A DNA stretch of 64,000 nt from an uncultured Candidatus Saccharibacteria bacterium (lineage in GTDB: Bacteria > Patescibacteriota > Minisyncoccia > Phycocordibacterales > UBA9973). The DNA is taken from positions 18,559 to 82,558 of the forward strand of contig CAYYSG010000001.1 in the NCBI GenBank assembly GCA_964474375.1, given 5' to 3'. The position numbers and the translations under genes are program-made. This document shows, one piece after another, positions 1 through 64,000 of the stretch. The notes beneath the pieces were generated by a model. That model had not been told where the DNA came from. It saw only the letters and a list, made by a program, of their open reading frames with translations, and did not search any database. Position 1 is the first letter of the stretch. The number at the start of each line of letters is the position of its first letter.

Positions 1-1340
1 TTACAGAATTCAATTCTAGCTGTACTCCTGATGGTAAAGGCAAGGAATGTTATTCACCAGATAACTTTGACGCCAAATTCAAAGGTCCAATGAAATTGCA
101 GAATGCTCTTGCTGAATCACGTAACATACCTGCAGTGAAACTTCTTTATTTAGCAGGTATTACTGATTCTATTTCTACTGCTCGTTCAATGGGGGTAACG
201 ACTCTGACTAACCCCAAAGATTATGGTTTATCTTTAGTTCTTGGAGCTGGAGAAGTTAAATTACTAGACATGGTCTCAGCTTATGGAGTATTTGCAACAA
301 ACGGTATTAAACACGACCCTACTGGAATATTGCGAGTAGAAGACAAATCTGGAAAGGTACTCGAGGAATTCAAAGATTCCGAGGGTGACCAGATTTTGCC
401 TGACTATGTAGCTAGCGCTATATCATCCATATTATCAAGCGAAGACCTAAGAGCTCCGACTTTTGGTCGTGGTTCATCACTAAATGTACCTGGTTACAGT
501 GTTGCAGTTAAAACTGGTACCACTAACTCTAACCGTGACGCCTGGATAGTCGGATATTCCCCAAAGCTTGCCGTTGGTGCCTGGGCTGGGAATAATGACA
601 ACACTCCTATGAAAAAAGGTGGGGCTCAACTAGCTGGTCCTTTGTTCAACAAAGTCATGGCTAAATATATGCAAAAAGTTGGCGACGAGTCATTTGCGAC
701 TATACCTTTCCCTGATTTCGGAGGTGCGCCTATACTGCGTGGACACTGGCAAGGTGGTGAGAGCTTTTTTGTAGACAGTATTTCTGGGGGCCTCGCAACA
801 GACTTTACCCCAAAAGAAGCTCTTGTGGAAAAAGTGTTAACAAATGTGCATAACATACTATATTGGGTAGACAAAAATAATCCTACTGGTAACCCACCGC
901 AAAACCCCGAAAACGATCCCCAATTCAAGAACTGGGAATACGGTATCAGAAACTGGCTATCTAGAAATGGAGCCCAAGTAGTAAATGAGTCCAACATCCC
1001 TACATATTATGACAATGTTCATACTTCTATAATAAAAATACCAGTCGTAATAGATGGTTTTATAGACGGAACCGAGATTAAAAATAATGATAAAATAAAA
1101 ATTACAGTCCTACCTGAATCAAGTACTCTAAAAAATATAGACATTTATGTTGATTCTCGAAAAGTTACAACTCTATATAATGCGCCTTATGAATACGAAA
1201 TAGACATAGAATCATTAAAATTGCGCTCTGGTGCTCATATAATACGAGCGGTGGCTTATGACACCCTGCTGTATTCAGGTGAAGACACTATATCGTTCAC
1301 CATTAAAAAAGAAGAAGTTGTTATTCCACTCGAAGAATAG
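1..1340 (+). CDS. Penicillin-binding protein (class A PBP) transpeptidase domain plus C-terminal extension; 5' end lies outside the window (reading frame open from position 3)
   Basis: No stop codon between window start and the ATG at 90. Motifs SPDNFDAKFKGPM, RNIPAVKLL and KTGTTN (KTG box) are typical of PBP transpeptidase domains. A ~190-aa C-terminal tail follows. Confidence 0.7.
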   Translation, partial: TEFNSSCTPDGKGKECYSPDNFDAKFKGPMKLQNALAESRNIPAVKLLYLAGITDSISTARSMGVTTLTNPKDYGLSLVLGAGEVKLLDMVSAYGVFATNGIKHDPTGILRVEDKSGKVLEEFKDSEGDQILPDYVASAISSILSSEDLRAPTFGRGSSLNVPGYSVAVKTGTTNSNRDAWIVGYSPKLAVGAWAGNNDNTPMKKGGAQLAGPLFNKVMAKYMQKVGDESFATIPFPDFGGAPILRGHWQGGESFFVDSISGGLATDFTPKEALVEKVLTNVHNILYWVDKNNPTGNPPQNPENDPQFKNWEYGIRNWLSRNGAQVVNESNIPTYYDNVHTSIIKIPVVIDGFIDGTEIKNNDKIKITVLPESSTLKNIDIYVDSRKVTTLYNAPYEYEIDIESLKLRSGAHIIRAVAYDTLLYSGEDTISFTIKKEEVVIPLEE

Positions 1341-1572
1341 TAATTCCTTGTTTAGATAAATCTTCAATTATTTGGTCTTGGAAAGATACAACTTTGTGTC
1401 TTTTGGGGCCAAATAATTTTAGTTTAACTAGATTGTTTTTAATAACAAAATCTTTGTCTAACAGATCTACAGAAGTTATTTTTTTAACAACATTAATAAT
1501 TACTTCTTTTTCTAATTTTTTCTCAATTAGTTTTTTGTTTACATTTAGAAAGTAACTGTTAACATGGTCCAT
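1321..1572 (-). CDS. Small conserved protein directly downstream of dnaN; possibly DUF721 (RemB/DciA-like) family
   Basis: 83-aa ORF in the position occupied by DUF721/S4-like genes in dnaA-dnaN-recF loci. Hydrophobic pattern NLVKLKLFG...QDQIIEDLSKQGITI weakly resembles the DUF721 core. The family call is tentative. Confidence 0.3.
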   Translation of the reverse strand: MDHVNSYFLNVNKKLIEKKLEKEVIINVVKKITSVDLLDKDFVIKNNLVKLKLFGPKRHKVVSFQDQIIEDLSKQGITILRVE

Positions 1573-1578
1573 AAGCTT

Positions 1579-2667
1579 CTATATTGAGATAGGCATCATC
1601 AAATACCTAAAACTGTCTCCTTGTGCGCTCTTTGCTATAAAAGGCTTGTTATCGCCAAAATATGAAATAGTTGCACTGTCTCCCGGCATAGAATTAACCA
1701 ACGTTTTCAAATGACTACCTAGTAGTATGCCTGAAAAATTATCCCCTTCTATTTTTGAGTTTATTATATATTCACTATCACCTCCAGTAGATGTTTTTAC
1801 AGAAAAAATAGTATTTTCTTTTTGGACACTGAAATTAATATGGTTATTATCACTACGAAGTTGCATTAGGAATTTAAGTGCAGCGTCTAGATCTGCTTTT
1901 AGGAAAAATATTTTACTTTTTTCTTCTTTAGGAATAATAGCGGTGTAGTCTGGAAATAGCCCCATTGTTAGTTTAGCTACTATGGTTGTTGTTTTTGTTT
2001 TTATTTCAAACAAAGTTTCACTATATGAGCCAATAAGAGCTCCGTCACTTTGTTCTATTATTTTTAGAATATCCGATGCTTCACGTGCTGGTAGTAGAAA
2101 AGATACTTCTTTTGTAGTTGTAACTTGTTCTTTATATTCGATTAGTTGAAATGCATCTGTTGAAACAGAAGTTAGGCTATTGTTTTTAAAAGTTATAAAA
2201 AGAGAAGCTAATTCTGGCTTGATATCAGTAGTACTAGCTCCTGGTATTGTAATTTGAAAAGCTCTTTTTAAATTACTTGCTGGCAATGTTATGTTTTCCC
2301 CTGCCACAGTTGGTATACTCGGCATGTCTTCACCATTCTGGTATGGTAATTTAGCTTTTGCTATTTTTGTTTTGATTTCTACAAAATTTTCTTTAAAAAT
2401 AAAGTTTACTTCATTTGCATTACTCACACCTGAGAGTATTCTCTCTAGTGTTTGAGTTTCTACAAAAAATTCACCTTGTTCTTTGTTTTGTATTGGAAAA
2501 TTAACAATTACAGCTAAAGATAAATTAGTTGTACTAATTGTAAAACTACCATCTTTGATAGTTATTCTTGATAACTTTAAAGCTGGATGAATTATTCCTT
2601 TTAGAGAAATTCTTCCTATTGCTCTTATGATGTCATCTATGTATTTTTTCTCTATGCACAGTTCCAT
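1579..2667 (-). CDS. dnaN: DNA polymerase III beta subunit (sliding clamp)
   Basis: 362 aa, immediately downstream of dnaA on the same strand. Three-domain beta-clamp-like layout with a typical N-terminus (MELCIEKK...LKLSRITIKDGSFTISTTNLSLAV). Confidence 0.8.
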   Translation of the reverse strand: MELCIEKKYIDDIIRAIGRISLKGIIHPALKLSRITIKDGSFTISTTNLSLAVIVNFPIQNKEQGEFFVETQTLERILSGVSNANEVNFIFKENFVEIKTKIAKAKLPYQNGEDMPSIPTVAGENITLPASNLKRAFQITIPGASTTDIKPELASLFITFKNNSLTSVSTDAFQLIEYKEQVTTTKEVSFLLPAREASDILKIIEQSDGALIGSYSETLFEIKTKTTTIVAKLTMGLFPDYTAIIPKEEKSKIFFLKADLDAALKFLMQLRSDNNHINFSVQKENTIFSVKTSTGGDSEYIINSKIEGDNFSGILLGSHLKTLVNSMPGDSATISYFGDNKPFIAKSAQGDSFRYLMMPISI

Positions 2668-2840
2668 ATATTATTTATGTTTAAAATCTTATTAGTTCTA
2701 TTAAGCCTGTGGATTATGGATAACTCTTTATTATTGATGTATATAAAGGTTTTAAAAATATTCTTTTACACAATCAATCTTGTTAGTAAGGGTATATTAA
2801 TTTTCATTTGTATTATTTATTGACTTATCCACATTTTTTC
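2668..2840. promoter_or_regulatory. Candidate oriC: AT-rich dnaA-dnaN spacer with DnaA boxes
   Basis: Perfect DnaA box TTATCCACA at 2825..2833. Near-consensus boxes tgtggatta (2708..2716) and tatggataa (2715..2723). AT-rich tracts at 2670..2700 and 2725..2820. Confidence 0.6.
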
Positions 2841-4196
2841 CTATTTGAATAACGACCTTATCCTCTCCATTTCAGACATTAATCCAGTGTTTGTTTCTAA
2901 TTCTTGTTTAATTTTTTCATAACTGTGTATAACTGTCGTATGATCTTTACCTCCCATTTTTTGACCAATCAAAGGAAAAGATAGATTAAAATCCTCACGC
3001 AAGACATACATTATGATTTGTCTTACATGCACTACTTCTTTACGACGAGTTTTTTCATAAATAGAAGCACTGTCTAAATGATAAAATGACGATATTACTT
3101 TAACAACTTCTTCAACAGATATTTGTTTTTGGGATTTAACACTGTTTTTAATGATATCTTTGATTTCTTGCAGGGTCAGGTTTCTCTTCTTTATATCGGC
3201 CTGCAACGCGATTGTTTTTACGTTGCCCTCTATCTCTCGGATATTACCTTCAACTGATGCTGCAATGTATTCTACACTCTCTGTAGGCAAACCTACTCCT
3301 AGCTTAGACAAATTAGACCGTATTATAGCTACACGTGACTCATAATCAGGTTCATGAACATCAACGATCATTCCTTGGGAAAATCGTGAGCGTAGTCTGT
3401 CTTCTAACCCTGGAATATAGTTCGGGTGCTTATCAGATGAAAATATTATTTGTTTATTAGCTTCGTATAGCATGTTAAAAAGATGAAAAAGCTCATCTTG
3501 AACCTTCTCCCCTTTTCCTATCATTTGGATATCATCCATAACAAGTACATCATAAACACGATATTTGTCTTTAAATGTACCCATAGCTTTATTTTGAATA
3601 GCACTGACGCATTCTATTACAAACTTCTCAGCGCTAGTGTAAAAAACCTTCTTTTCAGGAAAATGTTTTTTAATAGCATTACCTACTGCTTCGATCATAT
3701 GAGTTTTACCAAGACCCGTGTTCCCGTATATAAAATATGGGTTATATAGCATACCTGGGCTACGAACTACAGCTTGTGCTCCAGCGTTGGCTAGCTCGTT
3801 AAACGAACCGACTATCATATTGTCGAATGTATAACGAGGATTCAGTCCGTCCTCTTTGTTTACATACATGTCCTGTATAGGTAAAGAAGGATTAGTAACC
3901 TGTTTCGGGTTTATTATTCTAGGTAGCGCTTCTGCATCGTATTTTGCTACAGTAAATTCTACATTTTTAATAAATGAAGCTTGGTCAACTAATGACTTTA
4001 ATATAACTTTATGAAATTTATTATAAAGCCAATCCTTTGCGAATTCATTTGGTACCCCAATGAACACAACACCATCTTCAATTTTTACTATATGAGTTTG
4101 TTTGAACCAAGTTGTAAAATTAGGTCTTGATACTATCTTTTCAAGGTTACTTAGGCACTCTTCCCAGAGACTCTTTGGGTCAACATCAGTTTGCAT
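2841..4196 (-). CDS. dnaA: Chromosomal replication initiator DnaA
   Basis: Walker A GNTGLGKTHM, Walker B/sensor LVMDDIQMIGKGEKVQDELFHLFN, and a C-terminal DnaA-box binding helix-turn-helix (VVHVRQIIMYVLRE). 451 aa. Confidence 0.95.
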   Translation of the reverse strand: MQTDVDPKSLWEECLSNLEKIVSRPNFTTWFKQTHIVKIEDGVVFIGVPNEFAKDWLYNKFHKVILKSLVDQASFIKNVEFTVAKYDAEALPRIINPKQVTNPSLPIQDMYVNKEDGLNPRYTFDNMIVGSFNELANAGAQAVVRSPGMLYNPYFIYGNTGLGKTHMIEAVGNAIKKHFPEKKVFYTSAEKFVIECVSAIQNKAMGTFKDKYRVYDVLVMDDIQMIGKGEKVQDELFHLFNMLYEANKQIIFSSDKHPNYIPGLEDRLRSRFSQGMIVDVHEPDYESRVAIIRSNLSKLGVGLPTESVEYIAASVEGNIREIEGNVKTIALQADIKKRNLTLQEIKDIIKNSVKSQKQISVEEVVKVISSFYHLDSASIYEKTRRKEVVHVRQIIMYVLREDFNLSFPLIGQKMGGKDHTTVIHSYEKIKQELETNTGLMSEMERIRSLFK

Positions 4197-4249
4197 AGAA
4201 CCATTATACTTAATATAAGGAATACCAGTATATTGAAAAATCTTATTAT

Positions 4250-4271
4250 CTGTGGGTAAGTTGTGTATAAC
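4250..4271. promoter_or_regulatory. Two DnaA-box-like sites upstream of dnaA
   Basis: tgtgggtaa (4251..4259) and tgtgtataa (4262..4270), each one mismatch from TGTGGATAA, in the divergent dnaA/rpmH spacer. Confidence 0.45.
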
Positions 4272-4290
4272 TAGTTAAAACTGTGGAATG

Positions 4291-4319
4291 TTGCTATTTT
4301 ATAACTTTTCTGGTATTAT
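4291..4319 (+). promoter_or_regulatory. Sigma70-like promoter for rpmH operon (TTGCTA-17nt-TATTAT), with the -10 ending 8 nt before the ATG
   Basis: ttgcta at 4291..4296, a 17-nt spacer, tattat at 4314..4319, and the rpmH ATG at 4328. This implies a leaderless or near-leaderless transcript. Confidence 0.4.
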
Positions 4320-4327
4320 CACCCTGT

Positions 4328-4462
4328 ATGTCAGTCACTTATAACCCAAACAAGAGAAAGCGCGCAAAAACTCACGGTTTTTTGGTGCGTACTGCTTCCA
4401 AAAACGGACAGAAAATCATCCAAGCTCGTCGCCGAAAGGGTCGTGCTAAGCTTGCAGTATAA
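4328..4462 (+). CDS. rpmH: 50S ribosomal protein L34
   Basis: Not in the ORF track because it is under 60 aa. Translation MSVTYNPNKRKRAKTHGFLVRTASKNGQKIIQARRRKGRAKLAV matches the L34 consensus (..KRKR..THGF..R...G..VL..RR.KGR..L). Confidence 0.9.
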   Translation: MSVTYNPNKRKRAKTHGFLVRTASKNGQKIIQARRRKGRAKLAV

Positions 4463-4467
4463 TAATT

Positions 4468-4785
4468 ATGCTTAAAAAAGAGTCAAAGCTAAACGCCGAA
4501 GACCTTTTAAAGCTTAAAAAGCAAGGTAAAAGAGTGTTTTCCACTCTTTTTTCTGTTACATATTTACCCGAAAAAACTTCTAAATATGCAGTTACTTGCC
4601 CTAAAAAGGTCTATAAAAACGCTGTGGACAGAAACCGTGCAAAAAGACGGGTTTTTTCGGTTATTTCTAAAATAACCCCACAAAATAAAGGTTTTTATGA
4701 ATTTTTTGTTAAAAATGACATAAATTCTCTAAAAATTGACGAAATTAGGTCAGAAATAGTTAGAATCCTATGTCCAAAATCGTAA
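4468..4785 (+). CDS. rnpA: Ribonuclease P protein component
   Basis: RnpA signature AVDRNRAKRR, and its position between rpmH and yidD. Confidence 0.85.
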   Translation: MLKKESKLNAEDLLKLKKQGKRVFSTLFSVTYLPEKTSKYAVTCPKKVYKNAVDRNRAKRRVFSVISKITPQNKGFYEFFVKNDINSLKIDEIRSEIVRILCPKS

Positions 4786-4997
4786 TTTGGCTTATAAATC
4801 AATATCAAAAGTATCTTTCCAGGGATACTGGAGTTTTTCCGTCCAAAACCCCAGTTTGTGTCTTCTACCCTACTTGTTCAGAATATTCAAAACAGGCTTT
4901 TATGAAGTTTGGATTTTTCAAAGCACTCTTTCTTTCAGTAAAAAGAATCTCAAGATGTCACCCTTGGCAAAAGAATCACTTTGACCCTTTGCCTTAG
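4770..4997 (+). CDS. yidD: Membrane protein insertion efficiency factor YidD
   Basis: Motifs CVFYPTCSEY...RISRCHPW (the conserved Cys/His motif of YidD). Overlaps the rnpA 3' end as is typical. Confidence 0.85.
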   Translation: MSKIVIWLINQYQKYLSRDTGVFPSKTPVCVFYPTCSEYSKQAFMKFGFFKALFLSVKRISRCHPWQKNHFDPLP

Positions 4998-5016
4998 CTC
5001 TGGTAGAATGCAAGCT

Positions 5017-5763
5017 ATGTGGAATACATTTATATATACACCAATATTAAACATATTGGTATTGCTTCTCTCTTACGTAACATTCGGCGACTTAGGTTTT
5101 GCTATAGTTATAATAACTATTTTAATCAAAGCATTACTCTTCCCTCTTTCTAAAAAGGCTACAGTTTCTCAGATTGAATTATCTCGAATACAAAGCGATA
5201 TCAATGCAATCAAAGCTAAAAAGCTTTCCAAAGAAGAAGAAGCTCGCGAAACATTTGCTTTGTATAAAGAAAAGAAGGTTAATCCTTTTTCTGGATGTCT
5301 TATTATGATAGTGCAGTTGCCAATAATCTTTGGACTATATTATGTATTTGCTCGAGGTTTGGATTTTTCAGTTGCTCCACTTTATTCTTTTGTGGAAGCT
5401 CCCGCTTATATAAACTCAATGTTTTTAGGGTTTATTGATTTACTAGCTGTTAAGTCTTTACCAATAGCAATCTTTACTGGTTTGACTCAGCTCGTACAAG
5501 CACATCTTTCCCCTACTCAGAAAATCCAAGCCAAGTCTAATTCTGGACAAACAGGATTTTCTGCTGACTTACAAAAAAGCATGCAAACTCAAATGAAATA
5601 CGTATTTCCTGTAATTGTTGGGTTTATTTCATACAAAATTCAGGCGGCTGTGGGTTTGTACTGGATAGTAAACAACCTGATTACAATAGTACAAGAAAGA
5701 GCTATTGCTAGGTCTGTTCATAAAAAGGATAATCTTGTAATAAAGTCAGAAATAGTTAAATAA
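5017..5763 (+). CDS. yidC: Membrane protein insertase YidC (short Oxa1-like form)
   Basis: Multi-TM protein with an LLFPLSKK...KEKKVNPFSGCLIMIVQLPI region like the YidC C1 loop / TM2 region. The ORF is open from 4981, and the start may be 5008 or 5017. Confidence 0.8.
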   Translation: MWNTFIYTPILNILVLLLSYVTFGDLGFAIVIITILIKALLFPLSKKATVSQIELSRIQSDINAIKAKKLSKEEEARETFALYKEKKVNPFSGCLIMIVQLPIIFGLYYVFARGLDFSVAPLYSFVEAPAYINSMFLGFIDLLAVKSLPIAIFTGLTQLVQAHLSPTQKIQAKSNSGQTGFSADLQKSMQTQMKYVFPVIVGFISYKIQAAVGLYWIVNNLITIVQERAIARSVHKKDNLVIKSEIVK

Positions 5764-5831
5764 GCTTGATTTATAAGCCTTATAAAAGTTAAAAACTTGA
5801 ATAAGGCTTTTTCTTATGCTACAGTCTTAAT

Positions 5832-6317
5832 ATGGTCAAAACTAATGCTGAAGCACAAGAATTTGTTAAAAACCTGCTAAACACCATAGATGCTAGCTAC
5901 GATAGCATCGAAACAGTGTTTGATGAGGATAGCGGTCTTACTACTATTAGTGTTAAATCAAAAGATGGACGGCTGCTTATCGGTAAAGACGGAGAAACCC
6001 TAAATGCACTATCGACTTTACTCCATAGATATTTAGAATCTGGACTAAAGGAAAATGAATCCCCTATTTCTATATCACTCGACGTTAACGATTTTCAAAA
6101 AAAGCATATTGAAGATATAAAAACCAAAGCTCATATGATGGCTGAACGTGCTAAATTCTTCAAATCTAGTATCGAGCTTGATCCAATGAATGGGTACGAG
6201 CGCAGAATCATTCATACATTTCTTGAGAAAGATAAAAATATTTTAACTGACTCGACAGGAGAAGGTAAAAACAGAAGAATTGTTATAACTTACACAGAAG
6301 ACAAAACCGCTATATAA
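5832..6317 (+). CDS. khpB: KhpB/Jag RNA-binding protein (Jag_N, KH, R3H)
   Basis: C-terminal R3H motif GYERRIIHTFL, and its position after yidC. Confidence 0.8.
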   Translation: MVKTNAEAQEFVKNLLNTIDASYDSIETVFDEDSGLTTISVKSKDGRLLIGKDGETLNALSTLLHRYLESGLKENESPISISLDVNDFQKKHIEDIKTKAHMMAERAKFFKSSIELDPMNGYERRIIHTFLEKDKNILTDSTGEGKNRRIVITYTEDKTAI

Positions 6318-6325
6318 TAGCGGTT

Positions 6326-7414
6326 TTACTTTTTAGCGCACCCTGTCCATCCATATATGGAAAAATGTCTACCGGTAACCCAGCTGTATGTTCCGGCGCC
6401 TAGTCCTAGGTCTTTTGCTTTTTTGACCATTGCATCACCTGTTTGTCCTTCAAAGACAGTACACAGTTTAGATTTATTCGCTGATTGGTCTATATAAGTC
6501 AGGACATCGATATCGTTATACAAGTTACTATCAGTAAAAGCAAAGTCAACACATCTTCCAGTTTTGTGGCATGAGTTTTTGTGTTTTACGCTTTGAGGCA
6601 TTGCCTCGGTTATTCTATAGTTTCCTTTTATTTTAGAATTTTGGTCTAGTAGTTTTTTAAAAGCAGCCAGTCTTTCAGCTAGTTCTTTCGAAGCGTATTT
6701 GCCATTTTTTGTTTCCCATCCAGATATTGTTAAGTCGCTACAGTCCCCTGTAACTTTTTCATTAGGTTCTCCTTGGCAGGTATCCTTTACGCTTGTGGCT
6801 TTGTCGTAATTAAAGTCTTTTATGATATTTCCATCTTCACCATATGTAAAACTAACAACTGGCCAGGTTCTGGTATTTATTAAATTCCCCCCTATTCTTA
6901 TCTTCACTAAATCAGGATTAATAGTATAAAGTATCAAATAAGCACAAAACATGAGTATAAGTCCTGCTATTGCTGTAGTTATTTTACTTCTACTATCACT
7001 TTTCTTCCATACGGTATCTGACCCCATATACTGCACTCCATAAACCATGATCATGACTACAGTAATAGCACCTGCCATAGCTATAGCTAGCCTTATTATA
7101 AAGTTTACAAAGTCAGAGAAGCCGCCTGTCTCACCTTCTTCTTTTTCTTTGTCTGTTAGTTCTCTACAGCCACGGATACTACCATCAGCGTTGTATTCTG
7201 GTTTACCCGTATCACAAATCTTATCTATATTGCCTATTTTGTTTATTAGTTTGTATGAATCAGGTTTAAAATTTACATTATTTGTGTTTGTGGTGGCTTT
7301 GAGAGTTGTACTAGTATCAACATAGCTATTAGTTAGTACAGGAGTTTGAGCTACGGCTGCACTGCTTAGAATAAATCCCCAAAATAAAATAAAAATAAAT
7401 ACTTTATTCTTCAT
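6326..7414 (-). CDS. Fusion protein: signal peptide plus VirB2/TrbC-pilin-like two-helix membrane module, then a Cys-rich LAS/M15-type peptidase-like domain
   Basis: N-terminus carries a signal peptide and two hydrophobic helices (FVNFIIRLAIAMAGAITVVMIMVYGV; ITTAIAGLILMFCAYLILYTI). C-terminus has SCHKTGRCVDFA (SxHxxGxxxD, LAS metallopeptidase-like) and a later GRHFSIYGW His. Confidence 0.4.
   Translation of the reverse strand: MKNKVFIFILFWGFILSSAAVAQTPVLTNSYVDTSTTLKATTNTNNVNFKPDSYKLINKIGNIDKICDTGKPEYNADGSIRGCRELTDKEKEEGETGGFSDFVNFIIRLAIAMAGAITVVMIMVYGVQYMGSDTVWKKSDSRSKITTAIAGLILMFCAYLILYTINPDLVKIRIGGNLINTRTWPVVSFTYGEDGNIIKDFNYDKATSVKDTCQGEPNEKVTGDCSDLTISGWETKNGKYASKELAERLAAFKKLLDQNSKIKGNYRITEAMPQSVKHKNSCHKTGRCVDFAFTDSNLYNDIDVLTYIDQSANKSKLCTVFEGQTGDAMVKKAKDLGLGAGTYSWVTGRHFSIYGWTGCAKK
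6891..7123 (-). repeat. 233-bp direct repeat copy A (100 percent identical to 9403..9635)
   Basis: Read base by base: identical from cctattcttatcttcactaaatcagg to aagtcagagaagcc. Lies inside the pilin-like module coding region of 6326..7414. Confidence 0.85.
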
Positions 7415-8654
7415 AAGACCACAAGCTCATATTTTTTTTATTTATAAAGCTAATCAAATTACCGGAATTATTTATAGATGTTTTCCATACATCAATAGGA
7501 TTTTGGGCATCAGATGATATTTGGGACATTTCGCGAGCATTTAAATTCATAGTGGTATAACGAACGATTCCGTCATTTGTTTCTATTTCCCCGCTGTACC
7601 ATGCATCAGGATACAACACATTGTCGAAAGACTTTGGCACTGCACAAGTAAAAATAGTTTCATCAGAACTCCATGAACATTTTTCAACTAGACCCATTTT
7701 GCCTAACTGGCGCATTGTGCCATCTTTTAAATTATATGTAGACATAACCGGACCAGATTGCTCGGTCACTGCCCGCAGGATATAGTTTCCATCAGGTGAG
7801 ACTTTTGTGGTTAGGCCATTTAAATTCCCCCAGATTTTAGTTAGTTTTTTATTTTTTAGATCCAGGGTATAGGCAAACCCAGGTGCTAATTCTGTAGCTT
7901 TTGTTGTTAACAGTAGTTTTTCTTTGTTTATAAATTTAACGTGCCATTCACTAATAGGTGAAGAATAAACCAGCTCATCTTTAGCTGATTTTTCCATAAA
8001 TATACTAGAGCCATTTTGGTTTTTGCTAATGTATATAAATTCTCCGTCTTTAGCAAAGTCAAAAGAGATTATGTTGTCCGGCAATATTTTTACAGAATCC
8101 CTCCCTAGTGTTCCTAAGACTGATTTTTCTGTTATCATATCGGCATCTAAATATCTAAACAAAACCCTATTTCCATCTGGTGAAAAGTCAGCAAACAAAA
8201 CCCTAGGCAATGCCGTGTCGGATATTAAATAACTATTACTGTATTTAGGAATATAGTCATAAATATAACCATTTTCTCGGGATACATATCTAATAGCATC
8301 TATTTGGTCATATATTTTATTACCTTTTGCGTCGACGCCAGTTTCGCCGGCTATTTCGTCGTCTCTTCTTACTATAATAGAACCAGCTACGTTTTCAGCA
8401 ATGAGTTCTGGGTATCCAGTTGTATTTACTGCACTATCCCCCTCATCACCTCCACCAGGCAGTATGTCTCTTATAATGTCACCAATAGTACTGCCATCAT
8501 TATTACCAAAAGGTAAAAAATCTTTAGCTGTTATTTCAGTTATTTGGCCACTGTCTAGTTGTTTTTTTAGTGAGTTATTACGAATAACCATAAAACCAGC
8601 CATTCCTATTATTAGAATAACTAAAATTATTCGTATTAGTCTGCCTTTGTGCAT
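7404..8654 (-). CDS. Membrane-anchored beta-propeller protein (TolB/PD40-like repeats)
   Basis: N-terminal TM anchor (IRIILVILIIGMAGFMVI) and repeated SPDGNRVLF / SPDGNYIL PD40-like motifs. Confidence 0.5.
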   Translation of the reverse strand: MHKGRLIRIILVILIIGMAGFMVIRNNSLKKQLDSGQITEITAKDFLPFGNNDGSTIGDIIRDILPGGGDEGDSAVNTTGYPELIAENVAGSIIVRRDDEIAGETGVDAKGNKIYDQIDAIRYVSRENGYIYDYIPKYSNSYLISDTALPRVLFADFSPDGNRVLFRYLDADMITEKSVLGTLGRDSVKILPDNIISFDFAKDGEFIYISKNQNGSSIFMEKSAKDELVYSSPISEWHVKFINKEKLLLTTKATELAPGFAYTLDLKNKKLTKIWGNLNGLTTKVSPDGNYILRAVTEQSGPVMSTYNLKDGTMRQLGKMGLVEKCSWSSDETIFTCAVPKSFDNVLYPDAWYSGEIETNDGIVRYTTMNLNAREMSQISSDAQNPIDVWKTSINNSGNLISFINKKNMSLWSYEE

Positions 8655-8696
8655 AAAATTATTATAACATAGAGATGTCGTAATAATTAGTGTTAA

Positions 8697-9824
8697 TTAT
8701 TTGTCTTGCAAGACACAGGCATCGTATAGATTCTTACGGTTTCTTGATTCGGTTTTTGCAAAGTCACTAGCTGGTTTACAGCTACCTCCGCCATATGCTC
8801 GAAATGTATTTTCTATATCACCCTTACATTTTTCAAAATTATATTGCAGTAGCTCTGCTCCAGCTTTTATGGCTTTGGTTGCATCGTACATATCTTTTGG
8901 ACAGACCGTGGTTTTTGTTTTTGCTGTTAGTCTGCATCTAGGTTTGCCATCTTCTGGAAAAAATGTAAATTGCATAATCCCTACCCCATGAGAAAATCTC
9001 CAGTCTAGTCCTAAATCATCACGACTTGGATTACTGGCGGTGAATATACCGCCCGTTCCATGGTCATCATTTAAAAAACTAGAGTTAGTTCCTAATAGGT
9101 TATTGTTTGGGTTAAATGTAACGCCTTTGTATGTTTTACCTGATGCAATGAATTGCCTTCTGGCTGGTACGCTTTTAGGAATAGGTGCATTTTCATCGTG
9201 CCCTATTACGCTAGGGTTACCTCGGGATTCACGGAGAGCCACCACCTGCAACATGCAGTGATGTATACCATAAGATGGAGCAATGGATTTAATTTGGTTA
9301 TAATAAGCAGTCCTAGCGAATGTCGTTGTTACCTCTCTTTCTAGTCTGTATTGGCTGGCTGGGTTCCATTCGGACCATGTATTTTCTTCTATTTTGTTTC
9401 CTCCTATTCTTATCTTCACTAAATCAGGATTAATAGTATAAAGTATCAAATAAGCACAAAACATGAGTATAAGTCCTGCTATTGCTGTAGTTATTTTACT
9501 TCTACTATCACTTTTCTTCCATACGGTATCTGACCCCATATACTGCACTCCATAAACCATGATCATGACTACAGTAATAGCACCTGCCATAGCTATAGCT
9601 AGCCTTATTATAAAGTTTACAAAGTCAGAGAAGCCATTAGGGCTGACATCTTGCACTTCTTTTATATTACCTATTTCGTTTATTAGTTTGTATGACCCAG
9701 GCTTAAAATTTGCATTGTTTGTGTTTGTGGTGGCTTTGGGTAGGTTATCCGATTTTACTATTGTTGGGTAAACAAATCCTGTGGCAAAAATCAGAACCAG
9801 TATAAAAAGTGTTTTCTTTAACAT
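8697..9824 (-). CDS. Fusion protein: VirB2/TrbC-pilin-like two-helix module plus lytic-transglycosylase-like (VirB1-like) domain
   Basis: N-terminal ~130 aa are nearly identical to those of 6326..7414. C-terminal domain has LRESRGNP ... GVGIMQFT ... RAYGGG, resembling the SLT motifs ES / GLMQ / AYNxG but with a long insertion. Confidence 0.45.
   Translation of the reverse strand: MLKKTLFILVLIFATGFVYPTIVKSDNLPKATTNTNNANFKPGSYKLINEIGNIKEVQDVSPNGFSDFVNFIIRLAIAMAGAITVVMIMVYGVQYMGSDTVWKKSDSRSKITTAIAGLILMFCAYLILYTINPDLVKIRIGGNKIEENTWSEWNPASQYRLEREVTTTFARTAYYNQIKSIAPSYGIHHCMLQVVALRESRGNPSVIGHDENAPIPKSVPARRQFIASGKTYKGVTFNPNNNLLGTNSSFLNDDHGTGGIFTASNPSRDDLGLDWRFSHGVGIMQFTFFPEDGKPRCRLTAKTKTTVCPKDMYDATKAIKAGAELLQYNFEKCKGDIENTFRAYGGGSCKPASDFAKTESRNRKNLYDACVLQDK
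9403..9635 (-). repeat. 233-bp direct repeat copy B
   Basis: Identical to 6891..7123. Lies inside 8697..9824. The flanks are only ~85 percent similar. Confidence 0.85.
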
Positions 9825-9827
9825 AAG

Positions 9828-10775
9828 TTAAAAATTAAGCTCCAATGCAGATTTGAATTCTTGGTATAGTGATCGAGGATTATCGTAATTTAGATTCAGG
9901 CGAACAACTCCACTGTCATCGGGCCGAATAAACGAAATCAGTTCTGGAATTTTTTGGTTATTTACATCTTCCCCACTAAGGTTCCAGACAATATTTGGAT
10001 TCAGTGTTTTATTTATACCCAAAGGAACACCAAAAACTGAAATAGTATTGTCATACCCAGCAACTTCATTTTTTATAGTGGTCCCTAGATTAAGTCCAAC
10101 CAAAGGACTGTATTCGTAGAATAATATTTTGTTTCTAGTAAAAGGTATACTAATAGAAGAAGTTTTGGTTTCAGAATTGGGTTTTATTACAGATACTGTT
10201 ATGTTTTCGGATCTTTCTATTTCTGTGTTTTTAAAATCAACAAAATTATTAGCACTGCTAGATTTCGTTTGGAGTGATTTGCCATTTCTTGCCCAAGAAT
10301 ATGAAACTTGTCCCCCACTAGGGTTCAGGACAGCTACGCGCAAATCATTTTCTCTTATTGGTATACGCTTACCCATGTAAAAAGGAATACTTTTACTATT
10401 CATTGCTTCCCAGATTAAGTCATAAGACATAGATGAAAAAGTTATATTTTTAGTAACCTTAGACCCACCAACTAGTGTTATTTCAGCATCAATGTTATTT
10501 TGTGCTCCTGGAGTATTACTTGATTCTATTGTAAATTCTTTTTCACCATAGCCAGATTTAGTCACACTGCCGTATGACCATTTAATATAAGCTAAATCTA
10601 AGTTTGTTTCGTAGCTTGTTAGTGTTGCTGTTACCTCCTCGCCTTCTCTTGGATCTACTGGATTAATACTGATGGATATATTAGGTTCAGATTCAAAAGT
10701 ACCCTGCGCCAGAGCACTGCCAGTTATAATAAATATAAATAATGCTATACCTAACAGGTATTTTTTCATATACAT
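9828..10775 (-). CDS. Secreted hypothetical protein within the T4SS-like cluster
   Basis: Signal peptide MYMKKYLLGIALFIFIITGSALAQ. No recognisable motifs. Confidence 0.5.
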   Translation of the reverse strand: MYMKKYLLGIALFIFIITGSALAQGTFESEPNISISINPVDPREGEEVTATLTSYETNLDLAYIKWSYGSVTKSGYGEKEFTIESSNTPGAQNNIDAEITLVGGSKVTKNITFSSMSYDLIWEAMNSKSIPFYMGKRIPIRENDLRVAVLNPSGGQVSYSWARNGKSLQTKSSSANNFVDFKNTEIERSENITVSVIKPNSETKTSSISIPFTRNKILFYEYSPLVGLNLGTTIKNEVAGYDNTISVFGVPLGINKTLNPNIVWNLSGEDVNNQKIPELISFIRPDDSGVVRLNLNYDNPRSLYQEFKSALELNF

Positions 10776-10786
10776 ATTATAGCATA

Positions 10787-12649
10787 CTAGTTTTGCTGTG
10801 CTTTATTTTTTTCAGCTTGAATAGCCAGAACTTGAGCTGGGTCAGATGTGATTATTTGTTCCTCTGTATAAGACGAAACTATTTTGATGGCTACGTGTTT
10901 TAGTCCTGCGAAAAATATCCCTTCCCCTACGTTGGCTTCTAGTAGTGTGTATTTTTCCGCATCGGTTAGATTAAATGCATCTTTTAGGACATCAATAGTC
11001 GTTGGGGACTGTTTTAGAAGCAGTTGCATTGAAGAGTTAGTTAAAATAGGTCTACCATATGGTGATTTTAGGAAGTCCTCCACGTCTTGTGTAATTGTAG
11101 CTAATCCAAGGTAATATTTACGTCCACGTTTTGCAATACTGTATAGGAAACTAGCTGTGTCTTCGTTTTTCATCATCCACCAAGCTTCATCCACTACCAT
11201 TAGTCTCTTTTTTAGATTCTTACGGATTTCATTCCATATGAAATGAGTAATTATATACATTGCTACAGGTTTTAATTCATCTTCCATATCACGTATTGAA
11301 AACACAACGAACTTCCGGTTTATGTCGACGTTACTTGGTTTGTTTAAGAATCCTGACCATGAGCCGGTTGTGAACTTTTCTAGCTTTGTAAGTACTGAAG
11401 AAGTTCCGTCCATACCAGCTAACACAACTGCAAAGTCGGACAATAGTGGTGGTTCAATAGTACTAAAGTCTGAATCAACGGTAATGTCCTTTAGGGCATA
11501 AGTCTCGGTGATTGCACGGTCGATAATAGCGTCTTCTTCGGGAGTTAGCCCACCCAGCATTACGCGAAATAGCCCCACTAGATTGATTGTATTTTGGCGG
11601 AGTACGTCTGCATTTGTTTCGTCTTTACTTGGGATCGGTAAATCAAAAGGATTTATATGGTGGTCAGATGATAGTGATACATTAAAATATCGCCCCCCTA
11701 CTGCGTCGGACAGGTATTCGTATTCTTTTTCCGGGTCGATAACTATAACATCAGTATCGAACATGAGTGAACGCAGAATTTCTAGTTTGGTTGCGAAAGA
11801 TTTACCAGAACCTGATTTTGCAAATGTTACAGAGTTATAGTTTTCCAATGAAAATCGGTCAAAAATAATAAGTGAATTATTATGCTGATTGATTCCATAT
11901 AAAATTCCTTTGTTGCCTGTTAGGTCAAACGAAACAAAAGGAAAAGTACTGGACAATGGTTCTGTGTTCATTTTTTGCATTACACGCAAATTGTCTTTTG
12001 CCATCGGGATGCTGGACAGGAATGCCGTGTCTTGCTGAAAAGTCGCTGGTTTGATGAATATCATTTGTGAATCCAGCTGACCTTTTATTTCGTTCTCGGC
12101 CTTGAATAGATCGGATTCATTTTCGGCATATATGTTGATATATAGTCCTACTTCGAACATTTTTTCTTGTGCTTGCTGCAAAGAATCGCGCAGTTGCTCT
12201 AAATCTCTATATGCTGATTCTAACATTGGGTCACGAACCATACCCTTGCTCTCTCTTTCGGATATTTGACTTTGGACTTCAGCTACCTTTTTCTGGAATT
12301 GGGACATTATTTTACCAGTATCTACTGGGGTTATGTTTATGGAAATATCGAAAACCCTGTCCAAGTTTATTATAGGTGTTAGCCAGTTGTCAGTTAGTAT
12401 ACTAGGATATCCTACAATATAGAATGAACGTACTATCATGTCCCCTAGATTAAGAGCAGTAGGCATTATCTGCAGTGCTGATGGGGCTATAATGTCTTGT
12501 AGTTCGAGCTGAGCTGAACTAAAGATTTCTTCTGGTCTAACAGACAAAGAACCAAGAACACTAGATGATTCTTTTTTGTTTCCGCCACCAAATATTTTTG
12601 AAAATATAGACATATTATTGGTTACTTTGCTTAGGGATATGACCAGCAC
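10787..12649 (-). CDS. virB4: VirB4/TrbE/TraC-family conjugation-type ATPase, C-terminal ATPase portion
   Basis: Walker A FAKSGSGKSFATK. ..HHINPFDL, Walker B LMVVDEAWWMM, and RGRKYYLGLATITQ. Overlaps the upstream partner ORF by 35 nt. Confidence 0.7.
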   Translation of the reverse strand: MLVISLSKVTNNMSIFSKIFGGGNKKESSSVLGSLSVRPEEIFSSAQLELQDIIAPSALQIMPTALNLGDMIVRSFYIVGYPSILTDNWLTPIINLDRVFDISINITPVDTGKIMSQFQKKVAEVQSQISERESKGMVRDPMLESAYRDLEQLRDSLQQAQEKMFEVGLYINIYAENESDLFKAENEIKGQLDSQMIFIKPATFQQDTAFLSSIPMAKDNLRVMQKMNTEPLSSTFPFVSFDLTGNKGILYGINQHNNSLIIFDRFSLENYNSVTFAKSGSGKSFATKLEILRSLMFDTDVIVIDPEKEYEYLSDAVGGRYFNVSLSSDHHINPFDLPIPSKDETNADVLRQNTINLVGLFRVMLGGLTPEEDAIIDRAITETYALKDITVDSDFSTIEPPLLSDFAVVLAGMDGTSSVLTKLEKFTTGSWSGFLNKPSNVDINRKFVVFSIRDMEDELKPVAMYIITHFIWNEIRKNLKKRLMVVDEAWWMMKNEDTASFLYSIAKRGRKYYLGLATITQDVEDFLKSPYGRPILTNSSMQLLLKQSPTTIDVLKDAFNLTDAEKYTLLEANVGEGIFFAGLKHVAIKIVSSYTEEQIITSDPAQVLAIQAEKNKAQQN

Positions 12650-13262
12650 TGTCCCCTGGGTTAAATGTTTTGTAATAAAGCTCGATCAAGCCTTCGGTGT
12701 TTAAGGGTACTGACCGTACTCCACAGCGGCCCAGAGTTTGCATTACGATACCTAGTCTTTGTTCTAGCTGGTTTCTTTTTTCATTCCAGTCTACTTCTTC
12801 TTCGGATTCTATTTTTTTTAAGCCCCCAACAGACCCAAAAAATTTTGAGAAAAATCCCCCAGTACGTATTAATGACTGACTATATGGTACAACTATATAA
12901 AAATGTTTTGACATTATGTTTACCCTGCTAGTTAGTTCACGAATAAATTCGATATATTCTCTGGTTTGGAATTTGAGCAAAGGCTCGTCTATTTTGTCGA
13001 GTCTTTCTTCTAGTGTTAGTAGGTATGGTCTAATATCGAATTTTCTGGACTGGACGACTATTTGAGTATCAAAATCGAGCGAATTTAATAGTGATTGGAA
13101 TTGTAATATTATAGACTTTTGTTCGTCTTGTGAGCGCAAAGTAAAGTTAATAGCGGTACACAGTAGTACAGCTCTTAGTCCACCATCATTAAGTTCCACC
13201 ACCCCGTCACGGATGTGTTTTATCGGTACAAATGACTGACTGCTTGGTGCTTTGATTGACAT
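12615..13262 (-). CDS. VirB4-family N-terminal domain, encoded separately in a different frame
   Basis: PIKHIRDGVVELNDGGLRAVLLCTAINFTLRSQDEQKSII resembles the VirB4 N-terminal region. Together the two ORFs total 835 aa, close to a typical VirB4 (~800 aa). Confidence 0.5.
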   Translation of the reverse strand: MSIKAPSSQSFVPIKHIRDGVVELNDGGLRAVLLCTAINFTLRSQDEQKSIILQFQSLLNSLDFDTQIVVQSRKFDIRPYLLTLEERLDKIDEPLLKFQTREYIEFIRELTSRVNIMSKHFYIVVPYSQSLIRTGGFFSKFFGSVGGLKKIESEEEVDWNEKRNQLEQRLGIVMQTLGRCGVRSVPLNTEGLIELYYKTFNPGDSAGHIPKQSNQ

Positions 13263-13263
13263 A

Positions 13264-13692
13264 TTATTTTACTGATTGACCGCTAGATTGGTCTCGGTCC
13301 ATTACGTCTAGACTCCATGCCAATGCTTCTATCTTACCACGGTCTAGGTTTTTCGGTGTAGTTAGGACAGGCTTTTTTGTGGCTATTCCTTTGTTATCCA
13401 TGTCTTTTTTGTGTTCAGGTCTTTGCCAGACATACATACGGTTTTTTGTGTAGTGTGTTAAAAATGCTTGGAACATTAGAATAGCTGGACGAGAATTCGG
13501 CTTCCAGAATGAAAGACTAATAGCTAAGAATAAAAATAAAGCTATAAGTATAAAACCAAAAGTAAAACCCAGATATGTATATGTTACATAAGCCAGGCCA
13601 ACTCCCCCACCTAGATAAATAAATTGCTTAAAAGTCAAAGGCCCAATGACTTTGTCTTCTATGTCTAAAAATCTTGGCATTTGGAATTGCAT
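13264..13692 (-). CDS. VirB3/PrgI-like small membrane protein
   Basis: 142 aa. IEDKVIGPLTFKQFIYLGGGVGLAYVTY then a TM helix, matching the VirB3/PrgI-type pattern (..GLT.rQ...), and located immediately upstream of virB4. Confidence 0.45.
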   Translation of the reverse strand: MQFQMPRFLDIEDKVIGPLTFKQFIYLGGGVGLAYVTYTYLGFTFGFILIALFLFLAISLSFWKPNSRPAILMFQAFLTHYTKNRMYVWQRPEHKKDMDNKGIATKKPVLTTPKNLDRGKIEALAWSLDVMDRDQSSGQSVK

Positions 13693-13733
13693 ACTAATAT
13701 AAGTATATCATAAGAAAATCCCAGAATATATTA

Positions 13734-14405
13734 TTATTCTGGGATTTCGCGGTATAGATCATTTTTCCTGTCACCTGTGGTTACTTTGGGTAAACTAGTT
13801 TCTATTTTGGTGCGGTCTAGTACTTGGTTTTCGTTCTTACTTTTTAGTATATCTTCCCAGGAATCTGATTTTAGGGCAGGTATGGAATTGCTATTCATCT
13901 CTGCTACTTTTTCATGGCTTAACATGCCACTAGGTCTAATGTCGCTGGTTACTCTTGAAACTGGTGCTGGGGCTACCCCTTCAGGTCTTGGAACATCTTG
14001 CATTTCGATGTAGTCGGATAGCTCTTTCTCAATCATGTCGTCGTTTTTCCAGTTGTTCTCTAGTACTGCGACTCTTTCTTTGGTTAGAATATTGGCAAAG
14101 ATATAGTCATGTATACCACCACGGACAGAACTGTTTACATTTGGCAATGCCTGGGTTATTTCATCTTTAACTTCACTTGGTCTAATGAAACCCAGTAATG
14201 TCATTGTAGTTATGTATTCTATCTCACTAACATATTCAGGTGCTAAACTGTAATTTTTAACCATATTTAGAAAGTCATTTGCATAACTTTGACCTAGAAC
14301 ATAGTTCCGTAATTCCGGCTGAATATTTTTAAGCCTATCCATTATTTGAGAAACTTCTTCTTGGGATTCATTAGGTATTAAGTTGATTTTATTATTTTCA
14401 TCCAT
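13734..14405 (-). CDS. Hypothetical protein, T4SS-like cluster
   Basis: 223-aa ORF with no recognisable motifs, gene-dense context, same strand as the cluster. Confidence 0.4.
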   Translation of the reverse strand: MDENNKINLIPNESQEEVSQIMDRLKNIQPELRNYVLGQSYANDFLNMVKNYSLAPEYVSEIEYITTMTLLGFIRPSEVKDEITQALPNVNSSVRGGIHDYIFANILTKERVAVLENNWKNDDMIEKELSDYIEMQDVPRPEGVAPAPVSRVTSDIRPSGMLSHEKVAEMNSNSIPALKSDSWEDILKSKNENQVLDRTKIETSLPKVTTGDRKNDLYREIPE

Positions 14406-14408
14406 AAA

Positions 14409-17400
14409 TTATGCTTTAGGTGGTTGGTATTTGTCAGTTGTGTCGACCTTTGTGTCTTTGTCTTGCCAGCTTCTACCATAGTTTTCATAGAATTTTCTGT
14501 CATACTCTGCCATTCTTACTAGCCCTGTAGCTATTGCTGTTGGTGCTGCTACCCAGCCGAATGGAGCACCTAGTACTGATCCTTTTGCTACGTCGGTATG
14601 TAAGAATGAATCATTGAGTACTGCACCTAATTTGCTTCTTGTTCCTGACGGGCTACTTTTTAGTTGATATGTCATGTTTTCTATATCACGAGCTGCTTCG
14701 GCTACATCTTTCAGAGCCTTGTCTTTTGCTTCACCTTCCATGGAATCTATATCGATTGAATTATAGACTGCCTCGTAAATTCTATTTTTAGCATGTTTAT
14801 TGAGAATCTCGGTGTCTTTTTTATACTTTTTAATGATCTCTTTCTTTTTGTCTTCGTCGGCTCCTGCCCATTCTTTGTCAGTTTTTGCTTTGTTTTCAAC
14901 TTCATTCATTATTTCCATAATGTCAGACCTTTTTGCCATTTTCTCGTCGGTCTCTGCTTCTTCTAGGTCTTTTCCAATTTTTTCTTTATATACGTCAAGA
15001 CCAGTTTTACGTTGGAATATTTTACCAGATTTTTCTCTTTGGAATTGCTTATATCTATCTGCTCTGTCAGTTTTAACTTTTTCCATTGCTTCTTCTGCAC
15101 CTTTTATTCCGATTACATGCATAGCTTTACCTGTTTTTTCATCTACGTATGTATAGCCATCACCTTTTAAGGCATTTAGCTTGTCTTTCTCTATTTTAAT
15201 TTCTTTTCTAATTTCTTTTTCTGCGTTTCCTAGTTTTGTGGCTTCTTTGTTTGCGTCTGTTTGGCCGTCTTCGTGTTTCCTTATTTCTTCTTTTAAGGCG
15301 TTCTTATCTTCTTCCAGTTTAGCTTTTTGACCTTCAAGTAAGACTTTTTTAGCAGTATCTGTCTCAGCGTCTATTTCTTTTTGTTTTTCTTTAATAAGAT
15401 TTTCTTGTTCGTTGACTTTTCTTGTTTTTGTTGATATTTCAGCTGCGTGGTCTCTGGCTACTTGTTGGTAAGAACGCATTTCAGAGAATTTTTCATCAGC
15501 ACGTTCTTTTAGGTCATTAACTATGTCTTCTTGGTTATTTGCTGCACGTTCTGTTTTTTTCTTAACATCTTCCATTTTGTTGTACATTTCTTGGTCGAAC
15601 CCTAGAGAGTCTTCAAACTTTTTAATTCTCTCTGTTTTTCTTTGCATCTGTGCCATGTATCCCCCAGCAGTTGTAGCTGTTTGGAATTGTTTACCAAAGA
15701 AAGGTATATAGTTTGTACCAGCTTGCATATTAACCCCTGTGAATCCTGATACTGCGCTGGCAGCTTTGTTTTGACGTAAATCAAAGCTACCTTTACGTGT
15801 CATATCGAGTGCTCCTACTTTTAGTCTTGCCCATGTGTTGCCTTCGGCTGCTTTTGTCATTAGTTTTTCTCCTGCGGTACTTTGCATATAACGACTAGCT
15901 CTTTTACCTAGTGCATTTCTACCAGCCCAGGCTGCGCCACCTGTAGCTATTGCTGCACCAAATCCAGCTACGCCAGACGCTACTGCTACTAATTTATCCC
16001 CTGCTAGTTTAGCAATGCTCGAAGTCAGGCCTTCTGTCATAGATTTTATTAAATATAAGAATCCAATTATCAGCATAAAAGGTATGATCAAACTCATCCA
16101 CCATTCTATACCCACAACTCCGTCGCCAAATACCGCTTTAAAAGGATTGTTCTTTACAAATAGTACTAGTATCATCATTAAAACTAGGAATATTGGAGCC
16201 TTGAATGCATCTTTTAATAGTCCTTGCATCCATTCTTCAAAACCAACCATTTTTAGACCACTTCTTTGTCCTGATGATAACGACAATGAAAACACTGCTA
16301 AGGGTGAAAGTATAATTGCAAATATAAGCCCTATAATACGGTATATGAACTGCAAAGCTATTTTTAGGAATATCAGCATTGCTATGACGTTAAATATCAC
16401 ACCCATTAGGAGTATCATGAAGACCGTTCCTTTGTTTTCGTCTACTTTGAATGTAGCAGCGTTGTCATCAAGTCCATCTAAGATGATTTTTTGGGGGTCG
16501 TAACCTTCGGCGGCAGTAGATGAAAGACTAATAGCTTTACCATCTGCCCCGTCGGTACGACTAAACACGTTGTAGTATAGTTGGCGCGCAGTAATGTTCG
16601 ATATATCTATAACTATTGTTGTTAGCGGGAATGAAAAGTTAATAACCGTAGCCACTATCAGAGTGTTAACTATTAGTTGCTTAGTACCCTGCCCTATGTT
16701 TAAAACTAGTTTGAATGCTAAATATAGCAACATAAATATAAAGAACAAGTTACATACATCACGAATGAATCTCCAGCCGTCTTTTATATACTGTGCATTG
16801 TATGAATCTGGCTGGATACTATAAGCCAAAACAAAGTCCATGATGCTACCCGCTACACCCAGTAAGAATGCTGTTGGTACAAAAACCATATAGTAAAACC
16901 CAACAACAAGACATCCAGTAAACCAAGTGCCAATGTCTTTCGCATCACATTTAGGCATCCAAGCCGGACCACTACCAGCACTATTGCCTGAGCTTATAAG
17001 GACTGCCCCACCTCTGGATGTTTGTGTTATTTGATCTGGTATTGATACCGAAACAACAGGAGTATATCCATTGTCGTCAAACCAAGGGTCGTGTTCGTTA
17101 GCAAAAAGTCTAAAATAATAAGTTTTGTTTTTTTCAACTTGTAGTGGTTCTAGTCCAAAAACCATACCAGTTTTTGCATCGCTTATGATAGGTGAATCTA
17201 CTTTTTCACCGAATATATACGGGTTTAAGTTTATCTCTTTTACGTCATTACCTCCTACTTTTGGATCAGTGTTACTAGTTGAATATAAAAGATAAAATCC
17301 ATATCCACCCTCATTTGCTGTTCGGGTATCTATTTCTGGGTTATTAAAGCCTTTTGTAAAATTATCCCAGTCACCTCCTGGAATGTCTCCAGGAGATGCT

Positions 17401-18662
17401 TTGCGATTATTATCTACATCATTCCATGCAATAAAATCTGTACTATCTGGCTTGTCTATAAGCATAGCAATATCAATGTCTAAAACAGGCTGACTACCCG
17501 ACATTGCTGGTTCGAGTTTTTTAATTGAATAGTCTTCCATTACGTAATTTGCATTTGCAAATTTGTATTGAATATTTTGTTTAGTGCTTGTGTTTAACAA
17601 GGTCCATGTTACTTGAGTTCCAGAATTTGCATTTGGGTCAAAAGCCATTTGAGCTTTTGCGCTAGACCATTCTGTTGATAGCTGGTAGGATCCATCTGTT
17701 TTAGGTTCTGGGTCTGTTGTTTGTATCAATTCAGATCTAGACAATGTATACAGAGTTCGGTCGCTATTATCTTGAAAGTAATTTACTTTAAAACTCCCCT
17801 TTTTTTGTTTAGGTATGTCTGCACTCAAATGAAGGATGTTTTTATTTGTCTTACCTTCTACTTTTAATGTTCCAACCATATTCTGGGTTACATCAAAACT
17901 AGAATAGTCTTTTTCTCTAAATTGGCCCCATTCAACATCAAAACTATTACCAGTTCCTTTTTGTGCTTTTATAAAAACAACATGATCTTTTATGTTTTTA
18001 TAAATAGTTGTACCGATAACTGTATCAGCTAATTCTTCAACCGCATTTTTATCAGAAGTCTTTTCTGTCCGGATAGTCTTTACTCCTTGCCTGTCTTCTG
18101 TTGTATATGTAAATTTATAATGCCCCCACTCATCAAAACCACCATTATCCTCAATACATTTTTTAAAAAAAGTAGAAGGTATTGAAAATGTAAAATCTTG
18201 TTTTAAATACCCCCTTGCTTCGGTGTTCGCTAGATTTAGGCTGGCAATAGATGTTTTGTCGGGGCTTGTAAGACTAGGGTTAGATACGAGCGTTACATTA
18301 CTAGCAGAACAACCTGTTTCTATATCTCCTGGAACAAATCCATCTCTTATTTCGTATTCAATTTTATCAATAGAATTTATTCTATGGTTAGGGTCAGTAA
18401 AAGCTGAAACTTTTATATTAGTTCCATCAGTAATACCTGTGACAATAAGAAAAGCGTCTGCATTTTTAGCATCAACATATTCTCTTTTTTCTACTTTTGG
18501 TGTTTGTGCTGATACTGTATTAGCCCTGACACTGATTTTGTTGTCAGAAAAGTTTATTATGAAAGGTGAAAAAAGCTGGAAGATAACCAGAAAAATAGCT
18601 ATAAATCCAAAAGCTTTTTGCTTCATACTGTATGTATAAATTGTAACATATTTTTTAAACAT
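14409..18662 (-). CDS. Giant polytopic membrane protein, VirB6/TrbL-like core with ~560-aa N-terminal extracytoplasmic region and Gly-rich/coiled-coil Lys-Glu-rich C-terminal tail
   Basis: 1417 aa. N-terminal signal/TM, then a multi-TM block (~570-870, e.g. LFFIFMLLYLAFKLVLNIG, FMILLMGVIFNVIAMLIFL, WWMSLIIPFMLIIGFLYLI). Followed by a Gly-rich segment (GVAGFGAAIATGGAAWAG) and a long K/E-rich coiled-coil. Confidence 0.4.
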   Translation of the reverse strand: MFKKYVTIYTYSMKQKAFGFIAIFLVIFQLFSPFIINFSDNKISVRANTVSAQTPKVEKREYVDAKNADAFLIVTGITDGTNIKVSAFTDPNHRINSIDKIEYEIRDGFVPGDIETGCSASNVTLVSNPSLTSPDKTSIASLNLANTEARGYLKQDFTFSIPSTFFKKCIEDNGGFDEWGHYKFTYTTEDRQGVKTIRTEKTSDKNAVEELADTVIGTTIYKNIKDHVVFIKAQKGTGNSFDVEWGQFREKDYSSFDVTQNMVGTLKVEGKTNKNILHLSADIPKQKKGSFKVNYFQDNSDRTLYTLSRSELIQTTDPEPKTDGSYQLSTEWSSAKAQMAFDPNANSGTQVTWTLLNTSTKQNIQYKFANANYVMEDYSIKKLEPAMSGSQPVLDIDIAMLIDKPDSTDFIAWNDVDNNRKASPGDIPGGDWDNFTKGFNNPEIDTRTANEGGYGFYLLYSTSNTDPKVGGNDVKEINLNPYIFGEKVDSPIISDAKTGMVFGLEPLQVEKNKTYYFRLFANEHDPWFDDNGYTPVVSVSIPDQITQTSRGGAVLISSGNSAGSGPAWMPKCDAKDIGTWFTGCLVVGFYYMVFVPTAFLLGVAGSIMDFVLAYSIQPDSYNAQYIKDGWRFIRDVCNLFFIFMLLYLAFKLVLNIGQGTKQLIVNTLIVATVINFSFPLTTIVIDISNITARQLYYNVFSRTDGADGKAISLSSTAAEGYDPQKIILDGLDDNAATFKVDENKGTVFMILLMGVIFNVIAMLIFLKIALQFIYRIIGLIFAIILSPLAVFSLSLSSGQRSGLKMVGFEEWMQGLLKDAFKAPIFLVLMMILVLFVKNNPFKAVFGDGVVGIEWWMSLIIPFMLIIGFLYLIKSMTEGLTSSIAKLAGDKLVAVASGVAGFGAAIATGGAAWAGRNALGKRASRYMQSTAGEKLMTKAAEGNTWARLKVGALDMTRKGSFDLRQNKAASAVSGFTGVNMQAGTNYIPFFGKQFQTATTAGGYMAQMQRKTERIKKFEDSLGFDQEMYNKMEDVKKKTERAANNQEDIVNDLKERADEKFSEMRSYQQVARDHAAEISTKTRKVNEQENLIKEKQKEIDAETDTAKKVLLEGQKAKLEEDKNALKEEIRKHEDGQTDANKEATKLGNAEKEIRKEIKIEKDKLNALKGDGYTYVDEKTGKAMHVIGIKGAEEAMEKVKTDRADRYKQFQREKSGKIFQRKTGLDVYKEKIGKDLEEAETDEKMAKRSDIMEIMNEVENKAKTDKEWAGADEDKKKEIIKKYKKDTEILNKHAKNRIYEAVYNSIDIDSMEGEAKDKALKDVAEAARDIENMTYQLKSSPSGTRSKLGAVLNDSFLHTDVAKGSVLGAPFGWVAAPTAIATGLVRMAEYDRKFYENYGRSWQDKDTKVDTTDKYQPPKA

Positions 18663-18690
18663 ATGAGAAGCATTTTTTGTTTAAAAGTAT

Positions 18691-19545
18691 TTATTTACAA
18701 ATAGTTTCTTTGGCTTTGTGTATTATACATTCTATCGTGCCGTTTTGTATCGTGGTTATGGTTTTTATGTTGTACTTGTTTAGCACATTTAGTACTTCGA
18801 TGTGTGGGTGACCATAGCGGTTATTCTCCCCTGCGGAAATCAGTGCGTATTTGGGCGTGGTTAGCATGATTAGTCTTTCGCCGGTCGATGTGTTGGATCC
18901 ATGGTGTCCAACTTTTAATATGTCTATGTTGTTTAAGTATTTGCCATACTTTTTCAAGACCTCATCTTCTACTTCTTTTGGGGCGTCACCTGTTAGCAGT
19001 ATCTTTTTGCCTTCGTATTCTATCAGTCCTACCATTGAACCCGAATTCCTTTCCCAGTCAGCTACATTGCCTTCGGGCCAAAGAACTGTATAAGTCACGC
19101 CATGATTTTTGTCCAGAACCACTACATCCCCGCTTTTAGGCTTATAAATGTTGATTTTTTGCTCTTGGGCTAGTTTTTCTATTTCAGTATAGGCGCTGAT
19201 GGTGTGATTGGTGCCGGGGCTTAGTATTTGCCCTATTTTGTATTTTTCCATTACAAAAGGAAATCCTCCTATATGGTCCAAATCTGGGTTGGAAACCTCG
19301 ATGATGTCTATTGTCTCACCGGTATTTATATATTTGCCTAGCTCACTTAGCACGCTCCTGTCGCGGCCTGAATCTATCAGCATTTTCCTGCCGCCGGGGG
19401 TTTCTATTAGTGTTGCGTCGCCCTGGCCTATGTTTAGCATATATAGGCTCAAGCTATTTTCTTCAGGTTTTTGCCTAGTTAGTAGAAAAATAAGTATAAA
19501 AAAGACTAAAATTGTAATTATCCAGTAAATATTCCGTCTTTTCAT
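18691..19545 (-). CDS. ComEC C-terminal metallo-beta-lactamase-fold domain protein, encoded as a separate gene with its own TM anchor
   Basis: LNIGQGDATLIE, DHIGG, and KVGHHGSNTSTG are motifs of the ComEC/Rec2 MBL domain. The ORF is open to 19605, and the start is more likely Met at 19545 (MKRRNIYWIITILVFF). Confidence 0.7.
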   Translation of the reverse strand: MKRRNIYWIITILVFFILIFLLTRQKPEENSLSLYMLNIGQGDATLIETPGGRKMLIDSGRDRSVLSELGKYINTGETIDIIEVSNPDLDHIGGFPFVMEKYKIGQILSPGTNHTISAYTEIEKLAQEQKINIYKPKSGDVVVLDKNHGVTYTVLWPEGNVADWERNSGSMVGLIEYEGKKILLTGDAPKEVEDEVLKKYGKYLNNIDILKVGHHGSNTSTGERLIMLTTPKYALISAGENNRYGHPHIEVLNVLNKYNIKTITTIQNGTIECIIHKAKETICK

Positions 19546-19578
19546 GTATAAATTATAACATTTTGCTATAATACTCCT

Positions 19579-20184
19579 ATGATAGAAAAATACACTGCAA
19601 AACAATATGATTTGCCAGAACTAACTGGTATTTCCAAAAAAAGTATAGAAGAACATATGAAACTATACGAAGGCTATGTTAAACACGCCAACCTAATAAA
19701 AGAAAAGCTAGAATCAATCCCCGCGGACGATGCCTATACTCGCACCGAACTCATGCGACGGTTTTCTTTCGAGTTCTGTGGTATGCGTAATCACGAGCTT
19801 TATTTTTGGTCTCTTGTTGGTGGGGCTAGTACTATTCCAAATGGTTCAAAGTTAGAATCAGACATCATTCGTGATTTTGGTAGCATAGATGATTTTTTTA
19901 TAAAATTAAAAGAAATAGCTTTGACTCGGTCCGTTGGTTGGGCAATGTTGTCCTACGATGTAACATTCGACCACTTGACTTTGTCTTGGGTGGATGAACA
20001 GCATATAGGGCAACTCATGAACGTGTTCCCTGTTTATGCTATCGATATGTGGGAACATGCTTATGTTTACGACTATCAGCCTAGTGGTAAAAAGAATTAT
20101 CTTGAAGACTATATCAAAAATACAAATTTCGAATCTTTATCTAACCGCTACGAAGTTTTTTGCAGTAGCTTAAAACCTTTGTAA
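19579..20184 (+). CDS. sodA: Fe/Mn superoxide dismutase family protein
   Basis: NHELYFWS and AIDMWEHAYVYDY match the SOD metal-ligand motifs NHxxFW and DxWEHAYY. The N-terminal HH..HH motif is partly degenerate. Confidence 0.7.
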   Translation: MIEKYTAKQYDLPELTGISKKSIEEHMKLYEGYVKHANLIKEKLESIPADDAYTRTELMRRFSFEFCGMRNHELYFWSLVGGASTIPNGSKLESDIIRDFGSIDDFFIKLKEIALTRSVGWAMLSYDVTFDHLTLSWVDEQHIGQLMNVFPVYAIDMWEHAYVYDYQPSGKKNYLEDYIKNTNFESLSNRYEVFCSSLKPL

Positions 20185-21455
20185 AATAAAAATACATAAA
20201 TAGTCAGTACAATAACCAAAGGAAAATTTTCCACATAGTAGGCAGACCAAGTTGTCTCGCCTATTTTGTTTATTATATATATCATCAGGTTTGAAATATT
20301 TTCCGTAACAAAAGCCGGAATGAATCTGAGGAATTCAGGTGTGATACCTAGCACAAATCCAAACAGCATTAACACTGGTATCATTGGAACTATTATAATG
20401 TTAGCTATAATTCCAAGTGACGAAATTATGCCTATAGAATAAGCAATATATGGCAAAGTCATAATGCTAGCTGAAATAGTGCTACTCAATGTTTCGGACA
20501 AAAATTTGCCAAATCTTTTTTTAACAAAATATCCAGCGACTGTGCCCTGGTATGCTATTAGTCCAAAAGTTGCCAGTACTGAAAGATGAAAACCCACATC
20601 ATAGCGTAAAGACAAAGGTGAAATCAGTATCAGCAAGGAGGTTGCTAAAAATAAAGCATACAGGTTATTGTATTCTAGCCCTCTGGCTCGTGCATAAATC
20701 AAGACGAGCGACATTATGCTGGCTCTGACTGCGCTACTGGCTCCGCCAGCTAATACCAAAAAAGCCAATATACCAAGCGACCCAAACAAACTACGAACCA
20801 GTATACTAAACGAAGACAGTATCTTCATAATAGTTTCACTAACTATGGTCATGTTGTATCCAGAAAGCGCAATTATATGGCTAGTGCTCGATCGTGACAA
20901 ATTCAGCCTAAATTCATTTGTCATGTCAGACTTCTCCCCTAATAATATCCCGCGTGTTAACGAAGCGCTATTATAACTAAGTGACGCATTTATTTTATTT
21001 GCAAAACCAGTGCGTATTTTAAAAAGAAAACTTTTTATTTTGTTGGCTTGGTTTATACCCAGTACTTCTATTGTGGGTTCGCGGACTATGCCATATATTT
21101 TAGATAGTTTTAAATAATTATCATAATCAAATGTTTTACCTGAGTCGGTAATAAAGTCTTTTGGTTTTTCTATTGTGCTAGTTATTTTTAGCTCATCGCC
21201 ATAATGGTATTCAGTATAAGGTTCAGTTACTATTAGTAACCTGCTGTTATCATTCACATTTATTTCGTTTATGGATTTTATTTTTATTCTGTATCTATTT
21301 GAACTAATTCTTTTTTCTGGGTAATCATCCACTACTCCTATTATTGTAAATTCTTCGTCACCAAAATTAATTTCAATTTCTTCTTTTACAAAACAAAAAT
21401 ACATTCCGTATATTATAGGTATTATGACTATAATAATTCGGAATGTATTTTTCAT
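20148..21455 (-). CDS. comEC: ComEC/Rec2 competence channel (membrane domain only)
   Basis: Polytopic protein whose region LAFLVLAGGASSAVRASIMSLVLIYARARG is typical of the ComEC competence domain, with a DUF4131-like N-terminal part. Confidence 0.7.
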   Translation of the reverse strand: MKNTFRIIIVIIPIIYGMYFCFVKEEIEINFGDEEFTIIGVVDDYPEKRISSNRYRIKIKSINEINVNDNSRLLIVTEPYTEYHYGDELKITSTIEKPKDFITDSGKTFDYDNYLKLSKIYGIVREPTIEVLGINQANKIKSFLFKIRTGFANKINASLSYNSASLTRGILLGEKSDMTNEFRLNLSRSSTSHIIALSGYNMTIVSETIMKILSSFSILVRSLFGSLGILAFLVLAGGASSAVRASIMSLVLIYARARGLEYNNLYALFLATSLLILISPLSLRYDVGFHLSVLATFGLIAYQGTVAGYFVKKRFGKFLSETLSSTISASIMTLPYIAYSIGIISSLGIIANIIIVPMIPVLMLFGFVLGITPEFLRFIPAFVTENISNLMIYIINKIGETTWSAYYVENFPLVIVLTIYVFLFYKGFKLLQKTS

Positions 21456-21979
21456 TATGTAATTTTCAAACCTCGTAATTCTTCAAAACCAGCTCTGTCC
21501 CCAGAATACAAATTCATGGATTCTTCTTTAGCTAAGGTCCGGGCTATATAATCCACTGCTTCGTTACCACCTATACCCATATGGCCAGGTACGTATTTTA
21601 AATCTATTTCATGCTTTTTTAATACTTCTTCATAAAGAATATCTATTTCCTGCCAGATTTCCTTGTTCAGTACTGGTTTTTTGGCTGCGGTTTTCCAGCC
21701 ATTCTTTTTCCAGTTTTTAATCCAGCTGGTAATACCATTTTTTACATATTCGGAATCCAGGTGTATTACGACTGTTTCTTTTTCTCTATTTTTTATTAGC
21801 CAGTCTAGTGATTTCAGGAATGCCATTAATTCCATTTGGTTATTTGTAGCATGTTCTTTGTGCTCACCATGCTCTTCTATCCAGTCTTTCTTTTTGTCCC
21901 AAACTAGGAAACCATATCCGGCTTTGCCAGGGTTACCTAGTGCACTACCGTCAGTATATATAACTATATTGTGAGTCAT
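21455..21979 (-). CDS. rnhA: Ribonuclease HI
   Basis: VIYTDGSALGNPGKAGYGFLV is the RNase H catalytic N-terminal signature. Confidence 0.85.
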   Translation of the reverse strand: MTHNIVIYTDGSALGNPGKAGYGFLVWDKKKDWIEEHGEHKEHATNNQMELMAFLKSLDWLIKNREKETVVIHLDSEYVKNGITSWIKNWKKNGWKTAAKKPVLNKEIWQEIDILYEEVLKKHEIDLKYVPGHMGIGGNEAVDYIARTLAKEESMNLYSGDRAGFEELRGLKIT

Positions 21980-21980
21980 T

Positions 21981-23720
21981 TTATTTTAAAGTTATAACGT
22001 CTTTTAATCGTACTCGCACGGTGCCCTGCCATAGCTTTGAATCCAGTGTGCCGATGATATGCACTGTCTGCCCTATTTGGGGGCTACCTAGGTCATCGAT
22101 ACTTTTATAAAATGCATAAGTACTAGCCGAAGCCCCCGCTGTGTCACGAAATGTTATTTCTATATGGGCTCCACCTGTTCCGAAATTTCGAATGTCCAGA
22201 ATGGTTGCATTCTTAAAAGCAAAAATGGGCTCTTCAAAGCCTTGTCCAAAAGGCGCTAGTTTGGTCAGTGCTCGATGTAAATTCACATGTAGTAGTGATA
22301 TCGGTAGGACGGCATCTATGTTTTTTTCTATTACAAAATTAGTATCAGTGTTTTCATCCTTTTGTTTTTGGCTGGCTTTTACCAGAGCATCTTCTATGTC
22401 GTAAATCCTGTCCGGGTTTACGGAAAATCCACCAGCTTCGAAATGTCCACCGAATTCTAATAGTACATCATTCTCAACATTACTCATTAGTTCATGCATG
22501 TTGGTTTTACCGTTACCGCGGCATGATCCTTTGTAGCAAATACTGTCTTCTTTTTCGCTACGTCCCCAAACAAATGCTGGTTTGTCGTAGAATTCTACAA
22601 TCTTAGAAGCAACTAGTCCCAACAGCCCTACTTTCCATGATGGGTCGCCTACTATGATGATGTCTTTTTCATCTTTGTTCCATTTGGCAATATCGCGACG
22701 CGCTTCTTTAACCATAGCGGCTACTAATTTCCTTCTTTCGTTTGACAGGCTTACTAGTTTGTCTGATGCAATTTTGGCAACATCAGGATCAGTTTCTATT
22801 AGTAGTTTGTATGCATCATAAGGACTACCCATGCGTGATGCTACATTTAGTTTCGGTGCCAACATAAAAGTTATGTCGTCTTGGGTTAGGTCTCGCATGT
22901 ATACGCGGGACGCTTTGGCTAGTGCCATTAGTCCAGGGCGGGTTCTGTTCCGCATTTCATTCATACCTTCTTTTACCAAAGCTTTGTTTTCCGGAGTTAG
23001 TTCGACCATGTCAGAGAGTGTTGCAAATGCTGCCATGTCGACAACGCTTCTTATAAAATTATTATTTAAATCATATTCATTTCCGTATTTTGTAACAAAT
23101 GCTCTAGCTAGTGTATACACTACACCTGCGCCACATAGTTCTTTGTTCGGGTATAGCCCTGCGCCTATTTTAGGGTGAACAATAGCCAACGCATCTGGCG
23201 TATTTTCCCCTATTGTGTGGTGGTCGGTTATTATTACATCCATTCCATAACTGTTAGCTAGCTGGGTTGACGCAATAGCTGTAATTCCCATATCAATAGT
23301 TATTACCAAAGAAGTATTTTGTTTTTTAAAATTTTCTATATGGTTTTCGGCTAGTCCGTAGCCTTCTACATTTCTGTCGGGTATGGATACAATATAGTTT
23401 TTGAATCCAATTTTGTTAAATAATGATGACAGTATCACTGCCCCAGGAATGCCGTCACAGTCGTAGTCGGCATGAACTGCTATTTTTTCATCTTTGTCTA
23501 TGGATTCTTTGATACGAGTAATGGCTTTGTCCATGTCATTTATTAAAAATGGGTCACCATGTTCTTCGTCTAGTGTGCCGGACAGGTGCCGACGAGCTGT
23601 TTCTATGTCTTTAATACCTCGATATCCTAGAATATCGGCTATCAAAGTACCGTATTTAAGGTCTAGTTCTTGGATTCTTTCACCATCTCTCTTTCTTAGT
23701 GTGTACTTCCCGTTTGGCAT
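21981..23720 (-). CDS. recJ: Single-stranded-DNA-specific exonuclease RecJ
   Basis: DHH family motifs HADYDCDG and VIITDHH, plus a DHHA1 region. 579 aa. Confidence 0.85.
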   Translation of the reverse strand: MPNGKYTLRKRDGERIQELDLKYGTLIADILGYRGIKDIETARRHLSGTLDEEHGDPFLINDMDKAITRIKESIDKDEKIAVHADYDCDGIPGAVILSSLFNKIGFKNYIVSIPDRNVEGYGLAENHIENFKKQNTSLVITIDMGITAIASTQLANSYGMDVIITDHHTIGENTPDALAIVHPKIGAGLYPNKELCGAGVVYTLARAFVTKYGNEYDLNNNFIRSVVDMAAFATLSDMVELTPENKALVKEGMNEMRNRTRPGLMALAKASRVYMRDLTQDDITFMLAPKLNVASRMGSPYDAYKLLIETDPDVAKIASDKLVSLSNERRKLVAAMVKEARRDIAKWNKDEKDIIIVGDPSWKVGLLGLVASKIVEFYDKPAFVWGRSEKEDSICYKGSCRGNGKTNMHELMSNVENDVLLEFGGHFEAGGFSVNPDRIYDIEDALVKASQKQKDENTDTNFVIEKNIDAVLPISLLHVNLHRALTKLAPFGQGFEEPIFAFKNATILDIRNFGTGGAHIEITFRDTAGASASTYAFYKSIDDLGSPQIGQTVHIIGTLDSKLWQGTVRVRLKDVITLK

Positions 23721-23868
23721 ATTTATGGATTATATCATATGCTTCGCTAAACTAATCTTTTTAGAAAGTCCTCGGGTCTCCTCGCCAGCAAAAAAGAAGG
23801 CTCGGCCAGACATTTATAAAAAGATTGTTTAGCTACGCTAGTCTTTCATATTTTGTTATAATGTATAT

Positions 23869-24252
23869 ATGAACTGTATTTTTTGCAAAATCATAGACGG
23901 CCAGATTCCGGCTTATAAAACATACGAGGACGACAAATGTATTGCTTTTTTAGATATAAAACCAGTAGCATTGGGTCACATGTTGTTAATTCCAAAAGAC
24001 CATTATGAATGGGTCCAGGATACTCCGGATGAGCTAGTCTCGCATTGTTTCCTGTCAGCTAAAAAGTTAGTATCAAAAATCAAGGAAAAACTTGGTGCGG
24101 ACTATGTTCAGCTGTCAGTTGTAGGTAAAGACGTTCCTCATTTTCATATTCATTTAATTCCCCGCCAATTATCCGACGGTCTCGAAGGCTGGGCTGGCAA
24201 AGATGTCGACAAAAAAGACTTTGAAGAAATAATCCAAAAACTAAATAATTAA
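23869..24252 (+). CDS. HIT family hydrolase
   Basis: CIFCKI...HFHIHLIP histidine triad. Confidence 0.9.
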   Translation: MNCIFCKIIDGQIPAYKTYEDDKCIAFLDIKPVALGHMLLIPKDHYEWVQDTPDELVSHCFLSAKKLVSKIKEKLGADYVQLSVVGKDVPHFHIHLIPRQLSDGLEGWAGKDVDKKDFEEIIQKLNN

Positions 24253-24256
24253 AAAA

Positions 24257-24287
24257 AGCGGATGATTTTATATCATCCGCTTTTTTA
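24257..24287. terminator. Bidirectional rho-independent terminator
   Basis: agcggatgat-tttat-atcatccgct hairpin with flanking A and T runs, between convergent genes. Confidence 0.7.
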
Positions 24288-24297
24288 TAAAGTTGTC

Positions 24298-25161
24298 TTA
24301 CTGAGCATCTTGCTCGGTTTTTTTCTTGAAATATTTTTTGAATTCATCAAAAGGTATTTCATAGTTTTCACCGGGAGCAAAAAGTTTTTGAGTTGGTCCC
24401 CATGTTTCTTTGTCATAAGTAACCGGACTTTTAAGATAGTCATTAAATAAAACCAAGGACACTCTACCATTTTCAATTATTTCGGGTGTTGAAACAACTC
24501 TGTGGTTAACAGCTGGGATATGTTTTGTGCTCTGGCCATTATTATAGCTAAAATATTGAGCAAGTAATCCAAGAAAGAAAACCATTTCGTCATGATTAAA
24601 TCTCAGTGGCCTCCATTTCCCTTCCCAGAAATATTCAAATCCTGGAGTAGAATCATAAAGATGCTGAGTATTACCACCTTTGTCACAATGTTCATGTGCT
24701 GGAATGGAATCCATGTTGCCCGGGTGGTAATGAAGTAGTCTTAATACCCAAGAGTCACTATGCTTGGTTGCTAAGGTTACAAAATCAACTCCTGTTTCTT
24801 CGGATATGATTGATGTAATCTCAGTCAAACAACCACGCATCATTTTAAGTAATTTCTTGCCGGTAGATATCAAATCCAGATCTTCTTTTGTTGGTTTAAA
24901 ACCATCTGGGAATTCATAAATTAAGGTGATATGAAAATCCTCTTTATGGTCACGATTGCTCGGGTCTATTCGACGGTCTTTGTTTTCGTAACCTCCAGTT
25001 TTACCAAAATTAATAAGTTCTTTGTGTTCTCTTGGTTGTTTACAAAAATCTTCCCAAGCTTTCACCATTTTTTCTACCTGGAGTCTCACCGGTTCAGGGT
25101 ATTGCACCTTGGCATAACCCAATGTTCTTAGCATTACTGCTTGTTGTTCACTTTTGCTCAT
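24298..25161 (-). CDS. 2-oxoglutarate/Fe(II)-dependent oxygenase superfamily protein
   Basis: AHEHCD (HxD), distal HRVVS and GRVSLVLF (RxS) motifs. Confidence 0.5.
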   Translation of the reverse strand: MSKSEQQAVMLRTLGYAKVQYPEPVRLQVEKMVKAWEDFCKQPREHKELINFGKTGGYENKDRRIDPSNRDHKEDFHITLIYEFPDGFKPTKEDLDLISTGKKLLKMMRGCLTEITSIISEETGVDFVTLATKHSDSWVLRLLHYHPGNMDSIPAHEHCDKGGNTQHLYDSTPGFEYFWEGKWRPLRFNHDEMVFFLGLLAQYFSYNNGQSTKHIPAVNHRVVSTPEIIENGRVSLVLFNDYLKSPVTYDKETWGPTQKLFAPGENYEIPFDEFKKYFKKKTEQDAQ

Positions 25162-25217
25162 AATATTTTGATTATTTATTTTGACCTTATTTAACCTTTA
25201 TTGGACACAAAAGTCAA

Positions 25218-25243
25218 CACCCGAGTTTTTGGCTCGGGTGTGC
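25218..25243 (-). terminator. Terminator downstream of pgk
   Basis: cacccgag-tttttgg-ctcgggtg hairpin followed by a T-rich tract on the minus strand. Confidence 0.55.
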
Positions 25244-25246
25244 TAT

Positions 25247-26362
25247 TTATTTCAAAGCTTTTATTCCGGGTAGTGTTCCTGTGGCTAGGAATTCCAGTGT
25301 AGCTCCCCCGCCGGTCGATACAAAAGTAAAATCTTTTTCCATTTTACTCCTGTGAATTATTTCCGCAGTGTCACCTCCGCCTATTATTGTTTCAGCTTTG
25401 GACTTTGCTAATAGTTTTAATAATTCTTTTGTTCCAGCATCATCATTTAGTCCTGATTTTGACAACGGTCCATTCCATACAACTAGCTTGGCTTTGTCGA
25501 TCAGTGGTTTTATTCTGGTTAGTGTTTCGGTACCAGTGTCTACTATATTGTCGCCTTCTTCTACTTCTTCAATAGCAACTTCGACTAGTTTGTTTTTACG
25601 CAGCACTGTTACGTCCATTGGTAATAACATCTTTGAATTTTTTAATACAGCACTTGGTATTTTTGTTTCGTCATGTAGTGATACTCCAATTTCGAAACCT
25701 TTATTTTTTAGTAGTGTATTAGCTAATGCTCCTCCTACAAATACTGCATCCGCTGATGTTAGGTATTTTTTTAACAATGGTAGCTTGGTGTCGAATTTAG
25801 CACCACCCAGAATGAACAAAAATGGATGTTTGGGTTTCATTGCTTTGCTTAGCATTTTTATTTCTTCTTCCATTTGTATTCCGGCAAAGCTTGGTAATAA
25901 TTTTGGTACACCTACGATAGAAGCATGTTTTCTATGTGACACAGAAAACGCATCATTTACATACACGTCCGCCAGTCCAGCTAGGAATTTGGTGAATTTT
26001 AATTCATTCTTTTTTTCACCTGGCCATCTGCGCAAATTCTCTATCAGGAGTACTTCCCCCATGGATAAATCCATCACACTGTCTTTTACGCATTCAAAGT
26101 CTTCCCCGTTTTCAAAATAACCTTTGTATTTTTTCTTTGCCAAGTATTTTGCCACAGGTAGTAGCGACTCGTCTCCTGATTCGCCTATGTGTGCAACTAC
26201 AACTATTTTGGCATTTTTACTGACAAGGTAATCTATAGTTTTCAAAGTCTTGTCTATTCGAAAAGTATCAGTAACTATTCCTTTTTCTATCGGGACATTA
26301 AAATCAGCTCTTAGTAGTACTGTTTTGTTTTTTATATTTCCAATTTTTTTTATATTTAACAT
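25247..26362 (-). CDS. pgk: Phosphoglycerate kinase
   Basis: VLLRADFNVP N-terminal signature and GGGDT nucleotide-binding motif. Confidence 0.9.
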   Translation of the reverse strand: MLNIKKIGNIKNKTVLLRADFNVPIEKGIVTDTFRIDKTLKTIDYLVSKNAKIVVVAHIGESGDESLLPVAKYLAKKKYKGYFENGEDFECVKDSVMDLSMGEVLLIENLRRWPGEKKNELKFTKFLAGLADVYVNDAFSVSHRKHASIVGVPKLLPSFAGIQMEEEIKMLSKAMKPKHPFLFILGGAKFDTKLPLLKKYLTSADAVFVGGALANTLLKNKGFEIGVSLHDETKIPSAVLKNSKMLLPMDVTVLRKNKLVEVAIEEVEEGDNIVDTGTETLTRIKPLIDKAKLVVWNGPLSKSGLNDDAGTKELLKLLAKSKAETIIGGGDTAEIIHRSKMEKDFTFVSTGGGATLEFLATGTLPGIKALK

Positions 26363-26367
26363 ATGAT

Positions 26368-27144
26368 TTATTTGTTTATTATTTCAATAATTTTTTTTAT
26401 TTCTTTCGGGTCTAAACTAGCGCGTCCTAGCAGGAATCCGTTTATATTATGAACCGCCATTATTTCTTCGCAGTTTTTTGAATTTACCGATCCCCCGTAT
26501 AGTATAGGTATGCTCATTCCATTATTTTTACCGAACAACTCAACTAACTTTTTACGAATCGCAATACTCATTTCATAAATTTCATTTTCGTTAGCGCTGC
26601 GTGTTGCATTTTTGCCAATAGCCCATACTGGTTCATAAGCTATAGTTATATTTTTTAAATCCTGTCTCTTTGCATACAGCAGTGCTGTTTCTATTTGTTC
26701 ATCTACTATTCGTAAATGCCCCATGTCTTCGTGCCGTTCTCTTTCGCCAACGCATAAAACTACATTCATTTTTTTTGTTAGTGCATTTGCGACTTGTTTC
26801 TGGATGTCAGTATTGTTTTCACCACCTCCGTTTGCTGGATACCTTCTTTCGCTATGGCCAATTATTACATTTTTTATACCGATGGAATTTACTTGCTCGG
26901 CACCGTATCCCCCAGTATAGGCACCGGTGTTTTCGCTACTTATGTTTTGTGCATAAACATTAATACTTTTTCCATACTTTTTATTTACTTCAGATAGAAA
27001 AACCGCTGGTAGCGCAATACCAAAAACCACATCTTTGTAGGATTTTTTAAGATTCACATATTCTTTTGTTAGATTAAGCGCCACAGTTAGAGTGTTCGGG
27101 TTCTGTTTTAGATTGCCAATGATTATTTTGTTGCCTTCTTTCAT
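26368..27144 (-). CDS. tpiA: Triosephosphate isomerase
   Basis: IIGNLKQN, VIIGHSERR, AYEPVWAIG and YGGSV motifs. Confidence 0.9.
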   Translation of the reverse strand: MKEGNKIIIGNLKQNPNTLTVALNLTKEYVNLKKSYKDVVFGIALPAVFLSEVNKKYGKSINVYAQNISSENTGAYTGGYGAEQVNSIGIKNVIIGHSERRYPANGGGENNTDIQKQVANALTKKMNVVLCVGERERHEDMGHLRIVDEQIETALLYAKRQDLKNITIAYEPVWAIGKNATRSANENEIYEMSIAIRKKLVELFGKNNGMSIPILYGGSVNSKNCEEIMAVHNINGFLLGRASLDPKEIKKIIEIINK

Positions 27145-27195
27145 AACACTATTCTACCACAAAGTATTTTTCTTTAGAAAATAAATGCTCTTTAA

Positions 27196-27219
27196 AACAC
27201 AAAACCCCGCAAAGCGGGG
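27196..27219 (-). terminator. Rho-independent terminator ending the type IV pilus operon
   Basis: ccccgc-aaa-gcgggg hairpin. On the minus strand it is followed by ttttgtgtttt. Confidence 0.65.
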
Positions 27220-27311
27220 CATGTGTTAGGCATTTGTTTGTATTAATAACACCGTTAGGTATCTATACTCACAAAGCTAGTATAGCAAATTTGATATCAT
27301 TTGTCAAGCTT

Positions 27312-27872
27312 TTAGTATAGAAATACCGGATTTTCCCTATTTGAGCCATTATCGGGACCTTCTGTGTCCCTTTCTGGGTTATCAACTGTGACTGTTATCG
27401 GGCTTAAATCTATGGATTTTCCGTCTTGTTTTGTAACTTTTATATATAGGACATTTACTCCATCTTTGGTCTTACTGCTATCCCAGATGCTGTTATAAGG
27501 AGCATTACTGTCGGATTCTATCAGTGTTTTACCGACATAAAAGTCTATTTTTTTAACAAGCATTCCGTCTTCGGGGATTATGAATACCGGGACTATCCCT
27601 GTTACTGTTTGACCATCTTTTACTCCATCGACGGTAAAACTCTCCCCTGTTTCGGTCTTTACTTGGTTTACGAGGTCAAATATATTTTCCTCGGGGACGG
27701 GTGTAGCATCTTGGATGGATGTGATGTTTTGGTTTAAGTAGTTTACATTACGATTCACAAACAAATATATAGATATTGTTGTTAGTAATCCTACTAAGAA
27801 TACGAATGTAATTAATTTATTTATTTTGTGTGGTTTGTTTTCTATCATATTTTTTCTTAAAGTTCGTCCCAA
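27312..27872 (-). CDS. Membrane-anchored hypothetical protein, last gene of pilus operon
   Basis: N-terminal TM (LITFVFLVGLLTTISIYLFV). Overlaps the upstream gene by 16 nt. Confidence 0.5.
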   Translation of the reverse strand: MGRTLRKNMIENKPHKINKLITFVFLVGLLTTISIYLFVNRNVNYLNQNITSIQDATPVPEENIFDLVNQVKTETGESFTVDGVKDGQTVTGIVPVFIIPEDGMLVKKIDFYVGKTLIESDSNAPYNSIWDSSKTKDGVNVLYIKVTKQDGKSIDLSPITVTVDNPERDTEGPDNGSNRENPVFLY

Positions 27873-29323
27873 GATATTACGGAATATTTATCTGATGTTA
27901 GTGGAAATGATGGTGGTGGTCCATATAGCAAGTTAGCGTCATAGGTAATGGTTCTGTCTTCATATCCAGTTCCGTTTGTATAAGCAAAACCATAACGCTG
28001 GTTAGTACCTATCATACCGTACAGTGTTATGGAATCTCTTTCGTGGTATGGGGAACAACTTGAACTATAGTAATGTCTACCTACTCGCCCATTGATTGCC
28101 ATTAGTGCTGCATCTATTCTTAAATCTGTATCACTCACCATGCCTATGTTTATGTCGTCTTGTGCAATTAGAGCTAGGACATCTTGTCCGTCATAGTTTG
28201 TATAGCTGATGTCGTTATTTATTGTTATGTTTTTTCTTTGGCTGGCATTGTCCGGGAATCTACCCGCGGCGATTGTTATCCTTGCTGTGTTTATTGTTCC
28301 TTCTACCCAAACATTGTCTTCTACGAATATTAATCCATTAGCTGGGTTTGCATAGTTTGCAATAAAAGTTTGGCCATTGTTTGACCGGATGCTCCATGTC
28401 CCCCAAGAAGAATCATATCCACTAGAATTACTAGAACAAGAGTTAGATGCTGATGTTAGGTTAGTTACACGATATAGGTCAAAAGTATCATTGGTTCGCA
28501 AGACTATTCTGTAGCCAAGTTGTCCAGATGCTGCAAAATATCTACCATTAGATTGTGCGTCAGCTTTTATATTGGAAAGATCACTGGTAATACCTGTAAA
28601 GTCAGCTTGAGGTACTGGGAATTGCCTACCGGCCATAAATACATCTGTTCGGTTAGGTACCGGACTTGTCGGTGGTGCTTCACTCGAGCGGAAAGAACTG
28701 TTTACTCCAGACGAAGGCGGTGCATTTACATGAGTATGAACCCCAAATTCACTATTACCTGTATGGTCAGGGTCGTTATATGATGATACTGCACTGGTTA
28801 CTAGATTATGAGCGATACCATCGAACCGAATACCACCATTGGAATGTAGTGGTCCAAATACTTCGGTACCTTCACCAAAACGCATCTCATCGTTTGCTAC
28901 TACTGAATAACGCGCAAAAGAAGGAATAGCTAATCTTACTTGAACAGTTCTTCTTATTGTTGGTGAAGCGGTAATTCGTCCTTCGGAAGTTACTGTTACA
29001 ATTGTCGATCCAGTAATCGGTGGTGTAATCGTTAGGCTGAATGTACCTACTTGGTTTCCATCTTTGTCGTAAAAATTATGAATATATGGACCCGATTGCC
29101 CTGTACCATCTTGAAAATCACTTGGTGCATGAGCCAGGTGCCATCTGTAGTATTCGACGCCGGCTTCAGCTATCTGCAATGCCTGTTCCTTGTAAAGAGA
29201 TCTTCTGGCTAATTTGATACTTGACCCAGACCAAGCCACAAAGAAACTTAAGAAAGCCAAAGCCACACTTAGGAAGACAAGTGTATTTATTAGAATTATT
29301 CCAGTGTGTTTTGTTTTTGGCAT
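27857..29323 (-). CDS. PilX-like type IV pilus minor component
   Basis: Hydrophobic N-terminus followed by QALQIAEAGVEYYRWHL, resembling the PilX_N pattern. 488 aa. Confidence 0.45.
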   Translation of the reverse strand: MPKTKHTGIILINTLVFLSVALAFLSFFVAWSGSSIKLARRSLYKEQALQIAEAGVEYYRWHLAHAPSDFQDGTGQSGPYIHNFYDKDGNQVGTFSLTITPPITGSTIVTVTSEGRITASPTIRRTVQVRLAIPSFARYSVVANDEMRFGEGTEVFGPLHSNGGIRFDGIAHNLVTSAVSSYNDPDHTGNSEFGVHTHVNAPPSSGVNSSFRSSEAPPTSPVPNRTDVFMAGRQFPVPQADFTGITSDLSNIKADAQSNGRYFAASGQLGYRIVLRTNDTFDLYRVTNLTSASNSCSSNSSGYDSSWGTWSIRSNNGQTFIANYANPANGLIFVEDNVWVEGTINTARITIAAGRFPDNASQRKNITINNDISYTNYDGQDVLALIAQDDINIGMVSDTDLRIDAALMAINGRVGRHYYSSSCSPYHERDSITLYGMIGTNQRYGFAYTNGTGYEDRTITYDANLLYGPPPSFPLTSDKYSVISWDEL

Positions 29324-29324
29324 T

Positions 29325-29930
29325 TTAATAATTATCTTTTAGGTTCCGTAGGCTAATCTGGGTCGTTATGACTGTTGCATCTGGCGCTACTTCTGTATTC
29401 GCATCTAATAATAGTTCTATTTTAATTAAACGAATGGTGGATATGTCTACAGGTTGCGACAATGCAGCGGATGATCCCGTGTAATTAGTATCGTAGTATG
29501 TAAAAATTGGGTTAGCAGCGGTGTTTCTTACATTATAAACTACATCAGTCAAAGTCTCCGTAGTATTATAACTTAGTGGGTTGCCTATCGGTGTGATAGT
29601 GCCTCTTCTTAGAGTTGTACCAGACAGGAAGTATCTTATGCGTTCCCGAATGCCATCACTATTTGTATCAGCGTAAAATATAAAGCTAGTCGTCCCTGCT
29701 GATTCTATTGGATAAGTACCTGTACTAGACGTTGTGGCTGATCTTATTTCGGATGAAATAGGATTTAGAATTGTTCTGGAGTTATCAGAAATACTGAGTG
29801 AATTTGAAAACCCTTTGTTGTAAGAAAAAATATTACTCGCAAAAGAACTAATAATAACGATCATTGTACCTAGTACAAAAAGACTTATTAGTAATTCTAT
29901 TACAGTGAAACCCTGGGATTTTTTTTTCAT
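29325..29930 (-). CDS. Type IV (pseudo)pilin with class III signal peptide
   Basis: KSQGFTVIELLISLFVLGTMIVI places a prepilin peptidase site G/F with Glu at +5. Confidence 0.75.
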   Translation of the reverse strand: MKKKSQGFTVIELLISLFVLGTMIVIISSFASNIFSYNKGFSNSLSISDNSRTILNPISSEIRSATTSSTGTYPIESAGTTSFIFYADTNSDGIRERIRYFLSGTTLRRGTITPIGNPLSYNTTETLTDVVYNVRNTAANPIFTYYDTNYTGSSAALSQPVDISTIRLIKIELLLDANTEVAPDATVITTQISLRNLKDNY

Positions 29931-29937
29931 CTAGTAT

Positions 29938-31740
29938 TTATTGTGCGATTGTAACTTCTTCGCTTTGCCAATTACTACTAATGTTTATGATTCGACTCAT
30001 ATCTTGATAACCGCTCTTTGTTACAGTTAAAGTATAATCCCCTGTGCTAAGTCCCGCAAATGAAATTTGACCTGGTGGTATACATGATGATGTATAAGTA
30101 ACTGATATGTCTGATACTGATGGCGTATAGTCAGTATCATCAGTCTCTAGAAATATTCTATATCTTAAATATTGGTTACCGTTATGAGATGCACCTATGT
30201 TTTGGTCGGCTGTTGTAAAATAAGTCGAAGACGTATCATCTGGTCCAACAAAATCCCAAGTTAAATTATCATTATTTGTAGCTATTTGGAATTTCACAGA
30301 ATCTGCTCCTGTTTGTACTGGCTGAACACTGGATTCCCATAATATTTGTTTAAAATTTCCTGGTGCTCCTATGTCAAAAGTTGATGATGTTAAATAACCA
30401 TTTTGGATATAACTACTACCACTACTACTTAGTTCAAGCAACCCAGGGTTACTGCCCGTGTCTACGTTTCCGTCAGAATCAAAATACATAGCGCTATCCC
30501 CTATATCTGTTTGACCGGAACCACCTGACCAGTCGGTTTGTGTTATGAACCCTTCGTCTGTTATTTTTGTTGAGTTGTATCCGCCAGATGAATCAAGAGT
30601 TACGCTAGCATCTGTTACAGGTAATCCTGTTGATTGGTCTCGAACTATTACCACTAACCTGCGACCATTTTTAGCAGCTAATGTTAGTTGCATGTTTTGA
30701 GTTGTATCTGGCGGTACTCCTAGTGATAGTAGTGGGTTTGTACCTATTATGTCGTACGTCCCGTCGGTACCCAGTATGTTATAAGTGTCCCATTCAAGGT
30801 TACTAAGTAGTGCCTGCCCTGACCCATCAGTAATGAACGACTGCGAATATTTTATTGTATCAGGATCTGTGCCTATTAATTTAAGACCTACCGCATCAAA
30901 ATCGAATCCAGAAATTGGGCTACACTGTGAATTAACCGCGGTTACCGGCACAGTACTGACTTTATCGATAGCGAAAGATACTTGTGTGATTTGTTGAATA
31001 ACCACAGTTAGGTCTGGTTTCAAAGGATTAGGGTTAGCTTGTTCGCCTGGTAGGTATGTTCTTTCTGTAGAATAGCCATTTTTACTAACGGTTATTCTGT
31101 ACCCATTAACTGATGGGGGTGCGTCGACTATAGTCAGTGTGCCATCGACTCCTGTTACATCAGTTATATTAATTGCAGGGCTTAGACTAGAGTTTGCAAT
31201 GTTTACAGTAGCTCCTGATACAGCAACTCCTGACCCATCGAATACTCTTACTACTAATGCTCCATTAGTAGAAGCTGTTTCAAGATTTTTAGGGGCTATA
31301 GTACTGGTTAGTGTCACTGGTGCAAAATTAGTACAAGCATTACATGAAACGATTATTTCCATTAATTTCATGTCTGCTGGAGACAAGTCGTTAGGAGACC
31401 CACCTAGAGTTCCATCAAAAGGATCATCGATATTACGTATTGTTATGCTTACATCAAATGTCCTAGTATCACGTGTTATAGTTTGGCTTTGAGGAAAAAC
31501 CCCAGCCGGAATACCATTTATGGTTCCAACGCTAGCATAAGGTAGATTCCGAGCTATTTCGAATTGTTCGTTAGCTAAGTTTGTTGCTATTTCTTTTAGC
31601 TTAATTAAATTCATTAGTCTTAGTGTATTTCCGAAACCTTGATATAGCGCTACAGATACACCTAAGAATATCGCCATTGCTACTAGCGTTTCCATTAGAG
31701 TAAACCCACCTTTTTTAATTATTTTTTTTATTTTAAACAT
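29938..31740 (-). CDS. Large type IV pilin-like protein (600 aa), possible tip/adhesin pilin
   Basis: KKGGFTLMETLVAMAIFLGV prepilin N-terminus, then a large Thr/Ser/Gly-rich domain. Confidence 0.6.
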   Translation of the reverse strand: MFKIKKIIKKGGFTLMETLVAMAIFLGVSVALYQGFGNTLRLMNLIKLKEIATNLANEQFEIARNLPYASVGTINGIPAGVFPQSQTITRDTRTFDVSITIRNIDDPFDGTLGGSPNDLSPADMKLMEIIVSCNACTNFAPVTLTSTIAPKNLETASTNGALVVRVFDGSGVAVSGATVNIANSSLSPAINITDVTGVDGTLTIVDAPPSVNGYRITVSKNGYSTERTYLPGEQANPNPLKPDLTVVIQQITQVSFAIDKVSTVPVTAVNSQCSPISGFDFDAVGLKLIGTDPDTIKYSQSFITDGSGQALLSNLEWDTYNILGTDGTYDIIGTNPLLSLGVPPDTTQNMQLTLAAKNGRRLVVIVRDQSTGLPVTDASVTLDSSGGYNSTKITDEGFITQTDWSGGSGQTDIGDSAMYFDSDGNVDTGSNPGLLELSSSGSSYIQNGYLTSSTFDIGAPGNFKQILWESSVQPVQTGADSVKFQIATNNDNLTWDFVGPDDTSSTYFTTADQNIGASHNGNQYLRYRIFLETDDTDYTPSVSDISVTYTSSCIPPGQISFAGLSTGDYTLTVTKSGYQDMSRIINISSNWQSEEVTIAQ

Positions 31741-31743
31741 GGT

Positions 31744-32964
31744 TTAACTTACGTTTTCCATCATTTTGTACATCGGTGTCATCATAGCAACAGCAAAGAA
31801 TCCCACAGCTCCCCCGATTAGCAGCATCAGCATTGGTTCAACTATTGTGGACAAGTTCTTTGTTTTTTGGTCAACTTCGTCTTCATAAAAATTTGCTACA
31901 TCTATTAGCATATCGCCGACTTTTCCGGATTCTTCACCTACTTCTATCATGTCCCCCATCATAATTGGGTATAAATTAGAATGGTTTTGAAATGCACTAG
32001 ACAGAGGACTACCTTTTTGAATATCACGCAGAGCTTCTTCCATTACAGCTTTGTATTGCAAATTCCCAATAACGTCACGTGTAATTTCTAGACTCCTTGT
32101 TACACTAACCCCTGATTTTAGTAGTGACGCCAGGGTACGCGCCGTTCTAGCTGTTAGAGTTTGTTTGGCTATAGTGCCAATGGCTGGCAGTTTTACTATA
32201 GCAATACTAAGAAATTGTTTAACTTTAGGAAGTTTTGTTACTTTGTATATTGTAAAAACTATAACAACAATCCCTACAACAAGAGCAATGAAATTATCAT
32301 TGATAGTATTAGCTAGCCAAAGAACTATTTTAGTTGGTAGTGGCATATCTACATCAAATTCCACGAATACTTTTAAAAGGTTCGGTACGACGAACTTCAT
32401 CATTAGTATCCCAATGATACCCATAGCACCAATAATAACCATTGGGTAGGTCATAGCACCTTTTATTTTTCTTTTTAGATTGTAAGATCTTTCGAGATGT
32501 GTCTCGACTTCGCGCAATGTTCCTACCAGGTTTCCGGATTCTTCACCTGCGCGCATCATTGAAATAAATAAATTATCAAAAACTTTTGGGTGTTTAGCTA
32601 ATGCATCAGATAAATTGCCTCCAGCCTTTATGTTTTCAAATATACTATGAAAAATAGCTTTCATTTTTACGTTGGTACTTTGTTTTTCTAGTATTTCTAT
32701 ACTACGAGCCAGTGCCACACCAGCTTGCATAAGACCCGCCATGTTTCGGCACATATTAATAAGGTCTGTTGTTTTGATACGTGTTAGGAATGAAAAACTC
32801 ATACCATCTTTTTTCTTTTCTTTGACGGATATCAAAATATCACCTTGTGTTCTAAGACTTCTAGCCAGAGTAAGTTTATCCGGCGCTTCCATTTGTCCGT
32901 CGTACTTTTCACCATTTTTGCGAGCTGCTTTGAATTTGTATAACATATTATTCGTTAATAACAC
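31744..32964 (-). CDS. pilC: Type IV pilus assembly platform protein PilC (GspF family)
   Basis: Duplicated GspF domain architecture with three TM segments. 406 aa. Confidence 0.8.
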   Translation of the reverse strand: MLLTNNMLYKFKAARKNGEKYDGQMEAPDKLTLARSLRTQGDILISVKEKKKDGMSFSFLTRIKTTDLINMCRNMAGLMQAGVALARSIEILEKQSTNVKMKAIFHSIFENIKAGGNLSDALAKHPKVFDNLFISMMRAGEESGNLVGTLREVETHLERSYNLKRKIKGAMTYPMVIIGAMGIIGILMMKFVVPNLLKVFVEFDVDMPLPTKIVLWLANTINDNFIALVVGIVVIVFTIYKVTKLPKVKQFLSIAIVKLPAIGTIAKQTLTARTARTLASLLKSGVSVTRSLEITRDVIGNLQYKAVMEEALRDIQKGSPLSSAFQNHSNLYPIMMGDMIEVGEESGKVGDMLIDVANFYEDEVDQKTKNLSTIVEPMLMLLIGGAVGFFAVAMMTPMYKMMENVS

Positions 32965-34705
32965 GCAAGACTTCGTCTATTGTTGTTTCACCTTTTGCGG
33001 CTAAGAATATTCCGTCTTCAAGCATAGTCATCATACCTTCAACCTTAGCTTGCTTCTCTATTTCATCGTCTGTTGCTCCTTTTAGAATGAGCTCTTTTAT
33101 TGTCGGTGACATTACCAGAGCTTCATGTAGTCCAACACGTCCTTTGTATCCAGTGTCGGATTCTGTTGGGTTTAGTGGCCTATAAAAAGGTATTTCTCTC
33201 CATGTATCATTTGGGCCTATTATGTTTTCTGCTTTTAGGAAGCCGAGCATTCTGTCGAGGTCTACGAATTTAGAAAGTTCCATTAGTTCCGCATCATTCA
33301 TGATGTACTTTTCTTTTTCTCCACCAAGTCTTCGTACTAGTCTTTGAGCAATGATGATTTTTAAAGTTGAAACTAATAGAAATGCTGGTATTCCCATATC
33401 TAAGAATCTCGGAATAGCCCCAGCTGCACTATTGGTGTGGATAGTTGATAGTACAAGGTGTCCAGTCAATGCAGCATTCACGGCGATACCGGCTGTTTCT
33501 CCATCACGAATTTCCCCTACCATAACAATGTCCGGGTCTTGACGAAGAAGAGTTCTTAGTCCGTTAGCAAAAGTCAGCCCAATTTCTGATCTTACTTGAG
33601 TTTGGTTTATGCGAGGCATTTGGTATTCTACCGGGTCTTCAACTGTCGAAATATTTACTTCCGGAGTATTTACCATGTCGAGCATTGTATATAGTGTGGT
33701 TGATTTACCGGATCCTGTTGGTCCGGCTGCTATGATCATTCCGATGTGTTGCTTTAGAGCATTGTGAGCTCTTTCCAGTGAATTTCCATGGAAACCAAGC
33801 CCTTCGAGAGTAAATCCTTTGGAATTTTCTTTCAGAATACGAATAACGACTTTTTCTCCATAGTACACAGGCAAGGTTGATACACGAAATGATACTTTCA
33901 TTCCGTCTTGTTCTATTTTGAACCGCCCGTCTTGTGGCAGTCTTTTTTCATCAAGTTTAAGGTTAGACAAGACTTTGATACGAGCAACTATACCATTGGC
34001 GGTTTTCTTCGGAAGAACCATGGCATCACGCAAGAGTCCATCGATACGGTACCGTACGTAGAATGCATCCTCGTGGGGTTCCATATGGATATCACTGGAT
34101 CCTTGGAGTATAGCGTGGGATACTAGCGAATCCACGATTTTTACTATTGGTAGGTCCTCGGCTAATTCCTTTAAATCCTTTTCGTTTTCAACAATTTCAC
34201 CATCTTTGGAGACTTTTAAAGATTTTACATTGCCGGATTCTTTGTCGATTATGTCTTGGAATTCATCATGTAGTGTTTTTTTATATAAAGTCAGTGCGTG
34301 TGTGATAGAAGCACTGTCGGTTAGTCTTGGCAATAGTTTGACACCTAGTTTTTTCTTTATAGAGTCCAGCACCACTAGGTCGTCCACATCAAGCATCGCG
34401 ACTTCTAGTCCTTTGTCTTGCTTTTTATAAGCCACAATGTTGTGTGTTCGGACGATTGGCTCTGGAATAAGAGACAAGACTTCGATGTCGATATCGACAT
34501 TTTCAAGTGAAAGAAAAGGTATACCCAGTACGTAACCAACTGATTTTTGGAGTTCATCTTCTTTTATTTTACCTTGCGAAACTAGAACTTTTCCCAGAGT
34601 ATCCCCTGTTTTTTCAGATTGTTTCTCGGCTTTTTCTATATCGCCGGGTGTAACAAGATTTGATTCAAGTAGAAATTTTTTTAAAGCTTCTGGTGATACG
34701 TACAT
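32948..34705 (-). CDS. pilB: Type IV pilus assembly ATPase PilB (GspE family)
   Basis: Walker A GPTGSGKSTTLY and RQDPDIVMVGEIRD, plus an N-terminal GspII_E-like domain. Confidence 0.9.
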   Translation of the reverse strand: MYVSPEALKKFLLESNLVTPGDIEKAEKQSEKTGDTLGKVLVSQGKIKEDELQKSVGYVLGIPFLSLENVDIDIEVLSLIPEPIVRTHNIVAYKKQDKGLEVAMLDVDDLVVLDSIKKKLGVKLLPRLTDSASITHALTLYKKTLHDEFQDIIDKESGNVKSLKVSKDGEIVENEKDLKELAEDLPIVKIVDSLVSHAILQGSSDIHMEPHEDAFYVRYRIDGLLRDAMVLPKKTANGIVARIKVLSNLKLDEKRLPQDGRFKIEQDGMKVSFRVSTLPVYYGEKVVIRILKENSKGFTLEGLGFHGNSLERAHNALKQHIGMIIAAGPTGSGKSTTLYTMLDMVNTPEVNISTVEDPVEYQMPRINQTQVRSEIGLTFANGLRTLLRQDPDIVMVGEIRDGETAGIAVNAALTGHLVLSTIHTNSAAGAIPRFLDMGIPAFLLVSTLKIIIAQRLVRRLGGEKEKYIMNDAELMELSKFVDLDRMLGFLKAENIIGPNDTWREIPFYRPLNPTESDTGYKGRVGLHEALVMSPTIKELILKGATDDEIEKQAKVEGMMTMLEDGIFLAAKGETTIDEVLRVINE

Positions 34706-34763
34706 ATGTGTAAATTATAACATAACAAATGTAACCTATCACCTAATGTGATATAATATTTGT

Positions 34764-35675
34764 ATGAAAGTCTCAAAGAAAAATTTTTGGTTTGCTTTGT
34801 TTTTTGGTTTGATATTAGGTACTACATTTATTACTTCAGCATTTAGTGAACCAACGAGTCTGCCATCTAGCACTACGTCATATCCTCCGGTTAACTTAGG
34901 TAGTGAAACACAAATAAAAGAAGGGTCACTCGGTCTTGGTGATGGTACTGCAGTAGCTAGTTCTACACTAACAGGTGCTAATAGTCTTTATGTGACGGGT
35001 AACTTGGCTGCAGATGCAGTAAACGTTCGCAAAAACGCAACACTTGTTGGTAATGTAAATGTAGGCGGTCGTTCTATCATCGCCGGAGCCCTTCGCGCAG
35101 GTCAGGTTATCGTAAGTAACAGTACTAATTCTGTTCCAGCATATAACAACACTGGCGAAAAACTTTTTTTCCCCAACGGTACAACTACTAATTTGATTCG
35201 AGGTAACCATTGTACTTTTTCTAACAATACTGCTTGTCCACCAGGAACAGTCTTAGCTACTTATAACACTAACGGCACTGGAACTTGTAGACTAATCAAC
35301 CCTGTATCAGGAACACCTTCGTCTATTGGGGCTTGTTCTACATCAGGATATCCAAGTATTTCTTTAGGTTTAACTAATACTATTAATAATCAGGGTGCAT
35401 GTAAGGCTACACGGTACTACGCTGCTACTGGCACTGGTACAGTGTATTGGCAACTAAAAGGAGTCTCTGATACAGAATGGACTAGCTTTGGATCCGGCAC
35501 TACATCTCAAGTTGTTGTGGGTATGAACGGAACCAGTGCCAAACTGTATGATTTACGAGCTACTATAGTTAATAATGGATTGTCTAAGAGTCAAACAATT
35601 GAAGTTTATAATGTTGTAGATACTACTTGTGCATCACAATCTGGTGGAACAGGAGCTGGAGCTACAGGTCAATAA
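34764..35675 (+). CDS. Secreted protein, member of local paralog family (EPxGxxPxSNT N-terminal motif)
   Basis: Signal peptide then SAFSEPTSLPSSTTSYPPVNLGS...LGLGDG. Paralogous N-terminus to 35999..36718 and 38349..39437. Confidence 0.55.
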   Translation: MKVSKKNFWFALFFGLILGTTFITSAFSEPTSLPSSTTSYPPVNLGSETQIKEGSLGLGDGTAVASSTLTGANSLYVTGNLAADAVNVRKNATLVGNVNVGGRSIIAGALRAGQVIVSNSTNSVPAYNNTGEKLFFPNGTTTNLIRGNHCTFSNNTACPPGTVLATYNTNGTGTCRLINPVSGTPSSIGACSTSGYPSISLGLTNTINNQGACKATRYYAATGTGTVYWQLKGVSDTEWTSFGSGTTSQVVVGMNGTSAKLYDLRATIVNNGLSKSQTIEVYNVVDTTCASQSGGTGAGATGQ

Positions 35676-35688
35676 TAATAAATAATTT

Positions 35689-35997
35689 ATGGAAAACACA
35701 GAAAACAATACACCTATAGTAAACAAAATGCCGGAATTTAATAACGATACTATTTTAGTTAGTGGTTCCAAAAAACTAACAAAGAAAAAAAGAATCATTA
35801 TAATAATTGCTATTTTTGTACTTATTTCATTACTTGTAACTTATTTATTTTTGGACAATATTAAGCCAGCTGAAAGAATTCCAACTCTTGAAGAAAAAAT
35901 CCAAAACATTGAAAATGTTGTAAATGAAACAGCTCAAATAGGTTTGCCTCCTGAAAATACACAATTAGACATTATGAATTATAACCAAGCTGAATAA
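35689..35997 (+). CDS. Small membrane-anchored protein
   Basis: One TM helix (IIIIAIFVLISLLVTYLFL). Confidence 0.4.
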   Translation: MENTENNTPIVNKMPEFNNDTILVSGSKKLTKKKRIIIIIAIFVLISLLVTYLFLDNIKPAERIPTLEEKIQNIENVVNETAQIGLPPENTQLDIMNYNQAE

Positions 35998-35998
35998 T

Positions 35999-36718
35999 AT
36001 GAAAAAAATTCTCTCTATTTCATTTATAATAGTTTTAACTATTTTTATATCCGGAACCCTTTCTTATATAAAAGCCGCTTTCGTCGAGCCAGCTGGTAGT
36101 CCCCCGAATTCTAATACACCAGCCCCTGTTTTGCTTGGTGATAGTAATCTTTTTGCTTTTGTAAAACTTGGTAAATTAGGTATAACACGTGATGCATCTA
36201 CTGCCCCAGTTGAAAATGCAGCATTTGATAAAAACGTACTAGTTGTTGGCGGTCAATTAGCAACGGATTCATTAGCATCAAATGGTAATCTGACTATAAA
36301 TGCCGAACTTGAAACCAGCTCATCTTTAAAGGCATTGTTTGTGGGTGACCCTACACAGAATTCATTTATGCAAGTGAACCCTGATTCTAGTCCTAGAACA
36401 TTCTTAGTATCTTCACATACTCGTGCCCCAAGACTGGTCGCAGGCTCCAAAGGTGCTCCAGCTGGAGCGTATAACTTGTATTTAGCCGAAGGCAGTAATG
36501 CAACGAACCTTGGTAAAAATAATGACTACTGTGTTTTAACCAAAGATGAGCTTCAGAACAAAGGTTGTCCACATAATTATTCATATCGTAATGTGAATGT
36601 GGGTACATATTTAGGGCAAGTTATAGTTACCAGTAGTAGTGCTTCAACTGACGAGGTTGCATCTTGTTATATGGTTACACCATCAGCTACCCCTCGTAAC
36701 CTTAACCGATGTTATTAA
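35999..36718 (+). CDS. Secreted protein, paralog family member
   Basis: AAFVEPAGSPPNSNTPAPVLLGD...KLGKLG after the signal peptide. Confidence 0.55.
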   Translation: MKKILSISFIIVLTIFISGTLSYIKAAFVEPAGSPPNSNTPAPVLLGDSNLFAFVKLGKLGITRDASTAPVENAAFDKNVLVVGGQLATDSLASNGNLTINAELETSSSLKALFVGDPTQNSFMQVNPDSSPRTFLVSSHTRAPRLVAGSKGAPAGAYNLYLAEGSNATNLGKNNDYCVLTKDELQNKGCPHNYSYRNVNVGTYLGQVIVTSSSASTDEVASCYMVTPSATPRNLNRCY

Positions 36719-36732
36719 AATAAAAATACAAA

Positions 36733-36765
36733 ATCCCCTGACTTCATTGGTCAGGGGATTTTTAT
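36733..36765 (+). terminator. Rho-independent terminator (plus strand)
   Basis: atcccctga-cttcattgg-tcaggggat hairpin plus ttttt. Confidence 0.7.
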
Positions 36766-36795
36766 AAATAAAAAGTCCGGACATTTGTCCGGACT
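36766..36795 (-). terminator. Rho-independent terminator (minus strand)
   Basis: agtccggac-attt-gtccggact hairpin. The minus strand is followed by tttttattt. Confidence 0.7.
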
Positions 36796-36815
36796 AGTCT
36801 ATAAGTTTAGGAATT

Positions 36816-38240
36816 TTATTCTACAACTAGTTTTGTTGGCGTGTAGCCAGCTAGCTGTATAAAATAAATCCCTTTGTTTAAGAACGATACATCTACGATT
36901 TGGTTTGTAATACCAGTCAGTACTATTTTACCGGTGATGTCTATTACTGTAAAAGTAAAGTCTTCCGGAGTACTAACGGTTACAAAACCAGTCGCAGGAT
37001 TTGGGTAAACAAGCAGTTTTGCTAATGACACATCATTAATACCAACATTTCTATCAGCAATTTTGCATATCATGTTGTCACCGAATGCAAATGTGTCAGT
37101 ACCAATACCGACGATCCTTTTAGGTGACCATGTGTAACCAAACTTTTGATAGTATTGGATACTATGCTCATCTTTTAATGGGGGCCATCCGTCTTCTGTT
37201 AAACGATAAACGGTAAAGAATTCATTTAACATTTCTCCTTTTACTGCGTCAAAGTATTGACCTTTCTGGTTTTTCCAATCAACCCAATAATAATGTCTGC
37301 CATGTTGATCAGTGGTGGGAAATCCGTATCCAATAATAGGTAAACTATCTATACTTTCCCATGTTGTGCCAGAAACCCATTTTTTGAGTTTGTTGGCTGA
37401 GCTTGTTGCATAGATTTCCCCATCAATATTCCGAACATAGATTCTATTAAATCCATCTTCTACTCCAGATAAATAAGACGTGTCATTATCGACATCAAAT
37501 ATAAATGAAGCTCCAGACATAGATGGTGAATGTCGCCCACCAAGGAAGAATTTACCATCTTTGTAAGCAATAGTCCCCATGGACATATGCCTATAGCCAG
37601 CAAAAGGTGTCATCGTCTTAATGTGCTGATACGTTTTGGCATCGTACACATAAGCTGAATCAAAGTAGTACCAATCATCTACTCCCACAGTTTTAATGAA
37701 TTTAGATGTAATAGTGATTATGTATTTGTCACTTTCACAAACTAACCTCATCATATCTTTGGGATTTTTGTAAAAATTAAGTTTTGTGTAGTTTATGTTG
37801 TCGTCAACAATAACTGCTTTGTAAATTACATTACTGTAACTTTCAACCACAAAAAATGTATTTCTATCATAACCTTTGTAGAATATTGGAGATAACAATG
37901 GTCCTTGGTTCCAGTTAGATTTCAATATGAAATCCTTGGTTTTTTTAGACCAGAGTACAATTGGGTCCCCTTTTTCTTTGTTGGAAAATACGAGTTCATT
38001 ATACACAGGGTTTGGTTCAGAAAATAAATTAGACTGAGCCCCTATAATAATAAAATCATTTCTCTCTTCGAATAAAGTTGTACCCCAGTTTTGGTCATCA
38101 CATGACAAGATGTACTCACCCATAGAATAGCTCTGCCATTCTTTGGTGTAGTCTTGTGCTGTTGCTTGTTTACTTGTTAAAGTGCTCAGGATGAACAGTA
38201 TTAATACTGCTACAAACCTGAATTTGTATAAGTTTTTCAT
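36816..38240 (-). CDS. Secreted protein with C-terminal T9SS-type (Por_Secre_tail-like) sorting domain
   Basis: Signal peptide. C-terminus LLVYPNPATGFVTVSTPEDFTFTVIDITGKIVLTGITNQIVDVSFLNKGIYFIQLAGYTPTKLVVE matches the TIGR04183-type pattern (VYPNPA...V.D..GK.V......VDVS.L..GIYF..L...TKLV). Confidence 0.6.
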   Translation of the reverse strand: MKNLYKFRFVAVLILFILSTLTSKQATAQDYTKEWQSYSMGEYILSCDDQNWGTTLFEERNDFIIIGAQSNLFSEPNPVYNELVFSNKEKGDPIVLWSKKTKDFILKSNWNQGPLLSPIFYKGYDRNTFFVVESYSNVIYKAVIVDDNINYTKLNFYKNPKDMMRLVCESDKYIITITSKFIKTVGVDDWYYFDSAYVYDAKTYQHIKTMTPFAGYRHMSMGTIAYKDGKFFLGGRHSPSMSGASFIFDVDNDTSYLSGVEDGFNRIYVRNIDGEIYATSSANKLKKWVSGTTWESIDSLPIIGYGFPTTDQHGRHYYWVDWKNQKGQYFDAVKGEMLNEFFTVYRLTEDGWPPLKDEHSIQYYQKFGYTWSPKRIVGIGTDTFAFGDNMICKIADRNVGINDVSLAKLLVYPNPATGFVTVSTPEDFTFTVIDITGKIVLTGITNQIVDVSFLNKGIYFIQLAGYTPTKLVVE

Positions 38241-38348
38241 GATTCTGTATATTTTAAATTTATTAATTACATTATACCATTTGACAGGCTGTCAAACCAG
38301 TCCTATACACACTATGTGGATATCCTATATACGTGATATAATATAGGT

Positions 38349-39437
38349 ATGAAACATAAAGCTTTTCTTATAGTGTTACTACTTTTGGTTACTTTTGGTA
38401 CAGCTGTATTGGCTGACTATGTCGAGCCTACTGGTACCGCTCCGGCATCGAATACCGGTGAAGTTTTAAAAACAGGCCCGAAGAATACTAATTCCATGAC
38501 CTATGAAAAAATAGGTATTGGTGATGGAACCAGTGCTACCATTTCTAACATTGCGTCTCAGGGCTGGCTTTATCTTACTGCTGGTTCGTATGCTGGGTCT
38601 GGTGTTGGAGATAAAGGTGTAAAGCCTGATAGACTAGTAGTAACAGGTGCCACAGGTGTTGTTTCTGGTAAAGACTTTATTGTACGAGTTGACCCTATTA
38701 CCGGTAATGAGTTTGATCAATTCAAAAATAATAGCTCTTTTAAGTATGATAAGTTTATAAATAATAATGTTAACCCTGCTCCTACTACCCCAAAACCATT
38801 AGAAGCTTTTGTTGCAGGGCGTTATATTTCAAATTTTGCTATAACTAATTCTTCAGATATTACTACAAATTCTAGCCCAAACACTTATTCTTTAGAGCTT
38901 CGTGAAGCTGGTTCTTTTGACCCTACTACTAACATTGGCCTAGGTAACAGTTGTAACTTGTACCCTGCTGATTTAGGTAACACTATTGGTGATGGCGGCG
39001 GATGTCCTGCTGGTACATATATGACGCGTTATATTGGTCCAAGTTATTCCGGAACATTAAGTTCTACTAATAACACAAACACTCAAGTCGTTGCTACCTG
39101 TACAGAATTTAATCCATCTATTAATCCTACAAGTGGTCCACATTGTAGCACCGGTCGCACTTTTAGTAATGCTATTCGTATTGGTAAAGATATTTCTTCC
39201 GGTAGTGTGTGTCTATTTACTATTTCATCTGGAACAAGCTTTACGAATTCTAATGTTCCTGCAAATTTCAATGGTAAAAATGTAAAAATACGCTGGTATG
39301 CATTAGGAGGTAATCCAGCAAGGGCTTATATTAATACGTTAGACAATCAAAAAACTTTTACTTATGGCTGTGCTCAGGATTCATGGGAAGCAGAAGTATA
39401 TGATGACTATGGTCAGTATTTCAATATAACAAGATAA
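38349..39437 (+). CDS. Secreted protein, paralog family member
   Basis: LADYVEPTGTAPASNTGEVLKTG...IGIGDG after the signal peptide. Confidence 0.55.
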   Translation: MKHKAFLIVLLLLVTFGTAVLADYVEPTGTAPASNTGEVLKTGPKNTNSMTYEKIGIGDGTSATISNIASQGWLYLTAGSYAGSGVGDKGVKPDRLVVTGATGVVSGKDFIVRVDPITGNEFDQFKNNSSFKYDKFINNNVNPAPTTPKPLEAFVAGRYISNFAITNSSDITTNSSPNTYSLELREAGSFDPTTNIGLGNSCNLYPADLGNTIGDGGGCPAGTYMTRYIGPSYSGTLSSTNNTNTQVVATCTEFNPSINPTSGPHCSTGRTFSNAIRIGKDISSGSVCLFTISSGTSFTNSNVPANFNGKNVKIRWYALGGNPARAYINTLDNQKTFTYGCAQDSWEAEVYDDYGQYFNITR

Positions 39438-39451
39438 TAAATATTTAAAAT

Positions 39452-39483
39452 ATAAAAACCTCGGGAATATCCGAGGTTTTTAT
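39452..39483. terminator. Bidirectional terminator
   Basis: aacctcgg-gaatat-ccgaggtt hairpin with a flanking A run and T run. Confidence 0.7.
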
Positions 39484-39484
39484 A

Positions 39485-41272
39485 TTACATTTTTTCTACC
39501 GGTTCTATGCCTAGAATATTTAGTCCGTGTTTGATAGTTTTAGCTGTTGCTTCTAGTACTGCTAATTTCTCACTTACATTCGGGCTGTCGTCCAGAATTT
39601 TTTCATCGTTATAGAATTTGTTAAATGCTGATGCTAACCCCAGTAAATAATGTGCTATTCCGTGTACGGAAAGATGTTCTCTTGCTGAACCCAGTGTTAT
39701 TGGGTAAGCATTAATAGTTCGCAGTACATCGTGTGCAGTATTACCCGCTTGGGCTACTACTTCTATTCCTCGGTTTTTTGCTTCGCGGAGTATCGACTGA
39801 ATACGTGCATAAGTATACATTACATATACACCACTATCCCCTGATATGCTAATGGATTCATTTATATCGAATGCCATGTTCATATTCTTTTCGCATTTTA
39901 GGATACTGAATTTTGTTGCACCTAACGCTATTTTTTCAGCTAAATCAGGTTCATCTGTCGCCTGTAACCTATTCCCTGTAACTTCTAAAACTTTTTCTTT
40001 TACTATATCAAGCAAATCGTCTATTAGTAGTACAGTCCCTGCGCGTGATGACATTTTTTTAAAGTTGCCGTCAATGTCTTTTAGTCCCATGTATCCATAT
40101 GGAATATGAATAAAGTCATCGTATTTGCCTATGCCTAGCTGTTCACAAACTGCAAAAAGTTGCTTCATTGCTAGACTTTGTTCGGGTCCTATAACCCAAA
40201 TCAATTTGTCAGCATTGTAGGTTTTCTTTTTTAAATCTGTTAATGCTATGTCTTGGGTTATATATAGTGCAGTTCCATCGTTCTTTAACAGTATTGTTTC
40301 TGGAATGTTGTAGTTCTCTTCTATCTGAGTCAGGATTGCTCCATCTTCTAATTTTTTAAAAATACCTTTTTCTAAACCTTGCTCTACATAGTCTTTGCCT
40401 TTTTGGTAATGTTCATGTTCATGCCAGACCTTGTCCCATTTGTTACCTAATCTACTCAGGGTCATTTCCATACCAGCGTATGAATAGTCCAAGATGTGTT
40501 GCCATAATTTCCATGTATCTTCATCTTTGTTTTCCCAGTCTAGTACCATTTGGCGAATTATCTTATCGATTTTCTCGTCATTTTTTCTTAACTCTTCCCC
40601 GCCAGTGTAGCAAGCGGTTACGAATACATCTGGCCTTAAATTTTTATCTTCGGGGGTGTGCCAAGCATCTTTATTTTTAACCCAGTATTTTGTATCAATA
40701 GGTGTTTCATTATTTTTTCGCTCTAGTGCTAGGAAGCCATACATTGCTTTGGCTATAGCTATTCCCCTGTTGTTGTCCACCGCATCGCGTGTCACCCGAG
40801 CGCCAAAATTTTCCATCAAGTTCGCCAGACTCATTCCAACCAAGTTGTTACGCAAATGCCCTAAATGCATAGCTTTGTTTGGGTTCGGACTGGTGTGTTC
40901 GATTACCCAATGAGTGTCAGTGTCTTTATTTGATTTAAAAATCTCCTTATTATTTAAAATACTATTTAATACATTTATTCTAGCGTTATCGTTAATAAAT
41001 ATATTAATTAGCCCTGGACCAGCTACTTCTATTTTTTCTACTAGGTCTCCTATTTTTTCATCTAGAAATGTTTTAATTTCTTTAGCTAATTCTGTTGGGT
41101 TTTGTTTTGCTATTTTTGCTACACGCAAGGCTATATTTGTAGTTAGGTCACCGTGCTGAGTATAAGCCGGTATAGACAAAGAGCTTGGTTCGTTATAACC
41201 AAGTTCTTTTATGTGTGCATCTAGAACCTCTTCTATTTTAAAAAGAGGAAAATTATCAGGACTATTTTTCAT
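39485..41272 (-). CDS. argS: Arginine--tRNA ligase
   Basis: HIGH-like MHLGHLRNN and a C-terminal DALK-type anticodon-binding domain. 595 aa. Confidence 0.85.
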   Translation of the reverse strand: MKNSPDNFPLFKIEEVLDAHIKELGYNEPSSLSIPAYTQHGDLTTNIALRVAKIAKQNPTELAKEIKTFLDEKIGDLVEKIEVAGPGLINIFINDNARINVLNSILNNKEIFKSNKDTDTHWVIEHTSPNPNKAMHLGHLRNNLVGMSLANLMENFGARVTRDAVDNNRGIAIAKAMYGFLALERKNNETPIDTKYWVKNKDAWHTPEDKNLRPDVFVTACYTGGEELRKNDEKIDKIIRQMVLDWENKDEDTWKLWQHILDYSYAGMEMTLSRLGNKWDKVWHEHEHYQKGKDYVEQGLEKGIFKKLEDGAILTQIEENYNIPETILLKNDGTALYITQDIALTDLKKKTYNADKLIWVIGPEQSLAMKQLFAVCEQLGIGKYDDFIHIPYGYMGLKDIDGNFKKMSSRAGTVLLIDDLLDIVKEKVLEVTGNRLQATDEPDLAEKIALGATKFSILKCEKNMNMAFDINESISISGDSGVYVMYTYARIQSILREAKNRGIEVVAQAGNTAHDVLRTINAYPITLGSAREHLSVHGIAHYLLGLASAFNKFYNDEKILDDSPNVSEKLAVLEATAKTIKHGLNILGIEPVEKM

Positions 41273-41281
41273 TGATTTGTC

Positions 41282-43219
41282 TTAGAACTCTTTAAATACA
41301 GGGCCTTTACCTGGACATCTTGTTCCGACACATGTGGTGTTTGTGCTACATGTGTTTTGTACTTCCACGTCTACTGATTGAGTCAACGGTGTACCACTAG
41401 GGTTTGATGATTCCTGACATCCAGAAACAGTATATGTGTATGTTTGCCCTACTGTTAGATTACTTGCTGAACGAATATAATGCAAGTTAAAGTTATTTTG
41501 GTTTATTTTTGCACTATTACCACTTAGCCAGCTACGTTCACATGATCCTGATACTAAATTGGACCCAATATAATGTATGTCTATATTATCCGCTGGTGTT
41601 ACACAAGCATTAGCCGCTGTTACAGACAATGCTCCTGATGCACATGATCTACTCATTGCTTTACCAGCAGTCCATAGGCTACCATCAAGCTTTTGGCATT
41701 GCAGTTGGTATATAATACTACCTGTTTGAGTTACTGCACCTGTAGTTTCGTCGTGTGTTGTTGGTCCATCATTTTCAGTTATGGTTGTACTACTACCCCA
41801 GTCTGGGTTATTAGTATTACCATCTATCATAGCCCGGCAAGTTCCGGATTTAACATTTTTTGTACTATAAGTAATAGTTACACCTGTATTACTACAAGGA
41901 ATTATACTTGTGCTGTTTGTACTGTTGTCTTTTACACTAAATGTAACTGTTGGTGTTGGTACTGTAACTGTAGTTTTAGCTGTAGCACTACCAGTTCGTA
42001 CTGGGGTTGGTGGAGTACTGTCAGTACATCGCAATTCCCAGTTAGCTGTAGCGGTCAGGTTGTTTACTGTAATAGTATCTTCGAATATATCTTCTTTTGT
42101 ACCATCGCTAGTTACACTAATGCCGCTTTGTACCACGTTGCCGTTGTTTAGCAGTGTTGCGCTACATCCATAAGGTATGTTTGTTACGGTGTAGTCTAGC
42201 GCAGCGCTTTCACCGTATATTTTATTTGCTGGTGCACTAAGAGTAACTTGTGGAGTAAAGTTTGATAGATTTACCAATACATCCCCTGTACCTTTTTTGC
42301 CACTGTATTCACATGTCAGAGTAAATGTCGTTGGGCTACTAATGACGCCTACATTCAAAGTACCGCTGTCTATGTCAGTTCCTGTTGGTGTATAAGCATC
42401 CCATGTAGAATTAGCTGGACTTGATGATGTTGTTGCTGTACAGCCATTTGGTTTATTGGTTACTGTCCAAGACAATGTAACGTCCCCTGTATGTGAAACT
42501 GGGTTTGGGCTAGCAGTTATAGTAACTTTTGGCTTGTCGTTGTCATCTATACAGTCAGCTCCTTGTGCTACTGCACACGATACTCCTCCACCTGTCGGGT
42601 TCATTTTTATCCAGCCGGCACCTTCAGCATAATTACTGTCACCTGGCGCCCTGTTTCCTCCACCCCAAGCAAATCCTGTAAAAGCGTTAGAAGTACTGTA
42701 TGCTACGCCGAAATTACTACCCTTAAACCCTATCCAGCCATCGTATCCGCCCAGTTCAGATGCTGGTCTTAAATTTCCAGAACAGCCTGATTGGTATACA
42801 AAACAAAACCTTGCATAGCCGACTAGTTTATAGCCACCATCGTCAACTAAATGCACATTACAAGGTCCATCTTGGCTTTGGTTGTTAGGATTTGTTTGAC
42901 AAGCGGTCTTAGCACTTGGAAATTCACTATCGTCGAATCCTCCGAATTTTATATAGCCATATCTTTCGCTCCAAGCATATCCATTTAATTCCCAGCTGGT
43001 GCGGTCAAAAGTAACTTTGTATTCAGTATTACTAACAGCAGTATTTGACCCGGTTGAAGTATTGTTAAAGTTAATCCAGCCAACTCCCCCGAATGGGGTA
43101 TTGTCTGCTCCCCATGCGTAACCCTTGAGGTCAACAGTTGCCGCGGACATTATGTTGGTTATTCCGAAGAATAAAAATATAGCAAAACTAAAGATCTTGA
43201 AAAAAGATTTCATATACAA
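41282..43219 (-). CDS. Large secreted Cys/Thr/Gly-rich surface protein
   Basis: Signal peptide MYMKSFFKIFSFAIFLFFGITNIMSA. Repeated Cys pairs and Thr/Ser-rich segments. Confidence 0.5.
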   Translation of the reverse strand: MYMKSFFKIFSFAIFLFFGITNIMSAATVDLKGYAWGADNTPFGGVGWINFNNTSTGSNTAVSNTEYKVTFDRTSWELNGYAWSERYGYIKFGGFDDSEFPSAKTACQTNPNNQSQDGPCNVHLVDDGGYKLVGYARFCFVYQSGCSGNLRPASELGGYDGWIGFKGSNFGVAYSTSNAFTGFAWGGGNRAPGDSNYAEGAGWIKMNPTGGGVSCAVAQGADCIDDNDKPKVTITASPNPVSHTGDVTLSWTVTNKPNGCTATTSSSPANSTWDAYTPTGTDIDSGTLNVGVISSPTTFTLTCEYSGKKGTGDVLVNLSNFTPQVTLSAPANKIYGESAALDYTVTNIPYGCSATLLNNGNVVQSGISVTSDGTKEDIFEDTITVNNLTATANWELRCTDSTPPTPVRTGSATAKTTVTVPTPTVTFSVKDNSTNSTSIIPCSNTGVTITYSTKNVKSGTCRAMIDGNTNNPDWGSSTTITENDGPTTHDETTGAVTQTGSIIYQLQCQKLDGSLWTAGKAMSRSCASGALSVTAANACVTPADNIDIHYIGSNLVSGSCERSWLSGNSAKINQNNFNLHYIRSASNLTVGQTYTYTVSGCQESSNPSGTPLTQSVDVEVQNTCSTNTTCVGTRCPGKGPVFKEF

Positions 43220-43315
43220 TTATTATACCAATTTGCAGTATTATTTTGCAATAAAATAATGTTTGTGGTAAAGTCATTACATTATTACAAGATAATATTT
43301 GAAGTACAAATTAAT

Positions 43316-44623
43316 ATGTTAGACCTCAAAACCATGAAAACGGCTCTTGAAGCCCTGGGTGAAGAGCGCAAAATCCCAAGAGATAAGATTATTGACGCCA
43401 TTGAGCAAGCTTTTGCTGCCGCTTATAAGAAAGATTACGGTAAAAAAGGCCAAATTGTTCGCGCCCATATGGACGTGGACACTGGAAAACTCGATTTTTA
43501 CCAAGTAAAAATCGTAGTTGACGATACATTGGTTCGTATAGTTAACCAAGAAACAGAACACGAAGACTATGATGAGTCAGATACTCGCGTGCGTTACAAC
43601 GAAGAACACCATATCTTTATTCAAGATGCGGAAATGATCAAATCTGGTGTAAAACTAGAAGATGAAATCGTTTTTGCTCTTGAACCACAGGATGATTTTA
43701 GTCGTATTGCTGCCCAAACCGCAAAACAAGTCATAATGCAAAAAATCCGCGAAGCGGAACAAGCTGTTATTTTAGAAGAATTCGGAGCTAAAGAAGGTGA
43801 CATTATAACAGGTACAGTAGACAAGATAGAACGCGGAATGGTTTCTATTTCTATTGGTAGAGCTTTTGCTATCCTAAGTCCAGAAGAACAAATCCCAGGC
43901 GAATTCTATCGTCGTGGTGAAAGAATCCGTGCTTATTTATACAAGGTAGAACAAGGCCCAAGAGGTATTTCTATTCGAGTATCGCGTACTCACCCAAAGC
44001 TAATTGAAGCTTTGTTTGTAATGGAATCCCCTGAAATCGCTAGCGGTACAGTGGAAATTCGTGCTATTGCTCGCGAAGCCGGTGCTCGTACAAAAATTGC
44101 TGTAGTCTCACATGACCCAAGTATTGATCCGGTTGGATCATGTGTAGGACAAAAAGGTGTCCGTGTTACTGCTGTTATGAGTGAAATTCATGGCGAAAAA
44201 ATAGACATTATTCCATGGGATGAAGACCCTGCAGTATTTGTAGCAAATGCTCTAGCCCCAGCACGCGTCTTTGATATTTTGATTGATGAAAACGAACATA
44301 CTGCCGAAGTAGATGTTCCTGAAGATCAATTGTCATTAGCTATTGGGCGTGGCGGACAAAATGTACGTCTTGCTGCAAAGCTAACTGGCTGGAAAATCGA
44401 CATAAAAGGAAGTGAAGCTCAATACACATCCCCAGAAGAAATCCTAGAAGAAACATTTGAAGAATTTTCAGAAGAAGCTCAAGAAATTGCGAATGTTAGT
44501 ACAGAAGAACTAAATTCTCTTGAAGAAGTTAGTGATGCAGTAGAAGCATATGAAACACAAGAATTACCTGCCGACAAAGAGGTTACCGAAAACAATTTGG
44601 AAGACAGTGAATTAAAAGATTAA
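43316..44623 (+). CDS. nusA: Transcription termination/antitermination factor NusA
   Basis: N-terminal MLDLKTMKTALEALGEERKIPRDKIIDAIEQAF, S1 and KH domains (GRGGQNVRLAAKLTGWKIDI), and an acidic C-terminus. The ORF is open from 43259. Confidence 0.85.
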   Translation: MLDLKTMKTALEALGEERKIPRDKIIDAIEQAFAAAYKKDYGKKGQIVRAHMDVDTGKLDFYQVKIVVDDTLVRIVNQETEHEDYDESDTRVRYNEEHHIFIQDAEMIKSGVKLEDEIVFALEPQDDFSRIAAQTAKQVIMQKIREAEQAVILEEFGAKEGDIITGTVDKIERGMVSISIGRAFAILSPEEQIPGEFYRRGERIRAYLYKVEQGPRGISIRVSRTHPKLIEALFVMESPEIASGTVEIRAIAREAGARTKIAVVSHDPSIDPVGSCVGQKGVRVTAVMSEIHGEKIDIIPWDEDPAVFVANALAPARVFDILIDENEHTAEVDVPEDQLSLAIGRGGQNVRLAAKLTGWKIDIKGSEAQYTSPEEILEETFEEFSEEAQEIANVSTEELNSLEEVSDAVEAYETQELPADKEVTENNLEDSELKD

Positions 44624-44646
44624 TTAATGGATATTATCGTTATATA

Positions 44647-44674
44647 ACCTATAACCTAATACCTATAACCTAAT
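44647..44674 (+). repeat. Perfect tandem duplication of 14-bp unit acctataacctaat immediately upstream of ppa start codon
   Basis: 44647..44660 equals 44661..44674. Contains four TAACCT-like heptamers, and related TAACCT repeats sit upstream of tig (45353..45378). Confidence 0.8.
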
Positions 44675-44675
44675 A

Positions 44676-45266
44676 ATGGCTAATATAAACATAAAACCAA
44701 GTAAATACATGTACAATTTACAACATGTATTACCTGCTTTTGCTGATGAGGACAAAAAAATAGTAAATGGACTTATTGAAATTACTCCAAATACTATTAA
44801 TAAATACGAATATATTACCGAAGCCGGTATTTTAAAACTCGACCGCGTAGGATATTCATCATTGGCTTACCCTATAACGTATGGACTTATTCCAAGAACT
44901 TGGGACGAAGACAGTGATTTGCTAGATGTAGTAGTGGCAAATGTTACAGAAGAATTAATACCAGGATCTTTAGCAGAACTGCGTGTTATCGGTATTATGA
45001 AGTTCGAAGATGGTGGCGAAAGAGATGACAAAGTCATAACAGTGTTAAATGATGACAAAAGAGTTGAACACATCACCAAAGTCGAAGACCTGGGTGAACA
45101 CTGGAAAAAAGAAATAGAACACTATTTCGAATACTACAAACATCTTAAAAAGCCTGGTACTTGTAAGCCCCTTGGTTTCTTTGATGCGGACGAAGCCGTA
45201 AAGATTATAAAAGAGTGCGAAGAAAGATACGAAAAAGATTACGCACCGAAATTAGAAGCAAATTAA
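44676..45266 (+). CDS. ppa: Inorganic pyrophosphatase (family I)
   Basis: EIPKGS-like core with DEDSDLLDVVV and YGLIPRTW-type motifs. 196 aa. Confidence 0.75.
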   Translation: MANINIKPSKYMYNLQHVLPAFADEDKKIVNGLIEITPNTINKYEYITEAGILKLDRVGYSSLAYPITYGLIPRTWDEDSDLLDVVVANVTEELIPGSLAELRVIGIMKFEDGGERDDKVITVLNDDKRVEHITKVEDLGEHWKKEIEHYFEYYKHLKKPGTCKPLGFFDADEAVKIIKECEERYEKDYAPKLEAN

Positions 45267-45383
45267 TATTGTTTTTAATACATATCAATACTCCGCTCGC
45301 CAGTCCTCGCTATGCTGCGGAACCTCGCTTTGTATTATATGTATTTTAAAACTATAACCTGTAACCTTTAACCTAATAAATAT

Positions 45384-46466
45384 ATGTCAGCACAATATAC
45401 AAAAAAAGATTTAGAAAATTCCCAAATTGAAATCACTGGAGTTCTTCCTTATGAAGATTTTATAACTCATGAAATAGCTGCTTTGGAAAGAATCGCAAAA
45501 ACTTTGAAAATAGACGGTTTCCGCGAAGGCTCTGTGCCTCCTCATATTGCGAAACAACACATTCAAGATTTAGCATTACTTGAAGCTATGGCTGAAGAAG
45601 CAATGATGAAAGCCTATGGTGACATTCTTACTACTTATGCTCCGGACGCAATTGGTCGCCCAGACATACGTATTACTAAAATAGCTCGGGACAATCCTTT
45701 GGAATTCAAAGTCACTGTTACTGTAATGCCTGAAGTCAAACTACCAGACTATAAAAAAATAGCTAAAGAAGAATGCAAAGATAAAAAAGAAGTTTCTCTT
45801 ACGGAAGAAGAAGTAGACAAATCAGTAGAAGAGCTTCGCAAATTACGTGCTCGAAGTTCTATGAGTCACACACATGACGATGGTACAGTCCACGAAGGTC
45901 CGGACCACGATGCCGAAGGGAAAGAAAAAGAACACGAGTTACCAGAATTACCTGAACTAAACGACGAATTTGCGCAAAGTTTTGGTGACCAGTTCAAAAC
46001 CATGGATGATTTGCGCAGTAAAGTTCGCGAAAACATGCTCATGGAAAAGAAAATCATTGAAGAGGATAAAATCCGTGTAAAAATAGCTGAAAGAATAACT
46101 GACGATACCAAAGTCAAACTACCGGACATGCTGATCGATGGTGAAGTTGAAAGAATGGCTTACCAAATGGAGTCAGACTTAGCTAACAGCGGACTAACTT
46201 TGGAAGACTATGCAAAGAACATCGGCAAAACTCTGGAAGATTTGAAAAAAGACTGGCGCCCAAATGCTGAAAAAAGAGTAATCATGCAGTTGGTTCTAGA
46301 CGAAATAGCTAAAAAGGAAGACCTAAAGCCTGAAAAGGAAAAAGTTGACCTAGAAGTTGCCCAGCTAAAAGCCCACTATAAAGATATTGACGAAAATCGC
46401 GCTCGTATATATGTAGAATCCCAGCTCAAGAACGAACAAGTCTTTAAATGGCTAATAGAGCAATAA
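45384..46466 (+). CDS. tig: Trigger factor lacking the PPIase domain
   Basis: N-terminal ribosome-binding signature DGFREGSVPPHI (GFRxGxxP) and C-domain start ELPELNDEFAQSFG, separated by only a ~60-aa acidic/His-rich linker. Followed by clpP. Confidence 0.7.
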   Translation: MSAQYTKKDLENSQIEITGVLPYEDFITHEIAALERIAKTLKIDGFREGSVPPHIAKQHIQDLALLEAMAEEAMMKAYGDILTTYAPDAIGRPDIRITKIARDNPLEFKVTVTVMPEVKLPDYKKIAKEECKDKKEVSLTEEEVDKSVEELRKLRARSSMSHTHDDGTVHEGPDHDAEGKEKEHELPELPELNDEFAQSFGDQFKTMDDLRSKVRENMLMEKKIIEEDKIRVKIAERITDDTKVKLPDMLIDGEVERMAYQMESDLANSGLTLEDYAKNIGKTLEDLKKDWRPNAEKRVIMQLVLDEIAKKEDLKPEKEKVDLEVAQLKAHYKDIDENRARIYVESQLKNEQVFKWLIEQ

Positions 46467-46485
46467 AACTAAAATGACAAAACAA

Positions 46486-46520
46486 AATTCCCCAGTGTAT
46501 AGCTGGGGAATTTTGTTTTG
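46486..46520 (+). terminator. Rho-independent terminator after tig
   Basis: aattccccag-tgtatag-ctggggaatt hairpin plus ttttgtttt. Confidence 0.7.
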
Positions 46521-46560
46521 TGCTATACTAGTTTAGTTAACCAATAAAATATACATATAT

Positions 46561-47148
46561 ATGAGTTATTTAATCCCAACAGTTATAGAAAAGTCCCCTC
46601 AGGGCGAAAGAGCCTACGACATATATTCACGTCTTTTGAACGACAGAATCGTGTTTCTAGGGGGTGCTATTAATGACGAAGTAGCCAATGTGGTCATTGC
46701 TCAGCTACTGCACTTGGCACACCAAGACCCAAAAAAAGACATTTCTCTATATATTAACTCCCCTGGTGGCCACGTTTCAGCGGGGCTAGCTATTATGGAC
46801 ACTATGAACTTTATCAAGCCAGATGTGTCTACTATTTGTGTAGGCATGGCGGCATCTATGGGGGCAATGCTACTGTCAGCGGGAGCAAAAGGTAAAAGAT
46901 ACGCCCTGCCGAATAGTGAAGTTATGATACACCAAGTTCTGGGCGGCACCGAAGGTCAAGCTAGTGATATTGAAATAGCAGCCAAGCATATCATAGCTAC
47001 CAAGCACAATTTGATTAAAATACTCTCTAAAAATACCGGAAAATCAGCCTCTCAGGTGGAAAAAGACATGGACAGAGACAACTGGATGGGGTCCGATGAA
47101 GCCAAAAAATACGGTATCATCGACGAAGTCATAACTAAAAGTAAATAA
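46561..47148 (+). CDS. clpP: ATP-dependent Clp protease proteolytic subunit
   Basis: Catalytic Ser (GMAASMGA) and His (MIHQ) motifs. 195 aa. Confidence 0.95.
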
Positions 47149-47168
47149 TATTCCTGTTTTTTGACAAA

Positions 47169-47194
47169 AAGCTCGCAAAATTGCGGGCTTTTTG
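47169..47194 (+). terminator. Terminator after clpP
   Basis: agctcgcaa..ttgcgggct imperfect hairpin plus ttttt. Confidence 0.5.
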
Positions 47195-47254
47195 TTACTA
47201 TGCGTATAGACAGTTTCGACAGATACATTATTTATTTAATTAAAAGAGTACAGT

Positions 47255-48784
47255 ATGGGAGTAATTACAGTCATCATACTTGTGTTTCTTGGTGTGGCTA
47301 TAGGCTTTGGTTTCGGGTATTTTATCCGCAGAGCCGTGTCATTAGGCAAAAAAGGATCAATCGAGCTTGAAATCAAGCAAATGATGATCGCCGCTAAAGA
47401 AGAAGCACAAAAGCTCATTGATGCCGGTAAGCGCGATGCTGAAAAGATTCGCGACGAAATCAAAAATGAGGATCGCAAAATGCGAGAAGGTTTAAAAGAA
47501 GAAGTGGACCGTTTGCACAAAAAAGAATCACTTCTAGACGAAAGAGCTCGTGATATGGATAACCAAACCATCGAGCTAACAAACAAAAGTGAAGAGATTC
47601 ACAAAATCAAAATGTCGCTCGAGGCACTAAAAGTAGAGCAAGATAAAAAAATAGAAGAAATTGCAAAACTAACAATAGACGAAGCTCGCGGGGAAATAAT
47701 AAAACGCGCCGAACTAACTAGTGAAGAAGATTTGATGGTTCGCCTACAAAAGCTTGATAAAGAAAATCAAGAAAAGCTAGCGACTCGTGCAAAAGAAATT
47801 CTGGCTACATCTATTCAAAGACTGGCATCTTCTACAGCTAGTGAAATGATGACAACTAACGTTGCAATACCGAATGATGATATCAAAGGTAAAGTTATCG
47901 GTAAAGAAGGTCGCAACATTCGTGCATTCGAACAAGCTGCCGGTGTTGAACTAATAGTAGACGATGCACCAGGCGTAATAGTTGTTTCATCGTTTGATCC
48001 AGTTCGTCGTCAAATCGCACGCATTGCACTTGAAAACCTTATTCTAGATGGGCGCATTCAGCCAGCTAAAATAGAAGAAGAAATAGAAAAAGCTAAAAAG
48101 GACATTAACAATATAATAAAACAAAAAGGTGAACAAGCTGTAATGGAACTAGGTATCCATAATCTTGATCCACGTATTATAGCTATAGTAGGTAGGCTTT
48201 ATTTCCGAACTAGTTATGGTCAAAATGTTTTGCAACACAGTATTGAAATGGGTCACGTTGCTGCAATGATAGCTAGTGAAATCGGCGCCGATGTGCAAAT
48301 AGCCAAAGCCGGTGCACTAGTGCACGATATCGGTAAAGCGCTCGACCACGAAGTCGAAGGTACACATATACAAATAGGTATGCGTATACTGGAAAAATTC
48401 GGCGCTGACAAACGTATCATTACTGCTATGAAGTCACACCATGATGACTGGCCTCATGAAACAGTAGAAGCAGTGATAGTTCAAACAGCTGATATTATTT
48501 CTGGGTCTCGCCCTGGTGCACGTCGCGACACAGCAGAAAATTATTTGAAACGTTTGCAAGATTTAGAAGCTACTGCAATGTCATTCGATGGTGTAGAAAA
48601 AGTTTGGGCATTGTCCGCTGGACGTGAAGTACGAGTATTCGTTTCACCTGCTAACGTTACTGATGTTGCAGCCCGCAGTATGGCACGCGACATAGCAAAA
48701 AAGATCGAAGCTGACCTAACCTACCCTGGTGAAATTCGCGTAGTCTTGATTCGAGAAAATAGAATAGTAGAATTTGCTCGGTAA
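47255..48784 (+). CDS. rny: Ribonuclease Y
   Basis: N-terminal TM, coiled-coil, KH motif GKVIGKEGRNIR, and HD domain (HSIEMGHVAAMIA...VHDIGK). Confidence 0.9.
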   Translation: MGVITVIILVFLGVAIGFGFGYFIRRAVSLGKKGSIELEIKQMMIAAKEEAQKLIDAGKRDAEKIRDEIKNEDRKMREGLKEEVDRLHKKESLLDERARDMDNQTIELTNKSEEIHKIKMSLEALKVEQDKKIEEIAKLTIDEARGEIIKRAELTSEEDLMVRLQKLDKENQEKLATRAKEILATSIQRLASSTASEMMTTNVAIPNDDIKGKVIGKEGRNIRAFEQAAGVELIVDDAPGVIVVSSFDPVRRQIARIALENLILDGRIQPAKIEEEIEKAKKDINNIIKQKGEQAVMELGIHNLDPRIIAIVGRLYFRTSYGQNVLQHSIEMGHVAAMIASEIGADVQIAKAGALVHDIGKALDHEVEGTHIQIGMRILEKFGADKRIITAMKSHHDDWPHETVEAVIVQTADIISGSRPGARRDTAENYLKRLQDLEATAMSFDGVEKVWALSAGREVRVFVSPANVTDVAARSMARDIAKKIEADLTYPGEIRVVLIRENRIVEFAR

Positions 48785-48824
48785 TAGAACTCAAAATACA
48801 ATTTTTACTGGTTACAAATCAAAA

Positions 48825-48860
48825 CACCCGCAAAGTTTACAAAACTTTGCGGGTGTTTTG
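48825..48860 (+). terminator. Rho-independent terminator after rny
   Basis: cacccgcaaagttt-aca-aaactttgcgggtg hairpin plus tttt. Confidence 0.7.
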
Positions 48861-48876
48861 TCAATACATAAATTCC

Positions 48877-48906
48877 TTGCATCCAGAAAAAGCCTTGCGG
48901 TATAAT
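48877..48906 (+). promoter_or_regulatory. Candidate sigma70-like promoter for hup (TTGCAT-18nt-TATAAT)
   Basis: ttgcat at 48877..48882 and tataat at 48901..48906. The 18-nt spacer is slightly long. Confidence 0.35.
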
Positions 48907-48975
48907 GGTACTTAAGAAGATCTTTCATCTTGTCGCACAGGGTCGTATTTTTAATAGTCAATTATATACATACAC

Positions 48976-49251
48976 ATGAACAAGCAAGCACTTGCTGATT
49001 ATGTGCATTCTAAAATTGGTGGTACCAAAGTTGCAGCTGAAGAGCTAGTCAACGGTATCATTGACGAGATTGTAGGCACTTTGAGAAAAGGTGACGAAGT
49101 CTCAATAGCTGGACTCGGTATTTTTTCAGTAAAAGACCGCCCAGCTCGTAATGCACGTAACCCAAAGACTGGGGAAACTGTAAAGGTTCCTAAGACTCGC
49201 GTTCCAAAGTTCCGAGCTGCAAAAGCTCTAAAAGACGCAGTCGCTAAATAG
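48976..49251 (+). CDS. hup: Nucleoid-associated protein HU
   Basis: 91 aa. GLGIFSVKDRPARNARNPKTGETVKV is the HU/IHF beta-arm signature. Confidence 0.9.
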   Translation: MNKQALADYVHSKIGGTKVAAEELVNGIIDEIVGTLRKGDEVSIAGLGIFSVKDRPARNARNPKTGETVKVPKTRVPKFRAAKALKDAVAK

Positions 49252-49376
49252 TCTTGTGTTTAATAAAGAAATTGGAACCTCTATCACCAATTTCTTCCTC
49301 AAAACCCCCTTTCTCTGCCCACCTGGCAGATAAAGGGGGTTTTGTTATATAATAAATTAAACACATCATTATTTTT

Positions 49377-49799
49377 ATGAAAAAACATCCAACGCTTGGT
49401 AGAAAAACCATACATCATTTGGTCCCCCAGGCACGAATAAGCGATTTTTATGAAACAAGGTTTCATTTACCTAAAAATAAGTTAAAACTATGGGAACTAA
49501 AGCACGCAGCATGGCACGTACTTTTTAAACTCAAGACTATTAGTGAGATAATTAATTACCTCGACAAGAATAAAAACCCTTATGGTTTCGGAGGTGAAGC
49601 CTGGAACCTGCTTTTTAAGTCTAAAACCGCCAAACAAGCTAAAAATTTACTGATTCGTGTTAGACGGGCAGTTCGCAAACATTATCTAGGTCTTGAGTTT
49701 GACTTACTTTTAAAGGAGAAAGTTAAAAGGTATCACAAAAAGTCTGGCAAGAAAAGAATTGATCTTTATTTGAACTATAAATTCAAAAAAACAGCTTAA
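49377..49799 (+). CDS. Hypothetical basic protein
   Basis: 140-aa ORF, Lys/Arg-rich, no recognisable motif, followed by a strong terminator. Confidence 0.4.
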   Translation: MKKHPTLGRKTIHHLVPQARISDFYETRFHLPKNKLKLWELKHAAWHVLFKLKTISEIINYLDKNKNPYGFGGEAWNLLFKSKTAKQAKNLLIRVRRAVRKHYLGLEFDLLLKEKVKRYHKKSGKKRIDLYLNYKFKKTA

Positions 49800-49802
49800 A
49801 TC

Positions 49803-49834
49803 TAAAAAAAGACCCTGCATTGCAGGGTCTTTGT
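49803..49834. terminator. Bidirectional terminator
   Basis: agaccctgca-t-tgcagggtct hairpin. An A run upstream gives a T run on the minus strand. Confidence 0.6.
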
Positions 49835-49854
49835 CGGTATAAATCTTTATTAGA

Positions 49855-50040
49855 CTATTCATCTAGCTCGTATTTGTCCTTGTTTCTGTCATAAATAGTT
49901 TTGGGTTTGTGGATTAACCTCCTTCTTCTGTCGCTGGTAAAATGTTTTCTGGAGGATGATTTTATTCCTTTGGCTTTGAGTTTGTTTCTTTTTCTTTCCA
50001 TTTTGTAGATTATTTTGATTCTAGAATAGCATAAATACAT
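49855..50040 (-). CDS. Small highly basic protein, ribosomal-protein-like composition but family unrecognised
   Basis: ...MERKRNKLKAKGIKSSSRKHFTSDRRRRLIHKPK; the likely start is an internal Met. Confidence 0.25.
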   Translation of the reverse strand: MYLCYSRIKIIYKMERKRNKLKAKGIKSSSRKHFTSDRRRRLIHKPKTIYDRNKDKYELDE

Positions 50041-50072
50041 AAAAAAATAACCCTCTCGGGCTATTTTTTATG

Positions 50073-50143
50073 TGCAGGATAGGAGAATCGAACTCCTGTG
50101 TACTGCTTGGAAGGCAGTCATTCTACCACTAAATTAATCCTGC
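50073..50143 (-). tRNA. tRNA-Gly (anticodon TCC)
   Basis: Reverse complement GCAGGATTAATTTAGTGGTAGAATGACTGCCTTCCAAGCAGTACACAGGAGTTCGATTCTCCTATCCTGCA. 7-bp acceptor stem. Anticodon loop CTTCCAA. T-loop GGAGTTCGATTCTCC. Confidence 0.85.
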
Positions 50144-50198
50144 ATTGTTGCCAGTCTAATTTATATAGCTTATTGCTGCTTTTGCGGCGAGACAATAA

Positions 50199-50217
50199 AC
50201 CACTAAATTAATCCTGC
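50199..50217 (-). repeat. 19-bp exact duplicate of the 5' end of tRNA-Gly(TCC) (acceptor stem plus D-arm), 55 bp beyond the intact gene
   Basis: accactaaattaatcctgc at 50125..50143 (within the tRNA) and again at 50199..50217. Flanking bases differ. Confidence 0.8.
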
Positions 50218-50283
50218 GTGATTGGAACGTATTCGTATATTACCCTAAATAAACAAAAAAATAAAGCCCCCTAACCTATTTAA

Positions 50284-50309
50284 ATAAAAAAGCCCCATTT
50301 CTAGGGCTT
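50284..50309 (-). terminator. Terminator downstream of 50328..50780
   Basis: agccc-catttcta-gggct hairpin. The minus strand is followed by a T-run. Confidence 0.5.
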
Positions 50310-50327
50310 TAGTAAAAAATATTGTAC

Positions 50328-50780
50328 TTATTGAGTTTTTTCCCTGGAACGAAGGATTCTTAAGAATTCTTCGTATCTACCATCCTGTTTACCAGGACGG
50401 TCGATTGCCCGACCTTCTGATTTAAAATATGGGTCAAGCAGGTACTCATGTTTTTGATTTAAAATACCAAATAATTTCCCTACCCATGTTCGACTTTGCC
50501 TGACACGGATCAAATAAAGACTTTTCATGGTTTCTTTATCCAAAGGCCTATTTACAGTTTTTATTAGGATATTTACTCCCTCACTGTGCCTGTGGCAGTC
50601 TATTATTTCTGCAAAATACTCCTTTTGGGTAGTCTTCGTGTCATATTCGCAAGAGGTTTCTTCTATTACAATGTTGTAAAAAAAATCCTCTTCTTGGTAG
50701 CTTCGTATCGTTAAGGAATCTTTTCTTAGGTCGTGCCTAATTAGTTCTTTTGCTTCTTTGATTTCTTGTTGTGTACTCAT
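50328..50780 (-). CDS. Hypothetical protein in tRNA island
   Basis: 150-aa ORF, no recognisable motifs. Confidence 0.4.
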   Translation of the reverse strand: MSTQQEIKEAKELIRHDLRKDSLTIRSYQEEDFFYNIVIEETSCEYDTKTTQKEYFAEIIDCHRHSEGVNILIKTVNRPLDKETMKSLYLIRVRQSRTWVGKLFGILNQKHEYLLDPYFKSEGRAIDRPGKQDGRYEEFLRILRSREKTQ

Positions 50781-50847
50781 GTTGATAATTTTTTAAAGGT
50801 TAAACCCAGGTTTCCCTGGGTTTTGAAAATGTTTAGTGGTTGTTGAT

Positions 50848-51408
50848 TTAGCTACTCGCCATCTCGCGAGGATCGTTTTTAGGGTTTAATGCCCCAGTTT
50901 CGTTTTCATGTGCGGGTAGTCCAAGGATTTCTACGATTTCATCTTTTGTAGCATAGAGCTTTAGCTTTTCTGCGATTTCGTCGTTAGAAAGATTTACTTC
51001 TTGTCCAGTCACTTTTCGCCATAGCTTTATTCGGAAGTCTGGGTCACCATTCTTTCGGCTTGTTGCTTTGGCTAAGAAATTTGGGTCTACTACGTAGTCG
51101 CCTTTTTTCCTTTTGTTTTTTGCATTAAATCCATCTGTGCCCCAAAAGGGTATCAGTTTGAATTTTTCTGTAATTTCTGTCGACAAATCATTTTTTGCTT
51201 TCACAAAAATGTTTCTTTCTACTCCATTACTTTTACCGATTTGCATAATTATCGGTACTTCTTCGGGTATGGTACCCATGTTTACCTTTGTTTTGCCTGG
51301 TCCGATGACTTTATAGCTCTCGCTAACAAGCATTTCCTCGGCTTTGTTTGTTGTTGGATTTGGGAACATTATCCCCAATTCTGCTGATTTTTTTTGACTT
51401 TTTCTCAT
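50848..51408 (-). CDS. Hypothetical protein in tRNA island
   Basis: 186-aa ORF, no recognisable motifs. Confidence 0.4.
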   Translation of the reverse strand: MRKSQKKSAELGIMFPNPTTNKAEEMLVSESYKVIGPGKTKVNMGTIPEEVPIIMQIGKSNGVERNIFVKAKNDLSTEITEKFKLIPFWGTDGFNAKNKRKKGDYVVDPNFLAKATSRKNGDPDFRIKLWRKVTGQEVNLSNDEIAEKLKLYATKDEIVEILGLPAHENETGALNPKNDPREMASS

Positions 51409-51502
51409 ATATGTTTAAAACTTGTTTGTATATTAACCTATTTTTAGAATTTTGTCAAAAATGCAAAAAGTCACATAAAATGTGACTTTTTGCATAATAT
51501 TG

Positions 51503-51573
51503 TCGGGGTGCAGGGAATCGAACCCTGATCTCACGGTCCCAAACCGCGTATACTACCACTGTACTACACCCCG
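51503..51573 (-). tRNA. tRNA-Pro (anticodon TGG)
   Basis: Reverse complement CGGGGTGTAGTACAGTGGTAGTATACGCGGTTTGGGACCGTGAGATCAGGGTTCGATTCCCTGCACCCCGA. C1-G72 pair typical of tRNA-Pro. Anticodon loop TTTGGGA. Confidence 0.85.
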
Positions 51574-51688
51574 ATAGTTATAGCAGTTTAGCATACTTTC
51601 CTATTTTTTCAATGCCTATTTGTTTTTGGATTTATTTATGGTATAAATAAGATTAATTTCAACACAATTTCAATATAATATTCAGCTT

Positions 51689-52138
51689 ATGGTAAACAAT
51701 TTCAACTATCAGACCAATGTTTCCTTTATTCTTTTAGAGGACAAAAAACCAAAAAACAAAGAGCTATTTGCTATTTGTGAAGTCAAAGACATTGCTAATT
51801 ATGGCAATTCTTTCAATTATGCACCGGTATTCTGGTTCCCTAATTGCAAGATTACTGAAAAAGAAGCTAAAATCTTGAGACTAGAGAAGTACGTCAATGA
51901 GTCCAGAAAACATCCCGACGGTTATATAATTTCGGGATCTAAGTCAACTCGTCAGAGTTTTGCAAGAGCGGTAGTTTTTGCGATTAGATGGTTTGAAAAA
52001 ATTCATCGAGAAAAAAAACCGGTAATTGCTAGTCAGCCTAAACAAAACCAACGTTTCCCTGGCCCAGCGTCTCAGGCTTTTGTTTCAGGAAAAGCCCAGT
52101 TTTCAAGAAAAAGAACTTCTTCGTCTAAAAAGAAGTAA
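51689..52138 (+). CDS. Hypothetical protein
   Basis: 149-aa ORF with a basic Ser/Lys-rich C-terminus, followed by a terminator. Confidence 0.4.
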   Translation: MVNNFNYQTNVSFILLEDKKPKNKELFAICEVKDIANYGNSFNYAPVFWFPNCKITEKEAKILRLEKYVNESRKHPDGYIISGSKSTRQSFARAVVFAIRWFEKIHREKKPVIASQPKQNQRFPGPASQAFVSGKAQFSRKRTSSSKKK

Positions 52139-52155
52139 ACTTTAAATCATTTTTA

Positions 52156-52183
52156 AAAACGCCATGTTTGTGGCGTTTTTTTA
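52156..52183 (+). terminator. Rho-independent terminator
   Basis: acgcca-tgtttg-tggcgt hairpin plus ttttttt. Confidence 0.65.
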
Positions 52184-52714
52184 TTAGACACATCTTTTCT
52201 GCTCTAACAGACATATTTTCTATTAGACATTTATAAAAGACATTAGTAAATGTCTGATATAAGCTATTGCGTCTTTTATTAAATTAATGTCCTATATACC
52301 CTAAAAATACCCTTATTTTTTAACAAAACTGTGCATAAAGTTGGGGATTAAGGGTATAACTGCCCTATTTTAATGTCTTTTATAATGGACAAAGTATGTT
52401 TTTTATGTCTTTTATAACGGACATTGATGTCTATTAGTTCTATAAAAAGCTTATAAAATAAGGCTTTTATAACGGACATTATCTTTTTGTATAACAAAAC
52501 AATATTTTAATAATGGAAATGGGTCTTTTTTTGTGTCAAATGTGTTTCACGTGAAACATATTTATCTGTTACACACCTGCCTTGCCGGTAGGCAGGTGAA
52601 ACTTTAGCTAAAATGGCATAAAACCAGTTATTTGTTTCATGTGGAACATTGATATACGGCAAGTATGGTCTATTTATAAGCTGTGTATTGTGCCACGTGT
52701 AACACCAGTATATA

Positions 52715-53125
52715 ATGGTTTGGATGCCAAAGGTATTTACTTCAAATACTCAAAAAATAGGTAAACTAGGTGAAGAATTAGCCAAAAGGTTTCTCATGAA
52801 ACACGGTTATTCTGTCTTAGAGGAAAATTATACTAAAAAGTATGGTGAAATAGACCTAATAGCTAAAAAGGATGGAATAACACATTTCATAGAGGTTAAA
52901 AGCATCGTTTCACATGAAACTAGTAATGCTGTGCCACGTGAAACATCTAACTATGATCCTTTGTCGAATGTGCACCCAGGTAAATTACGAAGATTATCCA
53001 GGGTTATACAGGTGTATCTAGTTACACATGAAACACTCAATTGGCAATTTGATGTAATTACTGTAAAAATTGATGAAAAGAATAGGGTAGGTCGAGTTAC
53101 TCATATAAAAGATATTGTTATATAG
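52715..53125 (+). CDS. yraN: YraN/UPF0102 family endonuclease-like protein
   Basis: GEELAKRFLMKHGYSVLEENY..GEIDLIAKKDGITHFIEVK...QFDVITV, the conserved UPF0102 core. Contains peptide repeats HETSN/RETSN/HETLN encoded by a repeated DNA motif. Confidence 0.7.
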   Translation: MVWMPKVFTSNTQKIGKLGEELAKRFLMKHGYSVLEENYTKKYGEIDLIAKKDGITHFIEVKSIVSHETSNAVPRETSNYDPLSNVHPGKLRRLSRVIQVYLVTHETLNWQFDVITVKIDEKNRVGRVTHIKDIVI

Positions 53126-53181
53126 TTGTTACGCATGAAACAGAAAATCCCCGTAATAGGGGATTTTCTTAATGGTTTTTG

Positions 53182-53252
53182 TGCGGGTAAGGAGAATCGA
53201 ACTCCTGTCTCATCCTTGGCAAGGACGTGTCCTACCACTAAACGATACCCGC
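53182..53252 (-). tRNA. tRNA-Gly (anticodon GCC)
   Basis: Reverse complement GCGGGTATCGTTTAGTGGTAGGACACGTCCTTGCCAAGGATGAGACAGGAGTTCGATTCTCCTTACCCGCA. Anticodon loop TTGCCAA. Confidence 0.85.
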
Positions 53253-53341
53253 ATGGTTACACAAGAAAATAATAGCATAAATATTTAAAAAAACAAATAT
53301 AACTGTATTTTTTAACTATTATTTGCTATAGTCTAGTCTGA

Positions 53342-53413
53342 GCATCCGTCGTTCAACGGATAGGACATCGGTCTTCGGAACCGAGAATGTGGGTTCGATT
53401 CCTGCCGGATGCA
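53342..53413 (+). tRNA. tRNA-Arg (anticodon TCG)
   Basis: GCATCCGTCGTTCAACGGATAGGACATCGGTCTTCGGAACCGAGAATGTGGGTTCGATTCCTGCCGGATGCA. GCATCCG acceptor as in bacterial tRNA-Arg. Anticodon loop CTTCGGA. Confidence 0.8.
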
Positions 53414-53437
53414 CAATTATAAATTCATTATACAAAT

Positions 53438-53671
53438 ATGAAAAGACTATATAGAAGCGATAAAAATAAAGTAATTGCTGGAGTAATGGGTGGAATAGGT
53501 GAATATGCAAATGTTGACCCTGTAGTTATTCGTGCATTTTATTTGGCTATTACTATCTTTAGTGCAGTTTTCCCTGGGATAATTGTTTATTTATTGCTTA
53601 TACTAGTAATACCTAAACATCCTAATTTCAAGGAAGCTCATGCTGAAGAAGTAAATAATGCAAATCAATAA
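53438..53671 (+). CDS. PspC-domain membrane protein
   Basis: KRLYRSDKNKVIAGVMGGIGEYANVDPVVIRAFY is the PspC family signature, followed by a TM helix. Confidence 0.8.
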   Translation: MKRLYRSDKNKVIAGVMGGIGEYANVDPVVIRAFYLAITIFSAVFPGIIVYLLLILVIPKHPNFKEAHAEEVNNANQ

Positions 53672-55229
53672 TTCTCAAATCCCAGAATTTGTGCGATATG
53701 TTTCCGAGACTTTAGAGTCTGCGGGTTTTTCGGCATATTTAGTGGGCGGGTGTGTTAGGGATTTGTTAATAGGCCGAATTCCTAAAGACTTTGATATTAC
53801 GACAAGTGCCACGCCGGAAGACATTATAAAAATATTCCCAAAGACTGTATATGAAAATGTTTTTGGGACTGTTCTCGTGGTGGATGAAGATTTGAAAGAC
53901 TACGCAGATTCTAAAAAAACAGAAGGTCCTCGGGTCAGTTCACCAGACCATTCTGTTGTTTTTAAACCTGCTTCGTCTGATTTTGGTAATAATGATAGTG
54001 TTTTTAGTGTTGAAGTTACTCCTTTTCGCAAAGAAGGCAAGTATACTGACAGGCGTCATCCTGACAATGTAGTTTTTAGTAAAGATATAAACGATGATTT
54101 GTCTCGTCGCGATTTTACTATTAACGCCATGGCCTATAGGTTAGCTACTAATGAGTTAATTGATTTGTTTAATGGTCAGCCTGACCTAGATTCAAAGACC
54201 GTGCGTACTGTGGGTGACGCCGATGAAAGATTCAATGAAGACCCACTGCGTCTAATGCGAGCGGTTAGGTTTGCTACCGAGCTTGGTTTCAGTATAGAAG
54301 CAAATTCTATGATGGCTATTGCTGAAAATTCAGAATTACTCAAACATATTTCTATCGAAAGAATACGTGACGAGTTTATAAAAATAATAAATTCAGATTC
54401 TCCAGCCAGCGGCATTGAAATGCTTCGCAGGTTTAGTCTTTTGCCTTATATAATACCTGAATTACTAGACGGTGTAGGTTGTGTTCAGGGCGGGGCACAC
54501 AAATATGATGTTTACGAGCATTTGTTACATGCACTCCAGCATGCATCTGACAAAAAGTTTAGTTTTCATATTAGACTCTCCGCACTATTTCATGACATAG
54601 GTAAGCCTAAGAGTCGTAGAGAATCTAATGATAAGAATAAAAAACAATATACTTTCTATGGTCACGAAGTCATCGGTGCCAAAATGGCCAAGAAGATAAT
54701 GGAAAGAATGAAATTCCCTAAGAACGATGTGGATTTAGTTTATAAATTTGTACGTTATCATATGTTTTTCTCTGATACCGAAGTCATAACTCTTTCACCA
54801 GTTCGTCGTATGATAGCTAACGTTGGTGTGGATCATATTTGGGAACTCATGCAAATTAGGGAATGCGACCGTGTTGGTATGGCTAAAAATGAAGCCCCGT
54901 ATCGTCTGCGTAAATACCACGCCATGATTGAACAGGCTCTGCGTGACCCAATATCCGTAAAACAACTAAAAATCAATGGTGATAGTTTAAAAGACGCTGG
55001 TATTAACCCTGGTCCCAGAATGGGCTGGATACTATTGGCACTGCTAGAAGAAGTAATCGAAGACCCATCATTAAACACCGAAGAATATTTGCTAGGCAGG
55101 GTAGCAGTGTTAAACAAACTAACCGACATAGAGTTACGCAAATTAGGTGACGAAGCCCGCAGTAAAAAAGACGAACTAGAAGAAGAAGAAGTTTCCAGAC
55201 TACATGCGAAACATAATGTAAAAAAATAA
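53658..55229 (+). CDS. cca: CCA-adding tRNA nucleotidyltransferase with HD domain
   Basis: GGCVRDLLIGRIPKDFDITTSATPE (class II nucleotidyltransferase head) and HD motif LFHDIGKP. Confidence 0.85.
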   Translation: MQINNSQIPEFVRYVSETLESAGFSAYLVGGCVRDLLIGRIPKDFDITTSATPEDIIKIFPKTVYENVFGTVLVVDEDLKDYADSKKTEGPRVSSPDHSVVFKPASSDFGNNDSVFSVEVTPFRKEGKYTDRRHPDNVVFSKDINDDLSRRDFTINAMAYRLATNELIDLFNGQPDLDSKTVRTVGDADERFNEDPLRLMRAVRFATELGFSIEANSMMAIAENSELLKHISIERIRDEFIKIINSDSPASGIEMLRRFSLLPYIIPELLDGVGCVQGGAHKYDVYEHLLHALQHASDKKFSFHIRLSALFHDIGKPKSRRESNDKNKKQYTFYGHEVIGAKMAKKIMERMKFPKNDVDLVYKFVRYHMFFSDTEVITLSPVRRMIANVGVDHIWELMQIRECDRVGMAKNEAPYRLRKYHAMIEQALRDPISVKQLKINGDSLKDAGINPGPRMGWILLALLEEVIEDPSLNTEEYLLGRVAVLNKLTDIELRKLGDEARSKKDELEEEEVSRLHAKHNVKK

Positions 55230-55273
55230 CCGGACACATTAACTGTGTCCGGTTTGTTTACATAGTAATTTTT

Positions 55274-55792
55274 TTAATAGGCGTATCCTTTCCTGTTTAG
55301 ATAGATTTCTCTCCGCATTATAGAAAGTAAATTTTCTCTTTCTTTGGATTTAATCTTAGATGTTACCCATTCTTGAATAATACTTTTGTATGGTGAAATT
55401 CGGAACACCATACAGCTTGGATTTGTGGAATCTTCGTAGTAGTAAAATCTTCCAATTTTGAAGACATCAATGTCATGAGCTTTTCTCATTTCAGACATTT
55501 TTCTCATTTCTTTAACATCACTGTCTACTACGGTTTGTAATCGTAGTTCATTAAATAATGAGTCAATGAGCTGAACATCTTCTTCAAGGTAGATTTTTTT
55601 ACGAAAGTTCTTGTTCTTTTGCAGGTTTTCGATTCCTGCGACCAGAACCCATTCATTTTTGTTGCCATTACAGGCTGGTTGGTACGTTATTTCTCGAGTG
55701 TTAGACAACTCTTCTTCTGTTAGGTGATCCTTGCTTCTTTTAAGGAATATTTCCCAAATAACGTTAATAATGATTAGTTCATTTTTTTTCAT
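55274..55792 (-). CDS. Hypothetical protein (tandem paralog A)
   Basis: 172 aa. N-terminus NVIWEIFLKRSKDHLTEEEL resembles the neighbouring ORF. Confidence 0.4.
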   Translation of the reverse strand: MKKNELIIINVIWEIFLKRSKDHLTEEELSNTREITYQPACNGNKNEWVLVAGIENLQKNKNFRKKIYLEEDVQLIDSLFNELRLQTVVDSDVKEMRKMSEMRKAHDIDVFKIGRFYYYEDSTNPSCMVFRISPYKSIIQEWVTSKIKSKERENLLSIMRREIYLNRKGYAY

Positions 55793-55885
55793 ATTTTTAT
55801 CAATTTATTTTAAATAGTACATTTTATATGGAACTTTGTCAAATCAAAAGGCTCTTCGTTTATGAAGAGCCCTTAGTATCATTGT

Positions 55886-56431
55886 TTAATTTGAAACAGC
55901 CCCGGGCTCTTCAACTAATTTTTCATTTTGTTTTATTAGATGGTGAACATTATCCACCTCGAACCCGATCAAGGGAACTTCTGGTAAATACTTTTTCCCA
56001 TCATTTTCTTTCAATCCCAAATAATGAGACTGGATTTTTTCATGGTATATTCTCAGCCACTCTAACATTACGGCAGTGCTTTGGGTAACCCGGATTTCTT
56101 CTTCTTTGTTTGTTTTTGACAGGTTTATATAAAAGCCTTCTCTGTTTTTGTAAACCCATACATACACAGGCAGTGTCTCGAATCCTTTTAGGGTGTAGAT
56201 GTTTTCGGTTCCTGATTTTTCAGGATTCTCAATGGCTTTACTAAGAATACTTCTTAGTGCTTGAGACGATTTTACCGGTTCTATTTTGTCGAACTTTTCA
56301 CTGCTTTTTGTTCTGTAGTAGACAGCATCCTTTTTGCTGTTAAACACTGCTTCTACAAGATTTTCGGTACTTGATTGTGTTAGGGCTAGTTCCCAAACAT
56401 TTTTTTCGATTGTGAGATTTTGATTTTCCAT
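55886..56431 (-). CDS. Hypothetical protein (tandem paralog B)
   Basis: 181 aa. N-terminus NVWELALTQSSTENLVEAV. Confidence 0.4.
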   Translation of the reverse strand: MENQNLTIEKNVWELALTQSSTENLVEAVFNSKKDAVYYRTKSSEKFDKIEPVKSSQALRSILSKAIENPEKSGTENIYTLKGFETLPVYVWVYKNREGFYINLSKTNKEEEIRVTQSTAVMLEWLRIYHEKIQSHYLGLKENDGKKYLPEVPLIGFEVDNVHHLIKQNEKLVEEPGAVSN

Positions 56432-56491
56432 GATATATTTTCATTTGATATTAATAATATAATACACTTTATATTCAGTTTTGTCAAATAA

Positions 56492-57262
56492 CTATTTATT
56501 CTTCATCTTGATTTCAATAGGGCAGTGGTCGGACCCTACTACATCGGTATGGGTGGTAAACCCAGTTATTAGCTTCATTGCTTTGTCGTTAGCAAAGAAA
56601 TAGTCTATTCTCCATCCGACGTTGCGAGTTCGGGATGCTGTTTTTTGGTCCCAGTAAGTATAAACATCTTTTTGATTCGGATGAAAATGACGAAACACAT
56701 CAGTAAACCCAGATTTTATGACTTTATCAATCCAAGCTCGCTCTATTGGTAGGAATCCAGTATTCGTTTCGTTTGCTTTGGGGCGAGCCAGGTCTATCTC
56801 TGTATGGGCTGTGTTTACATCGCCGCAAAATATCACCGCATAGCCGGCTTTGTTTAGCTTTTTTATCTTTTTTAAGAAGGCGTCATAAAACTTTAGTTTG
56901 TACTCCAGTCTGTGAGGACCTTGGCCACCATTTGGGAAATAACCTGTAATTAATACAGTTTTACCAAAATAAGCAAAAATAGTCCGGCCTTCGGTATTGA
57001 ACTCAGCTTCATCCATTTCGGTTACTTTGTCCGGCAGGGTTTTGGAATACATGGCTACTCCGCTATAGCCTTTTCTGGCACGGGACGACACAAAATGACA
57101 GTAATATTCACCCAATTCCCTTAAATTTTGAGGTAATTGTTCGATTTCAGCTTTTGTTTCTTGTAAAAATATAATATCCGGGGATTCATCTAGTACCCAG
57201 TCAAAATCACCTCTTTTGTGAATAGCCCTAATTCCGTTGATGTTCCACGATATAATTCGCAT
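56492..57262 (-). CDS. xth: Exodeoxyribonuclease III (AP endonuclease, EEP family)
   Basis: MRIISWNINGIRA and LQETK motifs, plus a C-terminal SDHCPI. The ORF is open to 57319; the start was chosen at MRIISWN. Confidence 0.85.
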   Translation of the reverse strand: MRIISWNINGIRAIHKRGDFDWVLDESPDIIFLQETKAEIEQLPQNLRELGEYYCHFVSSRARKGYSGVAMYSKTLPDKVTEMDEAEFNTEGRTIFAYFGKTVLITGYFPNGGQGPHRLEYKLKFYDAFLKKIKKLNKAGYAVIFCGDVNTAHTEIDLARPKANETNTGFLPIERAWIDKVIKSGFTDVFRHFHPNQKDVYTYWDQKTASRTRNVGWRIDYFFANDKAMKLITGFTTHTDVVGSDHCPIEIKMKNK

Positions 57263-57302
57263 ATATTTGTATAGTTTAACATACATAATGTATACTATAT
57301 AT

Positions 57303-58259
57303 ATGGAAACAACTAACAATCATCATCATCGTTACGCATTTCACTTGAATGCCATTGTTACTATTCTAGCTCTTGCTTTGATAGTGTTTGGGCTTTATGT
57401 GTCTGTATCTAGTCAAACAGGTGGCGACCCGTATGGATCGTATGATCCTGGTGTTGTAAATTCATCTCAATATGGTGTTCCGAATACTGGTGTCATTCCA
57501 GCTAATTATTCAGGTTATGGTTATAATACTTATAACAATACTCAAAACTTTGGTCAGCCTGTTTCTAATGCTACTGGGTCTGGGGCTTGGTGGGGTACTG
57601 GTAATGCTGACAGGACTGGTACTGGTACAAATACCGGTGGCTACGGTAATTCTGGAACTACTACCGCAGGTACTGCTACTGGTGGTAATTATTATTACAA
57701 TACAACCGGTGGTTATTATCCAGGTAGTGGGCTTATAGAATCAGGACCTAATGCTACCCAAGGTGGCTATATTAATTCGTCCGGTCAAGCTGTGTATAAT
57801 AACAATGGCTTGGTGGAAGCTGGTGCTACTCTTAATCAAGGCGGTTATGTAACTTCTTCTGGTTCTGCTACTTTTGAAAATAGATATATTAATGAATCTA
57901 TGGCAGCACCTACTCAGCAAAATACTCTTAGCTACAAACACTGTGAATTTATAACCAAATATCACAAATTCGGTGACCGTGGTGGTGATGTTCCGAAAAT
58001 CCAACAATTCTTAAAAGATCGTGGCTACTATAGTGGTCGAATTGACGGAGTATACGGCATATCTACATTCCGTGCTGTGCGATCATTCCAGCAAGACTAT
58101 AAGAAGGAAATCCTAGACCCTTGGGAATTCGATAACAAGTCAGCTACAGAAGGTACAGGTATTACTAATGTATCTACTAGGTACGCTATCAACAAACTAG
58201 TCGGTTGTCCTGACCCAGCCACAATAGTTCCTAAAACCGGCCGAGTACTAAACTACTAA
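57303..58259 (+). CDS. Membrane-anchored protein with Gly/Tyr/Asn/Thr-rich low-complexity region and C-terminal peptidoglycan-binding domain (PG_binding_1-like)
   Basis: TM helix IVTILALALIVFGLYV, low-complexity 60..215, then KIQQFLKDRGYYSGRIDGVYGISTFRAVRSFQQDY. Confidence 0.55.
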   Translation: METTNNHHHRYAFHLNAIVTILALALIVFGLYVSVSSQTGGDPYGSYDPGVVNSSQYGVPNTGVIPANYSGYGYNTYNNTQNFGQPVSNATGSGAWWGTGNADRTGTGTNTGGYGNSGTTTAGTATGGNYYYNTTGGYYPGSGLIESGPNATQGGYINSSGQAVYNNNGLVEAGATLNQGGYVTSSGSATFENRYINESMAAPTQQNTLSYKHCEFITKYHKFGDRGGDVPKIQQFLKDRGYYSGRIDGVYGISTFRAVRSFQQDYKKEILDPWEFDNKSATEGTGITNVSTRYAINKLVGCPDPATIVPKTGRVLNY

Positions 58260-58265
58260 ATTCCA

Positions 58266-58306
58266 AAATAAAAAATCCCCCTACGACATAGGGGGATTTT
58301 TTTTTA
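58266..58306. terminator. Bidirectional terminator
   Basis: aatccccct-acgacat-agggggatt hairpin flanked by an A run and T run. Confidence 0.7.
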
Positions 58307-59257
58307 TTTGCTACCTTTTGAATGGAATTTCTTATGGACGTCACGCAAATGAGCATCAGTCACATGGGTATATATTTGGGTTGTAGCAATATTCGCATGA
58401 CCGAGCATGGTTTGTACGGAACGAATGTCCGCACCGTTGGATAGTAAGTCAGTTGCAAATGAGTGACGCAGTACGTGCGGAGTAACGTGTTTCATTATTC
58501 CGGCTTTGGTAGCATAGTGTTTGATCATCCTTTGAATACTGCGCGGAGTTAAATCTTCTGCACCATTTTTACCAATAGGTTTTTTGTTCTTTGTTCCGTT
58601 TGACCTAACAGCAGTAAAAAGTCCACCACCTAAATCTTTTCTTTTTGCCAAGTATTCTTTTATGGCACTTCGGGCGTCAGGGGATATGAATACCACACGA
58701 ACTTTTTCACCTTTACCACGGATGGATATTTCATCTTTATCCAAATTAATATCTCTCGGCAAGGAACATAGTTCGGATACACGTAGCCCAGTTGAAAATA
58801 GCATTTCTAGTATGGCTTTATCGCGCAGGGATTTTTCATCTTTTTCATTTGGGGCTTCGAGGATTCTTTTTAGTTCGTCACCACTCAGGAAATCTATTTG
58901 TCTATCGCGCATTTTAGCTAAATCTATTTTGTCGCCAGCCATTGCACTAATTCCGCGCTTTCCCAAATATTTTAAAAACTGCCGAATAGCTATCAGGTAG
59001 TAATTCTGCGTGCTTTTTTTCATAGTATTACCGGCACTGCTACGTGGACCCATGCCTTTGGTTGACCCAGGTAGTCTATTTAAATATAAGCGAAATTCAC
59101 GAATCTTGTCTTCGGTAATGTCTGAAACATTTTTTAATTTACCCCAAGCTATGAATTTACCAATGTATCTATTATAGTTGTCGACTGTTTTTAGGCTGGA
59201 ACCACGTTCAATTTCCATGTGTTCCAAGAATTGTCTTAAAGCCGAATTTATTTCCAT
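58304..59257 (-). CDS. xerC: Tyrosine recombinase XerC/XerD family
   Basis: C-terminal catalytic region HVLRHSFATDLLSNGADIRSVQTMLGHANIATTQIYTHV (R..H..RH..Y). Confidence 0.85.
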   Translation of the reverse strand: MEINSALRQFLEHMEIERGSSLKTVDNYNRYIGKFIAWGKLKNVSDITEDKIREFRLYLNRLPGSTKGMGPRSSAGNTMKKSTQNYYLIAIRQFLKYLGKRGISAMAGDKIDLAKMRDRQIDFLSGDELKRILEAPNEKDEKSLRDKAILEMLFSTGLRVSELCSLPRDINLDKDEISIRGKGEKVRVVFISPDARSAIKEYLAKRKDLGGGLFTAVRSNGTKNKKPIGKNGAEDLTPRSIQRMIKHYATKAGIMKHVTPHVLRHSFATDLLSNGADIRSVQTMLGHANIATTQIYTHVTDAHLRDVHKKFHSKGSK

Positions 59258-59415
59258 CTTTCAATTATACTTTTATTCAATGCGTCGCACAATATCCTAC
59301 TAATTGCTATACTTCTTGGTGTTAGGTAAGATCCTAATTTAGGGATAAATACAACTTTAATCAAAGGTGGTCTTATACTTGCATAAAATGAATTTATGAT
59401 GTATATTATGCCAGT

Positions 59416-59781
59416 ATGTTAACACCAAAGAAAAAGCAAACTATTATCAAAAAGGCGCAAATGCATGATGGCGACACTGGTTCATCACATGTACAAGCTG
59501 CTGTTTTAGCTGAGCGCATTGAAATGCTTTCAGGTCATTTGAAAAAGCATCCAAAAGACAACCATTCACGTCGTGGTTTGATCAAGCTAGTATCAGAACG
59601 TCGCAAGCATGAAAAATATGCTGTTACGCAAAAGCCTGGTACAGGTGCTGGCACTAAGAAGCCTACTAAAAAAGCTAGTTCAAAACCAGCTCCTAAAAAG
59701 TCTGGTGCGAAAAAAGCTTCTACTAAAAAAGCTGCAGCTAAGAAATCAGCTGCTAAAAAAGCAGTTACTAAAAAGAAATAA
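59416..59781 (+). CDS. rpsO: 30S ribosomal protein S15 with Lys/Ala-rich C-terminal extension
   Basis: DTGSSHVQAAVLAERIEMLSGHLKKHPKDNHSRRGLIKLVSERRK is the S15 core, followed by a ~45-aa KKxxAKK-rich tail. Confidence 0.85.
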   Translation: MLTPKKKQTIIKKAQMHDGDTGSSHVQAAVLAERIEMLSGHLKKHPKDNHSRRGLIKLVSERRKHEKYAVTQKPGTGAGTKKPTKKASSKPAPKKSGAKKASTKKAAAKKSAAKKAVTKKK

Positions 59782-59789
59782 TTTCTAAA

Positions 59790-59827
59790 CAAAAAATCCC
59801 CTCTGATATATAAGAGGGGATTTTTTG
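59790..59827. terminator. Bidirectional terminator
   Basis: atcccctct-gatatata-agaggggat hairpin with an A run and T run. Confidence 0.7.
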
Positions 59828-60379
59828 TTATTGCTTTTTCTTCGCAACTTTTCTTTTGGATGCGCCATATGGGCCGCGCATCAAGTACTTGTTTGGGTTT
59901 TTACCTAGGTCTATGAATTTGTCGAGTCTTTCGATTAGCTTGGACGATGTAGACCGTGCAAAACATATTCCTTCGGTTGTTACGCCGTAGCGACTTTTCA
60001 GGTATTCGATTAGTGGTATAAAATCACCATCGCCTGATACTATAACCACAGCATCTACTTTTTCAGCTAGTTTGACTGCATCTATTGCTAGTCCTACATC
60101 CCAGTCGGCTTTTTTGGAGCCATCGACGAATATTTGTAAATCCTTGGTTTTGGTTTCTATGCCTACACGGGTTAGGGCTTCGAAGAATTGCTTCTCATCG
60201 CCAGCTTCGGTGGATATAACATAAGCCACAGCTTTGACTAATTGTCTTTCGCCGACGGCTTCTTTTAGTATTTCGCCAAAGTTTACTTTTCTTTTATATA
60301 AATGGCGTGCGCTATGGTATAGATTCTGCGCATCTATGAGTACGGCAACTCTTTGGTTTTTAGTTTGGATATTTATCAT
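59828..60379 (-). CDS. NYN/LabA-like (DUF88) domain protein
   Basis: VAVLIDAQNLYHSA...VIVSGDGDFIPLIEYL are the NYN motifs. Confidence 0.75.
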   Translation of the reverse strand: MINIQTKNQRVAVLIDAQNLYHSARHLYKRKVNFGEILKEAVGERQLVKAVAYVISTEAGDEKQFFEALTRVGIETKTKDLQIFVDGSKKADWDVGLAIDAVKLAEKVDAVVIVSGDGDFIPLIEYLKSRYGVTTEGICFARSTSSKLIERLDKFIDLGKNPNKYLMRGPYGASKRKVAKKKQ

Positions 60380-60512
60380 AATATGAACACATTATAGCAT
60401 TTTTGGGAATTCAGTGTTAGTTCAAATATTTTGACCATCAGGGTAATAACGGGTAATCTTTTTGTTGGTTTATAAAATATATTTGTGTATACTAAAATAA
60501 ATTTGCAGCATT

Positions 60513-60695
60513 ATGAATACAGGTAATACACAATCAAAAAGAGGTGAAGAAATAGAATCAAAAGAAAGCCTAAAACAAACCTACCCCAACGGTGACAAGG
60601 CAGAGTATAAAAAAAGTCTCAAATATGGAGTTATATCTTTTTTGTTGACTTTAGTTTTTTGGGGTTCTGTTATCTATCTAATTAGTTTAATTTAA
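60513..60695 (+). CDS. Small hydrophobic protein
   Basis: 60 aa, one C-terminal TM helix. Confidence 0.3.
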   Translation: MNTGNTQSKRGEEIESKESLKQTYPNGDKAEYKKSLKYGVISFLLTLVFWGSVIYLISLI

Positions 60696-60708
60696 ATATC
60701 TATACAAA

Positions 60709-60822
60709 ATGAATAATAAAAAAGAATTTATCTTGAGTAAAATGGGACTCCTTTTGTTGGGCTTTACTGTAATAGGTTTGTCTATTTTACTGCTTTGTAA
60801 GATTTTTGAAAATATCAAATAA
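60709..60822 (+). CDS. Candidate 37-aa hydrophobic peptide (below ORF-track cutoff)
   Basis: MNNKKEFILSKMGLLLLGFTVIGLSILLLCKIFENIK, followed by a terminator. Confidence 0.2.
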   Translation: MNNKKEFILSKMGLLLLGFTVIGLSILLLCKIFENIK

Positions 60823-60842
60823 TTTTATACTTTATTTATAAA

Positions 60843-60874
60843 GCACCGCGCAGAATTGCGCGGCTTTATTTTTG
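60843..60874 (+). terminator. Rho-independent terminator
   Basis: ccgcgca-gaat-tgcgcgg hairpin plus ctttatttttg. Confidence 0.65.
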
Positions 60875-60993
60875 TGTCCAGTGTGGTATAGTGCACATAT
60901 ACAAGTAGCGCAGTTATTTTCATAGGTAGTACTGAAAGCCAATTAGGTGTTTCAATACTAAAATGAGAATAACTGCAAAAATAAATAATAAGT

Positions 60994-63132
60994 ATGCAAG
61001 AAAGAAAATACACACTAAACATTGCTGGGCGTGAATTCGTAGCAAGTTTTAGTGATTTAGCTATGCAGGCCGGCGGGTCAGTTATGTTATCGTGCGATGA
61101 TACAGTAGTCTTAGCTACAGCGTGTATCAGTAGTAGCGACAGAAATAATCCAGGATTTTTTAACTTAACAGTTGAATACGTGGAACGTCATTATGCCGCT
61201 GGAAAAATCCTGGGTGGCCAATGGAACAAACGCGAAGGCCGTCCTAGTGACCAGTCAGTACTAGCATCTCGCGTTATTGACCGAACTATTCGTCCGCTTT
61301 TTCAGCATCATATTAAAAATGCAGTACAAGTGATTGTTACGGTTTTGGCTGTTGGTAAAATGGATCCAAAAATTCTTGCGGTTAATGCAGCATCTTTGGC
61401 TATCGCTACATCGAACATTCCTTGGAACGGGCCAGTAGGTGCAGTGTCTATTACAATACCCAAAGGTCAAAATGATTTACTTGTAAATAATTATTTGCCG
61501 ACTGTTACCGAAGCAACAAACAATCTTGATTTAGTTGTATGTGGTATGAAAAACAAAGTTTGCATGATTGAAGCTTTGTCTTTTGAACATTCAAATGATG
61601 TCATTGGTTCAGCGCTTGATTTAGCAATGGACAACATCAATAAAATCGAAAAATGGCAAAATGAAATAATCGCAAAAGAAGGCAAGGAAAAATTAGTTTT
61701 CGAAAAACCAGTTTGTCCACCCGAACTTCTGCAAATGTTCGACGAAAAAGTTTTACCTATTTTGAAGAATGATTTGTTCGGCGCAAACAGCAAAAAAACA
61801 ATAGCTGAAGCTGAAAAAGTTTTGGAAAATATAGTTTCCGAAAATTATGAGGGTGATGACAATGCTCGTAACTCAGTATGGGATCATATGCACCATACAC
61901 TTGATGCTTTGTTTCATGATGGCGCTATAGTGGAAAACCGCCGTGCAGATTTAAGAAATTTTGACGAAGTTCGCTCTCTCTTTGCTCGTGCCGGAGGTGT
62001 ATCACCAGTGTTACACGGCACAGGAATATTCTATCGTGGCGAAACACATGTGCTGTCAGTCTTAACTCTCGACGGCCCAGATGCAAGACAAGTCGTCGAC
62101 GGTATTGAAGCCAACGGTAAAAAAAGATTCATCCATCACTATAATTTTCCGCCATATTCAACTGGTGAAACAGGCCGAATGGGTGGTATGAATCGGCGTG
62201 AAATGGGTCACGGATTCTTAGCTGAAAAAGCATTAGTTCCTGTTATTCCAAGCTATGAAACATTTCCTTATACTATTCGTCTTGTTTCTGAATCAACTAG
62301 TAGTAATGGTTCCACATCCCAAGCCAGTATTTGTGCAGCAAGTATTGCAATGATGGACGGTGGTGTTCCTATATCAGCACCCGTGGCTGGTCTTGCTATG
62401 GGTCTAATGGAAGACGTAAATGACGAAAAAAATTACAAAATACTAACCGACATTCAAGGCCCCGAAGACCACTATGGTGACATGGACTTCAAAGTTGCCG
62501 GAACAAGAAAAGGTGTAACTGCAATTCAGCTGGACATCAAACTAACCGGAGTCGCGGTCAATGTATTGAAAGAAGCTTTGGTTGATGCCGAAAAAGCTCG
62601 TATAAAAATTCTGGACACAATTGAAAATGAAATCAAAGAACCAAGAAAATATTTAGCACCTAGCGCTCCACGAATTGAAATAACAAAAATTGCACCTGAA
62701 CAAATTGGTATGGTTATTGGACCGGGTGGTAAATCCATCAATGCTATGCGTGACGCAACTGGCGCTGAAATAACAATTGAAGATGATGGAACTGTTTTGA
62801 TAACTGGTCATGGTGATGGCCCTGAGCGTGCTAAAAAAATTATCGAAGACATGACTCATGTTTATAAAGTTGGAGACATAATACAGGATGCCGAAGTTAT
62901 GCGTGTCGCAGACTTTGGAGCTTTTGTAAAAATTTCTAGTTCAATGGAAGCCTTGATTCATATTTCTGAAATCGCACCGTTCCGTGTAGAAAAAGTTGAT
63001 GACTATTTAAAAGTCGGAATGAAATTCCCGGTACAAGTTATCAAAGTTGATGAAGGTAAAGTTGGGGTGTCTCTCAAAGCTTTGAATCCTGAACTTTTTC
63101 CAAAGCCTGAAATCAAGACAGATAAAAAATAA
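60994..63132 (+). CDS. pnp: Polyribonucleotide nucleotidyltransferase
   Basis: Two RNase PH domains, a KH (IGMVIGPGGKSINAM) and a C-terminal S1. 712 aa. rpsO lies upstream. Confidence 0.95.
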   Translation: MQERKYTLNIAGREFVASFSDLAMQAGGSVMLSCDDTVVLATACISSSDRNNPGFFNLTVEYVERHYAAGKILGGQWNKREGRPSDQSVLASRVIDRTIRPLFQHHIKNAVQVIVTVLAVGKMDPKILAVNAASLAIATSNIPWNGPVGAVSITIPKGQNDLLVNNYLPTVTEATNNLDLVVCGMKNKVCMIEALSFEHSNDVIGSALDLAMDNINKIEKWQNEIIAKEGKEKLVFEKPVCPPELLQMFDEKVLPILKNDLFGANSKKTIAEAEKVLENIVSENYEGDDNARNSVWDHMHHTLDALFHDGAIVENRRADLRNFDEVRSLFARAGGVSPVLHGTGIFYRGETHVLSVLTLDGPDARQVVDGIEANGKKRFIHHYNFPPYSTGETGRMGGMNRREMGHGFLAEKALVPVIPSYETFPYTIRLVSESTSSNGSTSQASICAASIAMMDGGVPISAPVAGLAMGLMEDVNDEKNYKILTDIQGPEDHYGDMDFKVAGTRKGVTAIQLDIKLTGVAVNVLKEALVDAEKARIKILDTIENEIKEPRKYLAPSAPRIEITKIAPEQIGMVIGPGGKSINAMRDATGAEITIEDDGTVLITGHGDGPERAKKIIEDMTHVYKVGDIIQDAEVMRVADFGAFVKISSSMEALIHISEIAPFRVEKVDDYLKVGMKFPVQVIKVDEGKVGVSLKALNPELFPKPEIKTDKK

Positions 63133-63146
63133 AATTAAATAAATTA

Positions 63147-63968
63147 TTGTATAATGGGTGTATGGAAAATCAGGATACACCCATTTTGCATTCTATGAAT
63201 CGTGACACTGTAACTGGCGCAAAGAAGTCAGTTGGTTCTTCGAACCTGCCGGAAGAAGAAGCCCTATTGCTAGCTAAAATGCAATCCGAAAATTCTAAAA
63301 AAAGAAAATTTAATTTCATTACCATGCTGTCACTAGCTGTGCTTGCTGTTTCTGTTAGTATGATTTTGATACCTGATAAATATTTTATTAAAAAAGACAC
63401 CGGTGTAAACGTAGCACAAACAAGTAAGAATTTTTTAAATACAAATTATTCTTATCAAATAAATAAACCAACTAGTTCTGAGCTGGAAGATTTCCGTAAT
63501 AAAAATTTTGCACAAATTACTGGTATAGCTGATATTGAAATTATCGACCAAAACAAAAAAGTATTTTTTGCCGAGCTTGCACCTTTTGTTGCCGATCGGT
63601 TCATCAGTTCAATTATTCCAGCAGTGGTTACGAATTATATTTATGGTTTTGTTGGTGTGGGTGACAGTAGTTTACCTTATTTGGTGCTAGTTACAGAAAA
63701 CCAAAATCTAGCATCTACGATCATGTCCGAATCTGAACGTACTTTGTACACTGATTTTTTGACTATAATGAAATTGCCAAATAGTACACAAAACGAATTA
63801 CTTGGTTTTGAAAATTACGACAGTGTTCGAACCCCGGTTCGATACCTGCGGGCGTTAAATGGTGACACATTGCTAGTATATGGTTTCCCTATGGACAATG
63901 TACTGCTTGTTACAAATAGTATTCCAGCTTATGAAACCATAAGGGACAGAATGCTACTAGGGTACTAG
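63147..63968 (+). CDS. Hypothetical membrane-anchored protein
   Basis: One TM helix (ITMLSLAVLAVSVSMILI), no motifs. Start codon uncertain. Confidence 0.4.
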   Translation: MYNGCMENQDTPILHSMNRDTVTGAKKSVGSSNLPEEEALLLAKMQSENSKKRKFNFITMLSLAVLAVSVSMILIPDKYFIKKDTGVNVAQTSKNFLNTNYSYQINKPTSSELEDFRNKNFAQITGIADIEIIDQNKKVFFAELAPFVADRFISSIIPAVVTNYIYGFVGVGDSSLPYLVLVTENQNLASTIMSESERTLYTDFLTIMKLPNSTQNELLGFENYDSVRTPVRYLRALNGDTLLVYGFPMDNVLLVTNSIPAYETIRDRMLLGY

Positions 63969-64000
63969 AAGCCATATTTAGGTATGCTATAATATATCCA

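Follow-up and report, generated by a model that had tools for sequence, protein, structure and literature searches.

Background

T4SSs that derive from the MPF-FATA class, lack a relaxase and lie near dnaA were found across the phylum Patescibacteria in a recent survey (Quiñonero-Coronel et al. 2025, Microb Genom 11:001409, PMC12102498). In Ca. Southlakia epibionticum ML1 the T4SS was shown by Tn-seq to be essential for epibiotic growth (Wang et al. 2023, Cell, PMC10633639), its essentiality is also reported in PMC12857230, and the same kind of T4SS is covered by a 2025 FEMS review. A substantial part of bacterial diversity belongs to the Patescibacteria, whose cells live attached to those of a host. 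Few machines have been shown to be essential for this lifestyle, and the patescibacterial T4SS is one of them.

The DNA analysed here is a 64-kb stretch (64,000 nucleotides, hereafter the window) and contains a genuine nine-gene T4SS operon adjoining dnaA in a Paceibacteria (CPR/Patescibacteria) chromosome. The operon very probably encodes the Paceibacteria version of the host-interaction T4SS of the Patescibacteria clade, which is MPF-FATA-derived and non-conjugative. This kind of system is described in the 2023-2025 literature and the locus adds nothing categorically new, while providing a clean and compact Paceibacteria example. A first-pass annotation of the same DNA had remarked that similar systems occur in small-genome episymbionts, in agreement with these studies (PMC12102498, PMC10633639).

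Organization of the locus

Nine co-directional ORFs were found on the minus strand between 18662 and 6326, and their boundaries coincide exactly with those given in the first-pass annotation. The features are listed below in the order of transcription, followed by the repeats and flanking elements.

14409..18662, minus strand, extended VirB6/TrbL-like channel protein, 1417 aa (transitive profile link and fold)
13734..14405, minus strand, conserved hydrophilic helical T4SS-associated protein of no known family, 223 aa (iterative HMM search)
13264..13692, minus strand, PrgI/VirB3-like small membrane protein, 142 aa (Pfam PrgI)
12615..13262, minus strand, TrsD-like protein, detached N-terminal domain of VirB4, 215 aa (NCBIfam profile positions)
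10787..12613, minus strand, VirB4 ATPase, C-terminal three quarters, 608 aa from ATG (conju_CD1110, P-loop_TraG, Walker motifs)
9828..10775, minus strand, membrane-anchored extracellular protein with three predicted tandem Ig/FnIII-like beta-sandwich domains, 315 aa (AF2 and Foldseek)
8697..9824, minus strand, VirB2-like pilin module with C-terminal SLT lytic transglycosylase, 375 aa (Pfam SLT)
7404..8654, minus strand, probable PD40/TolB-type beta-propeller, membrane-anchored and extracellular, 416 aa (weak PD40 and TolB matches)
6326..7414, minus strand, second VirB2-like pilin module with putative divergent VanY/M15 (LAS)-like domain, 362 aa (homologue alignment and motif)
9390..9635, unstranded, 246-nt direct repeat, copy 2 (repeat search)
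6878..7123, unstranded, 246-nt direct repeat, copy 1, 98% identical to 9390-9635 and encoding the shared pilin module
6301..6329, unstranded, hairpin with a 13-bp stem (terminator scan, both strands)
1579-4196, dnaA and dnaN, followed by rpmH-rnpA-yidD-yidC-jag up to 6317

The nine genes are considered to form a single transcription unit because the intergenic gaps range from -11 to 42 nt, the terminator scan revealed no strong minus-strand terminator inside the unit and its 3' end carries a hairpin. This hairpin is placed where jag and the last T4SS gene converge at their 3' ends, and it probably closes the operon by terminating transcription in both directions. The distance between the operon and dnaA is 2.1 kb, and the GC content of the locus is the same as that of its flanks. 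Split comEC genes, rnhA and recJ are located immediately upstream. These genes are not chance ORFs, since related loci contain members of all nine families in the same order. Elsewhere in the window, a type IV pilus system separate from the T4SS is found at 27-35 kb, tRNA genes lie at 50-53 kb, far from the T4SS locus, and an XerC/D-like tyrosine recombinase gene occurs at 58304-59257, 40 kb from the T4SS and amid housekeeping genes.

The translocon core

The VirB4 ORF, which is open to a GTG at 12649 (620 aa), matches NCBIfam conju_CD1110 with 380.9 bits (cut-off 325; 1.2e-113) across positions 181-732 of the 752-position profile, and also the Pfam families P-loop_TraG (1e-27) and CagE_TrbE_VirB (2e-4). 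Its translation shows a Walker A (GSGKS), a Walker B (VVDEAW) and the motif DHHINPFDL, and the VirB4 call of the first-pass annotation, which had cited the Walker motifs and HHINPFDL, is thereby confirmed. The 215-aa ORF upstream, whose stop codon is found 1 nt ahead of the ATG of the ATPase ORF, had been overlooked as part of the motor. It matches NCBIfam VirB4_plasma at positions 103-236 (2.6e-10), CD1110 at positions 4-121 (1.3e-5) and TrsD (0.052), carries a precomputed PF26593 TraC-like assignment and forms an ORF of its own in 79 of the 80 loci. By these profile positions, the VirB4 motor consists of two polypeptides, a TrsD-like N-domain and the ATPase.

The 142-aa protein, already suspected to be VirB3/PrgI-like, scores above the gathering score of Pfam PrgI (1e-7, 32.8 bits against 27), has a hydrophobic segment at about residues 41-59 and was found in 76 of the 80 loci. 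The 1417-aa protein begins with a signal or anchor segment (18-36) and an ectodomain of about 530 aa, which are followed by a polytopic TM core (about 575-910), a Gly/Ala-rich linker and a K/E-rich coiled-coil (about 1000-1300). It had been annotated as VirB6/TrbL-like. No direct Pfam match to PF04610 (VirB6/TrbL) was found in this protein or in any of 45 orthologues; the threshold was passed by more distant family members only (P0103, P0104 and P0109; 26.4-32.3 bits, gathering score 25.9). The polytopic helical core has the VirB6 fold, and a VirB6-like identity is therefore supported by the transitive profile link and the fold, though not by a direct match.

VirB4 also gave a weak match to the archaeal DNA-import ATPase CedB in NCBIfam (4.5e-9, far under the cut-off). 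Such a match, the comEC, rnhA and recJ genes next to the operon and the lack of a relaxase or T4CP in the window would be expected of a Ced- or ComB-type DNA-uptake machine, which would import environmental or host DNA and pass it to the neighbouring ComEC and RecJ, and T4SS loci of the class ABY1 were reported to co-localise with comF, recG and radA (PMC12102498). However, only the 7-8 closest loci keep comEC and recJ next to the operon, the adjacency being absent from the remaining ~70, and VirB4 is a much better match to the conjugative CD1110 family than to CedB. Furthermore, deletion of comEC in S. epibionticum kills competence but not viability, whereas its T4SS is essential (PMC12857230). 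We consider a DNA-uptake role to be improbable.

Conservation and inheritance

A total of 515 VirB4 relatives were collected, and the grouping was judged by similarity ranking, comparing the best 80 of the 515 with plasmid VirB4s. The best 80 are all Patescibacteria/Paceibacteria MAGs with 71-94% identity, and the source organism is a Patescibacterium of the Paceibacteria/Nomurabacteria type. The best plasmid VirB4 homologues are 28-35% identical, are annotated as CD1110 family and all belong to Bacillota or Actinomycetota, which points to a monoderm ancestry.

The order VirB6-x-PrgI-TrsD-VirB4-Ig-pilin/hydrolase-propeller, followed by jag/yidC/rnpA and dnaA/dnaN, was observed to be kept in nearly all 80 related Paceibacteria loci; the locus is therefore a vertically inherited core locus and not a mobile one. 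VirB4 is 72-94% identical across the 80 loci. Among the more distant loci the median identity is 73% for VirB4, 52% for TrsD, 54% for DnaA, 45% for YidC and 27% for DnaN, as compared with 28% for the Ig-like protein, 31% for the propeller and 29% for VirB6, the last over 30% of its length only. By these sequence comparisons, the motor (VirB4) is under very strong constraint and the surface-exposed parts diverge fast, the pattern expected for a host-interaction device. The locus thus illustrates a motor (VirB4 with the TrsD-like protein) conserved, in its VirB4 part, beyond DnaA, with surface parts that evolve fast.

Absence of conjugation machinery

The search covered all non-nested ORFs of 100 aa or more across the 64-kb window. 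No coupling ATPase (VirD4/TcpA/T4CP) was found in the window, where the unassigned ORFs lack a Walker A motif, and no relaxase (MOB) family was matched by any ORF of the window. The borders of the T4SS contain no integrase, att-like repeat or tRNA gene. Within the 64 kb, the locus therefore shows neither the relaxase and coupling ATPase of a conjugative T4SS or ICE nor its border integrase, att site and tRNA gene, and its presence among related genomes is not patchy. VirD4-like genes have been reported elsewhere in most Patescibacteria genomes (PMC12102498).

The order of VirB4, PrgI and a hydrolase after VirB4 does recall MPF-FATA elements such as pCF10 and CTn2, a tyrosine recombinase gene is present in the window, and relaxases are carried by a few Patescibacteria (PMC12102498), so that an ordinary ICE or its remnant, with the relaxase, T4CP and integrase beyond the window, was weighed. 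Against this, the locus lies between jag and comEC in a housekeeping context that is syntenic across dozens of genomes, its GC content does not depart from the flanks, its borders are devoid of mobility features and the recombinase is distant, XerC/D-like and surrounded by housekeeping genes. VirB4 is also more conserved than DnaA, which fits poorly with a decaying element, and the survey counted 109 relaxases across 3,035 genomes with just 15 near virB4 (PMC12102498). An ICE therefore has next to no probability here. The first-pass annotation had reached the same view, in that it reported no VirD4, relaxase or oriT-like sequence in the 64 kb, placed the cluster beside dnaA rather than in a mobile element and favoured a non-conjugative apparatus; the scan, the synteny and the phylum-level literature all agree with it.

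Pilin-hydrolase fusions

The 375-aa and 362-aa proteins each carry a VirB2-like pilin module, which had gone unnoticed in the first-pass annotation. In the 375-aa protein the module consists of a signal peptide and a two-helix hairpin. The matches to T4SS_pilin (PF18895) are under threshold in both proteins (0.027 and 0.011 respectively), and among 70 positional homologues the corresponding module matches this family in 47 (best E 1.8e-10) and TrbC in nine. The two modules are 100% identical over about 85 aa and are encoded by the 246-nt repeat, the copies of which flank the SLT domain and the propeller gene.

Both proteins had been described as peptidoglycan-hydrolase-like. This holds for the 375-aa protein, which matches SLT above threshold (6.9e-8, 32.5 bits, gathering score 21.3). 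The C-terminal part of the 362-aa protein gave no direct Pfam or PDB match; it aligns with the VanY domain (1.7e-13) of the homologue L011:10996-11871, where NSCHKTGRCVD corresponds to NSNHESGKAFD, and contains the SxHxxGxxxD motif. This alignment and motif weakly support a divergent VanY/M15-like domain.

An enzyme domain of 200-230 aa follows each module, and neither protein is therefore a plain VirB2/TrbC pilin, which would comprise a signal peptide and two-helix hairpin alone (mature length ~70-120 aa). No stand-alone pilin was found in the 64-kb window, all 69 pilin-module homologues extend at least 159 aa beyond the module, and a pilin-hydrolase fusion was observed in every one of the 61 loci with pilin modules. 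Domain fusions here had been called unusual, which is not borne out, as fusions are the norm in the lineage and not peculiar to the present genome. The modest new detail of this locus is that every VirB2-like module in the lineage is fused to a swappable cell-wall hydrolase, with no stand-alone pilins. The constant presence of a hydrolase on these modules could connect the T4SS with host specificity and with the way in which the host wall is breached.

A further reading, which we regard as rather doubtful, is that the VirB2-like module is a carrier of interchangeable SLT, VanY/M15, NlpC/P60, YkuD and amidase domains in a wall-drilling filament matched to the host peptidoglycan. The apparatus would be such a filament if the fusions form polymers or are docked onto the VirB6 stalk; its enzyme heads would then fit the host peptidoglycan chemistry and help to set the host range, and the duplicated module (98% DNA identity) would be the trace of recent head-swapping by recombination. 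The fusions would also open a route for host-to-epibiont transfer of cytoplasmic material, which has been proposed for another Patescibacterium (2026 preprint).

Accessory and extracytoplasmic proteins

Of 57 loci, 54 contain a member of the 223-aa protein family in the corresponding position, and the homologues are mostly ~350 aa long with a ~100-aa domain present twice. The 223-aa protein lacks a TM segment, and neither Pfam nor PDB yielded a meaningful match to it. The 315-aa protein is located directly after virB4 in 73 of the 80 loci, and no Pfam domain was detected in any of its 311 relatives. Its AF2 model (pLDDT 82.9) shows one N-terminal helix followed by strands only, and Foldseek returned only generic tandem Ig/FnIII proteins. 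The suggestion that it might adopt a VirB8-like NTF2 fold is ruled out by this all-beta model with three Ig/FnIII-like domains, which points to an extracytoplasmic stalk or adhesin-like part. A VirB8/PrgL/TcpC (NTF2-like) component was found neither in the 315-aa protein (AF2 and Foldseek) nor in the 223-aa protein (TM, Pfam and PDB searches only), and the architecture is therefore incomplete by the standards of Gram-positive T4SSs. The 416-aa protein has an N-terminal TM segment, is present in 60 of the 80 loci and matches PD40 under threshold (0.0056), while its family profile matches TolB alone (E 0.1). These weak matches lend some support to the earlier beta-propeller call, and the protein is probably of the PD40/TolB type.

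VirB4 powers pilus biogenesis. Since extracellular parts are numerous (Ig-like domains, probable propeller and hydrolase-bearing pilin modules) and the window holds no coupling protein for substrate recruitment, the apparatus could be a surface organelle only, an adhesive or wall-digesting pilus or stalk with VirB4 as its assembly ATPase and nothing translocated. However, a large conserved VirB6-like channel with cytoplasmic extensions is kept, a distinct type IV pilus system is available for adhesion, and Ptl and Brucella VirB secrete proteins without a T4CP (PMC12102498). A mere surface organelle is thus very improbable.

Proposed function

The locus holds a CD1110-type VirB4 with an adjacent TrsD-like protein, PrgI/VirB3, VirB6 and a PF18895 module near virB4, in a chromosomal position by dnaA/dnaN/rnpA with no relaxase nearby, as in the Patescibacteria clade. 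By sequence and structure prediction, the operon supplies a cytoplasmic-membrane translocon made of the extended VirB6-like channel, PrgI/VirB3 and the two-polypeptide VirB4 motor, and its extracytoplasmic parts are the Ig-like stalk or adhesin-like protein, the probable propeller and the two pilin-hydrolase fusions. The VirB2-like membrane hairpin places the peptidoglycan hydrolase (SLT or VanY/M15-like) outside the membrane, and this topology suggests that the hydrolase heads may open the wall locally around the apparatus, either the cell's own or that of the host. The machine would mediate host-contact-dependent transfer of macromolecules needed for growth of the epibiont, with no DNA mobilised by conjugation. 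We infer this role from homology to the T4SS examined by Tn-seq in Ca. Southlakia epibionticum, a Saccharibacterium of a different class, and from the lack of a relaxase and coupling protein in the 64 kb.

Comparison with known systems

Compared with R388 TrwI/VirB6 and the 'extended VirB6' proteins of Rickettsiales and other systems, the 1417-aa protein is 10-15% identical and has no direct Pfam match, and its ~530-aa N-terminal ectodomain and ~300-aa C-terminal coiled-coil are lineage-specific. The MPF-FATA conjugative T4SSs (pCF10 Prg/Pcf and C. difficile CTn2) share a CD1110-family VirB4 and the absence of outer-membrane core components with the present locus. We take the pCF10 order prgH-prgI-prgJ-prgK to represent VirB6, VirB3, VirB4 and hydrolase, as observed here. 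In contrast to these systems, the locus has no relaxase, T4CP, adhesin or VirB8-like PrgL, its VirB4 is split and 28-35% identical to plasmid VirB4s, and it is chromosomal and vertically inherited. Pilin modules are present here, whereas the Gram-positive systems are without pilins.

The T4SS of ML1 (SEML1_0004-0019; Saccharimonadia) is likewise chromosomal, immediately beside dnaA/dnaN and on the same side of dnaA. Toward dnaA it also encodes a VirB6-like protein, an accessory protein, PrgI, a TrsD-like protein and a ~610-aa VirB4, followed by cell-wall hydrolases (including an M15/LAS fold) and Ig-like exported proteins, with PF18895 pilin modules and no relaxase or T4CP in the locus. However, the pilins of ML1 are six small proteins of 103-185 aa that stand alone in a divergent array of their own, and its hydrolases are large and encoded separately, whereas the pilin module here is always fused to the hydrolase. 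ML1 also has two VirB6-like genes and an NTF2-like protein; the present locus has a single VirB6-like gene, lacks an NTF2-like protein and encodes a probable propeller in addition. Essentiality was shown in ML1 only.

The T4SSs of the phylum-wide survey have, like this locus, an MPF-FATA-type VirB4, TrsD-like, PrgI/VirB3 and VirB6 proteins and PF18895 modules; VirB8 is almost never detectable, relaxases are lacking and the loci lie near dnaA, dnaN and rnpA, especially in Paceibacteria (PMC12102498). In the sections of the survey drawn on here, VirB2 and VirB1 homologues are treated as separate components and their fusion is not described (PMC12102498), whereas the fusion was observed here in all 61 loci.

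Gene organisation beside dnaA

[quoted passage not shown] They are listed here in the order of transcription, together with the genes to their left.

14409-18662, minus strand: 1417-aa VirB6-like protein
13734-14405, minus strand: 223-aa protein, hydrophilic, no transmembrane segment
13264-13692, minus strand: 142-aa PrgI/VirB3 protein, above the Pfam threshold
12615-13262, minus strand: 215-aa TrsD-like protein, matching the N-terminal part of VirB4 profiles
10787-12613, minus strand: 608-aa VirB4 ATPase, above the NCBIfam cut-off of the CD1110 family
9828-10775, minus strand: 315-aa Ig-like protein
8697-9824, minus strand: 375-aa protein, putative pilin module and SLT domain
7404-8654, minus strand: 416-aa membrane-anchored protein, probable propeller, between the two pilin-hydrolase genes
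6326-7414, minus strand: 362-aa protein, putative pilin module and VanY-like domain
Left of the cluster, plus strand: jag/khpB, yidC, yidD and rnpA
4329-4463, plus strand: rpmH, left of the cluster
2841-4196, minus strand: dnaA, farther left
1579-2667, minus strand: dnaN, farther left

A hairpin with a 13-bp stem (6301-6329) closes off the operon where it meets jag convergently; a terminator scan found no strong minus-strand terminator within the cluster. A split comEC, a superoxide dismutase gene, rnhA and recJ lie to the right. The remaining content of the 64 kb consists of housekeeping genes and, at 27-35 kb, a type IV pilus cluster, and GC content is even over the cluster and its flanks (~0.36-0.38). 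The two comEC genes, both on the minus strand, encode the Competence domain (20148-21455) and the metallo-beta-lactamase domain (18691-19605), with the Fe/Mn superoxide dismutase gene (19579-20184) between them on the opposite strand; the same arrangement was observed in the closest relatives (loci L002-L008).

Near-consensus DnaA boxes are grouped in two short intergenic regions on either side of dnaA (2708, 2715, 2825, 4251 and 4262), the one at 2825 being perfect. A replication origin at dnaA is plausible because these clusters flank the gene. If oriC does flank dnaA (box clusters at 2708-2833 and 4251-4270), the rightward fork would, within positions 1-45000, run head-on into the T4SS operon and most genes as far as ~43 kb. 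The cumulative GC skew is lowest near 43 kb, at the flip in gene orientation, and may merely track the coding strand.

The VirB4 motor and its partners

The ATPase match covers positions 181-732 of the 752 in the CD1110 profile, and the 215-aa ORF stops 1 nt short of the VirB4 ATG. These profile matches show VirB4 divided between two polypeptides, the 215-aa N-terminal part and the 608-aa ATPase. The split was observed in 79 of the 80 related Paceibacteria loci compared by gene order and in an independent contig carrying an identical protein, and it is therefore no assembly error. A recent survey reports TrsD as the T4SS component that most often accompanies VirB4 in Patescibacteria (PMC12102498), and the 215-aa protein corresponds to it.

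A scan with the VirB4 protein, taking one genome per species, gave 515 relatives. The best 80 of these 515 (71-94% identity) are all Patescibacteria MAGs named as Paceibacteria, Paceibacterota, Nomurabacteria or Minisyncoccia, with some under the generic name 'Saccharibacteria'. The closest plasmid VirB4s all belong to Bacillota or Actinomycetota (28-35% identity), which is consistent with an origin in MPF-FATA, the conjugation machinery of monoderm bacteria.

In the 1417-aa protein, an N-terminal anchor precedes a hydrophilic stretch of ~530 aa; a polytopic core (~575-910) comes next, and a Gly/Ala-rich linker joins it to a K/E-rich coiled coil. No TrbL/VirB6 or other T4SS family was matched when it was scanned with 45 orthologues against Pfam, nor was TrbL/VirB6 matched in NCBIfam, and PDB sequence and profile searches returned nothing beyond noise (lysozyme, fn3 and low-complexity coiled coils). 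Since these direct searches failed, the VirB6 call was taken from a transitive profile link and a fold comparison. A word-indexed search with the single transmembrane core sequence found only 5 proteins; an alignment-based profile of the conserved core was then used and gathered 212 relatives, 3 of which pass the Pfam TrbL/VirB6 threshold. Alignment of the core with one TrbL-matching relative by hhalign gave an E-value of 1.7e-43 and spans the TrbL-matching stretch. In addition, the core was modelled with AlphaFold2 (pLDDT 84.9), and the five best Foldseek matches of the model in the PDB are all TrwI/VirB6 of plasmid R388. We accept the protein as a predicted 'extended VirB6' on this profile and model evidence. 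Its orthologues, 740 to 1390 aa long, have only the core in common.

The 223-aa protein matched no known family and nothing in the PDB. BLAST found it in only 12 of 80 loci, but the apparent poor conservation was overturned by an iterated HMM, which placed the family at the same position in 54 of 57 loci. The family (the window and loci L010-L080) is conserved and unannotated, and its gene invariably sits between those for the VirB6-like protein and PrgI. In most members a helical domain of ~100 aa occurs twice and a DPYRE motif is conserved at the C-terminus; the protein of the window has the domain once.

Surface proteins and pilin-hydrolase fusions

The 315-aa protein is part of an unannotated family that counts over 300 members. 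Its model (pLDDT 82.9) has an N-terminal helix followed by three all-beta Ig/FnIII-like domains, and this predicted fold rules it out as VirB8. PD40/TolB-type propeller signals in the 416-aa protein are marginal, and it is probably a propeller.

Both the 375-aa and the 362-aa protein start with a signal peptide and a two-helix hairpin weakly matching T4SS_pilin (PF18895). Their own scores are below the Pfam threshold, and the putative pilin assignment is drawn from their family. Lys and Arg are abundant in the loop joining the helices of both hairpins, so that the positive-inside rule would place the C-terminal enzyme domains on the outer side of the membrane. That of the 375-aa protein is an SLT lytic transglycosylase domain, scoring above threshold. 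The C-terminal domain of the 362-aa protein, for which a PDB sequence search gave no match, can be aligned to a homologue's VanY domain, and the alignment takes in the zinc-site motif SxHxxGxxxD; this pairwise alignment and single motif suggest a VanY-like enzyme.

At the protein level the two hairpin modules do not differ (100% identity), because they lie in a direct repeat of 246 nt, 98% identical in DNA (6878-7123 and 9390-9635). A second repeat of 76 nt (91%) was found at 7226-7301 and 9663-9738. The highest published identity between pilins of one array is 54% (PMC12102498). The 246-nt repeat points to a recent gene conversion or duplication, and recombination between its copies could delete the SLT domain together with the propeller gene.

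Among 70 pilin-module proteins at this position in related loci, 47 match T4SS_pilin and 9 match TrbC/VirB2. Their C-terminal families are VanY (17 of the 70), SLT (11), NlpC/P60 (6), YkuD (3), Peptidase_M15_4 and Amidase_2 (2 each), and SLT_2 and Peptidase_M15 (1 each). In each of the 69 module-bearing ORFs, from 61 loci, the module is followed by 159 or more residues, and no small stand-alone pilin was found among them. The window holds no further pilin module elsewhere.

Conservation and inheritance of the locus

Nearly all 80 loci share the order VirB6-like, 223-aa family, PrgI, TrsD-like, VirB4, Ig-like, pilin-hydrolase and propeller, followed by jag-yidC-rnpA on the opposite strand and dnaA-dnaN. 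The second pilin-hydrolase gene and the comEC/recJ flank are common to genus-level relatives only. Across the more distant loci, the median identity of VirB4 (73%) exceeds that of DnaA (54%), YidC (45%) and DnaN (27%). The TrsD-like protein reaches 52%, the propeller 31%, the Ig-like protein 28%, and the VirB6-like protein 29%, alignable over only ~30% of its length. The pattern is that of a motor under strong constraint, surface parts that evolve fast and a locus fixed among housekeeping genes, and it marks a vertically inherited host-interaction machine rather than a mobile element.

No relaxase or coupling ATPase was found within the 64-kb window, and neither border repeats nor a nearby tRNA was found at the cluster. 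The sole recombinase in the window is Xer-like and 40 kb away. An integrative conjugative element is rejected on account of the synteny, the composition and the lack of features at the cluster's borders. The first-pass annotation had described a nine-gene T4SS-like cluster beside dnaA, which the component identities, operon structure and synteny confirm.

The neighbouring type IV pilus genes

A complete-looking type IV pilus set (27312-34705, minus strand) lies 9 kb from the T4SS operon, with a PilB ATPase, a PilC platform protein and pilins with N-methylation motifs, including a 600-aa pilin with CarboxypepD_reg domains. Three unannotated secreted proteins adjoin it (34764-35675, 35999-36718 and 38349-39437, all plus strand). 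In each, a hydrophobic anchor at the N-terminus leads into a motif similar to [FY][SV]EP[TA][GS]; no Pfam family matched them. A weak TraL_transposon match at 35689-35997 was rejected, having no NCBIfam support and falling in an ORF among these secreted proteins. Furthermore, a 474-aa secreted protein (36816-38240, minus strand) carries Por_Secre_tail above the Pfam threshold (2.9e-10). The domain serves type IX secretion as a C-terminal sorting signal, and its presence in a Patescibacterium, presumably a monoderm, is unexpected.

Proposed function and comparison with known systems

The most likely membrane translocon would be formed by VirB6, PrgI and the two-part VirB4, and the extracellular part most likely by the pilin-hydrolase proteins together with the Ig-like protein and the probable propeller. 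This extracellular part would touch a cell wall and open it locally. The machine would most likely move macromolecules between epibiont and host and thereby support host-dependent growth. We infer this assembly and the wall opening, and, by homology to Ca. Southlakia epibionticum, the tie to epibiosis. The proximity of comEC could instead suggest a machine for DNA uptake, but this adjacency is confined to the closest relatives, and in S. epibionticum comEC is dispensable and the T4SS essential (PMC12857230), which weakens that alternative.

Wang et al. (2023) described the essential T4SS of S. epibionticum (SEML1_0006-0019), which is without recognisable coupling or relaxase proteins and whose pilins are essential (PMC10633639). 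The supplementary tables for its strain ML1 give the same gene order on the same side of dnaA as here: Ig-like exported proteins, lysozyme/CHAP and M15-fold hydrolases, VirB4, a 293-aa protein, PrgI and VirB6-like proteins. The 293-aa protein, unannotated, occupies the TrsD position. In the survey of 3,035 genomes by Quiñonero-Coronel et al. (2025), the Patescibacteria VirB4 clade is monophyletic and nested in MPF-FATA, with TrsD, PrgI, VirB6 and VirB2-like PF18895 proteins encoded near virB4 and VirB8 almost never detectable. The survey also reports relaxases in just 103 genomes, T4CP homologues (VirD4-type coupling ATPases) that are common yet distant from virB4, and a locus near dnaA, dnaN and rnpA, above all in Paceibacteria (PMC12102498). 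A 2025 review regards Patescibacteria T4SSs as essential for epibiotic growth and possibly pilus-forming; for a cultivated Microgenomatia strain, a 2026 preprint reports host RNA uptake and tubular connections 'that may be T4SS pili'.

The initial reading of the cluster as a chromosomal, non-conjugative T4SS-like apparatus is thus supported by the synteny, the absence of conjugation genes from the window and the published homologous system; it was right but not new, because the system had already been published. Pilin-hydrolase fusions were not mentioned in the published accounts examined, within a limited accessible literature. In S. epibionticum, a Saccharibacterium, the pilins are small proteins, distinct from the hydrolases, whereas here the modules are fused to them; the fusion is a lineage-level variant of the known system and no new kind.

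Follow-up and report, generated by a model that had tools for sequence, protein, structure and literature searches.

The DNA analysed here (the window) is a 64-kb stretch from an uncultured Candidatus Saccharibacteria bacterium, an ultrasmall organism of the Patescibacteria type, and it was compared with 23 related loci. Two genes on its minus strand, both present where the first-pass annotation had placed them, join a pilin-like module to a predicted cell-wall hydrolase. The product of orfA (6326..7414, 362 aa) consists of a signal peptide, an N-terminal segment with a Cys-loop insert, a VirB2-like hairpin, a linker and a Hedgehog/DD-peptidase-like (LAS) domain. The product of orfB (8697..9824, 375 aa) begins with a signal peptide, an N-terminal segment and the same hairpin, and ends, after a linker, in a predicted SLT-type lytic transglycosylase.

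The type IV secretion locus

orfA and orfB belong to one operon, lie directly downstream of genes for PrgI, TrsD and VirB4, and are adjoined by dnaA. The co-directional string of genes, all on the minus strand, runs from a 1417-aa polytopic membrane protein at the operon head (14409..18662) through PrgI, TrsD and VirB4 to orfA, with -35 to +42 nt between neighbouring genes. The PrgI/VirB3-like protein (13264..13692; PF12666, E 1e-7) is followed by a TrsD-like protein (12615..13262; NF045975, E 2.6e-10; NF041427, weak), which is the equivalent of the VirB4 N-terminal region and is a separate ORF in related loci too. Next comes the P-loop part of a VirB4-type ATPase (10787..12649; PF19044, E 1.1e-27; PF03135). 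The 1417-aa protein gave no match in profile searches; by its position it is a candidate VirB6 analogue, comparable to SEML1_0011/0013 (PMC10633639 Table S2). The fusions stand among VirB4, VirB3/PrgI and candidate VirB6-type genes, the T4SS context expected of pilins.

Two further conserved proteins are encoded on the same strand. A 315-aa secreted protein (9828..10775) lies between VirB4 and orfB. A 416-aa protein (7404..8654), with a TM segment at its N-terminus and a weak match to PD40/beta-propeller repeats, lies between orfB and orfA, shares 11 nt with the start of orfA, and has orthologues at about 12 of the 23 loci (L001-L004, L006, L007, L009-L013). A convergent jag gene is found 8 nt past the end of orfA. 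The gene order of the locus is kept in at least 12 species-level genomes, and the position of the fusions directly 3' of VirB4 is kept across divergent genomes. The locus type, a T4SS next to dnaA, has already been published for Patescibacteria (PMC12102498, PMC10633639).

Domain composition of the two fusions

The first-pass annotation had described a common N-terminal part followed by full divergence, and the alignments agree. BLASTP joins the first ~185 residues of orfA and ~150 of orfB at 61% identity (E = 6e-67) and finds no significant similarity between the two past that point. The common elements are a signal peptide, an ATTNTNN(V/A)NFKP..YKLIN.IGNI segment, and two hydrophobic helices ending in NPDLVKIRIGG. 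Only orfA carries the Cys-loop insert, 25 residues long relative to orfB, and among paralogues of different genomes the insert has a mosaic spread. AF2 places helices at residues 2-23, 99-130 and 138-165 of orfA and at 2-18, 65-97 and 101-131 of orfB; hydropathy concurs (hydrophobic helices of orfA, aa 101-130 and 143-167). In both models the two-helix hairpin (pLDDT >90) is followed by a low-confidence linker and then by a confident catalytic domain. A signal peptide and a hydrophobic two-helix hairpin with a short loop, as expected of a pilin, are therefore found in both proteins, while their total lengths depart from the usual pilin size.

The hairpin core, GFSDF...NPDLVKIRIGG (minus strand; aa 98-176 of orfA, 6887..7123; aa 64-142 of orfB, 9399..9635), lies inside a 246-nt direct repeat whose copies (6878-7123 and 9390-9635) are 98% identical. 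Over the 237 nt of the core the identity is 99.2% in DNA and 100% in protein, both differences being synonymous, and the flanking DNA is divergent.

Taken alone, the module does not reach the PF18895 gathering score (orfA 16.2 bits, E 0.011; orfB 15.0 bits, E 0.027; cutoff 26.6), and the close homologues P0003-P0008 score just under it, at 24-26 bits. A profile of the module (A2) retrieved 477 proteins. The best 120 of these are mostly annotated as PF18895, are at most 222 aa long and have E values of about 1e-27 to 1e-20; some of them are named 'pilin [Patescibacteria]'. In the orfA family, PF18895 is matched by 71 of 78 sequences (best E 2.9e-13) and TrbC/VirB2 (PF04956) by 10. When the profile of this family (A4) was run against the PDB, the first non-Hedgehog match was VirB2 of Agrobacterium tumefaciens (8cue, E 0.053), in the pilin part. 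Despite the sub-threshold direct Pfam scores, these profile searches support the assignment of the two-helix module to the Patescibacteria T4SS pilin family (PF18895, VirB2/TrbC-like), and the earlier proposal of a pilin-like N-terminal module is upheld.

The C-terminal domains had been read as SLT-like in orfB and LAS/M15/Hedgehog-like in orfA, and the motifs quoted for them (LRES, GVGIMQ and RAYGGG; SCHKTGRCVDFA and GRHF) are all in place. The orfB domain (aa ~165-375; 8700..9332, minus strand) matches PF01464 at 32.5 bits (E 6.9e-8; gathering cutoff 21.3) over profile positions 38-115. All of 43 sequences have E199, and at least 90% of them have S200. These two residues are the catalytic Glu-Ser within LRES, and an AF2 helix (189-200) ends at them. 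An insert of ~75 aa, bearing GHDEN and DLGLDWRFSHG, precedes the GxMQ motif. The top Foldseek matches are all lytic transglycosylase- or lysozyme-like (MltE, Slt70, Slt, MltC, MltD, LtgA, goose-type lysozyme), the best with a probability of 0.97-0.98 though an E value of just 0.16-0.2. Profile score, conserved motif and fold matches together support an SLT-type lytic transglycosylase with an intact catalytic Glu-Ser, for which muralytic activity is predicted.

The orfA domain (aa ~210-358; 6341..6787, minus strand) matches Hedgehog-N, VanX and VanY by fold and profile, and its top 35 Foldseek matches are all Hedgehog N-domains. Across the 78 sequences of A4 there is no variation at E270, H278, C282, H283, C288, D290 or E322, and H350 is at least 90% conserved (96% in an alignment of 118 domains). 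The putative Zn ligands are H283, D290 and H350, the H-x6-D plus distal His arrangement of LAS peptidases. E322 is the putative catalytic residue, H278 probably belongs to the same site, and Cys pairs are conserved at 213/225 and 282/288. A sequence profile of the family matches Shh (E ~1e-3), and the zinc motifs coincide in the alignment: H283-x6-D290, E322 and H278 fall on zinc/catalytic residues of Shh, and H283/D290 correspond to Shh H141/D148. The classical H-x-H motif of DD-peptidases was not found in the orfA family, whose consensus is H-F-S-V-Y. Its single His may be the second His of Shh HCSV, a tentative equivalence since the HMMER alignment ends before that motif. PF01085, PF02557, PF01427, PF08291 and PF13539 gave no match to orfA at E up to 5, and none to any of the 78 sequences of its family at E up to 0.01; the lone PF01085 match among close homologues is that of P0007 (E 0.038). 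The evidence from fold and profile supports a Hedgehog/DD-peptidase (LAS, M15-like) zinc-peptidase fold lying outside the Pfam models, with predicted peptidase activity, in line with the earlier reading.

With the Hh/DD-peptidase family (Shh N-domain, bacterial Hedgehog-like proteins, M15 VanX/VanY; PMC6027127) orfA has the H-x6-D zinc motif in common, and the VTEa..H....H..G..vD and vYE motifs of its family align with Shh. It differs in having no PF01085/M15 Pfam match, H-F-S rather than H-x-H as the last motif, and extra Cys pairs. The classical bacterial Hedgehog proteins that were retrieved (Pararhizobium, Bacillus plasmids; PF01085 E ~1e-50) are without a pilin module. The sub-threshold PF18895 scores, H-F-S in place of H-x-H and the ~75-aa insert of orfB count against reading the pair as dedicated T4SS hydrolases.

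Recurrence and concerted evolution

The fusion recurs. A scan of 68 proteins (59 new SLT-type matches plus nine module-bearing proteins) found pilin module and SLT-like domain combined in 53. Among 119 Hedgehog-like family representatives, a first profile finds the module in 100 and a broader one in at least 104. The Hedgehog-like and SLT-like subfamilies of orfA and orfB occur almost only together with the pilin module. Genomes differ in the peptide-cutting partner encoded at the syntenic position (Hedgehog-like, VanY, NlpC/P60, or an unknown type with HxxxD/HxH-like motifs) but not in the glycan-cutting SLT partner, a pattern that fits a constant glycan backbone and a variable peptide chemistry.

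The two hairpins of one genome evolve in concert in six genomes. In each of the four closest genomes they are 99-100% identical in DNA, compared with 65-82% between those genomes, and at two further loci the within-locus nucleotide identity is 90-100%. At more distant loci homogenisation is absent (40-69% aa identity within the locus), and hairpin identity is therefore no general requirement. Repeats that lie near each other may also undergo gene conversion in the absence of selection.

The published VirB2-like pilins of Patescibacteria (PF18895; SEML1_0014-0019 of Southlakia epibionticum; PMC10633639, PMC12102498) belong to the same family, down to the ...YxILYTINPDLV motif, and are encoded at the same type of locus, with PrgI, TrsD, VirB4, a large polytopic protein and adjacent dnaA. 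They are, however, short (~100-185 aa) and stand-alone, whereas here each of two modules carries an enzyme domain of ~200 aa. Members of the published arrays also differ widely from each other (25% identity on average, 54% at most; PMC12102498), in contrast to the identical protein sequence of the orfA and orfB modules.

A proposed role in breaching the cell wall

We favour, as somewhat the more probable interpretation, that orfA and orfB are the dedicated cell-wall hydrolases (VirB1 function) of this Patescibacteria-type T4SS, targeted to it via the VirB2 hairpin. The VirB1 function would be split, with orfB cutting glycan as an SLT lytic transglycosylase and orfA cutting peptides as a Hedgehog/DD-peptidase-type zinc peptidase. 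The signal peptide would take both proteins through Sec, and the two helices would enter the membrane as a hairpin whose short K/R-containing loop faces the cytoplasm, leaving the flexible linker and catalytic domain outside the membrane. Because the hairpin is identical in both, orfA and orfB would reach one VirB2-like docking place, either the VirB4/VirB6-type platform for assembly or a structure formed from that platform, so that glycan strands and peptide stems may be cut at one spot. The target may be the cell's own wall, for passage of the apparatus, or the wall of the host, the cell on which such bacteria live. For PF18895 proteins of Patescibacteria, VirB6 docking and polymerisation are still putative (PMC12857230).

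By analogy, the pair most likely works like the VirB1-type hydrolases of monoderm T4SSs, which are N-terminally membrane-anchored. PrgK (pCF10) and TraG (pIP501) are multidomain enzymes (PMC12102498). Like orfA and orfB, enzymes of this type (PrgK, TraG, TcpG, CD419/TrsG profiles) are encoded inside the T4SS operon and combine a glycan-cleaving SLT/lysozyme-like with a peptide-cleaving activity (PMC12102498). In them both activities share a single chain, anchored simply at its N-terminus, and the peptidase is CHAP, NlpC/P60 or LytM, whereas the fusions are two proteins with a VirB2-family hairpin as anchor and a Hedgehog/DD-peptidase-like peptidase. A further parallel is found in cultured S. 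epibionticum ML1, where SEML1_0006 (two lysozyme-like domains and a Cys proteinase) and SEML1_0007 (Hedgehog/DD-peptidase domain, 951-1105) are essential (PMC10633639 Table S2, PMC12102498). They represent the same two activity classes as orfB and orfA, lie directly downstream of virB4 near the replication origin, and the ECOD class 'Hedgehog/DD-peptidase' of SEML1_0007 is the fold found for orfA. In contrast to the fusions they measure 643 and 1113 aa, no pilin module is stated in the report of them, and separate genes encode the pilins. However, P0212, a relative of 1103 aa, has a weak pilin-like hairpin just before its Hedgehog/DD-peptidase domain, and the difference between SEML1_0007 and the fusions may therefore be smaller than apparent.

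The first-pass annotation held the tethering of hydrolases to a pilin-like membrane module to be undescribed. For the VirB2-family hairpin this stands, as no description of a pilin-hydrolase fusion was found in the searchable literature. Tethering as such is not new, because the monoderm VirB1-type hydrolases are multidomain and membrane-anchored. What appears to be new is tethering through a VirB2-family hairpin; the surrounding T4SS is already published (PMC12102498, PMC10633639).

The identical hairpins could instead co-polymerise into a VirB2-type fibre or stalk, with C-termini outward as in solved conjugative pili and enzymes along the fibre or at its tip drilling the host wall. A pilus has been postulated for Patescibacteria T4SSs (PMC12857230), but none has been seen so far, and we consider such an enzyme-decorated fibre unlikely even though several observations agree with it. 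No short stand-alone pilin ORF was found in the window or within +/-10 kb of the 23 related loci, where all pilin modules sit in large fusions; short pilins may, however, be encoded outside the 64 kb covered. The fusion modules show no degeneration (across the second helix and NPDLV motif they are 40-50% identical to stand-alone pilins), and an exposed C-terminus is suggested by the tails, as long as ~100 residues, that many stand-alone PF18895 pilins have at that end. If the two proteins co-assembled in a single polymer, identical hairpins would be favoured, but the identity is not kept in distant lineages, and a globular domain of 20-25 kDa on every subunit may be sterically hard to accommodate. 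Slightly less probable still is that the fusions are exported or released effectors following the logic of polymorphic toxins. The pilin module would then be a T4SS trafficking or recognition domain, the variable C-terminal hydrolase would be delivered to, or cleaved off onto, the wall of a host or competitor, and the near-identical module DNA would provide homology for swapping C-terminal cassettes. Polymorphic toxins likewise combine a constant N-terminal trafficking module with exchangeable C-domains: at least four C-terminal domain types occur behind the conserved module at the same syntenic position, identity breaks sharply at the module end, the Cys-loop insert is mosaic, and the invariant NPDLV motif leads into a long linker modelled with low confidence. 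The TrbC pilin of RP4 is processed at its C-terminus, but a processing site here is only putative. Moreover, polymorphic toxins have a cognate immunity gene immediately 3', and no candidate is seen here: orfA is followed by the convergent jag, and orfB by the 416-aa protein, kept in 12 related loci whatever the C-domain. A Sec signal peptide with two membrane helices would also be an unusual form for a T4SS substrate.

It is very improbable that orfA and orfB are ordinary membrane-anchored autolysins with a generic anchor, serving the cell's own wall as it grows and divides and lying beside the T4SS incidentally. The direct PF18895 scores are below threshold, in reduced genomes the neighbourhood of oriC often contains housekeeping genes (PMC12102498), and a two-helix hairpin, a low-information fold, may act as a plain membrane anchor. 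Yet the profile searches tie the module specifically to PF18895/TrbC and not to arbitrary membrane proteins, the site 3' of VirB4 is conserved, the catalytic subfamilies hardly occur without the module, and the unfused S. epibionticum counterparts lie within an essential T4SS cluster. The layout of orfA and orfB, probable dedicated hydrolases of the T4SS, recurs widely in public sequence data, and the fusion links the enigmatic "pilins" of Patescibacteria with wall breaching.

The pilin-like module shared by orfA and orfB

Two proteins encoded on the minus strand, orfA (362 aa, 6326-7414) and orfB (375 aa, 8697-9824), were described in the first-pass annotation as a common pilin-like N-terminus fused to two different hydrolase-like domains. 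The common N-terminus is borne out by BLASTP (E = 6e-67 across the N-terminal ~185/150 residues), and the proteins do diverge completely past the module, with no significant similarity beyond this part. The common part consists of a signal peptide, an ATTNTNN(V/A)NFKP.SYKLIN.IGNI segment, and a pair of hydrophobic helices closing with NPDLVKIRIGG. Both helices lie within a direct repeat of 246 nt (6878-7123 and 9390-9635). Over a 237-nt core (GFSDF...NPDLVKIRIGG) the two genes have two synonymous differences, that is, 99.2% nucleotide and 100% amino acid identity. The BLASTP comparison also places a Cys-containing, 25-residue extra loop ahead of the first helix in orfA. The Cys-loop insert (ICDxGxPxYxADGxIxxC..., orfA aa 65-97, approximately 7116-7220) is carried by the peptidase fusion in the window, whereas in a related locus (L002, 5060-6277) it is found in the SLT fusion P0003 and is absent from its peptidase paralogue. 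Such a mosaic pattern suggests that N-terminal segments have recombined.

The pilin-likeness of the module was followed up by a profile search with the module alone (alignment A2), which retrieved 477 proteins. The best 120 of these are no longer than 222 aa and are mostly annotated as PF18895, the Patescibacteria T4SS pilin family (E 5e-27 to 1e-20); some carry the name 'pilin [Patescibacteria group bacterium]'. Close homologues reach 24-26 bits against PF18895, and some match TrbC/VirB2 (PF04956) with E 1e-4. Among orfA relatives, 71 of 78 match PF18895 (best 2.9e-13) and 10 of 78 match TrbC. When the orfA-family profile was run against the PDB, the first non-Hedgehog match was the Agrobacterium T-pilus subunit VirB2 (E 0.053). 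An NCBIfam scan of orfA and orfB gave noise only. By these profile matches, the module is assigned to the PF18895 pilin family, and the proposed pilin similarity holds. Among stand-alone PF18895 pilins, those closest to the module (P0010-P0013) have Cys-rich C-terminal tails of ~100 residues past the NPDLV motif, so that C-terminal additions in PF18895 grade from short tails to whole enzyme domains.

AlphaFold modelling, which had been suggested as a check, gave the same arrangement for both proteins: a signal-peptide helix, a confident helical hairpin (pLDDT >90), and then a low-confidence linker. Hydropathy is consistent with this signal peptide and hairpin. Cleavage of the signal peptide would leave both ends of the hairpin outside the membrane and therefore the C-terminal domains outside too. 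A hairpin with both ends outside the membrane is the topology of VirB2.

Two putative cell-wall hydrolase domains

The C-terminal domain of orfB had been read as SLT-like, and it matches PF01464 at 32.5 bits against a threshold of 21.3. An alignment of 43 orfB relatives shows no variation at the catalytic E199 and hardly any at S200. The orfB model has a mean pLDDT of 84.8, and its best Foldseek hits among PDB structures are lytic transglycosylases throughout (MltE, Slt70, Slt, MltC, MltD, LtgA; best probability 0.98). An unusual insert of ~75 residues (aa ~203-278; window ~8990-9220) lies between the ES and GxMQ motifs. Its stretches GHDEN, NDD, and DLGLDWRFSHG are strongly conserved in the same 43 relatives, and it is mostly modelled with confidence (10-residue block means 82-96). 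The insert could bind a metal or substrate.

The C-terminal domain of orfA is matched by none of the Pfam models. A phmmer search of PDB sequences with this domain alone gave only a spurious nucleoporin match, and a family profile was needed. An exhaustive HMMER search with the domain yielded 119 representatives of 50%-identity clusters, and their alignment gives the consensus W.VTEA.PPT..H...CH..GTCVD ... AVYE ... ITG.HFSVY. Residues E270, H278, C282, H283, C288, D290, and E322 are invariant in the family, and H350 is nearly so. In a model built from the 78-sequence orfA-family alignment (A4), the domain has pLDDT >90, and its top 35 Foldseek matches are all Hedgehog N-terminal domains, in keeping with the LAS/M15-like domain proposed at first reading. 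The family profile also matches Sonic and Indian hedgehog (E ~1e-3), with VTEawPPtvtHkn.sCHqnGtCvD opposite VTEGWDEDGHHSEeSLHYEGRAVD and avYE opposite VYYE. Together, the fold and profile matches identify the orfA domain as a Hedgehog/DD-peptidase (LAS, M15-like) zinc peptidase. From the alignment, the predicted zinc ligands are H283, D290, and H350, and E322 is the putative catalytic Glu; H350 probably corresponds to the second His of the Shh HIH motif, judging from HFSV against HCSV. A degenerate, inactive peptidase, with GRHFS in place of HxH, was considered and rejected, since the entire family has HFS as its consensus and shows no variation at the other catalytic residues.

The classical bacterial Hedgehog proteins that were retrieved, encoded on plasmids of Pararhizobium and Bacillus, do not share the architecture: their PF01085 domains are strong, but the pilin module is lacking. 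Hedgehog forms with three predicted TM segments have been described in Rhizobium and Bradyrhizobium by Roelink (PMC6027127).

Gene neighbourhood, recurrence, and hairpin homogenisation

The gene content of the window includes dnaA, dnaN, rnpA, yidC, and jag, which are directly adjoined by one co-directional gene string. Its order is a 1417-aa polytopic protein, a 223-aa protein, a PrgI/VirB3-like protein (PF12666), a TrsD-like counterpart of the VirB4 N-terminal part, VirB4 ATPase (PF19044, E 1e-27), a 315-aa secreted protein, orfB, a 416-aa protein, and orfA. This string is the Patescibacteria T4SS of Quinonero-Coronel et al. (PMC12102498), which comprises a monoderm MPF-FATA-type VirB4, PrgI, TrsD, VirB6, and VirB2-like pilins and is often located next to dnaA. 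In Southlakia epibionticum, the only cultured species in which this was tested, a system of this type is essential (PMC10633639).

Several features of the region are recorded here as separate observations. The VirB4 function is split over two ORFs (10787-13262, minus strand; 35-nt overlap as called), of which a 215-aa ORF matches the N-terminal region of VirB4/TrsD (NF045975, E 2.6e-10) and is followed by a 620-aa P-loop ORF. The split is kept in the 12 related loci that cover the region (e.g., L001-L003, L006, L010, L012) and is consistent with published work on Patescibacteria, in which TrsD is a component of its own. The 315-aa secreted protein (9828-10775, minus strand) and the 416-aa protein (7404-8654, minus strand), which has an N-terminal TM segment and a weak PD40/beta-propeller signal, are conserved and bracket the pilin-SLT gene in related loci; neither has an informative match in Pfam, NCBIfam, or PDB sequences. 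ComEC is encoded as two separate minus-strand genes (18691-21455), one for the Competence domain (20148-21455) and one for the metallo-beta-lactamase domain (18691-19605), with a Fe/Mn superoxide dismutase gene between them on the opposite strand (19579-20184). The metallo-beta-lactamase gene lies directly ahead of the T4SS operon in the window, L001, and L003. At 29938-31740 (minus strand), a 600-aa protein combines the N-terminal methylation motif of type IV pilins (PF07963) with CarboxypepD_reg-like domains after it; this large protein resembles type IV pilins and has no relation to the T4SS pilin module.

The fusions recur widely. Searching with a profile of the SLT-like domain gave 63 proteins. 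The pilin module and this domain occur in one chain in 53 of 68 proteins scanned (59 new SLT-type matches plus nine module-bearing proteins retrieved earlier); those without the module are mostly short sequences on ~1-2 kb contigs. The Hedgehog-like representatives have the module upstream in 100 of 119 cases with the first profile and in 104 with a broader one, and four more have a borderline hairpin. In 17 members of this family (P0212, P0248, P0192-P0195, and others), N-terminal regions of 200-800 aa precede the hairpin. The fusion proteins are publicly named 'pilin' or 'hypothetical protein'.

A single orfB sequence found no relative among species-representative genome contigs, whereas an alignment-based query recovered 23 loci (L001-L023), all in MAGs, labelled mostly Saccharibacteria, Nomurabacteria, Paceibacteria, Uhrbacteria, or Patescibacteria. 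Module and SLT-like domain share a reading frame in 21 of the 23. L001-L013 show, in whole or in part, the order PrgI, TrsD, VirB4, 315-aa, pilin-SLT, 416-aa, (second pilin fusion), dnaA; VirB4 followed by pilin fusions is also seen in L015, L016, and L018. The C-terminal domain of the second fusion varies: VanY in L001, L003, and L006, NlpC/P60 in L012, an unassigned domain with HxxxD/HxH-like motifs in L002, and further domains without an assignment. The SLT-like domain is also present on six contigs whose MAGs carry the labels Gammaproteobacteria, Planctomycetota, or Myxococcales (L014, L016-L019, L023), and all of these except L019 carry pilin-hydrolase fusions. L016 and L018 have PrgI-TrsD-VirB4 genes as well, with a GC content of 36-38%. 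These contigs are likely mislabelled or mis-binned Patescibacteria, with transfer as a less likely alternative.

Within a genome, the two paralogues have hairpin cores with 99.2-100% DNA identity (window, L001, L002, L003), whereas orthologous cores of these four genomes share 65-82% nucleotide and 62-90% amino acid identity. A slightly longer module shows the same pattern in L006 (90% nt) and L012 (100% nt). The two-gene arrangement is common to these genomes, so the duplication is older than their divergence, and near-identical hairpins within genomes then point to repeated gene conversion. Modules of the distant loci L014-L023 are 40-69% identical within a locus (between-locus median 33%); thus, homogenisation is lineage-specific. 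An assembly artefact was rejected because six MAG contigs, each assembled independently, show the pattern, and their repeats differ in length and have divergent but in-frame flanks. The published Patescibacteria pilin arrays are the opposite case, with members averaging 25% identity and a maximum of 54% (PMC12102498).

Functional interpretation and significance

The best-supported reading is that the orfA/orfB pair fulfils the VirB1 role in this T4SS. The pair would combine a glycan cutter with a peptide cutter, as do the two-domain monoderm T4SS hydrolases PrgK and TraG of pIP501 (PMC12102498), and the VirB2-family hairpin would tether each enzyme, bringing it to the place at which the system handles its VirB2 subunits. 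A constant SLT partner with an exchangeable peptidase partner would fit a constant glycan backbone with variable peptide chemistry. The candidate target is the cell's own wall or that of the host.

Least likely is that the module is a plain anchor on housekeeping autolysins, since its profile links are specific, the position after virB4 is conserved, and both enzyme subfamilies associate near-exclusively with the module. Two other alternatives to a tethered VirB1 function remain, namely that the hydrolase is exported or released as an effector and that the fusions truly co-polymerise into an enzyme-decorated fibre. Short stand-alone pilin ORFs were not detected within the 64-kb window or the +/-10-kb flanks of the 23 loci. 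In its fullest and rather improbable form, co-polymerisation would make the T4SS 'pilus' of this lineage an enzymatic organelle: the hydrolase fusions would be its sole VirB2-like subunits, joined through identical hairpins, and a lytic transglycosylase and an exchangeable peptidase on the fibre surface would cut the wall of the host bacterium for epibiotic connection, the cassette being swapped to suit host peptidoglycan chemistry.

In S. epibionticum, SEML1_0006 and SEML1_0007 lie directly downstream of virB4 (Wang et al., Table S2, PMC10633639). SEML1_0006 has two lysozyme-like domains and a cysteine proteinase; SEML1_0007 (1113 aa) has an ECOD 'Hedgehog/DD-peptidase' domain at 951-1105. 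Both genes came out as essential in that study, and the six short PF18895 pilins (SEML1_0014-0019) have genes of their own (PMC10633639). Thus, the same two wall-cutting classes accompany VirB4 in a distant class, and in the lineage of the window they are fused to the pilin module. A weak pilin-like hairpin stands just ahead of the Hedgehog-like domain of P0212 (1103 aa), a family member that resembles SEML1_0007 in length and in the placing of this domain, so SEML1_0007 may carry one too. Being of the Rosetta-stone type, the fusions give pilins a functional link to the essential lysozyme-like and Hedgehog/DD-peptidase proteins beside Saccharibacteria virB4.

The T4SS type and all three domain superfamilies are already known. 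In line with the original claim of novelty, no fusion of a VirB2-like hairpin to a hydrolase was found in searchable open-access full text, though an earlier description may exist; the breadth of the fusion, the accompanying Hedgehog-like family, and the homogenised hairpins were likewise not found described there. The supplement of PMC12102498 has no mention of SLT, PF01464, or T4SS_pilin co-occurrence.

The role of the T4SS in Saccharibacteria was called "completely unknown" in a 2024 perspective (PMC11665869). Because most Patescibacteria genomes with VirB2-like pilins have no recognisable VirB1, a survey reasoned that VirB2 pilus biogenesis may not need VirB1 (PMC12102498). The fusions bear on this conclusion: for a considerable group of lineages, the hydrolases that seemed to be missing are part of the same polypeptide as the pilin module, hidden behind the annotations "pilin" or "hypothetical protein". 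The architecture also defines a Hedgehog-like peptidase family without an existing model, found almost exclusively with the pilin module. Finally, identical hairpins set against an exchangeable peptidase cassette form a clean evolutionary signal that could help predict host range.

Follow-up and report, generated by a model that had tools for sequence, protein, structure and literature searches.

Two paralogous genes, gene A (6326 to 7414; 362 aa) and gene B (8697 to 9824; 375 aa), are encoded on the minus strand of the analyzed window, a 64-kb stretch of a contig from an uncultured Candidatus Saccharibacteria bacterium, a member of the ultra-small Patescibacteria. In both genes, a signal peptide, a pre-pilin segment, and a pilin module are followed by a C-terminal catalytic domain, which is an SLT lytic transglycosylase domain in gene B and a putative LAS/Hedgehog-like zinc peptidase domain in gene A. 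Gene A additionally contains a Cys-loop insert between the pre-pilin segment and the pilin module. Next to gene B, a type IV secretion context on the same strand (9828 to 14405) includes the ATPase part of VirB4 (10787 to 12649, minus strand), a separate VirB4 N-domain/TraC-like ORF (12615 to 13262, minus strand), a PrgI/VirB3-like gene (13264 to 13692, minus strand), and genes for proteins of 315 and 223 aa. Searches of genes A and B and their neighbors against NCBIfam gave nothing useful except the VirB4 N-domain similarity of 12615 to 13262. The pilin-module genes are encoded together with VirB4 and VirB3/PrgI, and belong to a chromosomal MPF-FATA-like type IV secretion system (T4SS) locus beside dnaA. 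Both this context and the dnaA-adjacent position agree with published descriptions of Patescibacteria (PMC12102498). The gene between A and B (7404 to 8654, minus strand; 416 aa) encodes a protein that has a hydrophobic segment at its N-terminus and weak similarity to PD40/TolB-like repeats. The gene had been called a beta-propeller gene in the earlier note, a name that we do not retain, as the only PD40 match was below threshold (E = 0.0056; 17.1 bits, cut-off 20.9).

Gene B matched PF01464 with 34.9 bits (cut-off 21.3). Residues 198 to 200 (RES) are located within the motif ALRESRGNP, of which the Glu is presumably the catalytic residue, judging from the SLT family in general. For the C-terminus of gene A, none of the Pfam and NCBIfam models, including VanY, Peptidase_M15, and HH_signal, gave a match. 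A word-indexed homologue search with this domain returned no matches, so that an exhaustive search was required, and a phmmer search of the domain against the PDB returned noise only. A profile of the gene A C-terminus matched ShhN (E = 7e-6), and the positional counterparts of gene A in three of the compared genomes (L001, L003, and L011) do match VanY. The invariant residues of gene A are E270, H278, C282, H283, C288, D290, E322, and H350. As in the bacterial Hedgehog/DD-peptidase proteins (LAS, M15; Roelink, 2018; PMC6027127), an H-x6-D zinc-binding motif (H283-KTGRCV-D290), a third His, and a Glu at the position of Shh E177 are present. The H-x6-D motif is invariant in 30 sequences and aligns with SLHYEGRAVD of Shh, and the likewise invariant E322, at the YE/FE position, aligns with YES of Shh and is thereby equivalent to its catalytic Glu. 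Unlike in those proteins, the second motif, H-x-H as defined in PMC6027127, is absent from gene A, which has H350-F-S with one invariant His (HFH occurs in a minority of relatives), additional invariant Cys residues, and an insertion of approximately 22 residues before the last His. In the predicted model of the C-terminus (pLDDT 83; a single-sequence AlphaFold model with pLDDT 35.6 was discarded), the top Foldseek matches consisted entirely of Hedgehog N-domains and LdcB; probabilities reached 0.99, but E-values were only 8e-3 and TM scores 0.37 to 0.49. The domain thus resembles a LAS (Hedgehog/DD-peptidase-like) zinc peptidase and is regarded here as a putative one. With PF01464 in gene B and the motifs, Shh alignment, and Foldseek matches of this predicted domain in gene A, the previous description of both as hydrolase fusion genes is upheld. 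The Hedgehog/LAS-like domains identified in this way form a family that has no Pfam match and is almost always fused to T4SS pilins.

The pilin module has a VirB2-TrbC-like layout, in which two hydrophobic helices come after the signal peptide, the connection between them being a short basic loop (GSDTVWKKSDSRSK) with four K/R residues. Hydropathy analysis of gene A gave hydrophobic segments at residues 3 to 27, 99 to 130, and 143 to 170. The isolated module of the window scored 20.0 bits against PF18895 (cut-off 26.6; E = 7e-4), and PF18895 was carried by 33 of 41 gene A relatives. In addition, a profile of the module family retrieved stand-alone proteins of 58 to 142 aa (mostly 104 to 142 aa), most of them with PF18895, at E-values down to 4e-23. 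A profile search of the PDB with the module found no solved relative, and the window itself yielded no stand-alone pilin.

The longest exact match between genes A and B is 233 bp, as the earlier note had reported (6891 to 7123, identical to 9403 to 9635). The two copies form a direct repeat with a spacing of 2,512 bp, both within the minus-strand genes; copy 1 encodes residues 98 to 175 of gene A (GFSDFVNF...PDLVKIRIG, comprising the two hydrophobic helices), and copy 2 encodes residues 64 to 141 of gene B. The encoded module is of the VirB2/T4SS_pilin type and has two predicted transmembrane helices, and the tract contains no synonymous differences over 77 codons. A repeat search also reported it as a 246-nt family with 98% identity; the only other long repeats in the window were a 76-nt companion and two tRNA-Gly genes. 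The GC content of the tract is 34.8%, compared with 36.6 to 39% elsewhere in the genes, and therefore gives no sign of GC-biased conversion. That the tract might be a regulatory or RNA element was dismissed by argument, as it is in-frame coding sequence for a known domain and varies freely across genomes.

The identity of approximately 85% that had been described on either side of the tract was not found. On the 3' side (in gene sense), 13 nt with four mismatches are followed by unrelated sequences, because the C-terminal catalytic domains are non-homologous. On the 5' side, a patchily similar linker and a 75-nt indel are followed by 76 nt with 91% identity, and then by poorly similar signal peptides. 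The indel between the paralogues that had been noticed before corresponds to a 25-residue insert and a substituted linker (ICDTGKPEYNADGSIRGC...) in gene A, both absent from gene B. This linker and Cys-loop insert (7124 to 7225, minus strand; ICDTGKPEYNADGSIRGCRELTDKEKEEGETG) constitutes a heterology at the 5' edge of the identical tract. The 76-nt pre-pilin segments (7226 to 7301 in gene A, KATTNTNNVNFKPDSYKLINKIGNI, and 9663 to 9738 in gene B, both minus strand) differ at seven positions, three synonymous and four non-synonymous, and look like an older or decaying portion of the homogenized region. At the 9% divergence of this neighboring segment, the chance of 233 straight matches is approximately 0.91^233, or 3e-10. 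A 41-nt likeness between the pre-pilin segment and 20259 to 20297 was rejected as an AT-rich chance similarity within a ComEC gene.

To examine the tract in related genomes, the window was compared with seven syntenic Patescibacteria genomes, all of them short-read metagenome assemblies. Six of the seven contained exact tracts of 244 to 758 bp between their own paralogues (357, 244, and 335 bp in L001, L002, and L003; 418, 758, and 352 bp in L008, L014, and L022), identity that is "perfect" within the limit that bubble-popping may erase a few true differences in near-identical repeats. In the remaining genome (L011), the paralogues were 92% identical, with a longest exact stretch of 107 bp. 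Across the eight genomes, DNA identity of the pilin module was 0.92 to 1.00 within a genome and 0.50 to 0.81 between genomes. This comparison supports the gene conversion or recombination that had been proposed from the window sequence. At the tract edges, identity falls from 100% to approximately 40 to 50%; the fall occurs at the domain junction and, in the window and L002, also at the insert. The homologous insert of L002 lies in the other, SLT-type paralogue, and the tracts of genomes lacking an insert extend approximately 100 nt further at the 5' end. In more distant Patescibacteria loci with at least two pilin genes, the genes shared 52 to 77% nucleotide identity and contained no long exact tracts, and homogenization is therefore specific to this clade.

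Strong purifying selection alone, keeping the module copies identical without recombination, would be conceivable for a tightly packed membrane hairpin, some parts of which (TINPDL, for example) are conserved throughout the pilin family. Yet the absence of synonymous differences within the window genome is accompanied by module identities between genomes as low as 50% in DNA and 33% in protein. Further, the module diverges between genomes no more slowly than the adjoining SLT domain (33 to 89% amino acid identity for the module and 44 to 74% for the SLT domain), and purifying selection therefore cannot explain the lack of synonymous differences. We regard it as extremely unlikely. Divergence is visible even between close strains: L084, which is 95 to 96% identical to L003, differs from it at 15 of the 335 tract sites, while the two copies within L003 are identical.

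The gene order of L001 to L003 is the same as in the window, with the intervening gene kept between the two paralogues, and the SLT domains are orthologous, which places the duplication before speciation. These results also bear on whether each genome underwent a separate and very recent duplication or domain fusion, rather than conversion of old paralogues. The sharp edges beside unrelated sequence do look like a fresh module insertion, and the C-terminal partner of the second gene varies across genomes (LAS variants, VanY, and NlpC/P60). Moreover, gene B is missing entirely from one close relative of L003, and is therefore not universally required. However, at least seven independent events would be needed, each of which would have had to yield one and the same gene order and junction position together with orthologous SLT domains. 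In addition, the 92% identity in L011 and the 91% segment in the window represent the gradual decay that older conversion tracts would be expected to show. Independent recent duplications are accordingly considered quite improbable.

An assembly artefact was also considered, in which the assembler duplicated or collapsed a single pilin region or gave two diverged copies an identical sequence. In its favor, all contigs compared, that of the window included, come from short-read MAGs, and repeats exceeding the read length are well known to cause assembly problems. P0001, the source protein, was found on one contig only, and a scan of metagenome contigs for exact 32-nt matches did not find a second assembly of the window strain. 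Against this explanation, gene order is shared by eight assemblies from different studies, and the identical tract of each is specific to its lineage; contig names of the NODE_ and k141 styles suggest that different assemblers were used. Neither ORF is interrupted or out of frame, and the two differ in signal peptide, linker, and catalytic domain. Real differences were retained elsewhere (92% identity in L011 and 91% in the 76-nt segment of the window). A direct repeat around unique DNA would also leave only one linear path that uses all of the sequence, and smoothing could hide at most a few SNPs within the tract. An artefact thus appears very unlikely. The warning in the earlier note of a misassembly hotspot stands as far as single-base smoothing is concerned, and is weakened as to architecture, which is the same in MAGs of different projects.

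Taken together, the data very probably reflect recurrent gene conversion confined to the pilin module of two putative secretion-system wall-hydrolase paralogues. As judged from sequence, the pattern is concerted evolution limited to one domain; high identity within and low identity between genomes, together with the domain limits, were observed in eight genomes, and from these we infer the recombination mechanism itself. Recurrent, non-reciprocal homologous recombination between the direct-repeat paralogues, 2.5 kb apart, would have generated the 233-bp tract. Heteroduplex could begin and finish only in the module, because only the pilin module, and sometimes the preceding segment, is homologous. 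Conversion would end at the pilin/hydrolase junction, where homology ends, and in the window genome also at the 75-nt insert present in one copy. By repeated conversion, the two modules would be kept identical while the module itself drifts between species. The direct orientation also bears out the predicted consequence of a crossover between the repeats, which would remove the SLT domain of B, the intervening gene, and the N-terminus of A and leave a chimera. Conversion normally requires flanking homology. The razor-sharp edges beside unrelated sequence mean that the tract is the entire homologous region, which would therefore be expected to erode; its persistence in seven of the eight genomes is a hint of either selection or very high rates, which are inseparable here.

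Both proteins are predicted to be secreted membrane proteins, with a signal peptide, a short extracellular segment, a two-helix VirB2/T4SS_pilin-like hairpin, and an extracytoplasmic peptidoglycan hydrolase, of the SLT lytic transglycosylase type in B and the LAS zinc peptidase type in A. We infer that A and B are the peptide-cutting and glycan-cutting VirB1-type hydrolases, respectively, of an origin-proximal chromosomal Patescibacteria T4SS, anchored or recruited via their common pilin module. Both modules would have to fit one partner or lattice, and homogenization would therefore be tolerated or favored.

Concerted evolution of bacterial paralogues through gene conversion is exemplified by tufA/tufB of Salmonella and by rRNA operons, and the conversion mechanism itself is classical. 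As in those cases, paralogues within a genome are identical including at synonymous sites, orthologues diverge, and homologous recombination between repeats, whether dispersed or neighboring, would be responsible. Unlike in tufA/tufB, homogenization here is restricted to a single domain of two fusion proteins that are not homologous elsewhere, and the tract is very short (233 to 758 bp), bounded by a domain junction, and located in a reduced Patescibacteria genome. The VirB1-type hydrolases of Gram-positive conjugation include PrgK, TraG of pIP501, and CwlT. The predicted combination of SLT glycan-cleaving and peptide-cleaving activities, membrane-anchored and located outside the membrane with an MPF-FATA-type T4SS, is shared with these enzymes. 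There, however, a single polypeptide carries both activities behind a simple anchor at the N-terminus, whereas here they are divided between two genes and the anchor is a VirB2-like pilin hairpin. Recombination among paralogues is also found in Neisseria pilE/pilS and in surface-protein or VirB2 paralogues of Anaplasma/Bartonella. It is likewise non-reciprocal and involves pilin or secretion-system genes, but creates diversity (antigenic variation), whereas diversity is removed here.

Patescibacteria T4SS loci are essential for epibiotic growth in the one species tested, and their many pilin genes have no explanation so far. VirB2-like pilin arrays have been reported from these loci (Wang et al., 2023, PMC10633639; Quinonero-Coronel et al., 2025, PMC12102498). 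As in the present locus, with its putative modules of the same pilin family (PF18895/PF04956), the genes of those arrays are located beside virB4 and prgI, often near dnaA, with at least two pilin genes in tandem or with one non-pilin gene between them. The published arrays are highly divergent, with amino acid identities of 25% on average and 54% at maximum (PMC12102498), whereas the pilin modules here are identical and each is joined to a cell-wall hydrolase. Neither the pilin-hydrolase fusion nor its domain-limited homogenization was found in the literature searched. Proteins A and B of the window are approximately 50% identical over the full-length alignment, a value that would pass for an ordinary divergent pilin array, so that identity of the whole proteins masks that of the module.

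In one clade, the pilin fold would thus serve as the N-terminal module of putative T4SS peptidoglycan hydrolases, and is kept identical across two enzymes over a long divergence. This sustained identity is a sequence-only argument that both enzymes may contact the same partner or lattice, and the locus is a clear-cut natural case of concerted evolution limited to one domain in a minimal genome. More speculatively, and with a small chance of being correct, the module might be a portable assembly or delivery leader for interchangeable wall-degrading enzymes (SLT, Hedgehog-like LAS, VanY, and NlpC/P60), kept identical by conversion. On this view, the only VirB2-like modules beside VirB4 in the Paceibacteria-like clade would be those fused to such enzymes, and the leaders would be identical because all of them dock onto, or assemble together into, a single T4SS structure. 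The enzymes would be exposed on the cell exterior or delivered there by this structure, and their target would possibly be the wall of the host bacterium during epibiosis and not that of the cell itself. As a recombination handle, the identical tract would then also allow catalytic "heads" to be swapped between strains.

Two segments of the window, 6891-7123 and 9403-9635, were identical over 233 bp, as the earlier note had stated, and formed direct repeats with a spacing of 2512 bp. Both copies of the tract were in frame, one in gene A (6326-7414, 362 aa) and the other in gene B (8697-9824, 375 aa); these ORFs are on the minus strand and have a third ORF of 416 aa between them (7404-8654). 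Repeat finding across the whole 64-kb window detected no repeat comparable to this tract. A companion repeat of 76 nt (91% identity) was present at 7226-7301 and 9663-9738, and the other repeat family consisted of two tRNA-Gly genes (50072-50143 and 53181-53252; anticodons TCC and GCC), which were 73% identical. In both DNA and protein alignments, homology between genes A and B was limited to their N-terminal halves. The flanks were not about 85% identical on both sides, as previously described. On the downstream side (gene sense), unrelated sequence began after 13 nt that included four mismatches. Upstream, a linker similar only in places and an insert of 25 residues found in gene A only, corresponding to the indel already noted, were preceded by 76 nt with seven differences (three synonymous and four non-synonymous), and beyond these by signal peptides with weak similarity.

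The shared 80 residues (GFSDFVNFIIRLAIAMAGAITVVMIMVYGVQYMGSDTVWKKSDSRSKITTAIAGLILMFCAYLILYTINPDLVKIRIGGN) comprised two hydrophobic helices with a basic loop between them, downstream of the signal peptide. The isolated module scored under the threshold of PF18895 (T4SS_pilin; E = 7e-4). A module profile built from 24 relatives retrieved stand-alone proteins of 58-142 aa (mostly 104-142 aa; best E = 4e-23), the majority of which were annotated as PF18895 and some also as PF04956 (TrbC/VirB2). With a broad pilin profile, only the two fused modules and no stand-alone pilin were detected in the 64-kb window.

Each pilin-type module was fused to a different wall hydrolase. The C-terminal half of gene B was an SLT lytic transglycosylase (PF01464, 34.9 bits; cut-off 21.3) with an RES motif at residues 198-200. 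The C-terminal 184 residues of gene A had no match in Pfam or NCBIfam. An exhaustive HMMER search with this domain (6329-6880) recovered 119 remote relatives; N-terminal PF18895 was found in 33 of the 41 relatives examined, and fn3 domains also occurred in a few. Invariant positions in their alignment were E, H, C-H, G, C, D, E and H. Against PDB, the profile matched the Sonic hedgehog N-domain (E = 7e-6), pairing TEAxP..H..CH..GxCVD with TEGW..H..SLHYEGRAVD and YE with YES. An alignment-based AlphaFold model (pLDDT 83) gave modest top Foldseek matches to Hedgehog N-domains and VanY-like LdcB (probability <=0.99, E = 8e-3, TM 0.37-0.49). The Hedgehog/DD-peptidase family is defined by H-x6-D, H-x-H and an E177 equivalent (PMC6027127). 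Gene A shared H-x6-D (H283-x6-D290) and the Glu (E322), whereas its second motif was not H-x-H, the single invariant His (H350) standing in an H-F-S context. On this profile, model and motif evidence, we call the domain an LAS-type zinc peptidase domain related to Hedgehog/DD-peptidases, outside the confirmed membership of the curated families. From topology, the catalytic domains of both proteins were predicted to be extracytoplasmic.

Homologue searches and contig retrieval yielded three fully syntenic relatives (L001, L002, L003), and a scan of species-representative genomes yielded 80 loci, all in Patescibacteria-type MAGs. Exact tracts between A/B-type paralogues measured 357, 244 and 335 bp in L001, L002 and L003, and 418, 758 and 352 bp in the related loci L008, L014 and L022, respectively; in L011, the paralogous modules were 92% identical with an exact core of 107 bp. 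Across genomes, module DNA identity was 50-81%, and module proteins (33-89% identity) diverged in parallel with the orthologous SLT domain beside them (44-74%). Farther loci, with two to four pilin genes each, showed module identities of 52-77% and exact stretches of at most about 33 nt, overlapping-ORF artefacts set aside. As read from sequence comparison, this combination (paralogous copies highly alike inside each genome, modules divergent from genome to genome, synteny retained) is the hallmark of gene conversion driving concerted evolution, and it supports the earlier proposal of conversion or recombination between the paralogues. Purifying selection was also considered as the cause of the identity, and was ruled out by the same within- and between-genome pattern together with synteny. 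Two Logan contigs from two sequencing runs, L084 and L085, were 95-96% identical to L003 (a third similar Logan place was reported, sequence not shown). Their single pilin module differed from L003 at 15 of 335 tract positions, while the two copies of L003 were identical; thus, the latest homogenisation in L003 postdates the strain split.

Collapse of the two copies during assembly would also produce identical tracts, and a short-read assembler could have smoothed a few SNPs within a near-identical repeat, so that "perfect" identity should be read as identity in the assembly. However, the same architecture occurred in eight assemblies from different projects, each with lineage-specific sequence, and contig names (NODE_- and k141-style) suggest more than one assembler. 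In addition, every ORF was intact, and real differences survived in L011 and in the 76-nt segment of the window. These points argue against an artefact.

Homogenisation was limited to one domain. In every genome, the tract ended on its 3' side no more than a few codons from the boundary between pilin and hydrolase; homology stops there, and identity dropped from 100% to 40-50%, the level expected for unrelated AT-rich DNA. The 5' edge differed among genomes. In the window and L002, one paralogue carried a homologous Cys-loop insert (ICD.G.P.Y.ADG.I..C; 7124-7225 in the window, where it has a charged tail; within 5060-6277 in L002), and the tract began exactly after it. Without the insert, the tract reached about 100 nt further upstream (L001, L003, L022), and in L008 it began at the start codon. 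The process is probably RecA-type gene conversion, in which the insert, as heterology, would block heteroduplex extension and set the 5' edge; this would explain why the pre-pilin 76 nt of the window, at 91% identity, have begun to diverge. The insert lay in the LAS-type gene of the window but in the SLT-type gene of L002; N-terminal segments have therefore also passed from one paralogue to the other or been differentially lost.

The catalytic domain of the second paralogue was Hedgehog-like LAS in the window and, by motif, in L022, VanY in L001, L003 and L011, another H-x-H protein in L002, and NlpC/P60 in L014. In L008 (4973-6999) and L014 (1974-6975), the non-SLT gene preceded its partner, a reversal of the paralogue order; the L008 paralogues were directly adjacent with no intervening gene, and the 758-bp tract of L014 spanned a long N-terminal extension. 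L084 and L085 retained the intervening and pilin-VanY genes, but in both a clean deletion the size of the ORF had removed the pilin-SLT gene, leaving the junction TAAAAT|AAATA (L084:4700-4760 versus L003:10001-11148); the SLT fusion is therefore variably present within a species-level group. Rearrangement of hydrolase domains by recombination across the repeat, as suggested earlier, is plausible given the varying second domain, but the L084 deletion was not repeat-mediated.

The fusion genes were located within a type IV secretion system (T4SS) locus beside a probable origin region. Upstream, in the same orientation, were genes for a VirB4 ATPase (10787-12649, 620 aa), a VirB4 N-domain/TraC-like protein (12615-13262, 215 aa), a PrgI/VirB3-like protein (13264-13692), several proteins without an assigned family and, heading the cluster, a 1417-aa ORF (14409-18662). 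The latter had no match in Pfam or NCBIfam and may be an extended VirB6-like component; relatives kept a counterpart of 1327-1341 aa. VirB4 appeared to be split, the two ORFs overlapping by 35 nt, and was also split in L001-L003 and L084. Downstream, jag, yidC, rnpA, dnaA and dnaN (1579-6317), assigned by length and synteny with Pfam-annotated relatives, directly adjoined the T4SS locus and probably mark the replication origin region. A T4SS beside the origin region has been reported for some Patescibacteria (PMC12102498). The locus matches the published chromosomal MPF-FATA-like T4SS near the origin, without relaxase and with VirB2-like pilin genes; virB4-linked VirB1 homologues occur mainly in Paceibacteria (PMC12102498, PMC12857230, PMC10633639).

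The two proteins may serve this T4SS as its VirB1-type hydrolases, one cutting glycan and the other peptide. In Gram-positive systems both activities reside in one protein (PMC12102498), whereas here they would be divided between two genes. Homogenisation could be tolerated or favoured because both modules contact the secretion machinery or each other; that the module acts as a leader for delivering or assembling exchangeable enzymes directed at the host wall seems rather unlikely. Gene conversion between paralogues is itself classical. Published pilin arrays of Patescibacteria T4SSs are highly divergent (maximum 54% amino-acid identity; PMC12102498), and neither pilin-hydrolase fusions nor identical pilin modules were described in the literature covered by full-text searches. 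Further, a gene for the ComEC competence channel (20148-21455; PF03772, E = 4e-37) was located about 1.5 kb past the T4SS cluster.
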